The position numbers and the translations under genes are program-made. Source: Barthelona sp. PCE (Eukaryota). From it: DNA of 64,000 bases. Positions 1 to 64,000 of the stretch are shown here, piece after piece. Positions within the stretch are counted from its first letter, which is position 1; each line of letters starts with the position of its first letter. The stretch is from positions 186,001 through 250,000 of the forward strand of contig JAUFOR010000005.1 of assembly GCA_040285745.1 (NCBI GenBank), read 5' to 3'. The notes beneath the pieces are model-generated. The model had not been told where the DNA came from, searched no databases, and saw nothing but the letters and a program-made list of their open reading frames with translations.

Positions 1-71
1 AGTCAATATAAAGATAAAGAAAGTAGTAAAATAGAAAACAAGTTCTAAATCTGTCCAACATTGTAACCAGG

Positions 72-330
72 TTAAATAGATAGGCGCTGCTGATTCCAAC
101 GGCAACATGCATCCAAAAAAAGCCTTGAGCTTAAAACCATCAGTAGACTGAAAAGAACGTATCTTCCTAATTGATAAACGTCTGTTGCTCTTCTATACGT
201 GGGTGCAAATGTCTTTTTGATGACCCTAGAGTGTAAAAAACATGTAAATTGCCCAAATTCTATCCCTCCTATTTTGGAATCTCCCAAGCATGCAAATTGA
301 TTCTTAAAAGGATTATAGTGACCGCGTTAC
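72..330 (-). pseudogene. Possible degenerate fragment of the MP[RK] family
   Basis: Frame is open upstream of the 287 TTG, reading RGHYNPFKNQFACL, similar to the NP[YWF] motif of family members; bounded by stops and has no ATG. Weak. Confidence 0.2.
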
Positions 331-807
331 CCCCACACTACTGAACGTATCACCAAAATTACATACAATACTCATCACTGTTTTATAATATTGAGTATAC
401 TCACGTAAAGGACAAGAATGCTCACTTCAACTAATATGTTGGAGCTATACTTATAGTTTGACATTTTTTATATATAAATATCCAAAATAAATGTGCACAC
501 AATAACCTGCTTCACACAAAGTCGAATTTCTTTCTTTTTGAAAATTTTTAATATCATTTATTATCCTTTAAATATGCAATGCAGCTGCATAGACCATTAA
601 AATAAGTGAATTAATAAGATATGCTATTGAAACTTCTGTAACATCTGTTTAATATTCTTTTAATACAAAAAAGCTCAGAATTTTTTCAAAAAGCTTCAAA
701 ATACGTTGATTTCATCTTCCGTTTGTTCAAAAATAGCTCGTTTAGACTTTTCAACCTCTTTCGCGTTCTCTTTCAAATAGAATGCATTGTTTTTCAAAAC
801 TGCCAGA

Positions 808-2436
808 ATGTCCCTTAATCATTTGAATTCACCTGATTATTCATCGAAATCAACGTTTGATGGAACAGAAATAACTCTCTCACTATGTGATGACAGTGAA
901 AGCATATGGAATCTTTCTGTCACATCTGTGGGCACAAAAACCACACACACAACATCTCTCGACTTTGAATTTTCAAGAATGCTCAGTAGCACAGAAAATC
1001 GAATGCTGACGTGTGGTAATATGTACGGTGCTGTAGGTGCCGTTTGTTGGGACAGTGAAGACGGGACCACCGAAACCCATTACCAAACGTTTATATATAA
1101 TGCTCAATCGATTCAAATTGTTAATAGTGTCATTATTCCATTAAAACAAATTCATATAAGTATCTTTAACAATATCATGGGCGCTCTTTCAGAGGATAGA
1201 ACCGTGTTAATGACATATCTAATCATGGAAGATGGATCTTTAGTGAGAGAAAAAGAATATAGTCTTTTATTGCCTATACAGTCATATATTTTATGTCCTT
1301 ACAAATGGATAATCCTCTTAGAACATCAGCATCAACTGGATAAAAACTCTATAGGTGTTTTTAATCTTGAAACAAAAGAGCATAAGACCTTTGAGATTTT
1401 TGTTACTTTACCATCATTTTCTAACTATAAAGTTTCTTTTCAATATGTATTTAAATTTGAGTCATGCTATTACACCAATGGAGATGAAAATATCCATTTA
1501 ACACTCTCTTTTCTCGATGAAATGACTTATTCGATGAAATACTCAAGTTTAACACATGATAGACAACATAATTACATTGATAATTACGACATTGACATTG
1601 GTTCATCTGTTATTGCTGTTGATTCTATGCATAGCATCAGCAGAAATAATTATTATGATGTTGAGAGAATTATTTTGTGCAAATGTGTTTATGACATGAA
1701 AACTTATAATTTAATTGTTTTACAGGGAAATTTGTTCATACACGCTGACCAGGAGGAAGAAATACCGGTTTATATCAGTTTTAATTCAGATTATAATTAT
1801 TTGTTTCACATATCCAAAAATTTTATTGTTATTGGAGAATGTATCTGCAATGATAAGAGTAGAATAACTGTGTTCAGAAGGAATATTACTTCTTTTGTAT
1901 TCATTGATAGTGTTTATATTGATGTAATGCTTATACATTTGGTTTTAAATACTAACTTTTTAACTTTTTCTTTCAAAAAAGGTGATATATATCATTGCTC
2001 AGAGTGGAAACTTGGAAATAGTCACATTTCTGACAAGAAACTCATAGATAATCGTATTCCTGCTCATAATGAGTTTTTTTTAGCAAATGATTGGTTAATC
2101 TTTAATAGTCATAAAATAGGCTGTTTATCCATATATAATCGAGTGACAGATACTCATTCGTTGTATAAAGCTAGTGAACCCATGACAGTATCAGGTTTTA
2201 ATAATTATGAGTTTCTTGTTAATGGATATTTAGTACGTTTAAATGAAAACAATGAACGTATTAGTTCTGATTATTTAGTTAAAAGCCATATTAAACGATA
2301 CATAATACCATCCAAAAGAGATCAAAGTGAATTAAATGAAGAGTATATCAAAGAATGCAAATCATCAGTAGTTTTAGCAATAACAAAAGTAATTTTTTTA
2401 ACAACTGTTATTATTGTTGTTCTCATTAACCTGTAA
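808..2436 (+). CDS. Hypothetical beta-rich (propeller-like) protein with C-terminal hydrophobic anchor
   Basis: Long ORF, first ATG at 808; C-terminal VVLAITKVIFLTTVIIVVLINL; homologous to the pseudogene at 17708-18096. Confidence 0.75.
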   Translation: MSLNHLNSPDYSSKSTFDGTEITLSLCDDSESIWNLSVTSVGTKTTHTTSLDFEFSRMLSSTENRMLTCGNMYGAVGAVCWDSEDGTTETHYQTFIYNAQSIQIVNSVIIPLKQIHISIFNNIMGALSEDRTVLMTYLIMEDGSLVREKEYSLLLPIQSYILCPYKWIILLEHQHQLDKNSIGVFNLETKEHKTFEIFVTLPSFSNYKVSFQYVFKFESCYYTNGDENIHLTLSFLDEMTYSMKYSSLTHDRQHNYIDNYDIDIGSSVIAVDSMHSISRNNYYDVERIILCKCVYDMKTYNLIVLQGNLFIHADQEEEIPVYISFNSDYNYLFHISKNFIVIGECICNDKSRITVFRRNITSFVFIDSVYIDVMLIHLVLNTNFLTFSFKKGDIYHCSEWKLGNSHISDKKLIDNRIPAHNEFFLANDWLIFNSHKIGCLSIYNRVTDTHSLYKASEPMTVSGFNNYEFLVNGYLVRLNENNERISSDYLVKSHIKRYIIPSKRDQSELNEEYIKECKSSVVLAITKVIFLTTVIIVVLINL

Positions 2437-2646
2437 ATATAGAATATATTAAATAATTATTGTTTCCCAAACACAAAATTGCAAAAAAAAAACTGATTTT
2501 GTGCATATTGAAGAAACCCTGACAACAAACTGAATGTTTCAATACGTGCTAGACCACAAAAGCACACATAATTATTAATATCCAGAGAAAAATCATTGCT
2601 AAAACCATTTCATCCCTTTCCGACTTTTTAATAGCATGTTTTGAGC

Positions 2647-3573
2647 ATGAGCATTGAGGAATTTTCACACCAGCACCAGATTTCGATCGCAAACGCTATA
2701 GAACGTAAGGCTGAACTGCTTAATCTTTCACATTCTACGCTTGACCACAATTTCGCGGTAAATTTAACAAATTTCCTTGGATCACACACATTCTTCACCA
2801 GTATAAGTCTAGATTACTCTCAATTCAATGATGTATCAACAGAGACTCTGACATCATTATTTTCTTCACATCAGGTCACACATATAAGTCTAGTGGGTGT
2901 ACCGTTGATCCCTGACATTACTCATGCGTTGAAAGCTGCCGAAAACATCAAGTCCATCGACTTAACTTCATGTTTTTGTAAGGAAGAAACTAGTTTAGAT
3001 CTTATATATGAATTAATTACCGAACAAACACACATCACACACCTAAATCTATCAATGAATCCATTAAAATCAATTTTTTTTGAAAAATTTTTTTCTATCA
3101 GTAATGATTATCCTTTTGAAACCTTAAATTTTTCTCATTGTGCAATAGATGAGATTTCAGTACAGCATATCTGTGATTATTTACAAAATACTACCACGTT
3201 ACTACACTTAAATTTAAGTCATTCTTCAGAATCATTGGATGATGACTGTATAGATCACATTGTTGATGCCTTACATGTCAATACAACCCTTGTAAGCCTC
3301 CGTCTGACTGACAATGATATACATACTGAAGGTGGTATTGCACTAGGTTCATTGGTTGGTCTAAAAGCGCCTAAACGTCGCAAACGTCGTGATAAAGAGG
3401 AACCTGAAGAAGAGGAGAGTGAGGATGAACCAATTGTGTTAGAGTCATTGGATGTGTTGGATATTAGAAGAAATCCTTTAAAAACAAGATTAAAACAAGA
3501 TCTTCTTAAACATTGGCGTTCTGCAGGTAAGGATACTCGGGGGCTCATGATGACGTTTTATTATCAACAATAA
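2647..3573 (+). CDS. Leucine-rich repeat (RNI-like) protein
   Basis: Repeated LxxLxLxxN/C motifs (ITHLNLSMN, FETLNFSHC, LLHLNLSHS, LVSLRLTDN, LDVLDIRRN); basic then acidic insert. Confidence 0.85.
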   Translation: MSIEEFSHQHQISIANAIERKAELLNLSHSTLDHNFAVNLTNFLGSHTFFTSISLDYSQFNDVSTETLTSLFSSHQVTHISLVGVPLIPDITHALKAAENIKSIDLTSCFCKEETSLDLIYELITEQTHITHLNLSMNPLKSIFFEKFFSISNDYPFETLNFSHCAIDEISVQHICDYLQNTTTLLHLNLSHSSESLDDDCIDHIVDALHVNTTLVSLRLTDNDIHTEGGIALGSLVGLKAPKRRKRRDKEEPEEEESEDEPIVLESLDVLDIRRNPLKTRLKQDLLKHWRSAGKDTRGLMMTFYYQQ

Positions 3574-3748
3574 TAGGTTTTATGTAGTAATTTATCAATA
3601 AATTGTCATTTCAAAAATGCAGGTTTCTTCATCTTTGATATACGTAAAAATGTATCACAAAACCCTGGATGAGAGTTTATATTTGGATACCTACTATTCT
3701 TCTCAATCAAAAAAACAGTAGTCTGGTGTAATTACAAATACTACTCTT

Positions 3749-6199
3749 ATGCATTGTGTTAAAGCATTTCTTTTACCGCTTCTGGTCATTTTGATCACTT
3801 TCGGTGGCATTGAACTGGCTGAAAGAAGACACCTTACACCAAACAACTCATATTATTCACTTTATGCATCTCAATTGGCTGCACATGGACCCCATGTGGC
3901 TGGATCACATGCATTCAATCGCACGTTCGCATACCTTGTTGATTTTTATGAAACAGTTCAAGATAAACATCCTGATCGCATTGATATCGATGTAGCTTCA
4001 TCTGGAGGCACATGGAATTTTCATAACCGTGAAATAACGTACCAGGATGTCCGTAACCTGGCTGTTCGAGTTAAAGGAGTTGACGTAGAGGACACCTCAA
4101 AATCAGTTCTCGTTAATGCTCATATCGACTCTGTTGATTATAGTTACGGTACTGCTGACGATGGCGTCGGCGTCGTTGCAATGATGACTATGGTAGAGAA
4201 GATCATATCTAAAAGCTATCCATTTGATGTAATTTTACTAAGTAATCAAGGTGAGGAATACGGTCTTCTGGGTGCCGAAGCCTTTGTTCGTGCCAATCGC
4301 TGGAAGGATGATGTCGCAGTGGTCATTAACCTTGAAGCTTGTGGAAGTGATTCAAGACAAAATCTTTTCAGGATCGTTGGTCCTGAAGGTACAATGCTAA
4401 AACATTGGAAGACTTTCAATAGAGCAGCTGGTGCCTCAATCATGTCTGACTTCTATGATAGAGGATTATTGCCCAGTGGGACTGATGTTGCAGTATGGGG
4501 CGATTATTATAGTGCTTATGATATGGTTATGTTTCCTCGATATGGCTTTTCATATCATACTAAGGCTGACAACACTGAGAATATGTGGGAGGGGGCCATA
4601 TGGGCTGCTGAACAGCAATCTATTTCCATCTTGGATGCTATAACAGTAGAAGATCTCACAAAAATGAAACAATCACATGCAACAAGTGAAAAATCAGTGT
4701 TTTTCGGTCTTCCTAGTGGTTTTGGCGCTGTAGTTATCCCTGGATTTATTGCTCATACAGTTTCTATTATTGCTTTTGGTGCTTCCATTTTTGTGTTCAT
4801 CTTTGCTTTTTTCACCATTGGAGATCGCAATGGATTCATTTGCCATACTATCTTATATCTCATCAAATACCTTGTTTTCATTGGTATTGCATTAACTAAT
4901 ACTATTTTAATAATTTTACTCAACGATAAGTTTGGTAAGCCTTTCCGTTATTACAATATGACCTGGGGTTTCTATTCCTTCTTGGCATGTAGCATCTTAT
5001 TTACACTTTTGATTGGAGGCTATATTTTAGCTATTCGAACACGTCATCGTTTAAAAACAGCTACCTTGACAATGGCAATCATTTTTCTTTTCTGTTTGTT
5101 TGGACTTGCTCTTATGCTACAGTCTTGCCGTTCTGCTATCTTCTTTACTGGCCCTGCTTTAGTTTTAGAAGTTTTCTTTATACTTTATGTTTTTGCTCAA
5201 AGAAAAGCCTCAAACGCTTTCTTTTCACATGAAATGCAGCCTTTGATGCACCGTCTTGGTACGCTAGACGACGATGAAGAAATAGAGGCAACGTTCAAAC
5301 CTTCAAAGTATATCAGTGCAGGTTTTTGGTTGACGTTCATTCTTATTTTGGTAATTTGGGCAACATTTGTCTATAACACTTGTCCTGTACTGATCTCCCA
5401 GTTGTTAAGACCGATAATGACTTTGGCTGATTGGAATAAGAAACGTATAATGATTGGTGCAGCAATTGGGTTTTTTTATATGATTCCTGTAACAATTCCA
5501 TTAAGTTTCTTTATGCCATTTGCTTCAAAGAAGTTCTGGAAACGTTTTGCTCTATTTGTCGTTTTATTTATTACCTTAACAATTGTTGGTACCAAATTTT
5601 ATTATCCTTATAATGAGAATAGTCCTGCTTTGTTAAAGGCTACAGCTATTAATGAACCGTATCGTAACAAAAATTATACTGTTTGGGTTTCAAATACTCC
5701 ACTTTCTGTTAGCGATGTTCATAATATTGCTATTCCTGATGACACTATTGGTGTTCTACCCATGAGTGAATGCCGCGTATTCAGTAGCGTATATGAAGAG
5801 GAGCCACCTATTGATCATCCGCTCTTTCCCCACTTATGTACCAATGAAACCCACGGTCATACGAATGAAAAGCCAACAGTTGAAATAATTAACCAAAGTG
5901 GGCACACCTTTACTGTTCGTGTTAGGGCACCTGAAGCAGTGACTTTGGCTATTAGTGGTGAATCCCTTATTGCTCCAAAATTAGTTTATGTATTAAATGA
6001 ACAACGTACTTTTGAGAGCACATATATCATCAATAAGAACGAAAAGTTCACATTGATTGTTAGTTATGAAGGTTATTCTGATGCTTGGTCGCGTTTCCCT
6101 GATTGGATTTCGGGTATGGGTGGAAGTAAGGTTCTTGCTCCTATCATTAGCATTGTGGACTTTGAGATCAGCACAGATGGTGCTGTGACATATCTTTAG
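3749..6199 (+). CDS. Membrane M28 metallopeptidase, ERMP1/PFF1-like, copy 1
   Basis: NAHIDS, ADDG, GEEYGLLG, INLEA and YHT zinc/catalytic motifs; N-terminal signal/TM and multiple TM helices. Confidence 0.9.
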   Translation: MHCVKAFLLPLLVILITFGGIELAERRHLTPNNSYYSLYASQLAAHGPHVAGSHAFNRTFAYLVDFYETVQDKHPDRIDIDVASSGGTWNFHNREITYQDVRNLAVRVKGVDVEDTSKSVLVNAHIDSVDYSYGTADDGVGVVAMMTMVEKIISKSYPFDVILLSNQGEEYGLLGAEAFVRANRWKDDVAVVINLEACGSDSRQNLFRIVGPEGTMLKHWKTFNRAAGASIMSDFYDRGLLPSGTDVAVWGDYYSAYDMVMFPRYGFSYHTKADNTENMWEGAIWAAEQQSISILDAITVEDLTKMKQSHATSEKSVFFGLPSGFGAVVIPGFIAHTVSIIAFGASIFVFIFAFFTIGDRNGFICHTILYLIKYLVFIGIALTNTILIILLNDKFGKPFRYYNMTWGFYSFLACSILFTLLIGGYILAIRTRHRLKTATLTMAIIFLFCLFGLALMLQSCRSAIFFTGPALVLEVFFILYVFAQRKASNAFFSHEMQPLMHRLGTLDDDEEIEATFKPSKYISAGFWLTFILILVIWATFVYNTCPVLISQLLRPIMTLADWNKKRIMIGAAIGFFYMIPVTIPLSFFMPFASKKFWKRFALFVVLFITLTIVGTKFYYPYNENSPALLKATAINEPYRNKNYTVWVSNTPLSVSDVHNIAIPDDTIGVLPMSECRVFSSVYEEEPPIDHPLFPHLCTNETHGHTNEKPTVEIINQSGHTFTVRVRAPEAVTLAISGESLIAPKLVYVLNEQRTFESTYIINKNEKFTLIVSYEGYSDAWSRFPDWISGMGGSKVLAPIISIVDFEISTDGAVTYL

Positions 6200-6250
6200 T
6201 CTCATTTGTAAATAATAAGCGTTTTATGCAACTTTACTCTTTTCTCTTAA

Positions 6251-8704
6251 ATGAATTGTTTTAAAGTATTTATATTACCCCTACTAGTCGTTGTATTTGT
6301 TTTTGTGGGCATTGAATTCACTGAAAGGCAGCACAACATGCCAAAGATTTCTTCATATTCTCTTTATGCCTCTCAACTCGCTTCATATGGACCTCACACT
6401 GGTGGATCTCGCGCGTTCAACCAGACGTTTGCTTTCTTGCTCGACTATTACGAATCAATCCAAAAAAAACACCCAAGTCGTATTGATATCGACGTTGGAT
6501 CTATCTCTGGTAATTGGGATCTATGGGGCCGCGATATTTCCGTCCAAAACCTGCGTAACCTGGCTGTTCGAGTTAAAGGAGTTGACGTTGAGGACACCTC
6601 AAAATCAGTTCTCGTTAACGCTCATATTGACTCTGTTGATTACAGTTACGGTACTGCTGACGATGGCGTCGGCGTCGTTGCAATGATGACTATGGTAGAG
6701 AAGATCATATCTAGAAGTTATCCATTTGACGTAATTTTGCTTGGTAATCAAGGAGAGGAATATGGTCTTCTGGGTGCCAAAGCATTCGTTGAATCCGGGA
6801 GGTGGAAGGACGACATCGCAGTGGTCATTAACCTTGAAGGTTGCGGAAGTGATTCTAGACAGAATCTTTTCAGGATCGTTGGTCCTGAAGGTACAATGCT
6901 AAAACATTGGAAGACTTTCAATAGAGCAGCTGGTTCATCTTTCATGTCCGATCTTTATGATAAAGAATATTTACAGAGTGGAACTGATGTATACATTTTT
7001 GATCAGTATTATAGTGCTTATGATATGGTTATGTTTCCGCGATACGGATTTTCATATCATACCAAGGCTGACAACACTGAGAACATATGGGAGGGGGCCA
7101 TATGGGCTGCTGAACAGCAATCTCTTTCCATCTTGGATGCAATAACAATTGAAGATCTCACAAAAATGAAACAAACTCACATTGGAAGTGAAAAGGCTGC
7201 ATATTTCGGTCTTCCCAGTGGTTTTGGTGTTGTTATAATTCCGAATATTATTGCTCAAGGCATCTCTGTAATTTCTTTTGCTGTTGCCATTTTTGTCTTT
7301 GCTTTAAGCTTCATTACAATTGGAGATCGCAATGGATTCGTCTGCCATACTATCTTATATCTCATCAAATACCTTGTTTTCATTGGTATTGCATTAACTA
7401 ATTCTATTTTGATAATTTTACTCAACGATAAGTTTGGTAAGCCTTTCCGTTATTACAATATGACGTGGGGTTTCTATTCCCTCATCACATGCAGTGTTCT
7501 GTTAACACTTTTGATTGGAGGTCGTTTGCTTTCCATCAGGACACGTCATCGTTTGAAAACAGCTGCCATGATGATGAGTCTAGTAGTTTTATTTTGTGCA
7601 GCAGGTTTCTATATTATGATTGAAGGTGGACGTTCTTCCGTATTTTTTACTGCACCAGCTTTAATTTTAGAAATTTTCTTGATCCTATTTGTATTTTCTC
7701 AACGAAAATCAACTTCAGCATTCTTCTCTCAAGAAATGCAACCTTTAATGACCCGTCTGGTAAACTTTGACGATGCAAACTCTGAAGAAGATGTGATTTA
7801 TAAGCCTTCAATATGGGTTTCTTTAGGACTTTGGTTAACTCTTCTTTTAATGTTAGTTATATGGGGCACCTTCGTACATACATCAGCTCCTAGTTTTATT
7901 TTCCAACGCATTCGCCCGTTCTTAACAGTAGAAGCTTGGAAATCTCAGCGAATAACCATTGGTGCTATTATAGGTTTACTTTATATGTTACCAATAACAA
8001 TACCATTAAGTTTCTTCCTACCCTTTGCCTCAAAGAAGTTCTGGAGACGTTTTGCTATTTTTGTTATACTCATGTTGACTTTAGCTGCTGTGGGTACCAA
8101 ATTTTATTATCCTTATGCTGAAAACAACCCTGCTCTTTTGCAAGCCACTGCTGTTAGTGAACCATACCGTGGCAAAAATTATACCACGTGGATCACAAAG
8201 ACCCCACTTTCTGTGAGCGATGTTCATAATATTGCCATTCCTGATGAAAGTATCAATGTGTTACCCATGAATGAATGCCGCGTATTCCAAAGCGTATATG
8301 AAGAGAGACCACCTATCGATCACCCACTGTTCCCTCACTTATGTACCAATGAAACCCACGGTCACACAAATGAAAAACCAACAGTTGATGTTTTAGATAG
8401 AAGTGGACACACCTTTACTGTTCGCATTAGGGCAGCCAACGCTGTTTCTATTGCTGTGAGCGGTGAGTCCCTTGAGTTACCCAAAATGGTATATATGTTA
8501 GATACAGATAATGGATTCAACAGCTCATTTATTATCAACAAAAATGAACGGTTCACATTAGTAGTTACATATAACGGATACTCTGATGCTTATTCGCGTT
8601 TCCCTAATTGGATATCTGGGTTAGGTATGAATAATACAGTTGGTCCAATTATTAGTATCGTAGATTTTCAAATTTCTACCAATGGTAGTGTTGAATATCT
8701 CTAG
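6251..8704 (+). CDS. Membrane M28 metallopeptidase, ERMP1/PFF1-like, copy 2
   Basis: Same motifs intact; collinear tandem paralogue of 3749-6199 (offset 2502 bp). Confidence 0.9.
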   Translation: MNCFKVFILPLLVVVFVFVGIEFTERQHNMPKISSYSLYASQLASYGPHTGGSRAFNQTFAFLLDYYESIQKKHPSRIDIDVGSISGNWDLWGRDISVQNLRNLAVRVKGVDVEDTSKSVLVNAHIDSVDYSYGTADDGVGVVAMMTMVEKIISRSYPFDVILLGNQGEEYGLLGAKAFVESGRWKDDIAVVINLEGCGSDSRQNLFRIVGPEGTMLKHWKTFNRAAGSSFMSDLYDKEYLQSGTDVYIFDQYYSAYDMVMFPRYGFSYHTKADNTENIWEGAIWAAEQQSLSILDAITIEDLTKMKQTHIGSEKAAYFGLPSGFGVVIIPNIIAQGISVISFAVAIFVFALSFITIGDRNGFVCHTILYLIKYLVFIGIALTNSILIILLNDKFGKPFRYYNMTWGFYSLITCSVLLTLLIGGRLLSIRTRHRLKTAAMMMSLVVLFCAAGFYIMIEGGRSSVFFTAPALILEIFLILFVFSQRKSTSAFFSQEMQPLMTRLVNFDDANSEEDVIYKPSIWVSLGLWLTLLLMLVIWGTFVHTSAPSFIFQRIRPFLTVEAWKSQRITIGAIIGLLYMLPITIPLSFFLPFASKKFWRRFAIFVILMLTLAAVGTKFYYPYAENNPALLQATAVSEPYRGKNYTTWITKTPLSVSDVHNIAIPDESINVLPMNECRVFQSVYEERPPIDHPLFPHLCTNETHGHTNEKPTVDVLDRSGHTFTVRIRAANAVSIAVSGESLELPKMVYMLDTDNGFNSSFIINKNERFTLVVTYNGYSDAYSRFPNWISGLGMNNTVGPIISIVDFQISTNGSVEYL

Positions 8705-8755
8705 TTATTCAATTTTTTTACCATTTAATTTGTTAATAAAATACTGATGTTTTTA

Positions 8756-10249
8756 CTATTCAAATAGATTTGTTGAAGTAGTATCATGTCTTATTATGAT
8801 TCGTCTTATAATTTCATATAAACGTAAGGTTTTTGCATTGAATCCTTCTTTACCTTTCTTCAGCTTTGTAATGATACCAGAGCTTGCCAATCTACTTAGC
8901 AGATCTGCATTATCCAATTTATAAACAATATTGAACAACATAAACAATAATTTTTCCATAATAATATTATTACTTACGAAACTAGTTACAACCTTCACCA
9001 AAATAGGCACTAACAACGGATGCCTTGACAGGTTACTCTTATATTTAGCTGAATCAATTGCCAAAGCAACATTAGTATCACAAATTTGTGCAATAACAGT
9101 TACAGGGCCTCTACTATGGTGCTCTAAAACATCTAACAACAACGAGAGGATATCCCCGTCGACAAACTGCTCCAGGATCAACGGGTTTTCAGCGCAAATA
9201 TTTCGCAACGCCCATACACCATATTCTAAAACTTGTGGAGATTCATGAGAGGCTATCGCTTCAATAATATAATCACTGGCGTTCTCACCGTGTAACAAAA
9301 CTCTTATTCTTTTTGAGTCGGAGCATGCATTAACTATAAGCATTAAAAGATGACGACAAACATCACTACTTTGCATATGTGTATGAAACAGTGTTCCTAT
9401 CAAACGATGAACACCAAATGCCCCAAAGTGATCTGTGATACCGTCTACGGTCATCATATTGCTTAACAATGATACACATGAAGCAGTAATATCAGCGTCA
9501 GTGTAGTACAATCCAAGTACTAATCGCAAAAAGAATAATAAACAAGCATCATCAAGCTCCTTAATGACCTCAAAGTTCCGATATGTCATGTCAATTAGTG
9601 CTGAGAATCCTTTGCATAGATACTCTTTATCTGGTATAAACCCCAATAAAGAGTCAAAGACCTGAATATGAGAAAACTCTGAAATTTCATCATCACCCAA
9701 GTTGAGTTTTTCTGTTTTGAAGGGAAACTCGTGTTCTATGTGTTCATTTCCGCTAAGCACATCACATAAATCACCGAATAACATAAAATCATCATTGGTA
9801 CGACGCTTTCTTCTGTACTTCAGGTCAAAAAACGCATAAACAGCCAGGAGCGGTGACGGGTTGATTTCCAAAAGGGATTGCCACCCGCCTGCACGCATTG
9901 CTTTGCGCTCATCTGGTTCAAACAAACCTTTCATCATCATAAACCCTTCACGTGGCGTAAGTTGAGATATAAACTTGTCCTCATCGTCGAGATCTTTCTC
10001 TAAACGCCTTAGCATCTTTAAACTGTTAATTGGAGCCTTCCTATGCACAACTATAGGTTCTGGAGGTATTTCGTCAGCTGGAGGTGGAGGGACGAGGTCC
10101 ATATTCGGGAGATCGATAGGCCCAGATGCAGCGACTGTATGTCTAAATTGACCTGTATCCTGAACAGATAAACTCCTTAGAAGACTTAAATCAACAGATT
10201 TGTGGCCCGTAACAGTTGGTTCTGATATTTTTTGTTCTGAAATATCCAT
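8756..10249 (-). CDS. Armadillo-repeat-like protein
   Basis: ATG at 10249; ARM-like helices (EYGVWALRNIC, ASCVSLLSNM, LLFMLFNIV); Pro-rich N-terminus. Confidence 0.7.
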   Translation of the reverse strand: MDISEQKISEPTVTGHKSVDLSLLRSLSVQDTGQFRHTVAASGPIDLPNMDLVPPPPADEIPPEPIVVHRKAPINSLKMLRRLEKDLDDEDKFISQLTPREGFMMMKGLFEPDERKAMRAGGWQSLLEINPSPLLAVYAFFDLKYRRKRRTNDDFMLFGDLCDVLSGNEHIEHEFPFKTEKLNLGDDEISEFSHIQVFDSLLGFIPDKEYLCKGFSALIDMTYRNFEVIKELDDACLLFFLRLVLGLYYTDADITASCVSLLSNMMTVDGITDHFGAFGVHRLIGTLFHTHMQSSDVCRHLLMLIVNACSDSKRIRVLLHGENASDYIIEAIASHESPQVLEYGVWALRNICAENPLILEQFVDGDILSLLLDVLEHHSRGPVTVIAQICDTNVALAIDSAKYKSNLSRHPLLVPILVKVVTSFVSNNIIMEKLLFMLFNIVYKLDNADLLSRLASSGIITKLKKGKEGFNAKTLRLYEIIRRIIIRHDTTSTNLFE

Positions 10250-10333
10250 GTGCAGAAAAATAAAACACAAAAACCCTTAGAAAAAGGAGAAATGCGTAAA
10301 GCACTTTTCGACCCTTTTCAAGCACTTTATTTT

Positions 10334-11062
10334 ATGTCAGAACAAGAGAAGGACAATACTTCAGAGTGGATACAATGGTTTTGTTCTCTAAAAGGAAATG
10401 TACGATTTTTTTCATTTTTCCATAGTATACTTAACATTTAGGAGTTCTTTTGCGAAGTAGATAAGGCGTGGATCGATGATGCATTCAACCTGATCGGTCT
10501 TGCAGCATCAATGACAAACTACAGCGATGTATTAAAAATTATTCTTGACAGATTCCCCACAGAGCAACTGGATAGCCGTGCACGACAGATATATTTCGAA
10601 TGCGCATCACAACTTTACGGTTATATTCATGCTAGATATATTTTGAGTCCTGAAGGAATGAAGAAAATGGCTTATAAGTTCGAACATTACGTTTTTGGGT
10701 ACTGTCCACGTCATGGTTGTGACCGGGCACCTGTTTTACCAATTGGAGTAACAGATATTCCAGGTAGAAGTTCGGTAAAACTTTATTGTCCAATTTGTGA
10801 AGAATGCTATGAACCTCGACAAAGTCGATACACAAAACTTGATGGATGCTTCTTTACAACTACATTCGCACCATACTTTATGCTTGTTTTCCAAAAGAGA
10901 TATAGGAAAATGCTTAAAGTTCCAAAATCTTATACACCTAAAGTTTATGGTTTTAAAATTCATTATGATGAAGAAGGAAACATGTTCCAACCTTTAAAGA
11001 AGAATGCAAAGAAGAACAATGCTGCTTTAAAGGATATTTTAGGAGAATTAAATAGCGAGTGA
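10334..11062 (+). CDS. CSNK2B: Casein kinase II regulatory subunit beta (2 exons: 10334-10399, 10442-11062)
   Basis: Splicing gives WIQWFCSLKGN|EFFCEVD; LYGYIHARYI, CPRHGC..CPIC zinc ribbon and Y-PKVYGFKIH motifs. Confidence 0.95.
10400..10441 (+). other. 42-nt spliceosomal intron in CK2 beta
   Basis: GTACGA...CTTAACATTTAG; removal deletes an in-frame TAG and restores the conserved GNEFFCEVD. Confidence 0.9.
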
Positions 11063-11092
11063 AGAATTTTGAATTTTGTATTTAAAAATAGT

Positions 11093-11824
11093 TTAATCCA
11101 CTTTTTTTTGCTTGAGCACTATCTCAACATAATCCAATACTGTTTTTTCATGTAAAAACACAAGCAAAGGTTGTTGCAATTCTTGATATGTTATTGAGGA
11201 AATGCTTTCTCTGCATTTATAAAAAAATTCATATTTCTCATTATTTAACGTGTATTTATCTGTAAATATCAACTGTAAGTTAGGTGGTAATCTCTTCAAC
11301 GCTAAATTATAAATTTCAAGAAGACTTAAATCTAAATCAGAATAATTATAAGCAATTAAAGACGCTTCTGGGAAATCTGTATGAAATTCACAACGAAGAT
11401 ATGCCTTCCCACGCTTGAACCTAGAAGTATTAGTTGTTGTTCTGGTCATCCCAACTGGTGAATATTCCATCACACAATTATGCTCCTTCATGTATCTTTG
11501 GATCTTCATCAAGTGAGAAGGGTGTCTTCCGTTGAGCTGTAAAACCGGATTATTACGATAAACTGACTCTAATTGTCTGTATGAATCCTCCAAAAATAAG
11601 AAATCTTCATGTAAACTCTCCCCATCATATTCCTTAGGCTTAATATATCGTTCAGGCCGCGTGGTTCCATCACAAGTTAACAATCTTTTGTGTTCATTGA
11701 AACAATCGATAGAACAATATTTTAGTTGACAACCAGGACAAGAATACTTTGCTTCCCCCTTAAAACATATCTCACATGTGATAACCACAGCTTGGGCTTT
11801 AATTGGTGGTTCCCCTATATCCAT
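11093..11824 (-). CDS. BCD1: Box C/D snoRNA protein 1 (zf-HIT), BCD1/ZNHIT6-like
   Basis: CEIC..KYSCPGC..YCSIDCFNEHK..CDG HIT finger followed by EDFLFLE and P.GMTR motifs. Confidence 0.8.
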   Translation of the reverse strand: MDIGEPPIKAQAVVITCEICFKGEAKYSCPGCQLKYCSIDCFNEHKRLLTCDGTTRPERYIKPKEYDGESLHEDFLFLEDSYRQLESVYRNNPVLQLNGRHPSHLMKIQRYMKEHNCVMEYSPVGMTRTTTNTSRFKRGKAYLRCEFHTDFPEASLIAYNYSDLDLSLLEIYNLALKRLPPNLQLIFTDKYTLNNEKYEFFYKCRESISSITYQELQQPLLVFLHEKTVLDYVEIVLKQKKVD

Positions 11825-11866
11825 TAAAGTGACATTAACTTTTTACAAGCATTATTAACAAATTAT

Positions 11867-14005
11867 CTACTCATCTTTTCTAAAATGAGCCATAAATTCC
11901 TTCTTAGGGAGTGGGACCTTTGTGATATGACCTTCATCAGCATAAATAAATGAATCTTCAGAAACAATTACAGAAGCAGTAATACATGAAGCTTCAGTAT
12001 CATAATGAGCAATGATATCAAAACCATTAACATTACGACAAATACAACGACCATCATTTGATGATGTAATTAAATACTCATTATTAACACTGATATCAGT
12101 GATTAAACTTTCATGACCTTCAAGTACATGCATTGGACGTTTATCCCCAATCTTCCAAACACGAACAATATTATCCCAAGCACCTGTGTAGAGATAATTA
12201 CGATCAAAAGCAATAGCAGAAATTGTTGAACCATGAGCTCTTGGAATTTCAATCAATTTCTTCAATTTCAAATTAGAATTGACTTCATAAAGAACAATCT
12301 TATGATCAGATCCTCCTGTAGCAACGAATTGACCATCTGCAGAGAAACAAACACAAGTAATAATACCTTGATGATGTCTGAACGTTTGAATAGGACGAAT
12401 CATTTCGTGAGTCTTACTAATGGAAGGAATACGATACACGTTCATAGAAAAATCTTTTGATCCAGAAACAATGAGAGGAATTTGTTCTGAAGGACTAATA
12501 TCCATACTTATAATATTATTACGATGACCAGTGAATGTGAAAATCTTTTGGAAAGGTGAAATTTGGAATTGTGGGATCTCAACAACAGAGTAACCAAATG
12601 AATTATAATCAGTACCGCCACAGACAAGCAAGCTGTAAGGGGAGCTGAAGGACATTGTTGCAATTGAAGCATCATGTTGAATTTTTCCATAACGATGTAA
12701 TGTTTCGTGATGGAATATGTTAACTAGACCATCGACACCAGAAGAAGCTACGACACCGTCATTCAACACTGTTAGGTCAGAGACCGCCTCAGCGTGACCA
12801 GCATACTCCGCTAATAACTTAAACTGTTGGAAATTTGAGAAATCCCAGATACGCAAAACGTGCTGCGAATCAGTCGTTAACAACAATGGAGCTGAGGGGG
12901 AGATGCATGCCTGTTGGACATCAATCTCATGAAGTTGATGAGAAATTATCATTGAATCAACGTTCTGCTTTTCGTTAATATCCAAAATTGTTTCACCCAG
13001 AATAGCTTGCAGTGAACTCTCATTGATCTTAACGACTGGGAGTTCACCGAGCTCCCATGCTTTGAATAATCCATCTGTGCCAGCTGTTAATAATAACTGA
13101 TCACTGTTAATTAATTCAATATAAGAAATATCACCGTGATGGTTCAACCCAGGCAAATGGCTGGCGAGAGTGCGCAGTTCGTTTTGTCCATGGACATCCC
13201 AGAATTTAACTTGATTGTCACGTGCTCCTGAAAGCAAATGAGTACCAGAAGAAGTAAAGCGTAATCTTGTAACATCGCCACGATGTCCCTCCAGCAAAGC
13301 TAAGGTTTTGATGTTAATGATGGTACCGTCACGACGGTTAGGGTCAACCTCTCCAATATCCCAAATTCGAATTGCAGAATCACGGCCAGCACTTGCCATG
13401 ATTGGGGTTGGTGAAGAAGGGACACAAATAGTGAGGACATCTCCTTTGTGACCTGTGAGGTTGTGGAGGAACTTCAATTGACCGTTTGAACTATCAAATG
13501 CCCAGAACTTAAGCATATTATCTTTAGAACCCGTAACTAAAACGGTGTCATTAAAAGCCCAACAAGAGCAGAAAACATCGCTTGCATGGTGATCTGAAGT
13601 GCGTTCACTGTTAACTTCAATGTTACAAACACTCTTCATCTCTTCAATATCCCAAACAATAATTCCATCACCAGCACAAGAGACCATGTATTTGTTCTCC
13701 TTGTGAGGGTTCAGGTGGTGCACTTTGTCCTGATGGCCGAACAGAGATCCTGTTAATGCAAAGGATTGTCCAGTAACGGTGAAGCAGTTGATTGCATGGG
13801 AGCCGGAGGCGTAAAAGAAGCGGTCACCCTTGACGCTAAAGACAACGGGGGAGTTATCCTGCACGCCAATAAAGCCGTTAGGCTTTGTGCAATGCAGAAC
13901 GCTATCAAACACAGCGCTTCCATCGACCGGCTTACCATTAGTGGTATTAGCGCCGAAACCAGGAACATCACTGTGTAGTAAAGGTGTAGTCATCTCAATG
14001 GACAT
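11867..14005 (-). CDS. WD40-repeat protein (probably two propellers)
   Basis: Numerous GH...WD repeats (SAGRDSAIRIWD, SGARDNQVKFWD, TGAWDNIVRVWK). Confidence 0.9.
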   Translation of the reverse strand: MSIEMTTPLLHSDVPGFGANTTNGKPVDGSAVFDSVLHCTKPNGFIGVQDNSPVVFSVKGDRFFYASGSHAINCFTVTGQSFALTGSLFGHQDKVHHLNPHKENKYMVSCAGDGIIVWDIEEMKSVCNIEVNSERTSDHHASDVFCSCWAFNDTVLVTGSKDNMLKFWAFDSSNGQLKFLHNLTGHKGDVLTICVPSSPTPIMASAGRDSAIRIWDIGEVDPNRRDGTIINIKTLALLEGHRGDVTRLRFTSSGTHLLSGARDNQVKFWDVHGQNELRTLASHLPGLNHHGDISYIELINSDQLLLTAGTDGLFKAWELGELPVVKINESSLQAILGETILDINEKQNVDSMIISHQLHEIDVQQACISPSAPLLLTTDSQHVLRIWDFSNFQQFKLLAEYAGHAEAVSDLTVLNDGVVASSGVDGLVNIFHHETLHRYGKIQHDASIATMSFSSPYSLLVCGGTDYNSFGYSVVEIPQFQISPFQKIFTFTGHRNNIISMDISPSEQIPLIVSGSKDFSMNVYRIPSISKTHEMIRPIQTFRHHQGIITCVCFSADGQFVATGGSDHKIVLYEVNSNLKLKKLIEIPRAHGSTISAIAFDRNYLYTGAWDNIVRVWKIGDKRPMHVLEGHESLITDISVNNEYLITSSNDGRCICRNVNGFDIIAHYDTEASCITASVIVSEDSFIYADEGHITKVPLPKKEFMAHFRKDE

Positions 14006-14249
14006 GTAATGGCTAAAAAAATAGAATTCAAGTTCACTGTGAAACTATCACAATATGGATCCTTGTTGTCAGGATGATGTCGTAAATCTGCGACGATACA
14101 ACTACGCGAAAGCATGGATTTACTTTTAAAGATATGCATTTCACTATTTCCCTTCCTTTTTTAAGAAAGACAAATATTTTCATGTTTTTAGGGCTATTTT
14201 GATTGTTATTGTCTCACTCCATAACATGAATTTATATTAACTTGATAAT

Positions 14250-14906
14250 TTACACGGTTAGAATGTATGAATAACTATCTAACCTACTAACTTGATGTGG
14301 TTCATCACATGCATATGGATCTGAAGGTTCCAAATCCACCTTCACAACATCAGTTTGTTGATTCACTTGATCCTGTAGTTCAAAAATTTGTCCTTGCATT
14401 GCTTTAAGAGTAGCATCATTCTTTGATTCTTTCTCTCCTTCATTCTTTAATTTCTCACTTTCATTTATGTACACTTCATCTTCTGTTGTATCCGGCTCAT
14501 AATCAGAAGGTGGGTTGAATCTGTATGTTTTCTCCATCGAAACAATATATTCTGAAGAAGAAGAATTAAGCAGTGTATAGTACCATGAGTGATACGGTGA
14601 AAAGAGGATAAAAAAGTAGTAAAATATGGGGTTGAACCATAAAATCATTTTGTCAGTAAAGATAACTGCAGTATCACTTAGATTAGGATCTTTAATTCGC
14701 TGGCTTATTGTAAAAATGGAAGCATCTTGTAAGTTCTTTTTTAATTCATAAATATGCTCCCATGTATAATCATCAGCAGCCTCACATACAGATGATGGTT
14801 GAACAAGACAGATTGGAGCTGTTTTTGGCATATCAAACTCTGTATCATCAAAAAATTCAGTTCTTGTTTTCCTATTTCTATTCCATATCCGTGGTTGTAG
14901 CCTCAT
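14250..14906 (-). CDS. Hypothetical protein, possibly a chimeric fragment
   Basis: 218-aa ORF with an acidic/coiled-coil C-half; overlaps head-to-head with the + frame starting at 14901. Confidence 0.4.
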   Translation of the reverse strand: MRLQPRIWNRNRKTRTEFFDDTEFDMPKTAPICLVQPSSVCEAADDYTWEHIYELKKNLQDASIFTISQRIKDPNLSDTAVIFTDKMILWFNPIFYYFFILFSPYHSWYYTLLNSSSSEYIVSMEKTYRFNPPSDYEPDTTEDEVYINESEKLKNEGEKESKNDATLKAMQGQIFELQDQVNQQTDVVKVDLEPSDPYACDEPHQVSRLDSYSYILTV

Positions 14907-16880
14907 CTCAAAATAGTACGAGTATTTAAAAGCAAAGAAGGGCTTGCTTACATTGCACGCTTCAATAATGAAACAGTTACTGTAGAGAACATTGTTCTTT
15001 CATCGGAACCGTACAGATGCACATTCTGGGAGGCAAGAGACGGTGGCACGGTGGCCACAGTGCATACCACCTGTATCAAAGTGTTTTCAATTCCATCATT
15101 GGAGGAGATTTTCAGTATTCCTACTTGTGAAAAGGTAACTGTAGGGTGTCTCAGCTTTGATGGCCAATTTCTAGCATTTTGCGATGATAATGAGTATCAC
15201 ACACATGATGTTTACGCACAGACCTCAGTATCTTGCATTGGTTTTGCTGATGGAAATCAATGCTGGGTCAATTCGGAATTTCTTTTCGTACGTGTGGGAA
15301 CCGATCATATACATAAGTTTTGCCACGATACAAGCAAGAAAGCAAGGGTAATCAGTGCTTTCACAGTGTTGGAAGAGGAAACAGGTGAATTGAGGTTAGT
15401 ACAGAAGGTTGTAGATGAAAATTCTAATTTCTTTGATGATGTACTTAAAGTCAAGGATGATGAAGGGAATGTGTTAAAAACGTATGTTGAAATTTTTGGT
15501 TCATTGAAAGGAGGTGTAATTTCAAAAAATTATATTCTAGTTTATGATACTTTTTCTCATTGCATTAAATTTTTGAATATGACAACTGGAACGGTTCGAA
15601 CTCATAATTATGGATTAAAGGAAAGTTTTGAGTCTGTTTATATTTCCCCGGATGAAGAATTCTTTATTGCTGTTTTTCCATCTGGTTTAGCAGATATTTT
15701 CAGTGTAAGAGAGTGGTTGCGTGTTGCAACAGTTCCATCGTGGTGTGTAGGACACGTTGTAACTTATGAAGTTGTTTTTAAGGATTTAATAGTATGCAAA
15801 ACTCCTTTTGAAAGTTTATTTTGGTATATTAATTCAGCTCATCCATTTGAGCCAAATTACATCCTTAAATCAGTTCCAGGTGGATATTTGCAGTTTTTTT
15901 CATCGAGAATAGTTTACATGACAAAGAATAAGTGTTTCTACAAGAATCATGAAGTGCATAACAGGATGATTGTGAAGATCATTGAAGACGATGACTCAGT
16001 GCTGCATGTTAAGTTCGATGATGGCACAGTTATGTTTGTTGAGTGGAGCCAAGACAGTGGTTTTGGACGTATCTTGAAGTGCAAGGATGATAGAAGTAAT
16101 AGAAATGTAATAGATTCTGAATTAGAAATACTTGAACTGAGATCGGAGATGGAAGTTCAAAAATCGGAGATGGAAGCAAAGTTCCAAGTCACTTTTGATG
16201 CGCTCAGTCAGCTGCTCCCCAACTCGGGCAGCCACGAGTTCAGCGAGCTGACGCAACACGTCGACAGTTGTGCAGCCGCTATCCGTGAGCTCAAAATGCC
16301 ACCTGACTCTTTGTTTGAGTGGCTGTCTTCCAACCCCAGCATTAGAACTTTCGAACAGAACAGGTGCATGTTAGAGACGGCCATCAGCTACGTGTACAAC
16401 ATGAACAACATCATTTTTTCGTTTCACCTAGAAGGCTCTTTGTCCAACACGTTTTTCTCCCGGTTTTCGGATTTAGCAGCACAGTTCCCCATTGCGAAGG
16501 TGCTGAAAGAGAAGCCATATGCGCTTAAGTTGGACGAACTGAAGTGCTTAGACGTTTACTTTAATGCTTATGATCAGTGTGTTGGGCTCAAGCTGAATGA
16601 GGTGCTCTCTGCGCTCATTAGCTTCACTGACAAGAGCAAGGCTCTAGACAGCACTGTCAACCAGGTGAATGGGGTCATAAAAAGCGCGTATGAAACCATA
16701 GAAGCACAGAATGGTGATAATTCCTCTATTGATCCGCTCCATTCGCTTCGAGAGCAGCTGGAGCGCCATCGCTCGGACATCAACGCATGCGCATGTTCCC
16801 TTTTCACGGGTGCTAAAACCCATCTGCTGAACGCGGTTGAGTCAAAAGACAGGCAACTGAAGGATGCATTTGCGAGTTGA
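14901..16880 (+). pseudogene. Chimeric ORF lacking a start ATG: propeller-like N-part fused to a GC-richer helical domain
   Basis: Frame open from 14901 (PHLKIVRVF...) directly after TAG; visible GC shift near 16190; stop overlaps the kinase frame. Confidence 0.5.
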
Positions 16881-17707
16881 CAATTGCAGTGAATCTTGAC
16901 AGCACGCTGGAGGAGCTGCAGCTCTCGACCATGACGTTCCCCAACACCCCCAAGATAGCAGCTGCCTATGACGTATACTTAGATGGCAAGCTCAAGGAAG
17001 TCGGATTGCAAAACGGCGCGTTGGCGAGGGACAATTTGTACATTAAGTGTATTTGCGTCTCTAAAGAGGTCAGTGATTTGGACGTTAAGCTTGACGCGTT
17101 ACGAAGGGAACTGCATGTTCTGACAAAGCGTCTCCCGTACACCGCTACGCTCAAAAACGTGGTGCTCGTCCCTGAAATGCACCAAGGCAACGTTTTGTTG
17201 AGATTCGTATGTCTGGAGCTCAAGCGGGCGCAGTACAACCTTGAGCAGTATATAAATTCCGTGACTGATCTACAGTTAGAGACGAGGAACCGTATGGCAC
17301 ACCAGCTTGTAATGGGAGTGTTCACAATGCACACCAACAACATCATCCTGCGTGACATAAACCCCCGGAATATTCTTGTTTTCGAGAGTGACGGAAATCC
17401 AGTTCTCAAGCTGTGCGGCTTCAACGTCAGTGCCGACAGCTCGCAGGTCCATACGTCAGTGGTAGGAACGGACGGCTACAGGTCGGGTGAGGTTGCTGAG
17501 GGACAAGAGCACACCTTCTCGAGCGATGTTTTTTCGTTGGGAAGAACTGTTGCGTTCATTTACGCCCTGGACAGAACAGACATTTCAAATCTCGATGTGC
17601 TTATGGATGGCGCGCCCTCTGCAATTATCAAGCGCTGCCAGGCACACGACGCCCATCTAAGGCCGTCAGTGTACGAGCTTATATCCCACAAGTGGTGCGC
17701 GGTGTAG
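16877..17707 (+). CDS. Protein kinase-like domain, predicted pseudokinase
   Basis: Y-IK, LRRE, ILRDINPRNILV, KLCGFN (DFG replaced), GTDGYRSGE, SDVFSLG, RPS; out of frame with the upstream ORF, first ATG at 16931. Confidence 0.75.
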   Translation: MTIAVNLDSTLEELQLSTMTFPNTPKIAAAYDVYLDGKLKEVGLQNGALARDNLYIKCICVSKEVSDLDVKLDALRRELHVLTKRLPYTATLKNVVLVPEMHQGNVLLRFVCLELKRAQYNLEQYINSVTDLQLETRNRMAHQLVMGVFTMHTNNIILRDINPRNILVFESDGNPVLKLCGFNVSADSSQVHTSVVGTDGYRSGEVAEGQEHTFSSDVFSLGRTVAFIYALDRTDISNLDVLMDGAPSAIIKRCQAHDAHLRPSVYELISHKWCAV

Positions 17708-18096
17708 TAATCATGTAAATAATATTCCACATTTCTGAAAATTTTTCCTGCAAACTTGATTATATACGGAAGAGTCGTATGCTCTCCAGAGTCCATATTG
17801 TAAAGGCCGATAATAGACTCATTCAGATGCAGGTGCTTAGTGACGATCACCCAGTTGTGGCACGACATCAATACCTTTTCAGGATTTGCTTCGTTGATGA
17901 GTGATGACACGTCGTTGTTGAGCTATATGTCGATGAACGTGCCCCCTGTGCTCGAGTGCAGGGTAACTCTCCACGCACCTCCGTCAGACGGGGAGAGCAA
18001 GATATGAACGTGCTTGAACGTGCTTTTTGAAGCGTAATTGGGCGCTTCCCGGGCTATATCCGCGATGTTTCGTGCTTTCGATGCATTTCTGCTCAT
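17708..18096 (-). pseudogene. Pseudogene paralogue of the 808-2436 gene
   Basis: ATG at 18096 reads ...PNYASKSTFKHVHILLS (cf. PDYSSKSTFDGTEITLS); in-frame TAG at 17923-17925; then CHNWVIVTKHLHLNESIIGLYNMDSGEHTT (cf. CPYKWIILLEHQHQLDKNSIGVFNLETKEHKT). Confidence 0.75.
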
Positions 18097-18160
18097 AAAT
18101 TTCGAGCTGAAAGAAGTTATGAAAATTGTTCATTGTTTCCAGTATTCTCACCACATCCAC

Positions 18161-20314
18161 ATGCCTAGGGTTCGTAAATTCGAGGAAGACCTTGTCATGC
18201 AGGCTTATCCTGAGGGGCAGATGATATTTGAGGGAAAGGGCGTAGTATTGCTTCAATCAAGAGAAATCACCGAAATCAGCCTCATTGAAAGCGCCATTGA
18301 AGGCAAGGACTTTGCTGGGTATTTAGAGGATACGGGTGAGCCTCTTAAGTACACATCCAAATTAAAAGCTGGAGAATCTTACATGATCATCAAACAGCTT
18401 TTTGATGATAATGGTATTTTAACCCATATTGATATCTTATTATTTAGTGATATCATGAGCGATGAGCATACAAGAAGGAGAATACCCTTCCCGTTTGACA
18501 ACATTGGAAGGCTTCATATTAGCAGAATAATTCCGATGGATGAAAACCACCTACTATTCAGCATTAGTGATACCGTTAATAACAGGCAAGTGATACAGTG
18601 CTACATAATGAGTGTGTCATCGAAGGAGTATAGATGTCTTGGAGAGTATGCAGTTCATTCAAACATCAATTCAAACATCAATTCGAACTACATTTTGTTA
18701 AGGAAATGCCAAGATTATACCATATGGCATTACAATTTTTCTGTTGATGACATGGACGAGGCACATGAACCTGATATCGAGCGGTTAGATGGTGTTCATT
18801 TAGAACACTTCAGATGTCTAAACTCAGATTGCATTTTCTCAGTCAGGTTTCGTGATAAAGAAATTGTTGAACTAATAATATTTGACTGTCAAAGGAACCA
18901 AGTTAACTTGACAGAAAGGTTTCCGCAGCTTAAAGGATTGTTTATTGGTAGAGACTCGAATTTTGGATTATTTGAGCTCACTCAAGATGTGTTGTCAATG
19001 GTATTCATTGGATCAGGTATCAAGGTGATTCTTATCGAAAACGGTGAATTGAAGATGTCAGAGGGTGAAATGAATTTTAAGAATGTACTTTGCAATGGCT
19101 GGAAGCATATAGATTTGAACGATAATTACTTTCGTGATGAAGATTGTGTTTTTTATGGTGTTGATGAAATAACAGGACGTTATGGCCCAATCAAATTTAG
19201 AGAGGCTAGTAAGGAGGTGTTTCGTTTGAACAGTCTTCACCCAAAGAAAATGTTTTTTGATGGAATAGCAGAAGTGTATGATAATAACGCTTCGATAAGA
19301 TGTTACTTTTTTTTCAAAGAAAGGAAGCTTATTGTGCTGCGTGAGCGTATGAAACCGTTTTCACGTATGAGGTACAAGATCTTATCAGTTCAACCAAATG
19401 AAGGAGATGATTTTTTTGTAATGGCAAAGGAGCATAATGAAAAAGATGAGTTTTGTGTCAAAATTCACTTGCACGAATCAAAATCCAAGCCTGTGATAAC
19501 CATTTTGCCTCATTGTGGTTCAGAAAACCGTGGTTTCATTCAAGGGCTACCATTAAATGTTGACTATCGTGACGATGACACAGTCTTGGTGTATTTGGGA
19601 GAAAAGATGATTTTGGAATTTCCCCCGAATATTTACGTTCGAAGTGTTCATGGTTCACATTTTGATAATTCAGCTTGCATTGTATGTAATGAAGCAATCC
19701 ATTTTTTTCGGTTCAATGTCAACGGTTATGATGTAGAGGTTCAAAATCACATTGTTTTTTTTGAACCTGTGGATGATGTTTACTTTAACCTTCTTCCATT
19801 GACTGAAACACCTAATCATCAGCTGTTTATTGTACATACACGCAGTAGGGTTACAATAACGCAACATTTACACTGTTTAGATTGGTCAACAGGAAGCTTC
19901 TTAGAGCCTGTTCTCCTTTGGAAGAAATCATATGTAACATATTACAGTGTATCGGAAGAAGGCAATAAGTTCCTTAATTTCGTGGGAGATTCATACATAC
20001 ACGTAAGGGGCGGTATAATTAAAGTATACGTTGAAGATGGTGTAATTAAGCAGAGTTTTTTTAAAAACGACAATTTACCACATTATCCTGATATGTATAT
20101 AAACCATGTTCAAAATCTGCCTAATAACACTGTTCAAGATATGTCTTACGAAGAGGAGACCAAGATAATGGTGTTGAAAACTTACAATATTGAGGAAGAC
20201 CCGGAATCAACTAATCCCACAGTGGAAACGTTCCACCTTCCATCGTTCCTGGCCGAGGCGTCCATAGTTGAGTACCACATGCCCGATTATCATGAGCATT
20301 ATCATAAAGAATAG
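18161..20314 (+). CDS. MP[RK]-family hypothetical protein; close paralogue of 59804-61927
   Basis: ATG at 18161 (MPRVRKFEED); aligns end to end with MSRVRNFEED...ETFHLPSFLAEASIVEYHMPDYH. Confidence 0.8.
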   Translation: MPRVRKFEEDLVMQAYPEGQMIFEGKGVVLLQSREITEISLIESAIEGKDFAGYLEDTGEPLKYTSKLKAGESYMIIKQLFDDNGILTHIDILLFSDIMSDEHTRRRIPFPFDNIGRLHISRIIPMDENHLLFSISDTVNNRQVIQCYIMSVSSKEYRCLGEYAVHSNINSNINSNYILLRKCQDYTIWHYNFSVDDMDEAHEPDIERLDGVHLEHFRCLNSDCIFSVRFRDKEIVELIIFDCQRNQVNLTERFPQLKGLFIGRDSNFGLFELTQDVLSMVFIGSGIKVILIENGELKMSEGEMNFKNVLCNGWKHIDLNDNYFRDEDCVFYGVDEITGRYGPIKFREASKEVFRLNSLHPKKMFFDGIAEVYDNNASIRCYFFFKERKLIVLRERMKPFSRMRYKILSVQPNEGDDFFVMAKEHNEKDEFCVKIHLHESKSKPVITILPHCGSENRGFIQGLPLNVDYRDDDTVLVYLGEKMILEFPPNIYVRSVHGSHFDNSACIVCNEAIHFFRFNVNGYDVEVQNHIVFFEPVDDVYFNLLPLTETPNHQLFIVHTRSRVTITQHLHCLDWSTGSFLEPVLLWKKSYVTYYSVSEEGNKFLNFVGDSYIHVRGGIIKVYVEDGVIKQSFFKNDNLPHYPDMYINHVQNLPNNTVQDMSYEEETKIMVLKTYNIEEDPESTNPTVETFHLPSFLAEASIVEYHMPDYHEHYHKE

Positions 20315-20751
20315 TTTCCATGACTACATAGGTCTAGGAATACACATTTTCTCCTATTGTTCATTAGGAACTTTTTTTTACCAGATAAAGTGCTATGTTA
20401 GTGGTGCTTGGAGGTTTAAATGGACTTTTATGAATAATTTTCTTCCAGAGTCTTATCCTAAAGCAACTTAAATATTAACAAAAAATTTGAAGAATTAGTC
20501 AGGCACATCCAAATTGGTTCTGATAGTTGGGATAACTGTCCTCCAAACAACTACATACAATCATCTGTCCTTAATAAATGCAAAATATGCAAATATGGAA
20601 GTCAATACATACTATTTTTTTTCACACTACTATGTTATGAAAATAACCTCATCATTATCTCTCTACTTATGAATTTTTGTGCAGAATAATGTGTTAAAAC
20701 TGACTCTTAAAGGGGTTTGTAAAATGTTTTCCTTTTTTTTACTTAACTACC

Positions 20752-23700
20752 ATGCACGAGAAGCTGAAATTTCTATTTCTGCTCGTTATTGTGTCTGCAT
20801 TCGTCAGACCCGCTTTTGCAGATATTAAATGTGGAGACGGAGGTTTAATCTATTGTACAGCCCTTAAACGATGCATGACAACGGGTGATCACGCTGCAGC
20901 GTGTACATCAGGCCCCGCGTCAACTCCTTTTCGATGCATTGACAACGTAACGAAGACTGTGGAATACCCTTCACAGTGTTGTCCCGCAGATTCAGAATCA
21001 TCAATGACATATTGTTGGGATGGATCGTGTGTTCCCTCATATCGTCAGTGCCCAAAACTGCAATGCACAGAAGATCCATCAAAGAACTATACGTGTCCCG
21101 ATACTGGTATATGTGTATCTTGCCCCACAGAGTGCCCGCGCCATACGTGCCCTGCCTCCTCTGTAGTGTGCTGGGACTCCAGCTGCGCTGAATCATACGA
21201 CAAATGCCCGTGCCCACCTCACAATCCATACCGTTGTCCAGCAACCGCATCTTCCCTTGGACTCATACCCGGGCAGTGTAGGTCTGATATCGAGCACTGT
21301 CCCAACGCAACAACTCTATGTCCCGCCGACAAGCCAGTGCGATGCACAGACGGTACATGTCAGGTTCAAGGGAAGTGTATTGAGCCAGCCGAATGTCCTG
21401 CCACCCAGGTCCGCTGCTCCGACGGTGTATGTCGCACGAACCGCGCAGCCTGCGATGAATACGTGCAGAACGGTTGTCATAAGGATACTCCATATCTTTG
21501 CGAAGCTGGTATGTGTGTCGCCACCCATCAAGAGTGCCCTAATCCCTGGGTCTGCCGCGATGCAGAAACACCGTATAAATGCCTCAATGGTTTGTGTGTG
21601 GATGCCCCTGAGCACTGCCCGCCATTAGCAGACAGTCAAGGACATTGTTTCAAAGAGAATATGAGGACAATGTGCGCAAACGGGCAGTGTGTCGAGCATT
21701 TTGATGTTTGCCCTGCAATTCAGCCACTTTCATGTGGTGAAGTCCCTGCCGCTAATTTATCAAAACAATGCCCAGACCACCTCCCTTATTATTGTTATGA
21801 AGGTGATATGTTTGGATCATGCGTTGCTAACCAGGCTGACTGTAATTTGATTGGAGGCTGCCCATCTCGTTATCCCCACCGTTGTTCAGATGGTTTGTGT
21901 GTAACTGGTTCTGCACAGTGTATCGATTCTGCAACTAAGCTCTGCAACGGATGCCCTTCAAACAAACCCAACAGATGCCCCAACGGTCTGTGCAAGGCGA
22001 GTGAAGGGGAATGTACGCTTGAGAATGGCTGCCCGTCATCATTGCCGTATTTATGCCCAGATGGTATGTGCCACCAACAATTGTCAGAGTGCCAGAATAG
22101 AACTGACACGTGCCCATCAAACTATCCTATCAGATGTCAGATGGGTGAGTGCGTTTCCAGTAGAGGAAACTGTAAGTCGCCTGATGGTTGTGAATTTGCT
22201 GGAAAATTCTTATGTATGGATGGCACATGTGTTAATGAAGCGAAACTTTGTTCCCCTACAATCATTTGCCCCAACGCCACGTGGCACATTTGCGCTAACG
22301 GTCAGGCTGTCGCTGATCTCGCCGATTGTGCAACGATGTGGAATTGTCCCGATGCAACACCATATCATTGTGGCCAGAAAGTTTGCGCAGAATCTGCCGA
22401 TAAATGTGTTTATGCAAACTGCCCGACAAGCGCACCTATACGCTGCTGGAACTATGGTTGTGTGAACAATATCACACAGTGTCCACCCCGTTATGGAGGA
22501 GGTTCATACGGTGATGTTTATGGTGGCGACTATGATAGATATTACTGGTCTGGAAACGTTACTGATATCGACTATCATGGTGGCCGTGGCACATACGAAG
22601 GCATTGACTACCATCTTGGCGGTGGTGGTTGGCTCGATGGTGAAACAGGTCCTACCGGTGGAGGCTGGGGTGGCCGTGGTGATGGTGGTGTCGGTGCTTG
22701 CCGTGGCGAGACTCCCTTCAATTGTTATGATGGAACATGCGCAAAGACACCATATGAGTGTTACGCTACATACAATGCCACGTGCGATTATATCACGTGC
22801 CCCGACGGATCATGCGTCACGTCAATGGATCAGTGCGAGGCCGTTCAAGCCTGTCCTGTCATTGCTCCAAAGAGATGTTGGGATGGAACCTGTATAGCAA
22901 TTGAGAAAGAGTGTCCTACGCCCCTACCTGGAGGTGAGGAGTGTGAAGAAGGTGGTATTCGTTGTGAAGACGGTGTGTGCCGTGAGGAATGCGCTGAAAT
23001 CAATGGTTGCCCACTCACCCACCCTGTTTCATGCATGGACGGTACATGCTCCATAGATGGAGAGAGCTGCACCCTTGAGTGTACCGGGGGACAGTTCAAG
23101 TGCTTTAACGGCACCTGCGTTGACAAGTTCGGACAGTGCGATCACCCAGTTCCCGCAACCATCAAAACAAGTTGCTTCACATACGGTCGTAACTCGTCCT
23201 CGGTTGTAGACACAGACATCGTGAGCGCATATGACGTCAATGTCACTCTTGGTCACGTATATATTCCACCGGAATCGTTCCTCTCCATGACTGGTATCGC
23301 CGCTGATGTTTCTGTCTGTGGTCTCACGGACAGCGAGATCTTTAACGTTACTGGAGAGATGACTGGTATCATATCACCAGTCACCCACATTGAGTTGGAT
23401 GGTGATGTTGAATTCGTAAGAGATCCAATGGAGGTATCTTTAATGACTCCTATTGATAACATGCAACCAGTTGAATCTTACTGTCTTGCACGAGTCGCAA
23501 ACACAACTGACGATGCCACAAATAGAACTGGAAACGGTTTCGTTTGTGTTGATGATAACGTCACACAAGATGATGATGGTAACCTTGTTGGTCGTACAAC
23601 AACAGCTGGTATCCTCGCCTTTGTCGAGAAGAGCGTCGCCGGCCCCGCATGTCAGATGCCTGAGCCTTATCAGTGTCCTGACTTTACTTGTGTTACAGAT

Positions 23701-23832
23701 TTTAAGGATTGTCCCTCTGAGCCATTTGTTCCTCCTGTTGAGCCTCCAGATCCAACGAATCCTGGTGGTTTTGCTGGTCGTTCTTCTGTGGGTTTCCTTG
23801 CTATTATTGTTAGCTGTTTATTCTTCTTTTAA
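20752..23832 (+). CDS. Secreted/surface cysteine-rich repeat protein with C-terminal hydrophobic (GPI-like) tail
   Basis: Signal peptide; many CP...P.RC.[DN]G.C repeats; Gly/Tyr-rich linker; hydrophobic C-terminus. Confidence 0.85.
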   Translation: MHEKLKFLFLLVIVSAFVRPAFADIKCGDGGLIYCTALKRCMTTGDHAAACTSGPASTPFRCIDNVTKTVEYPSQCCPADSESSMTYCWDGSCVPSYRQCPKLQCTEDPSKNYTCPDTGICVSCPTECPRHTCPASSVVCWDSSCAESYDKCPCPPHNPYRCPATASSLGLIPGQCRSDIEHCPNATTLCPADKPVRCTDGTCQVQGKCIEPAECPATQVRCSDGVCRTNRAACDEYVQNGCHKDTPYLCEAGMCVATHQECPNPWVCRDAETPYKCLNGLCVDAPEHCPPLADSQGHCFKENMRTMCANGQCVEHFDVCPAIQPLSCGEVPAANLSKQCPDHLPYYCYEGDMFGSCVANQADCNLIGGCPSRYPHRCSDGLCVTGSAQCIDSATKLCNGCPSNKPNRCPNGLCKASEGECTLENGCPSSLPYLCPDGMCHQQLSECQNRTDTCPSNYPIRCQMGECVSSRGNCKSPDGCEFAGKFLCMDGTCVNEAKLCSPTIICPNATWHICANGQAVADLADCATMWNCPDATPYHCGQKVCAESADKCVYANCPTSAPIRCWNYGCVNNITQCPPRYGGGSYGDVYGGDYDRYYWSGNVTDIDYHGGRGTYEGIDYHLGGGGWLDGETGPTGGGWGGRGDGGVGACRGETPFNCYDGTCAKTPYECYATYNATCDYITCPDGSCVTSMDQCEAVQACPVIAPKRCWDGTCIAIEKECPTPLPGGEECEEGGIRCEDGVCREECAEINGCPLTHPVSCMDGTCSIDGESCTLECTGGQFKCFNGTCVDKFGQCDHPVPATIKTSCFTYGRNSSSVVDTDIVSAYDVNVTLGHVYIPPESFLSMTGIAADVSVCGLTDSEIFNVTGEMTGIISPVTHIELDGDVEFVRDPMEVSLMTPIDNMQPVESYCLARVANTTDDATNRTGNGFVCVDDNVTQDDDGNLVGRTTTAGILAFVEKSVAGPACQMPEPYQCPDFTCVTDFKDCPSEPFVPPVEPPDPTNPGGFAGRSSVGFLAIIVSCLFFF

Positions 23833-23864
23833 ATAAAATAATTGTTAATAATTAAAAAGCTCCA

Positions 23865-24539
23865 TCAGTGCATTCTGTATGCGTCATAGTTCTTTGGTGA
23901 AGAACGGGGGGCGAGAGGGATACCCACTATTCGGCTTAAGGTCGGCTTGGGATACGTGGGTGTCGAAAAAGGACTGAGAGGAAAAACAGTATCAGAATCT
24001 ACGCCAGGGTCAGTTGAGATACTAGTTGAGAATGACGGAGTGACTGCTTCTTGGTCTAAAACATCGATGTCATCGATCAAGTCCTTGTTCAGCGCAAGCT
24101 TCGTTGAATGGATAATAGGGGTTGTTATACGTTCGTCATATACTGGCTGTGGACTAACTGAGCGTTTGCTCGGCATTTCTACCATCGAGAAACGTCGTCT
24201 CATCTGCCTGGAAGTGACTGGCATCTCCTTATCGGTCAAAGTGACGCCTACTCCAAGAAAATTGACAATATTAGGCAGCACACTGGTTGTAGCCAAAGTG
24301 TGCCTTCTTTTGGCCAATCTGGACCTGGGACTCTTATCTGGTGGCGGGGGACATCTCCTCTCCTCCTCTATGAGCTGCTGAAGGACAACATAAAACTCTT
24401 TATCACCCATTTTAAGATGACCATACTCCGCAGAGTTACAAATTCGATCTAGCGCACGCCGTCTTACATTGAGGTCGTAGCGGCTCAGGACAGCCGGGAT
24501 ATCGATGTTGAACGGCATTTGGCGGTCCTCACTGTTCAT
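23865..24539 (-). CDS. Hypothetical Ser/Pro-rich protein
   Basis: ATG at 24539; RRHT and RRFS kinase-site-like motifs; fills the gap between neighbours. Confidence 0.65.
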   Translation of the reverse strand: MNSEDRQMPFNIDIPAVLSRYDLNVRRRALDRICNSAEYGHLKMGDKEFYVVLQQLIEEERRCPPPPDKSPRSRLAKRRHTLATTSVLPNIVNFLGVGVTLTDKEMPVTSRQMRRRFSMVEMPSKRSVSPQPVYDERITTPIIHSTKLALNKDLIDDIDVLDQEAVTPSFSTSISTDPGVDSDTVFPLSPFSTPTYPKPTLSRIVGIPLAPRSSPKNYDAYRMH

Positions 24540-24615
24540 AAATAATGAAAAAAGATGCAAATGTAAAAAAAGCAAAATATAAAGTCTTCAATGGTTCGCA
24601 TTTTTTTTTTCTTTT

Positions 24616-25683
24616 TTAATCCGTTTTTGGAGTAAAATTCGAGCCAAAAACAGTCGACTCCGGGTCACGCAGCTCGGGCAATGTGTCGTACCACGGTGGA
24701 AGATCAGCTTCAGTGAAATCCCTCTCCAAAATAGTAAAAAAAACATCAAGCCTGAAATTATCAGCAAACCTATCGTCATGGTCTGCCTTGTCAAGGTTCT
24801 TCTTTGTCAATCGCATCATACGAAGCCCTCCCTTCCCGTATGACTCACTGTTCTCAAGCAGAAACGCAGTGTGGAAGGCTGTCCTGAACATTTGATTAGT
24901 CTTGAGCAGGCCGCTGTGGTTGAACCTCAGGAGGACATCGCCCTCCACCTCTATTTCAAACTCTAAAGTCACCATTGCGTCCGATGTTCCAAAGGGTTCT
25001 GAACTTCTCACTTCAAGCTTTTTCTCGAATGATTCGCTAATGATCAGCACCGGGTTACATCCGTTGCCGTCGAAGGATGGGACTGGGAAGAAGAGTACCT
25101 TCTCCAATCGTATACGGACTGGATACGGCAAAACACGACGCTGCAGAACTTCCTCGCAGTAACAAACGTATCTGCGCTGACTGGGCTTGGCAACCCCGTT
25201 GAACGCAGCGTTGCGCTTTGCTGCAAAGTAAAACATTGATTGCTCTGCTGTTCCAAACATCATAGAGTAAAGCATGTATGAAGAGATCACGGTGCCTGTG
25301 CGTCCCTTTCCGGCCTTGCAGTGGACGGCGGCGACGTTCTGCGGGGCAGCCTTTAGCCATTGATCCATTGTCCTGCAGATTCTAAACAAAAGTTCGAGCG
25401 TTGGTGGATGATGATCAGGGAAACTAAATTCTAATACGTTATGTGAGAATTCTTCACCTGCATAGTGCATCTCACTTACATTGAATATCATATAACTATC
25501 TTTATGATTTGATTCAAGAAATCGTGCAACTTCTTCACGCTTATTACGATATAATGATTGAATACCACTTGCTGGGAACGACATGGCGATGATTTTGGGG
25601 CTGATATAAGTGAGGTCGAGATTAAACTCGCTGTCATTGTATCTATGGTGTTTTTGAGATACAAGTTTACGAATAAAGTTCAT
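24616..25683 (-). CDS. PTEN: PTEN phosphatidylinositol phosphatase (phosphatase + C2 domain)
   Basis: MNFIRKLVS..RY..FNLDLTYI, FPDHHPP, HCKAGKGRTG, PSQRRYV, and C2-domain MFRTAFHT. Confidence 0.92.
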   Translation of the reverse strand: MNFIRKLVSQKHHRYNDSEFNLDLTYISPKIIAMSFPASGIQSLYRNKREEVARFLESNHKDSYMIFNVSEMHYAGEEFSHNVLEFSFPDHHPPTLELLFRICRTMDQWLKAAPQNVAAVHCKAGKGRTGTVISSYMLYSMMFGTAEQSMFYFAAKRNAAFNGVAKPSQRRYVCYCEEVLQRRVLPYPVRIRLEKVLFFPVPSFDGNGCNPVLIISESFEKKLEVRSSEPFGTSDAMVTLEFEIEVEGDVLLRFNHSGLLKTNQMFRTAFHTAFLLENSESYGKGGLRMMRLTKKNLDKADHDDRFADNFRLDVFFTILERDFTEADLPPWYDTLPELRDPESTVFGSNFTPKTD

Positions 25684-26048
25684 GGTGTAATGAAAGTGCG
25701 AAATCCGGGATGTGTGTGCAAATGGAAGGTGTGAGACCAAAAAAAAATGTTGAACCAAAGATCTTTAAAGTAAGAAAAAGGAAAAACACATTTAATGCTG
25801 AAAAACAATATCCACCATCGCTCTGCCGGCATAATTTGTCGTGAATTCCGACCACCCTCTATGATATCCTCATAATATGAGTTGGAAAAAAGTATTGAGT
25901 GCCTGCAATGTTCTACAATCTAACAAAACACACACCACATCATTAATGATGATAACTTATAATATTATTCCTAATAACATGCTTTTATAAACGTAACTAA
26001 GGCTGCAATAGCGTTATAACTTTTCTTTCCCTTCACACACTGTTCTGA

Positions 26049-29045
26049 ATGTCAGATTTCGAGTCAGAGGTGGAGGCCGATATTGGGGGATATACCGATC
26101 AGGAAACAGAGGATGAGCTTTATACAATAGATGAGGGGCATATCACACAAAACGACATCGATCTGGTCTTTTCACGTGTAGACAGCCTTGTTTCTGAGCT
26201 GCCTAACCTGTTATTCATCCAATCTACAGTGGAAGAGCGTGATACACAAATCGAAAAGATTCGCATGATGACATTAACACAGACCAATGTGCTGGACAGC
26301 ACCTCCCAAACACAGATCCGCAAGTATAAAATCAGTAAGAAAGAGTCTCTAAGGGCTTTTGTTGATAATGAATATGCAATTGCTTTGAATCATATTCAAC
26401 GTGCAATTCAACTCAAACCGAGATATGAGGAGGGATGGAAAATACTAGATGACATTATATCGCGCATTAAAAAAACCAACAGCAGTGATTCCAAAATTTT
26501 GTTGGATACCTGGATTCAAGTACGCGTAACAATCTGCAAGGCCAACATGTCTTTTCCCAGTATCTTCTTTGCTGAATTAATTGATGAGCTCATCAAAAAC
26601 AATCTTTTTGATTACGAAAAGCACAGCTTGATAATTGACAGAGGTATCACACATAAGACAGGCAGAGATGACCGTAGCAAGAACATGTATGCCAAATTCA
26701 GATGTCATGAATTGAGAATAGAACATTACATTGAAAATAAGAAAAAAGGCATCTTAAATACATACGATAGGAAGAAATTAAGGTTAGATATTGCTCGATC
26801 TGTCACATTCAACCCTAACGACCATGACTGGTTAATGAAATGTCTGGATTATTGTCATATTATAGATTCTCCAGAACTCATTAGTAATCTGTTAGGGAAT
26901 TCCATCGATCAATATCTAAAGATGGCTGCTGAGTGGGTGACGGTTTACCCGCTCGTCACTAGGTATGCCAAGGCAAAGAATGGTGAGATATTATATAAGA
27001 ATGGAATCCAAGAGAAACGAACATTGGCTGATCGTCAACGAGAACTCCATAAAGTTTTAGAGGGTTCCGTCATCGAGGCTGCCCTGTACGCGTACTCAAA
27101 GGGCCGGTACTCTTTTGCTGCTGATCTGGATATGGAGAATGCAAATCTTTTCAGTTACAGTGAATCCATTTTTATGTTAAATATTATTGAGTATCTTGAT
27201 AACGTGATCATTACGAACAAGCTAGACATGCACAAGGGCCGTATTAATGCGCTAAGTAAGCATGTTAGTAGACATGAAGGTGACGGGACGCCATTGACTT
27301 CTGTATTCCATAATGCTGATTTGTACAACATCATGCGTGCCATCCAGGATATCCAGAAGCATAAAAGCGAGACATCATTGTCAAGGACAAGTAACTTACA
27401 CAACTTTCAATCCCATTTCAGTAACAATGTACCGCAATATAGTTTAACTGATGCAGAAAATCGAAAGGCAAATCTTGAAGCACGTATAATGCTTGAGCTG
27501 ATACATTGCTTTGAATTTGATTCGGATAAAGTGTGGTTTTTGATTGAAATGCGAGATTATTTAGAGGGTTATTATCAAACTTTGAATAGAGAGGCACAAA
27601 TCCCAATGTATGCCTTTTTATTTGAGTTTTTTAAGGCTGTAGATCGTAATAATTTACATGAATTTCAAGCTTTTGATGAATTTATGGAGTTGCATGACAT
27701 TTTTCTTCCACAAAAAGCCATAACAACGTTTATGTCTAAGGCCCGATGGACCAGTTTGGATATCACAACTGTCCAACGTCGTCATGCTCCTCGCATTGTC
27801 GAAGGTCTTTATGATCTTTTGAATTTCCATGTAGGAACAATTTTTGCTTCTGGATTCAAGGGTTGGTTTGAATATTTGCAGTTACTGACTGTTGTTTTTG
27901 ATGTAATGGGACGATTCAAAAGTTCATTTGAGGATGAATCAAGGATTTTTAATGAGATCAACAATGAATGTATAGAGTTTTTTAAAAATATTAGATACGA
28001 CACGTTATATGATGCTATACGAGCGTGTGTGAGTCAGAAAGTGTTTATAATCGTCGAAAAGGCATTTAAAAGTGATAAAAAGATATTTGGCGAGTTCACA
28101 TCACTTTTGGAAGACGAATTTTTGTTCAATGCAATTTGGCCTATATTTGAAGATTATTTAACGCGTGGCCGTGGTTTTGTCACTCGTTGTTGTAAGTTTT
28201 TGTATCATTCTCAGCAAAATTCGGCCAATTTTTTGAACTTCAACGGATATATGTCAATGGCTCTTATCTTTTTTAATACACAACACAGGACGCTCAAACA
28301 CCCACAGTTCGTGACGTTCATTGCTGATTCTCTGTCTAAATTGAAGCGAATAATAGCTACCTCACATTTCAAGGATGATTTCCCAATTATTCTCAGTTCC
28401 TTAACTTTCTTTGACTTTTCACATAACAGAGATGTCCTTGATCTTCCCAAAACCATGGCCGAGATCATTGATAAGAATGATTTATTAATATACCTAACCA
28501 TTTTTATGAACAGCGTTTCCAGCTTGAATTACCAAACACGTATTCAATCTATCACAACAACACTGCTTTCTTATGATGAGAACGGACCGCTGAGCCTTTC
28601 TATGTCCAGTACTATGAGAGACCTTCAATTAACTCAAGAGTATGTTGTTTGTCTTTTAATGTTGGGTATTTTCCATTCCATGGATGCTCTAACAAAGGTT
28701 AAACCAACAACACCGTTGAACATGACGCATGCGTTCGCATACTTCAATAGAGCACAAGAGATTAATGAACGTTACCTGTCTCACATGGAACATATTCATT
28801 CACTGTATCAAATTACGATATATTTTAACATTGCAAAGTTTTACGAGCTAATGGGTGAGTTCTCACGTGCTGTTGTCGTTTATCAAGATGTGGATGACAT
28901 GTTAGAAAATGAAAAAGGAAAATTTTTCTCTCAATGGTATTCTTTCTATAAAAAGAGAGTTAAAAAGTGTCAAATTCAAGTGTTCACCGAATTAGAGCGC
29001 TTCGATGAGGCTGGTGCGATATTTAAAGAATTCTTTACCATATAA
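26049..29045 (+). CDS. Large alpha-helical protein with TPR-like repeats
   Basis: 998-aa ORF; ALNHIQRAIQLKPRYEEGW and YFNIAKFYELMGEFSRAVVVY. Confidence 0.75.
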   Translation: MSDFESEVEADIGGYTDQETEDELYTIDEGHITQNDIDLVFSRVDSLVSELPNLLFIQSTVEERDTQIEKIRMMTLTQTNVLDSTSQTQIRKYKISKKESLRAFVDNEYAIALNHIQRAIQLKPRYEEGWKILDDIISRIKKTNSSDSKILLDTWIQVRVTICKANMSFPSIFFAELIDELIKNNLFDYEKHSLIIDRGITHKTGRDDRSKNMYAKFRCHELRIEHYIENKKKGILNTYDRKKLRLDIARSVTFNPNDHDWLMKCLDYCHIIDSPELISNLLGNSIDQYLKMAAEWVTVYPLVTRYAKAKNGEILYKNGIQEKRTLADRQRELHKVLEGSVIEAALYAYSKGRYSFAADLDMENANLFSYSESIFMLNIIEYLDNVIITNKLDMHKGRINALSKHVSRHEGDGTPLTSVFHNADLYNIMRAIQDIQKHKSETSLSRTSNLHNFQSHFSNNVPQYSLTDAENRKANLEARIMLELIHCFEFDSDKVWFLIEMRDYLEGYYQTLNREAQIPMYAFLFEFFKAVDRNNLHEFQAFDEFMELHDIFLPQKAITTFMSKARWTSLDITTVQRRHAPRIVEGLYDLLNFHVGTIFASGFKGWFEYLQLLTVVFDVMGRFKSSFEDESRIFNEINNECIEFFKNIRYDTLYDAIRACVSQKVFIIVEKAFKSDKKIFGEFTSLLEDEFLFNAIWPIFEDYLTRGRGFVTRCCKFLYHSQQNSANFLNFNGYMSMALIFFNTQHRTLKHPQFVTFIADSLSKLKRIIATSHFKDDFPIILSSLTFFDFSHNRDVLDLPKTMAEIIDKNDLLIYLTIFMNSVSSLNYQTRIQSITTTLLSYDENGPLSLSMSSTMRDLQLTQEYVVCLLMLGIFHSMDALTKVKPTTPLNMTHAFAYFNRAQEINERYLSHMEHIHSLYQITIYFNIAKFYELMGEFSRAVVVYQDVDDMLENEKGKFFSQWYSFYKKRVKKCQIQVFTELERFDEAGAIFKEFFTI

Positions 29046-30360
29046 TTCGTTCAAAAATACCTTGACCGTTAACAATTGGTTTTTTAACAAAAATTACAGC
29101 AACTAGGACATTAATAACCAGAGAACCTGCAATGTTAACCATACGTACGTTAAGCAAACGGTTATTTGATCTCTTAAACGTGGGTAACAACAGCTTAAAT
29201 AAGAAAATGTATGGTATGTAGTATCTTGGTTCAAAAAGCGGGAATAATGCAAGAGTAAGTGTCAAGAATGCTATGTTTGAGTACGTTAACGGGAACATAC
29301 GTTGAGTTCCTATTCTTATATATACTATACTAAATGTGGCAGCAATGGAGATAATCCATTTACCTATTTCAGTGTTAATCACATCTTTATAGATGTAAAA
29401 GGTCAAATGCCGGTTATCAGCAAGGGTAAATGGATGAATATGATAGAAATTAAGTAAAATTCTCATTATAAGAACAGGTGAAAAATTTAGTAAGCAAACA
29501 GCGATGTAGTGCTTTGGATTTGTTGCTTTTATGAATTCTATGAATGTAAAGAGCACAGAGCTAGACCCCATATTGAAAATGAAAAAGAAAAAGAAAAACA
29601 TTGGAATTTGACCGAAATTCAAGACAAACTGATGATTTGAATGATCTCCAAGCGTTGCACTACCATTATTGAGCACCAAAAATGCGGCAAATGCTGCTCC
29701 TACAATGAGAAAACCCCACATTCTTTTAAGACTCGTAATCCACTTCGAAACGTTAAAGGGCGTCTTATGAACCTCAGATTTGAAGAAAAAGATAGCCATA
29801 CAGATGGAAAACACTGGGAAGATATATAATTGACGGCAAAACAAGCAAGATATACCGTATATTACTGATTTCACATTGCTCTTCTCCAAAGCAGCGTTTG
29901 TAAACAGAACAAAGAACATTAAGGCAATGCAGTCCGTGTAGTACAGCATAGACGACATCAGCAATGGACTGAAAAGCATAACCTCAAAGATAAATGAAAA
30001 AGATAACCATGGCACACGTTTAACAAGCTTCCAAAGCCCGTTAAACGTCACTGTCATGTACAAAACGTTGACATAGCGCATAAACTCCACGGTTGTTACG
30101 TAGTCAAGACGAGTTATGAAGTGGATAACTGTTGGCAAAACGTAAAGCCCCGGAGGAGTCGTAATCTTATCATTCCACTCCGTGAAGTGCCCATACATAT
30201 ATGTGTATGTCTGATTCGTGTGAAAGAATTCGTCTATGTACGGAAACTGGAGAAAACTGGAAAAGAAATGTATTAAGAAAAAAGAAACAAGTGCAAAAAG
30301 TGCATGGACATACAGCTTGTAGTCTGTAAGCCACGAATATAGAGTTGATTTAAATCCCAT
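29035..30360 (-). CDS. ALG10: Dol-P-Glc:Glc2Man9GlcNAc2-PP-Dol alpha-1,2-glucosyltransferase
   Basis: PYIDEFFH, WNDKITTPPGLY, LYYTD, RQ, HPFTLADNRH.TFY, EPRYY; multi-TM. Confidence 0.92.
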   Translation of the reverse strand: MGFKSTLYSWLTDYKLYVHALFALVSFFLIHFFSSFLQFPYIDEFFHTNQTYTYMYGHFTEWNDKITTPPGLYVLPTVIHFITRLDYVTTVEFMRYVNVLYMTVTFNGLWKLVKRVPWLSFSFIFEVMLFSPLLMSSMLYYTDCIALMFFVLFTNAALEKSNVKSVIYGISCLFCRQLYIFPVFSICMAIFFFKSEVHKTPFNVSKWITSLKRMWGFLIVGAAFAAFLVLNNGSATLGDHSNHQFVLNFGQIPMFFFFFFIFNMGSSSVLFTFIEFIKATNPKHYIAVCLLNFSPVLIMRILLNFYHIHPFTLADNRHLTFYIYKDVINTEIGKWIISIAATFSIVYIRIGTQRMFPLTYSNIAFLTLTLALFPLFEPRYYIPYIFLFKLLLPTFKRSNNRLLNVRMVNIAGSLVINVLVAVIFVKKPIVNGQGIFERIIW

Positions 30361-30393
30361 CGAAAGAAAAACCAAAAAAAAGCTAAAACATGT

Positions 30394-33300
30394 TTATTCC
30401 TCTCGACTGATCTTATCGACCATTAACTTGAAAAGACTCTGGGCTGATTTCTGGATAGAACTGCAGTCTGCGAGTAAATTAAAGATAAACGTTCCATACT
30501 TCACAACTAAATCATCTGAAGAGGAAGATTTCCTCAAATCGATAACGGGCATCGACAAACCGACAATGCGGGCACCAACGAGTGTGGCAATGTACAGATC
30601 CAGTGATCTTGAAGCGTTTAAATTTTGTACGACCTCAAACAAATAATTTTTGCTCAAAATCTCAAAAAACTCAACCAATCTTGTCAGCGCCCTCTCCTGT
30701 GTATCCACGAGCTTCTCGTTGTTTGAGCCTGAGTTCCATGATCTTATTAGACTGTGCCAAGCAACCAAAAAGCTTTCCTCAGTGTCGCATCTTTGAAAAA
30801 CATACAGCCAGAGATTCAAGGACCTAATATCCATGTGAAGGGCTTTTGCGTACTGCTGAACATCCGTCCTGCACACAGTTTTCGCATCAACTAAGGAACT
30901 GAGATAGTAAACAAACTTTGATCTGAAGCTCAGTGGTAATGCTTCTAAAAACCCGTCTTCAACACAACTGAATGACGGCAAGTGTGGAAACCATTCGTAA
31001 TCGACCTGGGGGCAAATGATAACGAAAGAAAAAAGCGGAACAAATTTCTGTGAATAATCACAATGAAGACTTAAATGACACCCATAACTATCTTTAAAGG
31101 AAATATCTGCGTTCCTGATGTAATAAAGAGGGAAAGATGCACGTTGTATGCTGAGAGCAACTCGGTAAAGTGCTGCAACCTTCTTATCTTCACTATCAAA
31201 TACTTTTGGCAAAGACAGTGGAGTACCAAGTGAAATAAGAGCAAATATTCCGAACAAATGTGAAGTAGACATTGACAGTAATACATTCAAACGATTATAT
31301 TGCTTTTGAATGGTGTGTAACTCTTGCATGAGTGCAAAAGCGTGATCCTCAAGTTCAGAATCGTCCAGGTCTTGACCAGTTCTGTCGAAATACGTATGAT
31401 TATTCTGGATGACAGCAATAAACGATCCTGTCAGATGATGAGCCTTATTAATACTTCCTGGCCAACCAAAGTACTGAATAAAAGGGTGAGCGCATCTACG
31501 CCACGTACCAAGTGGAATTGGCTCAAGCGACCACGAATTGATAATTTGTTGGTTGTGTAACCGTAATGAGAATATTACGCATACTAACAAATATGATGAG
31601 AGTGCGTATCTCGGATCCAAGCGAGGGGACTTCGGGGATGCCGGTGGGGTGTCCGTGGTGTCCAGTAGGCGCCACGCGCATGTGATAAGCTCATATATAT
31701 CACTGCGAACTTCTGCTGTATTCGATAACTCTTCCAAAACCGTTGGATCCTTAAGAATAAGTGAAACGATGATGCGCTTCATCAGCAAGCAGGCGTCTTT
31801 AACCTCCACGAGGGGTGTCCCGGTAGGAATAACAATGTCAACACCGTACACCAACGATGCAAATAGTGTGAAAAATGCAATGATGATGTGGTTCTGGTCG
31901 TTAAGGTCCAGCCGCTTCAGAAGTCGCAGGACTTGAGACTGGTATGCATCTGTGCGTATCACAACAGGGTGCATTTCTGCACTGATGAAGTCAAAAGAAA
32001 GGCAATGCGGGGATGCCTTCGTGTGCTTCAATAGGAGAGAAAGGAACTCTTCATACCCGAGGTTCATCGCGCTCTTGACCTTGTCCTTGATGAGAAGCAT
32101 CATACTATAATCAAAATCGAGATCATTACAGTTCTCTAGGATACTTGGGAATAACTTTACCAATTGCTCTGTATGCTCGTCCTCTGTGCTGTGTGCGTAC
32201 GTCCTGGCCTGCCAATATAGCTTTCTGACTGGATCTGTGATTCGTGAAATCAATCTTAGTGTAGAACTGCAGTCGAGATAAAGTCCGTCTAAAAGAACGT
32301 CCAATGTGCTAGCTCTGAGATGGTCTGACTTCAGGATTACCTTCACTATCTTATCGTCGAGTAAAAACCTTCCATCAACTATACTTGTTACAACAGTATT
32401 GTGCATCACCTGTGATATAACAGAGCTTGTATGTGACACCATTGCACTCAGCACCAGCTTCTGGTGGGGCAGTGTTTGTGCCTTGTGGAAGGTAGGGTGT
32501 ATTGCTAGACCACTCAACAGTATCAATCCTATAGGATTTTGGAGCAGACTCCTCAGAAAATTTGGGTGCGAATCCCACACCTTCAGGTTGCGCAGACACA
32601 CAATGAGCGCTGTTGTCTGCTTCTGCTTCATCTCATCTGTGGAGAAACTTCTGTTAAGGATGATACGGAATATCCAAACAGCCAAGTCATCGCTATGCGG
32701 CAATTTGGAACGGGTACATGCGTCTATGATGGACGAGAGGAACTGGATCGACTTGACAAATGCTTCGTCGGGGGAATGCGCAAGTGTGAAAAGGAAAAAA
32801 GCTAAGATATGTGTATTTTCAGGCCTGATTCCCTCAGGAACCATTATCTGCTTCAGATACGACAGCGTGAGGCTGCTGTTATCAGTCAAAACATTGATAT
32901 ACGGAGCAGATGAATACAACCTGGATATAAACAAAATATCAGACTTTTCAACATGTAATAACGCATTAAGCGATCCTTCGCGCAGCCTTGGTCTCAAAAA
33001 CGGATAATTTAAAGAATTTGAAAGGAAAAATATTTCCAAAAACGTCAAACAAAAATCTAAACTTGTCAGCATTCTAGTAATACCTTCAATATCAACCAGG
33101 CGTCCGTACTCAACTGTGACCTCCGTGGGGAACGTGTGATGGTACATGCCATCTACCAAAACTATTCCTGTTGGTGTTATATTCATTGAATTTAAAAATG
33201 TAATAGGGATACACAAAGGTAAAATAAACACTTCTTCATATGCCCTGGCGTGACATACCACCTTCCCTGCGAGTGTTTCGTCAAGGCCTGTGATGTGCCA

Positions 33301-33807
33301 AAAGCCATCTCTGTATAATAAATTAGAATCAATGCCTGAATATTGGAAAAAAAATGGGGAGACCCAATCAGGAGCATCAACTTTTATGTACATCGAGTGC
33401 CGCGCGCTTGCAATGAGAAAAACCATTTTTTTAAATTTTCGAAATGTCGTGTCCTCAATGGAAAAATAAATGGATAGAAACTGGTCTAAAACATCATCAG
33501 ATTGAAATCCATCAATTTCTGGACGATGTGTGATCTCTTGCACACGCTCATCCTTCATCCATTGACTTTCAAGAAAAACTTTCTCAAAAACAAAAACCCA
33601 CTCTCCAAGTGATTTTTCAAAGATGTCATGGTCTAGAACAAACTCCAAACATCGTTTGTCCCCATGTGCTTCATACATTGCAATTGCTGTGAACGTATAT
33701 AAGTCAACATCCAAATCACTTGAATCTTTGTCCCTGTTATATGACAAGACCATCTCCTGCAAGATGTCGTTTGCTGATGCATTTCCGCTTAGTAACAGTT
33801 CATCCAT
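30394..33807 (-). CDS. Large hypothetical alpha-helical protein
   Basis: 1137-aa Leu-rich ORF; no motif recognised. Confidence 0.75.
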   Translation of the reverse strand: MDELLLSGNASANDILQEMVLSYNRDKDSSDLDVDLYTFTAIAMYEAHGDKRCLEFVLDHDIFEKSLGEWVFVFEKVFLESQWMKDERVQEITHRPEIDGFQSDDVLDQFLSIYFSIEDTTFRKFKKMVFLIASARHSMYIKVDAPDWVSPFFFQYSGIDSNLLYRDGFWHITGLDETLAGKVVCHARAYEEVFILPLCIPITFLNSMNITPTGIVLVDGMYHHTFPTEVTVEYGRLVDIEGITRMLTSLDFCLTFLEIFFLSNSLNYPFLRPRLREGSLNALLHVEKSDILFISRLYSSAPYINVLTDNSSLTLSYLKQIMVPEGIRPENTHILAFFLFTLAHSPDEAFVKSIQFLSSIIDACTRSKLPHSDDLAVWIFRIILNRSFSTDEMKQKQTTALIVCLRNLKVWDSHPNFLRSLLQNPIGLILLSGLAIHPTFHKAQTLPHQKLVLSAMVSHTSSVISQVMHNTVVTSIVDGRFLLDDKIVKVILKSDHLRASTLDVLLDGLYLDCSSTLRLISRITDPVRKLYWQARTYAHSTEDEHTEQLVKLFPSILENCNDLDFDYSMMLLIKDKVKSAMNLGYEEFLSLLLKHTKASPHCLSFDFISAEMHPVVIRTDAYQSQVLRLLKRLDLNDQNHIIIAFFTLFASLVYGVDIVIPTGTPLVEVKDACLLMKRIIVSLILKDPTVLEELSNTAEVRSDIYELITCAWRLLDTTDTPPASPKSPRLDPRYALSSYLLVCVIFSLRLHNQQIINSWSLEPIPLGTWRRCAHPFIQYFGWPGSINKAHHLTGSFIAVIQNNHTYFDRTGQDLDDSELEDHAFALMQELHTIQKQYNRLNVLLSMSTSHLFGIFALISLGTPLSLPKVFDSEDKKVAALYRVALSIQRASFPLYYIRNADISFKDSYGCHLSLHCDYSQKFVPLFSFVIICPQVDYEWFPHLPSFSCVEDGFLEALPLSFRSKFVYYLSSLVDAKTVCRTDVQQYAKALHMDIRSLNLWLYVFQRCDTEESFLVAWHSLIRSWNSGSNNEKLVDTQERALTRLVEFFEILSKNYLFEVVQNLNASRSLDLYIATLVGARIVGLSMPVIDLRKSSSSDDLVVKYGTFIFNLLADCSSIQKSAQSLFKLMVDKISREE

Positions 33808-33858
33808 GCCAAAAAGTAAAAGAAAAGGTTGTTTTAGTTATTACACTCCATCTCAGAC

Positions 33859-36315
33859 ATGCCATTAGATTTCTTCCGTTCGGAGGAAATGGTGCGTGCG
33901 CAGTTATATCTGCAGCCCGAGTGCGTCCACAGGGTCGTTCATGAGCTAGCAAAAAGGGAACTTGTTCAGTTCAATGACGTTTGTTTCTCCATTAAACACA
34001 GTTGACCAACTCACATTTAGCTAATCCCCAACACCAACACATTGAAACGTCCATATACCAACGACATTAAGACTTGTGATTCTATTCTCCGCAGAGTACA
34101 GTATTTCGAGGATACATTGGGTGAAGAGCGTGCAGAGTCCCCTCGCCTAGGCATGGGAAAGGCAAATTTGGATCTTGAAATTACCGATTCTTTATTTCAG
34201 CTCGATCAGAAGCTTGAAAAGGATGAAGAGACTCTTCATGGTTTTGTAGAGCGTCAAGAAATGCTCAAACGTGAGGCAGACATCATCAATGAACACAGTG
34301 AGTGCTTGCAAAGATCAATAACACTCATGGGTGACGATAAAGCAGCGTTAGACGCAAGTGCTTCTTCCAACGCTGGTGACCCACTGCTCGCCACATTCTC
34401 ATTCTCTGCTTTAAGCCTTATATCCGGTGTTATTCCACTTTCACGTATGACATCCCTCCGTTCTTTGATTCTGAGAGACCTCCGTGGAAATGCCATCTTC
34501 AAGCACTCAATGATCGAAGGAGGTGCTGCTGGTGAAGATGCATCTGTTGTTTTCCTCGTTTTTTGTCAGGGTGATTACGCCAAAAACAGAGCTACTAGAA
34601 TCTCTGAAGCTTCTGGTGCTAAATTATACAGTTACATAAGTGACTCTGGGCTTCGCAATGGCAAGCTCTCATCTTTGCGTTCTGAACTCACTGAGACAAA
34701 ATCTCTTCTGTCATTGACACGTGAAAAGATCCATTCGCAGTTAGCAAATATGTGTACGTATTTATACGCAGTCAAACGCGCAGTTCTTATCGAAAAAGAG
34801 GTGTTCCTGACGATGAATATGCTCAACCATGATAGCACAAGTCAGTTACACATTGGAGATATATGGGTGTGCAAGAAAGATGTTAGTGAAGTGCGTTCTA
34901 TTCTTAACAGAGTAGCAATTGACTCCGGCTCATCCGTCCCATCGTTCCTTGAGGAAGTTCGTACCAAGGATACACCTCCTACTTATTTCAAAACAAACAA
35001 GGTCACAAAGGTATTTTATAGCATGATTGCAAGTTATGGAATTCCCGATTATAGAGAGGCAAACCCGGCTCTCTTCGCCCTGGTAACATTCCCTTTCTTA
35101 TTCGCAGTCATGTACGGAGATATAGGTCATGGATTCATCATGGCGTTATTTGGATTTTTATTATGTAAGTATGAAAAGAAAATTCCCAAAAAAGCCAGAA
35201 AGGACGATTTGTTCGGTTACTTCTATGAGGGAAGGTATATTATAATGATGATGGGTTGCTATTCCATGATAACCGGTCTTATTTATAACGACTGCTTTTC
35301 TCTGAGCTTCCATCTTTTTGAATCCAGCTATAAGCTTGAAAATGGTGTGTACACGCGAGTACGGGATGCTCCATACGCGTTTGGATTTGATTTTGCATGG
35401 CGTGAAGCCAAGAATGAATTGCTATTCTCCAATTCCTTCAAGATGAAGCACGCTGTCGTCCTTGGTGTTCTACAGATGCTCCTCGGCCTGTTCATCAACC
35501 TCACAAACATCCTCGATCACGGAGACAGAATGATGATCTGGCTGGACTGGCTGCCACAAGTGCTCTTCTTATCGAGTATCTTTGGGTATCTGACGCTCAC
35601 GTTCTACATCAAATGGCTGTCATCCACACTTGCAGCGCACCCGAGCTCCAACCCATCGTTGATCCATATCCTTATTAATATGTTTTTGAAGTTTTCTGCT
35701 TCTGCCCCCGGTGAACGCTTGTTATTCCCCGGGCAGCGTCACATCCAAATCTTCTTGTTCATCATCATTGTTATCTGCATCCCTTGGCTGTTCTTGGCCA
35801 AACCGCTTTACCTCAAACGCAAGCTATTTGGTGGCCGTAAGCGTAAGGTCAGTAACGATGAACTGTCCTTGTTGAACACAAGCGATATGGAGTACAACGC
35901 GGTCTCTGATGATGAGGAATACCACGGTAGCGCACATGACCACTACGATTCAGTCGGTGATTTATGGATCAACAGTTGTATCCATGCTATTGAGTTTATT
36001 CTGAGCTGTATCTCAAACACCGCTTCATATCTCCGTCTGTGGGCGCTGTCTCTTGCGCACGCCCAGTTATCTGAGGTCTTTTGGAATCTGCTGATGGTGC
36101 GTGGTTTACACGGTAACTTCTTTGCTTTGTTTGTCTTCTTCATTGCGTGGGCATTCATGACCGTTGCCGTCCTTCTGCTGATGGAAAGTCTCTCTGCCTT
36201 CTTGCATGCCCTTCGTTTACATTGGGTAGAATTTTGTTCAAAAATGCATTTTGGTGCGGCCGGTATTGAGTTTAAACCTCTAAATCTGCAAAATACAGAG
36301 ATAGACCTTGAGTAA
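33859..36315 (+). CDS. VPH1: V-type ATPase V0 subunit a (2 exons: 33859-33978, 34021-36315)
   Basis: Spliced N-terminus MPLDFFRSEEM...LVQFND|LIP; PPTYFKTNK, FPFLFAVMYGDIGHG, SNTASYLRLWALSLAH, LRLHWVEF. Confidence 0.95.
33979..34020 (+). other. 42-nt spliceosomal intron in V-ATPase subunit a
   Basis: GTTTGT...ACTCACATTTAG; removal joins the conserved FRSEEM N-terminus in frame. Confidence 0.9.
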
Positions 36316-36354
36316 AATAGCTTTATTGTTTTAAATGTGTTTTCTAAACATTAA

Positions 36355-38238
36355 TTAGCATTTATCTATTGGATCATAGCCGCTGAACGATGTGAACATT
36401 GATGATATACTACACCCATTCAGGAATTCTGCAATATCCATATTCTTCGTCTCAATGTCATAATTGCAATTATCCTTAAAAGTCAAGATATCTAGTTTCA
36501 CTTGAAGATCTTCAACGAACGTTTCTCCAATAGCAACTCCTTGTTTGGGGGTGTATAAAGTCTTTCCCATTGGTGAGATTTCAACATATATGACTCCATC
36601 GTTGTCAAACTGTAATATCTTTTTGTGACAAACTAAAAGACCTTTATCTACAAAAATTGCATCAGGTTCAATATCATATTCAACTTCAAGCACTTTAAAA
36701 TCTCCATCCTGTTCATTATATCGTACAAAGAAAGATTTTTCCTCCCCAATATAAATGCATTCTTCAGGAAAATATGGATTATGGATTTTTGACTCATATT
36801 CATATTCAAAGTACAATTGCTTAGATGAAATTACCTCACCTGTTTCGTGACAAAGTTTATGTACCACAAGTCCACCAAAACCATCTATTCCCCATACATT
36901 GTTGCCAAACAAAGATGCGTGATTAAGCTCACTCATATAATGATTATTAACAAAGTATTTTCTCTCTCTGCAATAACACAAAAGATGATGATGATGATTA
37001 AAATGCACACTAATCTCACTACTTTCATCTGACTCAATGCTTCTCACTTCTGTGCCATTAATAAACAAATATACAATGGTGTTACATCTGGTCACATGTC
37101 TCATTGTCCATTGTCCGGTTTCTAAATCATAATATCTGGATACAGAATACAAAATACAATTTTCAAAATCTTTAGAAGAAGGATTCCATATTGATATTGA
37201 ATGATTGAAGAAATCAAATATGATTGGGTATTCTTGAATGAAATTAACCCTAGACATATTGGAACAATAGTATTTAAACAAATCATCCAATACAAAAAGA
37301 CAATTAAAGAATTTTTTGAATATCTGGAAGAAGCTAGAGCAACCAGAAACGCTGTTGTACTCTGTACAATGCAATTCACCGTTGAGTTCAACAAAACTCC
37401 ATCGGGTGCATATGACATCCGGACACAAATCATCATACAAGGGTACTAAAACCCCTTTCACATTAACAACCTCCAAGAATTGGCGGTGTGGAATGTCATA
37501 ACCTAAAGGAGTGATACGTAAGGTGTCATCTTCAACTACAAAGGTAAATAATTCAACACCTTGCTCAATAATAATATGACTATTACCTGGTGTACGATCC
37601 AGACAATATACTTGGACATCTTTCAAAGCATCAACTTCAATTACGTAAGGAATACCGTCATCAAATGAAAACTTCATGATTTGGTCATAGTCTCCCCCTG
37701 AATACAATAACACAAAAACTATTCCATCTTGAACGATGTAATCTATTGCAAAATGGTCTAAATGTGTGGTGGATACTAACCCGTAATTTTCTTCAAACAG
37801 TTCATAAATCTGAAGAGATACATCTTTTGATCTACTCACTCTTCTAAATAGAAGAAACCTTCTGTCTAGCAACCTTATGTAAGGAGCCTCGAAATAATAA
37901 TCCAAAAACATACTCTTCAGTAAAACAAATTCACTATCCACAAACTCGTACAATTCAAGCATGGTAGAATCTCCCTCATCTGAAAAATCATATACTATGC
38001 GGTAAAAGACAGTAGGTTCCAACAACGTTGGTTTCAGCATTCCAGCTGTAACAGTTGTAGCATTAACAACTACATTTTGCGATCTTTCAGTTCCTGGACC
38101 AGATATGACCTGGTGCTTGTTCGCATCAACAACGCAAATTTGCCTGTTAGACATCTCATCATGATGACTGAAAATGATTTTATCCTTGAAAGGAATAACT
38201 GTGAAGTTTTTTGCTACCCTGTGTATTGCACGTGGCAT
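36355..38238 (-). CDS. MP[RK]-family hypothetical protein
   Basis: MPRAIHRVAKNF; PTLLEP, LLDRRFL, DRTPGN, HNPY and YTP.G motifs shared with neighbours. Confidence 0.8.
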   Translation of the reverse strand: MPRAIHRVAKNFTVIPFKDKIIFSHHDEMSNRQICVVDANKHQVISGPGTERSQNVVVNATTVTAGMLKPTLLEPTVFYRIVYDFSDEGDSTMLELYEFVDSEFVLLKSMFLDYYFEAPYIRLLDRRFLLFRRVSRSKDVSLQIYELFEENYGLVSTTHLDHFAIDYIVQDGIVFVLLYSGGDYDQIMKFSFDDGIPYVIEVDALKDVQVYCLDRTPGNSHIIIEQGVELFTFVVEDDTLRITPLGYDIPHRQFLEVVNVKGVLVPLYDDLCPDVICTRWSFVELNGELHCTEYNSVSGCSSFFQIFKKFFNCLFVLDDLFKYYCSNMSRVNFIQEYPIIFDFFNHSISIWNPSSKDFENCILYSVSRYYDLETGQWTMRHVTRCNTIVYLFINGTEVRSIESDESSEISVHFNHHHHLLCYCRERKYFVNNHYMSELNHASLFGNNVWGIDGFGGLVVHKLCHETGEVISSKQLYFEYEYESKIHNPYFPEECIYIGEEKSFFVRYNEQDGDFKVLEVEYDIEPDAIFVDKGLLVCHKKILQFDNDGVIYVEISPMGKTLYTPKQGVAIGETFVEDLQVKLDILTFKDNCNYDIETKNMDIAEFLNGCSISSMFTSFSGYDPIDKC

Positions 38239-38345
38239 AGAAAATGGTTTAAAGTGCCCATCACCAAAATATTGGTGTGAAAAAAGAGAAAATTGGAGTT
38301 CAAGCGAATATAAACACAAACAATTTATTGATTACTATCATAACT

Positions 38346-40193
38346 TTATCTAACACGGCGTCTAAAGCCACCAAAAGAAGAGAATACTGATGAGATGTCG
38401 TAATTAGAAAGCACATCAATCATGCTTACAAACTCAGTTTTTCCACGAAGTTTTCCATCTTCAAACTTTATGATGCGTATAAAGACCTCAAGCCCTTTTG
38501 ACCATCGATGTTCAACCACAACACCCGGTTCAGGTGTATATAATGGACCTTTAGTGGCACGCATTTTTCTTCTAATCAATTCTTCATTATCAAAAATGTA
38601 AACACTTTTTCCGTACAACAGAACTCCTACATCAATGAAACAGGCATTATTATCACTGTGATCCACCTCAAAAACTCTAAAATCATCACTGTGCTCACTG
38701 TATTTCACAATGATGGAACGATTTAAACCTTTAAAAAATATTTCTTCAGGACAATAGGGATTATGAACATGATCACGAACTCGAATATCAAGCTGATGCT
38801 CCTTTGAATCAACTATCGCTCCAGTCTCAGAATCTAAAACATTCATAGAAAGATCACTCCCGTTTAGTATCCAACACACATCACCAACAATTTGTACATA
38901 CCTCACACGATGCTTACCTAATGTCTGACCGTTAACTATGACACCGAAATCCCTCTGTCTTCTGTATGAAACAGCGTAATGCCGACTGTTAAAGACGACA
39001 GTAATTCTTTGAGCATCATCCAGCTTAGGAAAACTTGTAGTCATTTTCTCATTGACGAACAACCTGCACATGCTTTGATCCATCGTCACATAGCCCACAT
39101 GCCACTGCCGTTCATCGATATTGTAAAACTCAAAAGCTCTTTGTAGCTTTTGATCCGCAAAAGCACTAGAAGGACTGCATATACCTAAAGAATGCTTATA
39201 ATAGTCAACAATCACTGGAAATTCTTGTTGCAAAACTGAAAATCTATCCTGAGGCATTGGTGCAGTATTCTTGTTCAATATAAACAAACAATCTGAATAA
39301 TGTTTGAAAACTTGAAAAAATGTGGTAACAAAGCTATCGTAATCGTAATGTACGTTATATACATTACCATCCAACAATAAAAAGTTCCTAGCCTTGCAAT
39401 AAATATGTGGAAAATCATCACTATCGAAAGGATGAGGAACAAAAACATCTAAAATTATAGCGACATCATTCATTGATTCTCTATGCATAATCTTTTCACA
39501 AGGTTTCCAGATAACATCTTCGTTATCAACTGAACATGTGTATAATTCATCGTCTCGTTCAAATAAAAAGCGATTATTTCCAGGGGTACGATCACATGCA
39601 ACTGCAACAAAACCGCTCAATGGATGATCTTTAATAAGCGTCGGTATTCCATTTATAAATACAAACACCATATTAATCTCGTAACCAGAGCCGTTGTGGT
39701 AAAATATATATGCAACATCATCCTGAACAAGAAATCTAAGAGCATGATTAAAGATATAAGTATAAATGACTTCTTTGTTATACAAATCATAGACATAAAA
39801 AGCTTTTTCGTGATTAGGAGCTGGGCCCGTTCTCAATAAAAATCTTCTATTCAACAGTTTTACCCTTCTGAATGATAGATGATATTCATTAACGATAAAA
39901 AATTCCCCCTCAAAATACTCAAAAACCTCAATCAAAGACCCCACATTGTTATTTTCGGTATCTGCGGTCTCCCTGAAGAAGAAATTAGGTTCCAACAATG
40001 TCGGTGTTAAAATTCCATATTCTCTACCCAAATCTTCATCTACTTCTGGACCATTAATGACTAATGTCTCGTTTTTATAAATAATACACACGTTCCTTGT
40101 GTTTAAATCTTCATTAGTAGAAGAAACGGCGAGATTATCTCCTACTGGGGTAAGTATGAAGTTTTTTGATACTTTGGAAACATTTCTTGGCAT
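38346..40193 (-). CDS. MP[RK]-family hypothetical protein (tandem paralogue)
   Basis: MPRNVSKVSKNF; same motifs as 36355-38238. Confidence 0.8.
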   Translation of the reverse strand: MPRNVSKVSKNFILTPVGDNLAVSSTNEDLNTRNVCIIYKNETLVINGPEVDEDLGREYGILTPTLLEPNFFFRETADTENNNVGSLIEVFEYFEGEFFIVNEYHLSFRRVKLLNRRFLLRTGPAPNHEKAFYVYDLYNKEVIYTYIFNHALRFLVQDDVAYIFYHNGSGYEINMVFVFINGIPTLIKDHPLSGFVAVACDRTPGNNRFLFERDDELYTCSVDNEDVIWKPCEKIMHRESMNDVAIILDVFVPHPFDSDDFPHIYCKARNFLLLDGNVYNVHYDYDSFVTTFFQVFKHYSDCLFILNKNTAPMPQDRFSVLQQEFPVIVDYYKHSLGICSPSSAFADQKLQRAFEFYNIDERQWHVGYVTMDQSMCRLFVNEKMTTSFPKLDDAQRITVVFNSRHYAVSYRRQRDFGVIVNGQTLGKHRVRYVQIVGDVCWILNGSDLSMNVLDSETGAIVDSKEHQLDIRVRDHVHNPYCPEEIFFKGLNRSIIVKYSEHSDDFRVFEVDHSDNNACFIDVGVLLYGKSVYIFDNEELIRRKMRATKGPLYTPEPGVVVEHRWSKGLEVFIRIIKFEDGKLRGKTEFVSMIDVLSNYDISSVFSSFGGFRRRVR

Positions 40194-40263
40194 TTCAAAT
40201 AGAATAAATAGCCTGTAACTGTTTAACAAAACAGAAAAGGAAAGAAAATCAAAACTATTTACA

Positions 40264-41154
40264 CTAATCAAAAAACCTGCGATTTGCCTCCTTTTCCATG
40301 CGCTTCATACGGTCCTTTAAGAAGCGCATTATGGCCTTCAGACGCAACTCACCCACTGTCCAATGCTGTAACATCTTTTTTCTTAAATTATTAACAATAA
40401 GACTTGGTAAATCTCCTTCAAGTAACAACCGAACCTTTCTTAGTGACTCTATATCAGAAGAAAACCGAGCTATGTACTGATTGATGGATTCTATTGCACC
40501 TAAAATATGTGATTCAGATGCATTGGGGACAAACTGAGTTTGTGGAAATATATCCTTTTCGGAAAACAACTCCATATTAACAAAGAAGGGATTGTTCACC
40601 AAGGATTCGTGTGTCATCGTCGTGTGTACCGAGAATGACGGAATGATAAACTCAGTTTCACTAATAAACAAATTTTTCACTTTAACACCATAGAAACTTG
40701 CCAACTCAACAACCTTCTGATCCAGGTTATGTAGGATAGCTGATGCGCTAAATGCTTTCGACAGTATCCGCTTATGGGCCAGATCTAACGTTTCCTGTTC
40801 AGTTGTTGGAGACAAATCCTCTAGAGAGCAAGTTTTTAGGACAACATCACATGTATTGCATATTTGGATCTGCTCTCTGTCGTTAATTTGATGTATCAGA
40901 CGACATGAAATGCAGCAAACACGTCCGCAAAGCTGACAATGAAAATAGCTTTTTAATTCAACCTGATTCGTGTTACACGATGCACATCTGCGCCCTGGAG
41001 TAAACGGTTCCCAGTGCGTCCTCTGAGCAACAGAAGCCCCATACTTTTCAAAAGAGCGAAGTGTTTCAAAAATTGTATCAGTATATGGAACGGAAAACGA
41101 ATCCCTGATGTCCTGAAACCTCCTTGTGCAATCAATAACCGTGGGAAGATCCAT
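40264..41154 (-). CDS. FYVE-like zinc finger protein
   Basis: WEP..CASC..HCQLCGRVCCISC..ICNTC; C-terminal coiled coil. Confidence 0.75.
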   Translation of the reverse strand: MDLPTVIDCTRRFQDIRDSFSVPYTDTIFETLRSFEKYGASVAQRTHWEPFTPGRRCASCNTNQVELKSYFHCQLCGRVCCISCRLIHQINDREQIQICNTCDVVLKTCSLEDLSPTTEQETLDLAHKRILSKAFSASAILHNLDQKVVELASFYGVKVKNLFISETEFIIPSFSVHTTMTHESLVNNPFFVNMELFSEKDIFPQTQFVPNASESHILGAIESINQYIARFSSDIESLRKVRLLLEGDLPSLIVNNLRKKMLQHWTVGELRLKAIMRFLKDRMKRMEKEANRRFFD

Positions 41155-41166
41155 GAAAGAAAGTGA

Positions 41167-41883
41167 ATGAGGGAAATAAAGACGTTAACGAATAATTCAC
41201 CATTTTCATCTTATGGGTGCATGAATTTAAAGAAACGAACCGCATCCACAACACAGGCGGATGCTCTAGCCGCGTTTGAGGCCTTTGAAAAGGATCTTGA
41301 GGGCTTTTTAATCCCCGAAACTGAACCCGCTCCTTCTGAGCAACCCAAGAAAGTGCAGTGCATAAAGGATGAACGTGTGCCTGACACGATTCTCCAAACC
41401 GCAAAAGTAACACGAAGAAGCTTTAAACGACGAGCACCAAAGGAAAAAAATCAGCAAGAAACCTCATCTTTACTGCCAGACTTTGTTGTTCCTAAGAAGG
41501 CACTTCGTACAATTAAACAGGGCACTGCAAAAAGCCTGCTTCGTTCAGATGATGCTGGTAAACTGTGGCGTGACGATAAAATCACACAATTTGCTCAAAA
41601 TGATTATCGTTTACAAGTCACTGATATTCCACCTCGTACAACAGATGAAGAGCTCACAAAGGTATTCACAGATGTTCTTAAAAGTGTTTTACTTTGCCGT
41701 GTAATCCCTCCACGAAGAAACAATGCCAGAGCTACTTATGGTTTTGTAAGTCTTTTTGATCCCATAGATTATCTTTATGCACTGGAAAACCAGCAATTGT
41801 TTAGCATCCGTGGACGTTTTCTTCGGTTAAAGCAATCTAAATGGAAAAATAGAACTCATTACGTTGATCCTAAAGAGCAATAG
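41167..41883 (+). CDS. RBM42: RRM protein, RBM42-like (true start may be 41221)
   Basis: W.D..I..F..NDYRL.V.DI...TDEEL, YGFVS..DP.DY..AL, R.LRLK.S.WKNR. Confidence 0.7.
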   Translation: MREIKTLTNNSPFSSYGCMNLKKRTASTTQADALAAFEAFEKDLEGFLIPETEPAPSEQPKKVQCIKDERVPDTILQTAKVTRRSFKRRAPKEKNQQETSSLLPDFVVPKKALRTIKQGTAKSLLRSDDAGKLWRDDKITQFAQNDYRLQVTDIPPRTTDEELTKVFTDVLKSVLLCRVIPPRRNNARATYGFVSLFDPIDYLYALENQQLFSIRGRFLRLKQSKWKNRTHYVDPKEQ

Positions 41884-41952
41884 AATAAATGGAAAAAACA
41901 GAAAATGGAAAAAAAGATGGTTTTATTTGATTTGAATCTAAATTGTAAATGA

Positions 41953-43768
41953 TTAAAGATCAGAAGCCTTCCTCTTGCGATCCTTCTTAGGTGTCTTCTC
42001 CTTCTTCTTCTTCTTCTTCTTCTTCTTGGGAGTTTCACCATCGACTTCACCTTCCTTGTCCTTCTTCTTCTTTTTCTTCTTCTTCTTGGGTGTTTCACCT
42101 TCAACTTCGGCATCCTTATCCTTCTTTTTCTTCTTCTTCTTCTTTTTAGGAGTTTCAGCAATTGCTTCCATCTCATCTTCAGCCTTAGGTTCAGCCTTAG
42201 GTTCAGCCTTAGGTTCAGCCTTAGGTTCTTCCACAACAGGTACGGCTTCCATAACAAGATCTGCGTCTTCCTTATCAGAAACGACTTCAGTGGTAACCAT
42301 CTCAATCTCTTGTTCTTCTTCGTACTTCTGCAACTTGCGAATAACGTCCTTCATTACAACGTCAGCTTGACGAGGCTTCTTACCGGTGTTAAGGAAATCC
42401 ACACGATCCTGTGCGAGCTCAGCAAGGCCCTCACCGTAAATTCGGTTGGGTTTCTTAGCGAAGAAATCGTAGCGAGCAGCCTTAACGATCTGGTTAGCCA
42501 TGAAACGTGACATGCGCCCCTTATCCTTCTTGGAAACGGCAACAACATGAGGCTCGTTGTAGATGGTACCGTGCTTGGGAGTGGGACGCTTCTTCTTGAT
42601 AGCCTTGAAGAGAGCACCTTCAGCACCCAATATCTGTGCAGTGGAAGCAGGAAGTTTAGAAAGGTTACCGAGGGAACCAACCTTAGCAATCATACGAGCG
42701 CCTGTGAGCTCACCACCAACAGCAGAGATTGAAGGAGCAACTGTGTTCATCTTATCGCAGAGATACTCCTTATCGATATCCTTAAACGAGATGATGTCAA
42801 CGACAACCTCAGCAAACGTCATGCATGCCTCCAGGTCAACTTCGTTGTATGTGACACCCTTAGAAAAGGCAGCCTTCTGGTAAATATCCTCGACGACATC
42901 GTTGTCACCAACAATTGCGAGAATCTCGCTGAATCTTTCTTCGTTCTCCTTCTCTTCGACAAAGCGGGCACGGTCGTTGATAGCGAGCGTGAGCCTGGCG
43001 TACTGAAGAGGGTGTGTGACGATATCAGATAATTCAGGGAAACAGGCACCATACCACTCCTTGAGTCGCATAAGAGCTGTGTTGGTGTCCTTATCGAGCT
43101 GATCATATGATGAGATGGAATGAAGGATCATAGTTGATGAACGGTTAGGGTTGAATGACACAATAGAACGAGAATAACTGTGAGCAGAAGCAACATACGA
43201 TTCCTTCATAGATACTTTGTTGAGGTCACCCAGCAGCTTTCTGGAGTGAGTACGGAGACCACGCATGACCTGTAAAACAGATGAATCGGAACGTGTTCCG
43301 ATGTTAAAGTGCTCCGACAGTGTAAGCCCTATTTTTGAATCTTGGACCCCCAGAACATACTTCTTACGCTTCCTCTGAGCCTTTTCAAGTGGGAAAGCGG
43401 TTTCTATAAGAGATTGCAGTGCAGGAGTAACAGTAGTGCCGGATGCAAGAGCTTCGAGATTTTCCAATACTTCAGCAGGTGAGTTGAAAGGATAAAAGTG
43501 CTTGAGCTTGACTAATTCTGCGAAACGACCGATCTCATCACAAGCTTTCTGAAATTCTGGCAAATTATCGCTCAGTTCGTCAAAATTCTTGATCTCCCAA
43601 AGACTTAACCCCGAAGAGTTTTCAAAGAGTGCATATAAACGCTAAAAGTTAGTTAAAACATCGAGCAACACGTAACCTCTACATGACTTCCCCAAAGATT
43701 CAATTGCTTGTAGATCATAAGTACCTGAGCGCCAGGTAAGGTGGTTGTGCGAAAGTTTAATATACCAT
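41953..43768 (-). CDS. NOP56: Box C/D snoRNP protein NOP56 (exon 1 = ATG 43768-43766; exon 2 = 43641-41953)
   Basis: Spliced start M|RLYALFENSSG; HSYSR, DQLDKD.N..MRLKEWY..FPEL, PAST.QILGAE.ALF, TPKHG; KKE-rich tail. NOP58 not fully excluded. Confidence 0.88.
43642..43765 (-). other. 124-nt start-codon intron in NOP56
   Basis: ATG|GTATAT...ACTAACTTTTAG|CGT; frame matches exon 2. Confidence 0.85.
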
Positions 43769-43842
43769 TTGTTTAATAGAGTGAACTTAGAGAAAACAAG
43801 TTGTTTCAGTTCTTCTTCCCTTTTTTTACTTGCCCAGTCACA

Positions 43843-44283
43843 ATGAGTTCCGATTTAACAACCAGTCATTACTTTATTGTCTACTCAGCATACATGAATA
43901 AGGCAATTCCAGACATTGATGGTATAGCCATTCCTACACGACGAAAAAAGCACGGTAGGCGCCTTGCAATGAAGGATTGCATCATCATGCCAACAGCAGA
44001 AGAAATGGCAATTGCAAGCGAACAGTTGGGTTTCAATGCTATCGCTGAACCCGATAAAATCTATCCTAGAGGATACATGCAGGTGGGTAGGATTCGTGTA
44101 GAGTTGGCTGATAAGAATGGTAACTTTATTCATCCAGAAATCAGATCAACAACACAGCTTATGCGAGCAATCAAACCATTGATTAAAGTTCAACGTGATG
44201 AAATAGCCATCCAGAAGGCTGATGAGCGCCGTGCACGTGCCATTAAGAGAGAAAAGAAGCGTCAAAAGAAAAGGAGGCGTTAA
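43843..44283 (+). CDS. SRP19: Signal recognition particle protein SRP19
   Basis: IVYSAYMN, GRR, PT.EEM, E.DK.YPR..GRIRV.L. Confidence 0.88.
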   Translation: MSSDLTTSHYFIVYSAYMNKAIPDIDGIAIPTRRKKHGRRLAMKDCIIMPTAEEMAIASEQLGFNAIAEPDKIYPRGYMQVGRIRVELADKNGNFIHPEIRSTTQLMRAIKPLIKVQRDEIAIQKADERRARAIKREKKRQKKRRR

Positions 44284-44339
44284 AAAAAAGAAAAACTCAG
44301 TAAATAGCAACGATATTTATTAATTCATTTTATCCAATA

Positions 44340-45512
44340 TCACCACTGACATGTTGGCTCGTCTACCCATTCTCTGGGCGCAAATTCTTGAGTTGCGAAA
44401 TACAAATCATCTTCATCATCATCTTCCTCTTCTTCCTCTGAATCTGCTATAGATGGGATATTTGACGTTAAATTAAGAGCTTGTTGGGGTGGAGCAAGGT
44501 CTTCTGCAGTTATACAACCATTAAAAAATGCTCCAATAAAATCTTCCGCGCTATTGTTATACTTTGCCAATAACTCCACAAGAACCTCCTCTTCCACTTC
44601 CAATGATAAAGAAGAGCGAACAAACTGTATTGTATCTTCAGTTGGCTTCTCGATTGGTTCCTCTGTTAGTGACTGGAATGAAACTTTGACTTCTTGGGCT
44701 GCCTTCTGAGACGCTGAAAGCTCTGATACCAGTTCGTCCAGTAAAGGATGTGATGGAAACGCGTACTGCTGAGTCAAATCCGATAATATATTGCGATATT
44801 CAGGTGCTATCCTCACAAAATTAAGCAAAAAGATAATGAAACAGCTCAAAACCTCGGCTGATAACGATACTTTAATTGGAATCTCAAGAAACTTCGAAAA
44901 AGAAAGAAAGAATTCCTCACATTCAAGCATAGTAAGAAGCATTCGCTTCAAACTAGGTATTTCCTGGTCTTTGATGGGACTACATGCTCCCAATAGCTGT
45001 CCTAGGTAATAAAAGCTGAAAAATAATGATGAATCAAGCATTGAGGGAGAGATCTGTAACTGCTTCTCTTCAAATTGAAATATACGACAATACGCATTCA
45101 ACAGAAGGTTTACCGCCACACAGTGTAGCGTATGAATATTTGTGCGCTCCTTACTACCCTTCACAGCAAAAATATAATTTTTTGGACACATTTGTAAGAA
45201 AGTAAGTGCTGAATTTCGAAATGATGTGTCAAAAAGAAATGTTGACACAAAGAGGTGAAAGTCTAACTCAAGCAACCGCCTTAAACTAGCCACAAATCTG
45301 ATGTAAAAATCTATTGTTAGATTACTAGGCACCGGCCAGTCAAGCTTCTGTCTGAATTGAAGGCCGATTCGTGCCTTGCGCAATTTGGCCGTTTTATGAT
45401 CAACAAATGGAAGATCAATGTCGTTTAAGAAATACTGATCCAAACTTAGGGCCCTGTTCATCTCAATAGCCTGTTGCTGTCGCAATCGTGCTATTCTCTC
45501 TGTTACTGCCAT
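44340..45512 (-). CDS. ASCC2-like protein (possible degenerate CUE domain)
   Basis: LLELDFHLFVSTFLFDTSFRNSALTFLQMCPK resembles the ASCC2 N-domain; LLAKYNNSAEDFI is CUE-like; acidic tail. Confidence 0.5.
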   Translation of the reverse strand: MAVTERIARLRQQQAIEMNRALSLDQYFLNDIDLPFVDHKTAKLRKARIGLQFRQKLDWPVPSNLTIDFYIRFVASLRRLLELDFHLFVSTFLFDTSFRNSALTFLQMCPKNYIFAVKGSKERTNIHTLHCVAVNLLLNAYCRIFQFEEKQLQISPSMLDSSLFFSFYYLGQLLGACSPIKDQEIPSLKRMLLTMLECEEFFLSFSKFLEIPIKVSLSAEVLSCFIIFLLNFVRIAPEYRNILSDLTQQYAFPSHPLLDELVSELSASQKAAQEVKVSFQSLTEEPIEKPTEDTIQFVRSSLSLEVEEEVLVELLAKYNNSAEDFIGAFFNGCITAEDLAPPQQALNLTSNIPSIADSEEEEEDDDEDDLYFATQEFAPREWVDEPTCQW

Positions 45513-46172
45513 TTGCAAGTCTTCAAATATGAAATGAGTGTTTATAAGTAAAACAGAAGCCACTAGTTTGGGATCTTTACATACCTGTCAATTTCATTAT
45601 TTAATCCCATGGCTAAAATAATTAGTGTGTGAAATATGACTGGAAAAAATATTAGAATTGGAAAATAACAATATTATTTCATTTCATGCTGGATAGATAA
45701 TTCACAAGCACTAAAAGCTTCTAAGACACGTTATATTATGAAAGAAATTCAATAACAGATACTGAAGAGCTAAACAATAAAGCAGGTTAGTATTGTAGCT
45801 TTGAAAACACTATTTCATACATAATTAGGCTGTGTTACAATAATATATTAACCACAGTATTTTATAATAATACATTAAGCTTTCATAAACACAATATGCG
45901 ATTTCTTCTCTATCTACTAGTATATGCACAATATTTTTGTTGGTGATGGGTATTTTATCTTCACCAAATGATAAAAATCTTGAAAAACATACATATGTGC
46001 TGTATTTCAATCCTTCATTAGAGCAGGTGAATTAGCAATCTTTTTTCAATAATATGTTTTTCACACAGTGATATTCACTTCACTTATTAGTCGATTGTTG
46101 TAGGTAAAAACCCCAAGAATAGACAAAAATGTGTTTTGCCATTTATATCCTCTTACTCCACTGTATTTATCA

Positions 46173-46766
46173 ATGGAATCGGTTCAGAAATATTCCTACG
46201 CCATGGTGTGTTCATCCAACATGAACAGATCAATGGCAGCACACAAAATATTAATTTCAGCAGATGAGCAATTTGATTGCCGTTCATACGGAACTGGTGA
46301 TGTAGTAAGGCTTCCACATAGAAATCCACGCCAGACAAACGATTTTAAATTTAACGTAGCTTATCAGACAATGCACGACAAATTGAGCGAAAGTAATCAC
46401 CGTGTGTACACTGAAATGGGTGTTCTTGGTATGCTAGAGCGTAACGCGTCAATCAAGAGCCACCCTGAGCGGTTTACAGACCTATCTAATCACGTTGATT
46501 TCATCATCTGCTTCCAGCCCAAAGTCTTTGATCAGGTACTCGAGGATTTACGTAGAAAGGGAATCGTTCATGGTGGGAAGATGTCTTATGTCATCAATTT
46601 TGACACAATTGATAGCCTAGATAATGCAGAACAATCAGCAAAGTATGTATACGAGTTTGTGAAGAAGCTAGAAGGTCTGAACGATTTAAGTGAACTAAGT
46701 GAGGTAATCGAGGACTTCCAATTGAACATACCAATAGAAATGATGTGGACAGTTACCATCGTGTAG
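46173..46766 (+). CDS. SSU72: RNA polymerase II CTD phosphatase Ssu72
   Basis: VCSSNMNRSMAAH, SYGTG..VRLP, MLERN..IK..PERF. Confidence 0.95.
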   Translation: MESVQKYSYAMVCSSNMNRSMAAHKILISADEQFDCRSYGTGDVVRLPHRNPRQTNDFKFNVAYQTMHDKLSESNHRVYTEMGVLGMLERNASIKSHPERFTDLSNHVDFIICFQPKVFDQVLEDLRRKGIVHGGKMSYVINFDTIDSLDNAEQSAKYVYEFVKKLEGLNDLSELSEVIEDFQLNIPIEMMWTVTIV

Positions 46767-46929
46767 AAAACGAAACTTTTCTTCCATTTCAATCCTAAAC
46801 TGTCGATATCTGGATAAATAGTCATAAAGCGGAAAAGCACACACTAAGCGATCATACAAATATGCAAATGTGTTATTGGCAGATGTAAACAATTTTTCTT
46901 GTTATTTCAAGTATTTTTGACTTTAAAAT

Positions 46930-48474
46930 ATGCCAAAAGTCACAGCACAAGTCAATAAACTCAACTGGACCCCTGATATTTTACCTGAAAGCACTTTGCT
47001 GGGCAAGTTTTCTTTCGGGTACGTTCAGCGTGTAACTGATGATGAGGTGTGTTATGATGTACCCCAGATCATCCCTATTCAAACTAAGACGCACTTTCAT
47101 GGTTCATACAACATAAAACGCATTTGTGGTGTTGAGAATCGCTTTATGTCTGTCACACAACCTTTGAAACACATGATCATGTTAGACGAGGAGGGAAACG
47201 ACTGTTCAGATGTTTTCATGTTATCAGAACCTAGTGAAGGTGTTTTTTATGATGATATTTTTGTACTTAACCCTTTTCATGGATTTGTTTTCCACGATGA
47301 GAACGTCTCCAAATTTGAAATTAAAGGTACAACCATCACGCTCACGCCTTACGATTTGACCCCTGAGGACCTTGTCTTTCTTCTTAATGGAGAAATGTTC
47401 TTCAAAGGTACAGATTCGTTTTCGTACGATTGCGAAAATTTTTCCTTTGAAATGAATGAATTGATTCATATACCGGAGCCAGGAACCAAAGGTGCACCTA
47501 TTCCACTCGCTAACATTAACTGTTACCTTGCTACCGATTTTAACCCACTTGAAAAGTTTCCTCTCATAAAGGAATTCGTTTTGTTGTATAATGATAGCGA
47601 AACAAAAGAGTTTGTTGTTCACGATCTGCTGCACCACCACCCTTCGTTTACTGAATTCCTTGAAGAAAACAGACAGCTCATTGATCTTAAACAGGTGAAT
47701 TTATTGGAGCTCAATGTCTACGCATCGACTGTACGTTTGATGTTCAATCTTTCCGATAAAAGCACCCTTGTCTTGAATATGATGCATGATATTATTGAGA
47801 TCCAGAGATTTGAAGAGGTGTTCTTTGTTTACACCAACCAATTAATGGCTAGTAATGTTTCGCTTCTTAAAGATCTCAAATTTTATACCGTAAACAAGAG
47901 TAAGAACGAAATGAACATATATGACGCAAGCGTGTACCACGTGCAAGGTCCTGTATTGCGAGATTTGACGAATTTCTATAGTGTGCATGATGGTATTGTT
48001 TATCTAACTGAGTATGGTCTCTTTTACTTATCCTTCGGGTCCAAAACAGTCCATTACCACCGCCACCCATGCTATAAATTCCATGACGGTGCTGTAGCCG
48101 AACCTAACAGCATGTTTTGTATGTTCAATCATTGTGATTTCAAGTATGCTCGTTTCGAAATGTATCGAGGTAATTGCACTGGTAGACAGCTTGACGGCAT
48201 GGTGCAGTGGCGCAGCAGGCCCAGGACACATAAAGCTCTCCAAGAAGCATTGAATGAGTTGGAGTACGAATATTCATTCAGAACGGGCCGTCTTGAGAAT
48301 CCAACATTTTCTGTGAACAGCGAGACTGGTGATGTTTCAATGTATAATTATGACGGAAACGGAGCTATTCGTGAGATAAGATGGAATTCAATATCAGGAA
48401 ATGCAAGTGAAAATGTCATTGTCCTTAAAGATTTCTTTGCAACCTGCCAATGGAACGATATTGAGTTACTTTAA
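46930..48474 (+). CDS. MP[RK]-family-like hypothetical protein
   Basis: MPKVTAQ start; C-terminal VIVLKDFFATCQW matches the family motif; otherwise highly diverged. Confidence 0.7.
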   Translation: MPKVTAQVNKLNWTPDILPESTLLGKFSFGYVQRVTDDEVCYDVPQIIPIQTKTHFHGSYNIKRICGVENRFMSVTQPLKHMIMLDEEGNDCSDVFMLSEPSEGVFYDDIFVLNPFHGFVFHDENVSKFEIKGTTITLTPYDLTPEDLVFLLNGEMFFKGTDSFSYDCENFSFEMNELIHIPEPGTKGAPIPLANINCYLATDFNPLEKFPLIKEFVLLYNDSETKEFVVHDLLHHHPSFTEFLEENRQLIDLKQVNLLELNVYASTVRLMFNLSDKSTLVLNMMHDIIEIQRFEEVFFVYTNQLMASNVSLLKDLKFYTVNKSKNEMNIYDASVYHVQGPVLRDLTNFYSVHDGIVYLTEYGLFYLSFGSKTVHYHRHPCYKFHDGAVAEPNSMFCMFNHCDFKYARFEMYRGNCTGRQLDGMVQWRSRPRTHKALQEALNELEYEYSFRTGRLENPTFSVNSETGDVSMYNYDGNGAIREIRWNSISGNASENVIVLKDFFATCQWNDIELL

Positions 48475-48492
48475 TATGAGATGTAGAAAACG

Positions 48493-50400
48493 TCACTTGT
48501 ATTTTTCAAAAGAGTTGAAGACTGAAACTTTGCAGTTCAAGAGGAAACGACGTATATCTATTGTTCTTTCAACGTCAGTAAATGTTCTATAATTTGAATT
48601 AAACATTAATATGTTCATTTTAACATTAAAATCAGTCATTTCTCTATGACAAGTGACCAAGACCCCAGGTTGTGGTGAAACAACAGTAAATTTTGTATTC
48701 TTCCCAACATGGGTACAGTTGTGATATGTTTTTGGTATTTCAACAGCAAATTGATCATTATTACAGTCAAAAAAATGTAAACTTCCATTGATAACAATTG
48801 CTCCCCGACCAACAAACATTGGAACGTGTTGACCCTCCTTTCTGAACTCAATAAGCTCAATGAAAGACTTTAAACCGTAATCGAAACGCATATATACTCG
48901 ATTTTGTCCAAGGCTTATCATAATCTCCTCCTGGCAATATGGATTGCACATGATCCTGAATATTCTCCCATTGACGTTGAACGATTCGAATATCTTAACT
49001 ATCCCTTCGTCATCCAATATAACAACCGAGAAATTGTTGTTGTTAAAGAAAAAAACAAAATTTCCGTTCAACTGTATGGCTTGTAAAATGCTCATATCCA
49101 TACTTACAATATATGCATCGTTGACAAATAATCTATATTTAGCTTCGCCTTCTTCATCAATATTGGGCTTCACATCAACCATAAACTTACAGTTGCACTT
49201 CTGAAATCCACCCTTTGGAAAGCATCTAAATTGCGAATCGCCCCAGTAGAGAAACTTTGAAACAGGTGACTCAACAACATAACAATTCAGCCACCTCCCA
49301 ATGCTACAGTCATAAAAATGGTCTACCCTCTTCAAAACACATCCTTTATACTTATTTGTTGGAATAAAAAACGTAACAGTACCCGTGTAAAAGTCCCACA
49401 GGGCACTGTTGGCTTCGAATTTAATGAAATTCAGCTTTTGCTGTAAGAAATTCAAGTATCTCCTCGAAGTACACGTTGTGTTTTCAATTGAAAACATGCC
49501 ACGTATATTATGTCTCATAAGAGGATAAAACAACGTCATACCATTAATATGGTCCATAGAATATATTTTGTTATTCAACTGCACAAAATTCCACTGTTTG
49601 CAACAAATCCCATTGTTAAACACAGGCATGCTGGCCATTTCGCACACATGAACTCCCTCAACCCTCACAACTGACTTGTAACACTTTTTGTAAAACTCAA
49701 TTTCTCTTCTGACCAGTTCACTAGATTGATAGAAAAACTTATCTCCGCTGCGAAATATCACCCTGTTATCACCAGGTGTCTTATCCAGGGAATGAAAAGA
49801 CTGTCCCATAAGAGGGTGATCATCTTCTAAAAAAGGGATGCAATCATCATCGAAAGAGAGGATATGGTGAATCTGTTTCGCGTTTGAATGGATTAAGTAG
49901 GTTAAGTTATCCTGTACAAGTAATGAATACACCTGATACCTACCGTAGTGAACTAATCTATCATAAAGCTGTAGTTCATACACCTGTCTCAATTCCATAT
50001 CAAATAAGCTCACAAAACCAGCCCCGCTTCCAAATATCCAATATCTCCTATTCAGAAGGTGCCCATCCATCAACTCATCGTCTTCGAATAAAAACTGATT
50101 GATGCAAGAAAACTCACCGTCATTAAACTCAAAAACTTCCACCCCAAATACAACGTCATCAAACTTCTCATAGCGATAAAATACACTTGGTTCCTGTATT
50201 GATGCCTGCAAGTTAGATGTTTCACAGTCTATATCATTGGGCAAACTGCTATCCGGACCAGCTACAATCCCATCATCACATTTAGTGACTATTTGAAACA
50301 AATTCTGGTTCAAAGAATCATCTGTGCTGAACATTACCAACCAGTCGCCGAATAAACTGTAGGAAATATCATCTCCGTGATGTTTAATCAGCCTTGGCAT
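48493..50400 (-). CDS. MP[RK]-family hypothetical protein
   Basis: MPRLIKH; EVFEFNDGEF, LLNRRY, DKTPGDN, CNPYC, SPQPGV, IDIRRFLLNC. Confidence 0.8.
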   Translation of the reverse strand: MPRLIKHHGDDISYSLFGDWLVMFSTDDSLNQNLFQIVTKCDDGIVAGPDSSLPNDIDCETSNLQASIQEPSVFYRYEKFDDVVFGVEVFEFNDGEFSCINQFLFEDDELMDGHLLNRRYWIFGSGAGFVSLFDMELRQVYELQLYDRLVHYGRYQVYSLLVQDNLTYLIHSNAKQIHHILSFDDDCIPFLEDDHPLMGQSFHSLDKTPGDNRVIFRSGDKFFYQSSELVRREIEFYKKCYKSVVRVEGVHVCEMASMPVFNNGICCKQWNFVQLNNKIYSMDHINGMTLFYPLMRHNIRGMFSIENTTCTSRRYLNFLQQKLNFIKFEANSALWDFYTGTVTFFIPTNKYKGCVLKRVDHFYDCSIGRWLNCYVVESPVSKFLYWGDSQFRCFPKGGFQKCNCKFMVDVKPNIDEEGEAKYRLFVNDAYIVSMDMSILQAIQLNGNFVFFFNNNNFSVVILDDEGIVKIFESFNVNGRIFRIMCNPYCQEEIMISLGQNRVYMRFDYGLKSFIELIEFRKEGQHVPMFVGRGAIVINGSLHFFDCNNDQFAVEIPKTYHNCTHVGKNTKFTVVSPQPGVLVTCHREMTDFNVKMNILMFNSNYRTFTDVERTIDIRRFLLNCKVSVFNSFEKYK

Positions 50401-50625
50401 AAAACAATCCTTTATAATATATGCAGATAATCTCCCTTAAATTCAAATCTAACGTTTTTCAACTGAAAATTACCCCTAAAATAATCGTGAAAAAGAAAAA
50501 ACACCAATGTTCCACTTTTTTACCTAACCTGACCATCTGCAATTCACAAGTATATATAGACAAACTAATTGATCAACATTATAATGTCAAAGAGTTGCTT
50601 TTCCAAAATACCTCCTTTCTATCAC

Positions 50626-52458
50626 ATGCCAAGAGTGACATCTTTGCAGACGAGTTATGGTCATATTTTTCCTATTACTGGGGGCAAAAGAATTGTTTTG
50701 AGCAATCATGAACCGATCAAGAAAAGAATTGCAATAAATCTGGGAGGTGCACTTGATGTTCCAAAAGACTTGGTGAAATCACTCACATGGACTTCCCTAT
50801 GCAATGAATATTACAGTAGAGGACAAGAACATTTCAATTTTCACTCAATTTCATATAATGGAGCTGTAGAAACAACTCCATGCGAGTATCCAATCCATGA
50901 ATGGGATTTATACTGCCCTGGGTTTACTAGAAATAGATTAGAGATAAGTGGAATGATTTTTTTTGACCAAAAAAATGAGACAGCCTTTGAGCCATTTCCC
51001 GAGCTTTCTAATCGTGATAATATGTACAACTATTCCAATTTTCTGTTTAGTTATACAGATGATATGTTAACGGTCGCCTTTTGTGATCCAAACTCAAAGC
51101 AGATTGGAAAACAGGTTTTTCCTGATATCTCACGGTTAGAGTTTCATAGTCGCCTATGCAACTGTCCATGCACTGATATATGGAGCGTAAATGGCAAAAC
51201 ATACCGTGCAGAGTTGGTGAACGGAATTATTGAACTGGATTTGATTCATAATAAGTCACTCCCAAGCAACGCTGATTCGTGTTATTATGACGGTTCAGGT
51301 TATTATTTCTCTGCCTTTGGGCAAGGAGTGTTTGCTCTAGTAGATGGTTCCATTATATTTGACATTGGAAGCAACAATGTGTTGGATTTCATAGGCACTA
51401 GTGAAGGAAATGTACTATGTCGTACGAAAGATCATTGTTTGCACCAGTTTTCTGTTGAATTTGTTACAGAACCAATGTTTGAACTGGCTGTTAATGAGAA
51501 ATTGAACTGCACATGTCATACTCCAGTTTTACACATTGATATGTTCGATACAAAGGTTCTTCTTGACATTTTTGGTTCTGGGGACACATTTTATCTTATA
51601 TATAAATATCAAGGAAAAATGAACACAATCCACACCGCTAGTGTTGATGATGAAGGTGTTCTACCATCAATTTTTATGTATAGGGAGGAAAGTGGAATAT
51701 ACTATGTTACAGACAGCCACTTTAATCAATTATACAAAGTATCTTCCATTATTGATTGGACAATTTGTGAATTTTCGACAGAACGAGCAGTATGGGTAAA
51801 CAATAATAGACTGTATATGTCGAACAAGTCAGATGAAAAAATTCTAATAATGGAATCAGATGATGATAACATTGAAGATGTCCAATTAGTTAACGATGTA
51901 GTATGGTTGTTCACAGACTCAAGCAAAATATATTTCATTGAGATTAATAGTAATAATTTCGCAACCCTTGAGTTAGAATTAGACTGGTGGTGTAGCACTG
52001 TTAATTGTTTTAATAGTAATATAAATATTTCAGAGGTAGCAGTAGTTGATGAGTTTGGATTGGATATGGATGATGAGGTGCTTAAGGTGATATTTTACAA
52101 AGACAATTCACTTCATGTATGTGATTGGAACTATGATAATACGAGGGGAAATATATTATTTTTAAACGAAAACACGTGGATTGTTGACAATTTTTTGTTT
52201 AAATTTGATTTTGAATCTGAAACTGTCATTCAAATAGGAACTATCTACATAGGTGTTGAACGCTATACTCAATTTATACTGCGAAAAAATGTTCTTTGCA
52301 CACTTCAACCCGAAACAAGAGATTACAGCATCTTCTATCGTACGTTTGAATGGATTCCGTCATCAGAGGATTTTGTTGTTAAGGATAATTTTATAAATCT
52401 GTTGGAGTTTTTCAAAAATGCAAAGCACGCCCATTATGATACCTACATCCATGTTTGA
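50626..52458 (+). CDS. MP[RK]-family hypothetical protein
   Basis: ATG at 50626 (MPRVTSL); C-terminal INLLEFFKNA. Confidence 0.75.
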   Translation: MPRVTSLQTSYGHIFPITGGKRIVLSNHEPIKKRIAINLGGALDVPKDLVKSLTWTSLCNEYYSRGQEHFNFHSISYNGAVETTPCEYPIHEWDLYCPGFTRNRLEISGMIFFDQKNETAFEPFPELSNRDNMYNYSNFLFSYTDDMLTVAFCDPNSKQIGKQVFPDISRLEFHSRLCNCPCTDIWSVNGKTYRAELVNGIIELDLIHNKSLPSNADSCYYDGSGYYFSAFGQGVFALVDGSIIFDIGSNNVLDFIGTSEGNVLCRTKDHCLHQFSVEFVTEPMFELAVNEKLNCTCHTPVLHIDMFDTKVLLDIFGSGDTFYLIYKYQGKMNTIHTASVDDEGVLPSIFMYREESGIYYVTDSHFNQLYKVSSIIDWTICEFSTERAVWVNNNRLYMSNKSDEKILIMESDDDNIEDVQLVNDVVWLFTDSSKIYFIEINSNNFATLELELDWWCSTVNCFNSNINISEVAVVDEFGLDMDDEVLKVIFYKDNSLHVCDWNYDNTRGNILFLNENTWIVDNFLFKFDFESETVIQIGTIYIGVERYTQFILRKNVLCTLQPETRDYSIFYRTFEWIPSSEDFVVKDNFINLLEFFKNAKHAHYDTYIHV

Positions 52459-52527
52459 CTAAATCACAGCTTGATCCGATATTGAAACACGCATGCTTTG
52501 CAACGTTGGGGTAAGTTCCTAAGATCG

Positions 52528-52822
52528 TGACTTCACAAGGGCTGAGATCTCTCGATACATGCATGTTTACTGACAGATATCCAGTTGGATGGCGTGAATA
52601 ACTTCCTAAGCTCGAGGTCGGGTAATTGAGTTCCCACCCCATAAAAAATAGTAAAAAAGAGAAATCCGGAATGTACGATAAAGGACGTAATTCGGACAGC
52701 ACATTCATGAGTCACAGATTCACTCTGCCATGAGTTCCGTCAACCACATGCTTCCATCATTCAACAACTCTGCCATGAGTTCCGTCAACCACATGCTTCC
52801 ATCATTCAACATTCAACAAAAA
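52528..52822 (-). repeat. Single inverted copy of the 295-bp repeat unit
   Basis: Reverse complement of the unit arrayed at 57102-59764; carries the CCCTTGTG variant of the last array unit. Confidence 0.95.
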
Positions 52823-52976
52823 AATATACCTGGACGAGGAATCGAACCTAGAATAAGTGGATTCATTAGAAAAAGGTGGAATTTTCTGCTATGAGTCTTT
52901 TCGAGAGGAGAAATTCTCCTTTAAAAACTAGGTACAGGTACTTTTAATAGTAAGTTTAATAAGTAATTATTAAAAA

Positions 52977-53049
52977 CTTCCCCACGGGGAATCGAACCCC
53001 GGTCTCCAGAGTGAGAATCTGGGATCATAAACCACTAAACGATGGAGAA
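52977..53049 (-). tRNA. tRNA-Glu (anticodon CTC)
   Basis: Reverse complement identical to 56875-56947. Confidence 0.93.
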
Positions 53050-53586
53050 TTATTTTGACCAGAAATTGATGTTAAGAAGTATAAAAATCAATCCTGTAAA
53101 TTTTGGGTTGTCAGATCTTCGTTCTCCATCAATACCTTCGAATATTGACTAACTATCGCACATACACGGTTTTCAGAGTAATTAAGGGTCAAACATTCGT
53201 TATCTAATCAATTTAAAGAAATTAAAAAATAAATAAAAAATAATAGGAAAATGCTAATACAATTTTTTAAAATTGCATGCAAAATATTTATCCGCTAATA
53301 TTTTTATTCGTAGCATTGTATCTTTTACTGAAAGCCTAAGATGGGTGTTCACATCTTTTAATGGAAGAGCTAAAGAGCGAATAGCATCGTAGTTGAATCG
53401 ATACCAAGTGAAAAAGTAAATAATATGAAGGTGTTTACAAACAAGCAATTTATTTATCATTTTACCACTTTTGGGCACGTGTCAAACATATATTCATCTA
53501 ATATATTCAACATTAGTACAACTCAAATAATATTTTGAATCATACAATGCAAAGAACTGTAATTACCAAAAAAAATATTTCAATAA

Positions 53587-55466
53587 CTATAAAGATTTAG
53601 TTGAAAAGAAAAAGTCAGAAAGAACTGTAAAATGCGAATGTTGCAAGAAATCAAGCAATTTCACACAGAAAGGTTCAAAGTTAAATGAATCACTACTGCT
53701 ATTGTAACTAATGTAATGTCCATTGATTTGAAGGTTGGTAACTACTCTATCTATCCGAATCGCACCATGTTCTCTGTTGCATATCCAAGCACTGTTTTCC
53801 TCATAAGGTAATGTTGCCGACATAAGTTCATAACCATCATCAAGAGTACAAGTAAAAACTTGATCATCAATAATAAGTGTATTTTCATCAATGAACTGCA
53901 TACAGTTCGGTTTTTTTTGGAGTTCTAATGTATATTCAGTTACATTTCCATTCTCGAAATCAAAAGATATGAAGTGAACAATTCCTTCATTGTTATACCC
54001 AATAAAAGTATTAGGAGCCCATGGATTAATCGTCATTTCGCTAATTTTTGTATTTTCAAAGGTTATTGCCTTGCTAAAACCGCCAATTGAATCAAAAAGA
54101 AAAGCAGTAACAATACCTGACATGGACACAACATATCCAACATCTCCTTCAATATACATTTTAGATGTTCGCCTGTGCTCAAACATGGAACCATTTTTAA
54201 AAATGATACAGCGTCTTCCATCAATTAAGAGGTGTTTTTCACTTGCCACTGCATCTGCAAACCATGCATCGTTTTCTAAATGTGTTAAATACGTACTATA
54301 CAATATTTTTTGCGTATATAGATCATATACATCCACCATTTCAAATTTAACTCTGTACTGAACAAAAACCTTTTCACCAACAAAAACTAAATTTTTGATC
54401 TTTTCGTAGCATCCTTTAAAAGCCATCACTGCATTTGTCTTACAAAACGAATTAACAAATATGTACATATTACTTGTTGCAAAACAGGGTAATTTCATTT
54501 CGGAAGGTTTATACAACTCGGCGTAATCACCAATTGTAAACAAAGTTGATGGTTGAGCTTTTGTGACATAAATACGGTGCATAGCACCATTTGTATACAT
54601 AAAAAGCTCCTCATCTTTTGACATCAGTCTTTCTATAGTTGTGCACGTGGAGTCGGTGTGAATACCAATACTCGAAACGGTGTACATACACTTCATTAAA
54701 GGAGAAATTAAACAAAGTACAGAATCAGTGTATATTGCACTAACACTGCAATAACAAATATCATAAGGTAATTTTTCCAAATATAAATACTCGTCTGCCA
54801 AAAAAGGAACTCCTTCATTGTCTGCAATGAAAAATGCGTGTTTGTTATATATAATAACATCTTTATATACAGTATGACCATAGATACGCATTGAAATTGT
54901 TTGATGACTGTTTGGATTGAATATTCTATTTAAAACTTTGTGCTCCATTATGCAACTCTTGAGTAAACCTGCTTCATTAAGATATACTCCGATAAGATTG
55001 TTTCCATCTATACAAACAGTAAAGTAACAGTCACGTACTCTACCAGAACTAGAATTCACACAGCGAAATATCCCAACATCTTCTTCGCTGCAGTTTTGAA
55101 GAGAAATCGGTACGTCTCCTCTGCACTCGGTGACTAAATACTGATCTCCGATGATATATTCAATTTCTTTTTCGCCTTCATACTTAATATCATGGCTGAA
55201 AAAGAACTCACCATCAAATAGTTCAAAAAAACTAATTTTCCATCATTAAAATCGTAGAACAGCGATGAACAACGACACTGCTTTGGTAGGAAAGGTATTT
55301 TCTTAGCATTGGCTTCACTATGAACGATAATAGGAGGTGGTGGAATCATTCCTAGCTGTTCTTGCTGTATGATGGAAAATTGAGTCCCAAATCTTGGCAA
55401 ATAGGATGTGTTCGTAACTAAATTGCCCTGCTTGGTTATAAAATCTGCTTGAATGAAACGAGGCAT
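53587..55466 (-). CDS. MP[RK]-family gene split by a frameshift in a 7-nt homopolymer (55225-55231)
   Basis: MPRFIQ... ORF; adding one T gives KLVFFELFDGEF (family motif), continuing into 53587-55059, which ends VKLLDFLQHS. Consensus error or pseudogene. Confidence 0.7.
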
Positions 55467-56874
55467 GTGAAGAAAGATGGAAGATGCAATACATCTTATT
55501 CAGCAAATGAATCTATTGCTTACTTGCTGATTAGCCAACATATGTTATCAAAAAGGATTCAAAAAGTAATAAACTCTTTGCATAAACCCAATTTACAATT
55601 GAATACTTTTCTTTCAAAAAAAGGGTTTTAGAACAATTCTCAGCACAGCACTCAAGGGATCTGCCAGTTCCCGAACAATTATACTGAAGTAGATTTATAT
55701 GTCACCATTCCTAACTTCGAAGCAAAAATCCAACCAATTGAAATGCCACTATTTTTTCAGATGTGTGACTTCCAAGCTTTGAAAGTGGTAACTCAGCACT
55801 ATATCTGAACTTAAATCTGTTAAAAATTCTGTTTATAACCGTAAACATAGATGAGAAAATGCTACGAATAAAAATATTAGCGGATAAATATTTTGCATGC
55901 AATTTTAAAAAATTGTATTAGCATTTTCCTATTATTTTTTATTTATTTTTTAATTTCTTTAAATTGATTAGATAACGAATGTTTGATCCTTAATTACTCT
56001 GAAAACTGTAGTTGATGGCAATCGGAATCTTGATGCACCCGAAACCTAGATGACATACACTGATAGTGAGAGTTAAAGAATAATCCTAGCTAAGTTACTC
56101 GGACTCGAGTAACTGCTTTTCGATTTCTTTCCTGAATTCAAAAAATTAAAAAAGACAAAAAAACCAGAAAGTTAAATTTCAAGCATAATCTTCGAAACTT
56201 TTTGTTGTTTTTCCGTGAGCTTGGAAAAAACTACTCCGCACACATTCTGTGCTGGATTATCCAAGAAAGTCTTTCATCATCTTCTGCATAAATTATATCC
56301 TAGTGCAGAAAGAACGCAGGTAAGTTTTATCAAGAAATTTTACAAAAAATTTCATCATATTTTCTCAATAGCGAGACAGTTAGCCACTAATCATGGCTCT
56401 ACGGGTACGTAGCGTGCGGCGGTATCTTGATTGATCCGTACCCGTCCTGTCTAACGGTTCGTTCTGTCTGCCCTCCCAACATGCAGGCTGTCACTTCAGT
56501 AAACCATCCAAGGTGTAGGATAGAGGATAACGTGTATGTGCGATAGTTAGTCAATATTCGAAGGTATTCGTAGGAGGTTGTAAATTTACTTCGGAGTTAG
56601 ACACTTGTACGGGAGTTGCGAGCTCCCTCGAGTGCTGTGCTTGCACTGAGAATTGTTCTAGAGCCCTTTTTTTTAAAATAAAAGGGGAGAAAGAAATGAT
56701 GTAAGTACTCACAGAGTACAAGAGGGAAGACCGCGTGTCTACTCCTCAGTAGATTTACTCCTACGAAATAGCGTGTTATTCACAAGCGTGCCTGATGGAG
56801 AACGAAGATCTGACAACCCAAAATTTACAGGATTGATTTTTATACTTCTTAACATCAATTTCTGGTCAAAATAA

Positions 56875-56947
56875 TTCTCCATCGTTTAGTGGTTTATGAT
56901 CCCAGATTCTCACTCTGGAGACCGGGGTTCGATTCCCCGTGGGGAAG
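56875..56947 (+). tRNA. tRNA-Glu (anticodon CTC)
   Basis: Cloverleaf: TTCTCCA/TGGGGAA acceptor, CCAGA-TTCTCAC-TCTGG anticodon arm, CGGGG-TTCGATT-CCCCG T arm; 73 nt, followed by TTTTT. Confidence 0.95.
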
Positions 56948-57072
56948 TTTTTAATAATTACTTATTAAACTTACTATTAAAAGTACCTGTACCTAGTTTT
57001 TAAAGGAGAATTTCTCCTCTCGAAAAGACTCATAGCAGAAAATTCCACCTTTTTCTAATGAATCCACTTATT

Positions 57073-57097
57073 CTAGGTTCGATTCCTCGTCCAGGTA
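57073..57097 (+). other. Orphan tRNA 3' fragment / Pol III B-box
   Basis: CTAGGTTCGATTCCTCGTCCAGGTA followed by a T-run; mirrored at 52827-52851. Confidence 0.55.
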
Positions 57098-57101
57098 TAT
57101 T

Positions 57102-59764
57102 TTTTTGTTGAATGTTGAATGATGGAAGCATGTGGTTGACGGAACTCATGGCAGAGTTGTTGAATGATGGAAGCATGTGGTTGACGGAACTCATGGCAGA
57201 GTGAATCTGTGACTCATGAATGTGCTGTCCGAATTACGTCCTTTATCGTACATTCCGGATTTCTCTTTTTTACTATTTTTTATGGGGTGGGAACTCAATT
57301 ACCCGACCTCGAGCTTAGGAAGTTATTCACGCCATCCAACTGGATATCTGTCAGTAAACATGCATGTATCGAGAGATCTCAGCCCCTGTGAAGTCATTTT
57401 TGTTGAATGTTGAATGATGGAAGCATGTGGTTGACGGAACTCATGGCAGAGTTGTTGAATGATGGAAGCATGTGGTTGACGGAACTCATGGCAGAGTGAA
57501 TCTGTGACTCATGAATGTGCTGTCCGAATTACGTCCTTTATCGTACATTCCGGATTTCTCTTTTTTACTATTTTTTATGGGGTGGGAACTCAATTACCCG
57601 ACCTCGAGCTTAGGAAGTTATTCACGCCATCCAACTGGATATCTGTCAGTAAACATGCATGTATCGAGAGATCTCAGCCCCTGTGAAGTCATTTTTGTTG
57701 AATGTTGAATGATGGAAGCATGTGGTTGACGGAACTCATGGCAGAGTTGTTGAATGATGGAAGCATGTGGTTGACGGAACTCATGGCAGAGTGAATCTGT
57801 GACTCATGAATGTGCTGTCCGAATTACGTCCTTTATCGTACATTCCGATTTCTCTTTTTTACTACTATTTTTTTTTTATGGGGTGGGAACTCAATTACCC
57901 GACCTCGAGCTTAGGAAGTTATTCACGCCATCCAACTGGATATCTGTCAGTAAACATGCATGTATCGAGAGATCTCAGCCCCTGTGAAGTCATTTTTGTT
58001 GAATGTTGAATGATGGAAGCATGTGGTTGACGGAACTCATGGCAGAGTTGTTGAATGATGGAAGCATGTGGTTGACGGAACTCATGGCAGAGTGAATCTG
58101 TGACTCATGAATGTGCTGTCCGAATTACGTCCTTTATCGTACATTCCGGATTTATCTTTTTTACTATTTTTTATGGGGTGGGAACTCAATTACCCGACCT
58201 CGAGCTTAGGAAGTTATTCACGCCATCCAACTGGATATCTGTCAGTAAACATGCATGTATCGAGAGATCTCAGCCCCTGTGAAGTCATTTTTGTTGAATG
58301 TTGAATGATGGAAGCATGTGGTTGACGGAACTCATGGCAGAGTTGTTGAATGATGGAAGCATGTGGTTGACGGAACTCATGGCAGAGTGAATCTGTGACT
58401 CATGAATGTGCTGTCCGAATTACGTCCTTTATCGTACATTCCGGATTTCTCTTTTTTACTATTTTTTATGGGGTGGGAACTCAATTACCCGACCTCGAGC
58501 TTAGGAAGTTATTCACGCCATCCAACTGGATATCTGTCAGTAAACATGCATGTATCGAGAGATCTCAGCCCCTGTGAAGTCATTTTTGTTGAATGTTGAA
58601 TGATGGAAGCATGTGGTTGACGGAACTCATGGCAGAGTTGTTGAATGATGGAAGCATGTGGTTGACGGAACTCATGGCAGAGTGAATCTGTGACTCATGA
58701 ATGTGCTGTCCGAATTACGTCCTTTATCGTACATTCCGGATTTCTCTTTTTACTATTTTTTATGGGGTGGGAACTCAATTACCCGACCTCGAGCTTAGGA
58801 AGTTATTCACGCCATCCAACTGGATATCTGTCAGTAAACATGCATGTATCGAGAGATCTCAGCCCCTGTGAAGTCATTTTTGTTGAATGTTGAATGATGG
58901 AAGCATGTGGTTGACGGAACTCATGGCAGAGTTGTTGAATGATGGAAGCATGTGGTTGACGGAACTCATGGCAGAGTGAATCTGTGACTCATGAATGTGC
59001 TGTCCGAATTACGTCCTTTATCGTACATTCCGGATTTATCTTTTTTTTTATTTTTTTTTATGGGGTGGGAACTCAATTACCCGACCTCGAGCTTAGGAAG
59101 TTATTCACGCCATCCAACTGGATATCTGTCAGTAAACATGCATGTATCGAGAGATCTCAGCCCCTGTGAAGTCATTTTTGTTGAATGTTGAATGATGGAA
59201 GCATGTGGTTGACGGAACTCATGGCAGAGTTGTTGAATGATGGAAGCATGTGGTTGACGGAACTCATGGCAGAGTGAATCTGTGACTCATGAATGTGCTG
59301 TCCGAATTACGTCCTTTATCGTACATTCCGGATTTCTCTTTTTTACTATTTTTTATGGGGTGGGAACTCAATTACCCGACCTCGAGCTTAGGAAGTTATT
59401 CACGCCATCCAACTGGATATCTGTCAGTAAACATGCATGTATCGAGAGATCTCAGCCCCTGTGAAGTCATTTTTGTTGAATGTTGAATGATGGAAGCATG
59501 TGGTTGACGGAACTCATGGCAGAGTTGTTGAATGATGGAAGCATGTGGTTGACGGAACTCATGGCAGAGTGAATCTGTGACTCATGAATGTGCTGTCCGA
59601 ATTACGTCCTTTATCGTACATTCCGGATTTATCTTTTTTACTATTTTTTATGGGGTGGGAACTCAATTACCCGACCTCGAGCTTAGGAACTTATTCACGC
59701 CATCCAACTAGATATCTGTCAGTAAACATGCATGTATCGAGAGATCTCAGCCCTTGTGAAGTCA
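57102..59764 (+). repeat. Tandem array of nine ~295-bp units, each starting with a duplicated 45-mer
   Basis: Periods 295, 295, 301, 295, 295, 294, 298, 295; differences lie almost only in the T-rich tract; 45-mer TGTTGAATGATGGAAGCATGTGGTTGACGGAACTCATGGCAGAGT occurs twice per unit. Confidence 0.97.
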
Positions 59765-59803
59765 TCTAATGTAAAGGTAATGGAGCTATTCATTATGACA
59801 ATA

Positions 59804-61927
59804 CTAATGATAATCTGGCATATGGTACTCAACTATGGATGCCTCGGCCAGGAACGATGGAAGGTGGAACGTTTCCACTGTAGGATTCATCGATTCCGGG
59901 TCTTCCTCAACATTGTAAGTTTTCAAAATCATTGTCTTGGTCTCTTCTTCATACGTCATATCTTGAACAGTGTTGTTGGATAAATTATGAATGTGTTTTA
60001 TCTGCATATAGGGAGGATTGGGTAAATTGTTGTTTGTGTAAAATATTGTTTTGATAGCATCATCTTCAACCTGTACTTTAACGATACCATCCCCCACGTG
60101 TATGTATGAATCTCCCACAAAATTTCGGAAACTATTGCCTTTCCTTATTTCATCACATTCAAAAAGGAGAACATGCTCTAAAAATCTTCCTGCTGACCAA
60201 TCTAAACAGTGTAAATGTTGTGTTTCTGCTTCTTCACTGTATGTATGTACAATAAATAGCTGGTGATCAGGTGTTTCTACCAATGGACGAGGGTTAAAGA
60301 AAACATCACCTGTATATGCATTTTCAAAAATAATGTGCTTTTGAACCTCTACTTCATACCCGTTGACATTGAGCTGAAAGAAATGGATTGCTTCTTCACA
60401 TACAATGCACGCTGAGTCACCATTAATTGAACCATGAACACTTATGACTTCAATATTCGGGGGAAGCTCTAAAATCATCTTTCTTCCCAAATACACTAAG
60501 CATGTATCCTCACTATAGTCAACATTAACGGGCAACCCTTGAATGAAACCAAAGTTTTCGGTGCCGCAATGAGGCAAAATGGTTGTGATGGGTTTGGATT
60601 CTGACCCTATCCAGTGTATTTTAGCACAATATGCAGTACCTGTTTCACAATGCTTTTGTGTCATTACAAAAAAATCATTTTCACTAACTGATAGGAAGCT
60701 GAAATCTTGTTTTATGGAATTGTATTCATTCACATCCCTTAGAATAACAAGCCTTTTTTCTTTTGAAAAAAAGTAATATTTTATAGTAACATTACGTACT
60801 TCCGCTATTCCATCAAAGAAGATTTTTTTTGGTTTCAGATAACTTAAACGTATCACCTCATTATCAACTGTTCTGAATTTAATTGGGCCAAAACGTCCTG
60901 TTTTGTTATCAGTACCAAACAAAACACAACCCTCATCATGAAAGGAGTTTTCAAACAAGTCCATATGTCTCAAATTATTGCAAAGTATATTACTGAATCT
61001 CATTTCACCCTCTGAAATCGTCAATTCATCGTTTTCGATATGCACTACCACACATTTTGAATAAATGAATGCCATTGACAAAACATCTTGAGTGAGTGTC
61101 AATAAGACAAAATTCGAGTTTTTTTTGACATACACGCCTTTAAGCTGCGGAAACCTTTCTGTTAAGTTAACGCAGTTCCTCTGAGCATCAAATATTGTCA
61201 ATTCATTAATTTTTTGATCGCGAAGCTGGACTGAGCAAACACAAACCGAGTTGTAACACCTGAAGTATTTTGAATAGAAATTATATAACTGCTTAATATC
61301 AGGTTCATGTGCCTCGTCCATGTCATTGACAGAAAAATTGTAATGCCAGATGGTATCATCTTGGCACTTCCTTAACATAATGTAGTTTGGCTCTTTTGTT
61401 TGAACTAGACTATATTCTCTTTGAACCAGTCTATATTCTCCAAGACATCTATATTCATTCGTAAGCACATTTAATATGTAACATTTATGAATAAATAGCT
61501 TGCTGGTCACGGTTTCCCTAATGGTGAATAGTAAATGGTTTTCATCCATTGGAACTATTCTATTTGAAAGGCTTCTTAAGCTAATCCTCTCAAATGGGAA
61601 GGGTATTCTTCTGCTTGTGTGTTCATCACTTGTGATATCATTAAATAATAAGATATCAAGATGGGTTAAAATACGATTTTCATTACAAATTTTTTTAATG
61701 ATCATAAAACCTGTTCCAGCTTTTAATTTAGATGTGTAATTGAGAGGATTACACGTGTTTTCTACATACCCGACGAATCCCTTGCCTTCAAAAACACTTT
61801 CAATGAGGCTAATATCAGTGTTTTCTCTTGAATTAAGCAATCTTAGGCCCTGACCCTCAAATATTAGTTGCCCTTCAGGATAAGCGTTGATAATAGGATC
61901 TTCCTCAAAATTTCGTACCCTAGACAT
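59804..61927 (-). CDS. MP[RK]-family hypothetical protein; paralogue of 18161-20314
   Basis: ATG at 61927 (MSRVRNFEED); collinear with 18161-20314; stops 6 codons earlier (TAG where the paralogue has GAG). Confidence 0.8.
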   Translation of the reverse strand: MSRVRNFEEDPIINAYPEGQLIFEGQGLRLLNSRENTDISLIESVFEGKGFVGYVENTCNPLNYTSKLKAGTGFMIIKKICNENRILTHLDILLFNDITSDEHTSRRIPFPFERISLRSLSNRIVPMDENHLLFTIRETVTSKLFIHKCYILNVLTNEYRCLGEYRLVQREYSLVQTKEPNYIMLRKCQDDTIWHYNFSVNDMDEAHEPDIKQLYNFYSKYFRCYNSVCVCSVQLRDQKINELTIFDAQRNCVNLTERFPQLKGVYVKKNSNFVLLTLTQDVLSMAFIYSKCVVVHIENDELTISEGEMRFSNILCNNLRHMDLFENSFHDEGCVLFGTDNKTGRFGPIKFRTVDNEVIRLSYLKPKKIFFDGIAEVRNVTIKYYFFSKEKRLVILRDVNEYNSIKQDFSFLSVSENDFFVMTQKHCETGTAYCAKIHWIGSESKPITTILPHCGTENFGFIQGLPVNVDYSEDTCLVYLGRKMILELPPNIEVISVHGSINGDSACIVCEEAIHFFQLNVNGYEVEVQKHIIFENAYTGDVFFNPRPLVETPDHQLFIVHTYSEEAETQHLHCLDWSAGRFLEHVLLFECDEIRKGNSFRNFVGDSYIHVGDGIVKVQVEDDAIKTIFYTNNNLPNPPYMQIKHIHNLSNNTVQDMTYEEETKTMILKTYNVEEDPESMNPTVETFHLPSFLAEASIVEYHMPDYH

Positions 61928-62248
61928 GTATACGCGATGAAGTAGGTGATTATTGAGATAGCACATTTGAAAAAACCATTACTTATACGTGGCATATATG
62001 ATGGGTAAGATGATATTGTATTCATTTGATCATTGGTTGATGAATCGCCAGAAATGTATGGTTTATTATGGGGTATTATCCACATTGTGGATGTGGCTCG
62101 CAGCAGCCGTATTTTGGGCCGCACTCCATGGAACAAGCATAAACATTCAGTAAAAATTACTGTATACGTTGCAGGCCACTAAACCGCTTCAATACTTTTG
62201 TTTTCATATTTTCAGCCTAATTCTCATCAGTTTTGCCTGATTCACACG

Positions 62249-63478
62249 ATGCCAACCGTAAAACGCGAATCTGAGGACGACTATATCGATGTCCAAACGC
62301 CTTTTGAGTATGTGCTGGACTTGAACCAACCTGATACCACTCTTTTGGTGGCATTACGAAAGTTCATGGTGCAAAACGATAACCATGTTGTCACCGACAC
62401 TCGAGTTCTCAAGCGATTGATCAACTGGCTCGACACAGACGTAATTGTTGGTGAGCATGAAGAAAATCTTTTGTGGGTTTTGACTAATCTGGCGAGAGAG
62501 ACAACTTTTCTTGACTTTGGCGCTGTAAGATATGAGTTATTGAGTGCAGTTGTTGAGAAAACTGCATTGAAGTGGGCGCAAGAAAGGAGAATCCCAGATG
62601 AGTTTCTGAAAGATGTATTTGTCCAGAATGTATGGATGTTATCAAATTTGGTGCTCCAATACAACAAATAGAGACATTCATGAGATACTTTGTTGAAATT
62701 TCGGATATAATATTTGAGTATTTTGCAAATGATTTTGAAAAAATTTCGACAGTAATCTGGTTTCTTTCAATTTGTTTCAGCTCGAGAGGGGAATGGTGCC
62801 ACGATGTCTATTACCCTATTGCGAATTTTGTTCTAAAGTGCTGGAAGTGCCATATATCTTTGTCTTATAAATCCCTTTTTTTTGTGTCTCAAACCCCTTC
62901 TTGAGATAGTGGGAAATGAGGAATTTGATATCAAGTGTAAGATTGACATGAAAGATTGGATCAGAAGCAATCTCTTGCCTCACATTTCTGAAGCACATGT
63001 CGAGGTTGATTTTTCACCGCTGTGCCGCACTTTGCACAACATTGCATGTGTTGAGCCATCTAATGAGCTATTTGAGCTTGTTTTACTTTTTTTGAATAGA
63101 GATTTTGAGGAAAAGGAGTTGAGAGAGCTTATTTGGCTCTTTTCCAAATTGCTCATTTACCCAACTGCATACAAAGCACAAATATTCAGGTTTTTAGTTA
63201 ACGGTAGAGGGAATCACTCAGAGGGTGCTGTGTATGAAGCGTTATTTTGTTTTATTAATTATTTCTTAAGGTTTAACAAGGATGTTGAGATATTTAATTT
63301 GTTTTTCCAGTATGTCAATGATACAATGCCCCTCATTATTGATTTACAAAATGATGGGAAATTGGATATTGAGAATGAGTTGATGGCAATTATGAATATG
63401 CACTGCAGCAGGGTGGAATCAACGTTTGCTGAGACCATAGCTTTGGTACAGCGTGATAACAGCGTAGTCTTAGATTGA
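62249..63478 (+). pseudogene. Divergent ARM/importin-alpha-like gene broken by two frameshifts (~62650, ~62880)
   Basis: Three consecutive overlapping ORFs with LWVLTNLA, VWMLSNL, VIWFLS and LIWLFSKL helices; second break lies in an 8-T run. May be consensus error. Confidence 0.55.
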
Positions 63479-64000
63479 TAATAAATGTATGTTTTTGAGC
63501 TTTTTTTTTAATAGTAAAAATGTTCTTTATTGTGTTAACTCTTTCAAAAAAAACGTTGTTGAGGTTTTGTTTTGTTTATTTCTTCTTTTTCTTCTTTTAA
63601 TTTTATCTCACTGTTTTGCTTTTCATCAATAAATTCAATAGTTATGTCAATAATGAACTCATTTGTATTAAAACACTTTATTTGTTGGTAAAGATGACTG
63701 TCCCTCGTTTCACGAATTATAGATTTAAAGCACAAATGTGTAAATGAAATCAAACAGCATGTAATATCTGTACATATGTGATAGTATATTTAGATAACTC
63801 AAACCGCAAACAATTTTTTGGAAAAAAAAGCTGTTAATGAGTTTTTTCTTTCTTATCACTTTTTTTGACATTTAGTGCTTCACTATCACAAAAGCCATGA
63901 TAAAATGTGAATAAAAGTGATAACAACACAATCAACTTAAAAATGTTTTGCGTAAAATTTTGTTGCTATTTTAAAGTTTGTTCACTTTTTATTGAGAATG

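Follow-up and report, generated by a model that had tools for sequence, protein, structure and literature searches.

An inverted pair of tRNA-Glu and satellite copies around one gene of a predicted beta-propeller gene cluster in Barthelona sp. PCE

The gene cluster and the features of the locus

Barthelona sp. PCE is a free-living metamonad with a genome of 10.2 Mb, 4.46% of which is given as repetitive (PMC11316075). In the window (the whole 64-kb stretch of DNA that was analysed), two inverted, near-identical copies of a tRNA-Glu gene joined to a 295-bp satellite flank one gene in a cluster of lineage-specific genes for predicted beta-propeller proteins. The two largest of the 33 non-coding gaps of the window (1128 and 4337 bp, compared with a median of 163 bp) are the site of this inverted structure, which comprises, with its flanking genes, the following features:

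50623-52458, plus strand: left flanking gene, with an ORF open from 50584, a likely MPRV start at 50623 and a stop ending at 52458
52528-52822, minus strand: single 295-bp unit at the outer end of the left arm, with the minus-strand terminus CCCTTGTGAAGTCA
52823-52976, minus strand: left linker of 154 bp, with a fragment resembling a tRNA 3' end (B-box 11-mer at 52838-52848), then a T run
52977-53049, minus strand: tRNA-Glu(CUC), left copy, with a T5 run directly after it
53050-53317, minus strand: inner part of the left arm, in which the region upstream of the tRNA (82 bp) is followed by a block of 38 bp and an AT-rich block of 152 bp (22% GC)
53587-55466, minus strand: bracketed gene (MPRF... 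start, ~627 codons), distant family-B member
55612-55697, minus strand: copy 1 of an element of ~97 nt, situated upstream of the bracketed gene and ending in ...GAGAATTGTTCTAAAACCC and T7
55858-56009, plus strand: AT-rich block of 152 bp (20% GC), forming the right arm's inner end
56010-56530, plus strand: 521-bp block, right arm only, whose junctions have 2-3 nt of microhomology (YGT)
56531-56792, plus strand: shared 38-bp block, then a 224-bp block of the right arm only (56569-56792) with copy 2 of the 97-nt element
56581-56677, plus strand: complete right-arm copy (copy 2) of the 97-nt element, 75% identical to copy 1
56793-56874, plus strand: tRNA upstream region of 82 bp, at which the near-identical 604 bp of the right arm start
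56875-56947, plus strand: tRNA-Glu(CUC), right copy
56948-57101, plus strand: right linker of 154 bp, with a fragment resembling a tRNA 3' end (B-box 11-mer at 57076-57086) and a T7 run
57102-59764, plus strand: nine-unit array (unit lengths 295, 295, 301, 295, 295, 294, 298, 295 and 295)
59804-61927, minus strand: right flanking gene, which belongs to family A and encodes 707 aa (stop at 59804-59806)

Five consecutive genes (46930-61927) have an MPR-type start, and family membership was established for four of them. The original prediction had called these simply family genes; the label has to be divided between two families, A and B, and in the case of the bracketed gene membership is recognisable through a profile HMM only. 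Both are large and specific to Barthelona, and their members are predicted tandem beta-propeller proteins that mostly begin with MPR. One has at least 44 members and the other 50 representative hits, together at least 90 proteins or representative clusters compared with a reported proteome of 5064 (PMC11316075). Since five consecutive genes carry an MPR-type start and the families are large, it is to be expected that the structure adjoins MPR genes, and this adjacency carries little weight.

The bracketed gene matched the family-B HMM with an E-value of 1.6e-14 (46.3 bits). A shift of the frame by one base, in the A7 run at 55225-55231, leaves it as two ORFs (55134-55466 and 53587-54948), and a search for a close paralogue found none. 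The left flanking gene matched the same HMM with an E-value of 4.8e-7 (21.6 bits, where the best of 600 shuffles reached 9.4 bits) and contains a short patch resembling family A (BLASTP to the member P0145, 43% over 58 aa, E=5e-4); by its profile match it is a distant member of beta-propeller family B. The right flanking gene starts with MSRV, not MPRV, has its TAG 18 nt ahead of the stop position of its paralogue and shares at most 67% identity with its 43 relatives.

No Pfam match, to the WD40 profile or to any other, was obtained for the left flanking gene, for any of six MPR-type genes of the window (the split bracketed gene being scanned as three pieces) or for any ORF within the structure; a seventh MPR-type gene, ORF 18065-20314, had no Pfam family either. 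Family B gave an all-beta AlphaFold2 model (pLDDT 86.4, pTM 0.80), and Foldseek matched it to tandem WD proteins with E-values down to 6e-12, yet with TM-scores of at most 0.35. The model of family A, which is weaker (pLDDT 69.5), has the same fold class. A tandem beta-propeller fold is predicted for the products of the neighbouring genes.

Anatomy of the inverted copies

The two inverted tRNA-Glu(CUC) genes, as originally described, are the only tRNA genes in the 64 kb; each forms a complete cloverleaf with an Rfam score of 50.5 bits, compared with a gathering score of 29. The B-box 11-mer GGTTCGATTCC has four matches in the window, two within the tRNAs and two exactly 150 bp downstream of those, a number reached in none of 100 shuffles, which bears out the B-box fragment predicted for each module. 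Neither ARAGORN nor Rfam detected a second tRNA in the left linker. A tRNA-derived SINE, in which the tRNA head is transcribed continuously into the body, was ruled out by the complete cloverleaf (50.5 bits) and the T5 run directly after it.

Alignment of the outer parts of the arms (52528-53131 and 56793-57396) showed identity at 603 of 604 bp, the sole mismatch being T at 52538 and C at 57386, and the near-identity claimed for this length was thus confirmed. Further inward, the arms share 38 bp with 0 mismatches (53131-53168 and 56531-56568), and an innermost block of 152 bp (53166-53317 and 55858-56009, 20-22% GC) with two. Overall, 791 of 794 aligned bases match (~99.6%), and the differences amount to two large indels and three substitutions. 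The block junctions have 1-3 nt of microhomology, the spacer between the arms is unique and gene-bearing, both flanks are unique, and no further copy of any part of the module was found within the 64-kb window. The 521-bp block gave no Rfam match and no fold signal, the RNA fold of copy 1 of the ~97-nt element was not significant, and coding remnants of the two families were found in none of the non-coding parts of the structure, the 521-bp block included. The 521-bp and 224-bp extra blocks of the right arm had not appeared in the original description. Since the left arm is devoid of both and its 38-bp block holds no more than the initial ~20 nt of the 97-nt element, we regard the left arm as the derived copy.

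Tandem Repeats Finder reported a period of 295 bp, 9.0 copies and 98% matches at 57102-59765, so that the predicted unit numbers, one in the left arm and nine in the right, were recovered, although the copy number of the array and its T-run indels may include Nanopore assembly errors (method described in PMC11316075). The array, which begins 154 bp downstream of the right tRNA-Glu, is the only long-period array of the window; the remaining tandem repeats have periods of at most 60 bp. Each unit contains a perfect 45-bp subrepeat twice and reads TG...CA once its T run is left off. Almost all variation among the units lies in T runs. Unit position 285 is T in the left unit and in the last array unit (R9) and C in R1-R8; the end CCCTTG occurs in those two units only, and the eight internal unit ends read CCCCTG. 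Apart from position 285 the left unit equals R1, R2, R5 and R8; three changes occur in R9 alone. No tRNA was found inside the unit, and it showed neither a sign of being a structured RNA (z = +0.57 and +1.46) nor an Rfam match.

Both outer ends of the structure read CCCTTGTGAAGTCA and lie 69 bp (left) and 39 bp (right) from the adjacent stop codons, matching the like ends expected about 70 and 40 bp beyond them. To within 0-1 bp, the inverted homology stops where the tandem array stops on its outer side, and in phase with it, a coincidence that a random duplication breakpoint would give ~1% of the time. The statement that no transposase or target-site duplication is visible withstood inspection of the flanks and the Pfam search: the flanks (...AAGATCG and TCTAATG...) share neither a direct nor an inverted repeat, the same holds for each module taken singly, and no transposase, reverse-transcriptase or integrase signal was obtained among the ORFs of the structure and window region.

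Origin of the structure

The explanation that we favour, with moderate confidence and on the one locus examined, is a locally generated palindromic duplication or an ectopic repair copy of the tRNA-Glu cassette with its satellite. The structure is most likely a product of local recombination rather than a proven mobile element, and the recombination origin put forward in the original prediction fits this reading. The right arm, which is longer, looks original, with the order AT-rich block, 521-bp block, 97-nt element, tRNA-Glu(CUC), truncated tRNA 3' end with B box and T run, and 295-bp unit. The left arm would be an inverted patchwork copied from three segments of the right arm, with short microhomologies at the joins, a pattern to be expected from template-switching repair or replication, or from ectopic gene conversion begun in a shared 295-bp unit and running inward. 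The unit would then have been raised to nine copies on one side by unequal exchange or slippage. We infer that the arms are either young or kept alike through arm-to-arm conversion; under such concerted evolution both outermost units would keep the same T variant because conversion stops short of the last ~11 bp at each edge. The coincidence of boundaries counts against this explanation: it comes naturally only where the 295-bp unit is something discrete (such as a dispersed repeat or the end of an element), and local duplication has to assume that it is.

Palindromic segmental duplications homogenised by arm-to-arm gene conversion include sex-chromosome palindromes and organelle inverted repeats. 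The Barthelona locus resembles them in its near-identical inverted arms around a unique spacer, in the position of variants at the arm edges and in an arm identity far above that of the neighbouring paralogues (791/794, compared with at most 67% in family A). It differs in that the arms are tiny (0.8-1.5 kb plus satellite), one of them with two large deletions, and consist of a tRNA gene and satellite, and conversion would be deduced here from a variant common to two edge units. Because the arms are ~99.6% identical, whereas the nearest family-A relative found for the right gene reaches 67% and none was found for the bracketed gene, detectable by HMM only, the gene paralogues are far older than the arms. 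This argues against recent gene amplification by the module, and the earlier proposal that it amplifies members of the family is contradicted locally.

Drosophila FB is a foldback-type transposon with internally repetitive inverted ends. Tetris, which has been described as a source of satellite DNA (PMC4079207), and Galileo (PMC3573991) are further foldback-type transposons with such ends. The structure or its 295-bp unit could accordingly be a non-autonomous mobile element, either of the foldback type, with the bracketed gene as passenger DNA, or a discrete repeat (a solo LTR, or one like a MITE or SINE) that inserts 3' of tRNA genes in the manner of retroelements in other compact genomes; we consider this rather unlikely. 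In common with foldback elements, the locus has long inverted terminal arms made of tandem subrepeats, unequal in number (1 and 9 units), and sharp, identical termini at the unit boundary; this architecture, together with the edge-unit variant absent from the eight internal ends, is the part of the predicted foldback-type element that stood. It differs from them in that the unit is long (295 bp), the arms hold a functional tRNA gene and the loop holds a host gene, and a single locus in the 64-kb window, with neither target-site duplication nor transposase, speaks against that prediction. A mobile element of either kind would agree with the TG...CA form of the unit and with the repetitive 4.46% of the genome, by which dispersed repeats do exist (PMC11316075). 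Compact Dictyostelium genomes have a known landing zone ~100 bp behind their tRNA genes (PMC5006619), to be compared with the 154 bp between tRNA and array here. As with TRE3, Skipper-2 and Ty3, extra DNA lies at most ~150 bp downstream of a tRNA gene, beside a B box, in a gene-dense genome (PMC5006619), but the unit is without reverse transcriptase, integrase, poly(A) tail and target-site duplication, and it is tandemly arrayed rather than a single insertion. Moreover, the T5 terminator excludes a SINE-type read-through transcript, and the bracketed gene, having no close paralogue, gives no indication of recent carrying or copying.

A functional chromosomal structure, namely a miniature fission-yeast-type regional centromere or a chromatin boundary, would explain the order satellite, B box, tRNA, inverted repeat, central domain, inverted repeat, tRNA, B box, satellite, in which the satellite might act as heterochromatin and the tRNA-Glu genes and extra B boxes might bind TFIIIC as barriers around the central domain. 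This layout mirrors the Schizosaccharomyces centromere, where inverted repeats flank a core and tRNA genes part the central domain from the outer repeats and act as boundaries (PMC6538654), and the two largest non-coding gaps and the only long-period array of the window are in line with it. However, a centromere of this type has one CENP-A-bound, essentially gene-free core per chromosome, whereas the Barthelona locus is 10-50 times smaller and has a central domain of just 2.5 kb, with an unremarkable GC content of 33%, filled by the ~627-codon family-B gene with its one homopolymer shift. The outer arrays are very unequal, and 4.46% of 10.2 Mb greatly exceeds the 3 kb found here, so that larger repeat regions must exist elsewhere (PMC11316075). 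We judge a centromere or boundary very unlikely. An artefact, whether from chimeric palindromic reads or from repeat mis-assembly, is hardly to be expected, even though the assembly dates from the Nanopore technology of 2017 and was produced with ABruijn, followed by polishing, from R9.5 reads called by Albacore (PMC11316075), inter-unit variation lies almost wholly in T runs, and the bracketed gene is shifted in an A7 run. Chimeric reads would mirror everything, the centre included, whereas the centre is unique and coding, the arms are no perfect mirror, with two large indels and three substitutions, and both flanks run into unique genes for many kb. The likeness to the tRNA arrays of Entamoeba suggested earlier extends to the physical linkage of tRNA genes to tandem repeats in a protist genome and fails on the defining feature: in Entamoeba the tRNA genes lie within the repeated unit, with short tandem repeats between them (PMC2652664), whereas the Barthelona tRNA lies 154 bp outside the 295-bp unit, once per arm.

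Meaning for the gene families

Under the favoured local duplication, the net functional content of the locus is two intact tRNA-Glu(CUC) genes with terminators, transcribed outward from the centre, and a non-coding satellite, and nothing shows that the structure moves or acts on its neighbour genes. It is quite improbable that the module is a dispersed, tRNA-gene-carrying foldback cassette whose inverted copies lie preferentially between members of the MPR beta-propeller families and drive inversion and ectopic exchange there. If true, such a cassette would be a built-in recombination device diversifying fast-evolving MPR families in what is, to our knowledge, the smallest known genome among free-living eukaryotes.

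Setting and anatomy of the inverted modules

In the genome paper (PMC11316075), the genome of Barthelona sp. PCE is described as the smallest reported for a free-living eukaryote. It comprises 8 contigs totalling 10.2 Mb, of which 4.46% is repetitive, and 5064 proteins are predicted from it. MinION R9.5 reads were assembled with ABruijn, followed by polishing with Nanopolish and Unicycler. About 80% of the window lies in ORFs, the median intergenic gap is 163 bp, and the encoded proteins include ordinary eukaryotic ones: V-ATPase subunit a, a Nop-domain protein, ALG10, a PTEN-like phosphatase and a WD40 protein. Of the 33 intergenic gaps in the 64 kb, none is as large as the two that flank the bracketed gene, i.e. 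the gene lying between the two inverted arms (53587-55466, minus strand). The word 'tRNA' does not occur in the main text of the genome paper, tRNA genes, repeats, satellites and centromeres are all absent from three of its supplementary spreadsheets, and no treatment of tRNA genes, repeats or centromeres was found among the titles and abstracts listed for Barthelona.

Three further observations concern the gene content. The V-ATPase subunit a ORF (34153-36315, 720 aa) is 100% identical along its length to PCE1_002578 (804 aa; NCBI, Barthelona sp. PCE), and the greater length of the latter implies an upstream exon, hence an intron, in an intron-poor genome. Two tandem paralogues of about 816 aa each, with a Peptidase_M28 domain, lie 51 bp apart at 3749-6199 and 6251-8704. 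At 41994-42228, 60-bp and 12-bp repeats fall near the 3' end of the Nop-domain ORF (41953-43266, minus strand) and hence within the C-terminal tail, which is rich in charged residues as judged by reading of the repeat consensus.

The two arms of the inverted structure are as follows:

Arms of the inverted structure
52528-53317, minus strand: left arm, 790 bp
55858-57396, plus strand: right arm, 1539 bp, not counting eight extra units

The original prediction described inverted modules composed of a tRNA-Glu gene, a B-box fragment and 295-bp repeat units, and all of these components were recovered. A tRNA-Glu(CUC) gene is present at 52977-53049 (minus strand) and at 56875-56947 (plus strand), each with a T5 run directly 3' of it, and the 64 kb contain no other tRNA genes. 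A second perfect GGTTCGATTCC lies exactly 150 bp past the B box of each tRNA; this 11-mer has four matches in the window, two per arm, a number reached in none of 100 shuffles. Around it, the sequence resembles a tRNA T-arm and 3' acceptor strand followed by a T7 run, and it is nothing more than that: Rfam, searched at E up to 10, returned the two tRNA-Glu genes only, with no additional tRNA or tRNA pseudogene in the fragment or in the 295-bp unit, and ARAGORN with lowered thresholds yielded nothing better than poor, intron-containing models. Both outer ends of the structure read CCCTTGTGAAGTCA, 69 and 39 bp from the adjacent stop codons, and the flanks of the whole structure share no duplicated sequence, in agreement with the original prediction, in which no target-site duplication was visible.

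The 295-bp unit is present in 9.0 copies at 57102-59765 (R1-R9) and in one inverted copy at 52528-52822 (the left unit). The first 155 nt are identical in all ten units, and nearly all variation is located in a T-rich stretch. The left unit equals R1, R2, R5 and R8 apart from unit position 285, which is T in the left unit and in R9 and C in R1-R8; R9 has three private changes. The end of the inverted homology coincides with the end and the phase of the tandem array, to within 0-1 bp. Searches of the unit for 5S rRNA, snRNA and snoRNA in Rfam produced nothing above noise level (sR30 scored 13.7 bits, its gathering score being 38), and fold z-scores of +0.57 and +1.46 gave no hint of a structured RNA. 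An ORF of 61-67 aa recurs in eight of the nine array units; a coding role is not supported, as the ORF has no Pfam match, and its few substitutions are mostly non-synonymous by reading of the unit alignment. Degenerate partial units were not detected in the flanks 52380-52527 and 59766-59910, whose local-alignment scores of 22 and 19 compare with a mean of about 18 and maxima of 28 and 24 for shuffled flanks.

Over their outer 604 bp, predicted to be near-identical, the arms differ by one base. The inverted homology extends further inward, through a 38-bp block without mismatches and a 152-bp block with two (20-22% GC); in all, 791 of 794 aligned bases are the same in both arms. Two stretches between these blocks, of 521 and 224 bp, are present in the right arm but not in the left, and microhomology at the junctions amounts to only 1-3 nt. 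The 224-bp stretch contains an element of about 97 nt (56581-56677, plus strand) ending in GAGAATTGTTCTAGAGCCC and T8. A second copy, 75% identical and in the opposite orientation (55612-55697, minus strand), lies 146 bp upstream of the start of the bracketed gene, and both copies end in GAGAATTGTTCTARARCCC followed by a T7-8 run. Since the left arm retains merely the first 20 nt or so of this element, it is the derived, deleted copy. Conceivably the element is a promoter, a terminator or the relic of a small RNA; fold z-scores of -1.18, +0.62, +0.06 and -0.86 gave no support for a structured RNA in it or in the GC-richer block 56370-56535. An intron-like motif (CAG/GTAAGT...CAATAG/) is found at 56300-56375, in the 521-bp stretch, and no ATG-initiated ORF of at least 60 aa runs across it.

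The bracketed gene and the neighbouring MPR-start families

The window contains the following members of two families, A and B, of neighbouring genes:

Family members of 600-720 aa, mostly with an MPR start
18161-20311, plus strand
36355-40193, minus strand
48493-50400, minus strand
50623-52458, plus strand, left-hand gene
53587-55466, minus strand, bracketed gene
59804-61927, minus strand, right-hand gene

The bracketed gene consists of two ORFs in adjacent frames, 55134-55466 (MPRF...) and 53587-54948. The frame of the second ORF stays open in the upstream direction as far as an A7 run (55225-55231), thus one homopolymer base parts the two ORFs, and the shift may be either a real, pseudogenising one or a residual Nanopore error. 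The right-hand gene, which belongs to family A, starts with MSRV, a P2S change, and ends early: within 59786-59806, a premature TAG precedes by 18 nt the position at which the paralogue 18161-20311 has its stop.

These genes had been regarded as one family. Sequence comparison does not demonstrate this, as neither BLASTP nor hhalign profile-profile comparison links A to B; a common superfamily is nevertheless plausible. In BLASTP within the window, family A comprises 18065-20314 and 59804-61966 (62% mutual identity) and family B comprises 36355, 38346 and 48493 (22-30% identical), and ORFs 50584, 53587 and 46930 matched neither group. With the right-hand gene as query, 44 of 4869 candidates were found at E ≤0.001 and thus assigned to family A; two of them are encoded in the window, and the other 42, all named Barthelona sp. 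PCE, are distributed over at least six contigs. Their identity to the right-hand gene is 41-67%, 36 of the 44 start with MPR[VI]RK, and the C-terminus (...EYHMPDYHEH) is conserved. A three-gene profile of family B, searched against 1.84 billion proteins, gave 50 representatives at E ≤0.001 (48 at ≤1e-10; three are the window's own), starting with MPR in 24 and with MP in 33 cases.

A family-B HMM was built from 42 of the 50 representatives, those of at least 500 aa minus P0213 (1061 aa, with ten short matched stretches). It matched the bracketed gene (E=1.6e-14, 46.3 bits) and the left-hand gene (E=4.8e-7, 21.6 bits), the top score among 600 shuffled controls being 9.4 bits. ORF 46930 (MPKV) was not significant against the HMM of either family, and the left-hand gene also has a 58-aa patch with 43% identity to the family-A protein P0145 (E=5e-4). 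Neither family has a Pfam match. AlphaFold2 models of both are all-beta (pLDDT 86.4 and pTM 0.80 for family B, 69.5 and 0.47 for family A), and their PDB matches are of the same class, tandem WD/beta-propeller chains, at TM-scores of ≤0.35, which indicate the fold class only. Counted together, as proteins or as representative clusters, the families number at least 90, compared with the reported proteome of 5064, the family-B representatives being included irrespective of organism. A tblastn search of the non-coding parts with 64 proteins for decayed family genes gave none below E=0.27 among the matches listed. Apart from the two tRNA genes, these parts match no RNA family in Rfam, and they encode no protein recognised by Pfam.

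Origin of the inverted structure

The original prediction proposed a foldback-type element or cassette that carries, inverts or amplifies family genes. A palindrome that formed locally is preferred here to a transposon of this kind, because the arms match at nearly every aligned base, the left arm is a patchwork and the spacer is unique and coding, and because there is neither a target-site duplication nor a transposase and the neighbouring genes have diverged far beyond the arms. As to the proximity to family genes, five consecutive genes at 46930-61927 have an MPR-type start, and therefore anything placed there adjoins such genes. Most economically, repair or replication with template switches would have used three segments of the right arm as template, leaving inverted copies of them on the left. 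In a variant of this scheme, a 295-bp unit already present in inverted orientation would have been the starting point of an ectopic conversion that proceeded inward. The arms may since have been held alike by conversion unable to reach the last 11 bp or so at each edge, and unequal exchange may have amplified the unit on the right.

A random duplication fits poorly with one feature. Since the homology ends where the array ends, and in its phase, the 295-bp unit has the character of a discrete entity. As a less likely alternative, this unit or the entire module may be, or may once have been, mobile, perhaps targeted downstream of tRNA genes in the manner described for other compact genomes (PMC5006619). 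However, the same lack of a target-site duplication and a transposase weighs against mobility. The symmetric order of satellite, B box, tRNA, inverted repeat and centre also resembles, in miniature, the plan described at larger scale for fission-yeast centromeres (PMC6538654); a centromeric role would be an unlikely reading, given that the centre of the Barthelona structure is a gene. The inverted repeat itself is unlikely to be an assembly artefact, in view of the indels between the arms and of the unique sequence in the centre and on both sides, whereas assembly error may affect the number of units and the indels in T runs.

A largely non-coding island of 7 kb is conspicuous in a genome this small. 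If it is only a local palindrome, it provides a small example of tRNA loci and satellites seeding rearrangements within fast-evolving gene clusters. Should the 295-bp unit prove to be scattered through the genome, or to occur once on each chromosome, it might point to a mobile element or to a centromere, neither of which has been described in this lineage. The more solid by-product of the analysis is the two large MPR-start families of predicted tandem beta-propeller proteins, which have no known function.
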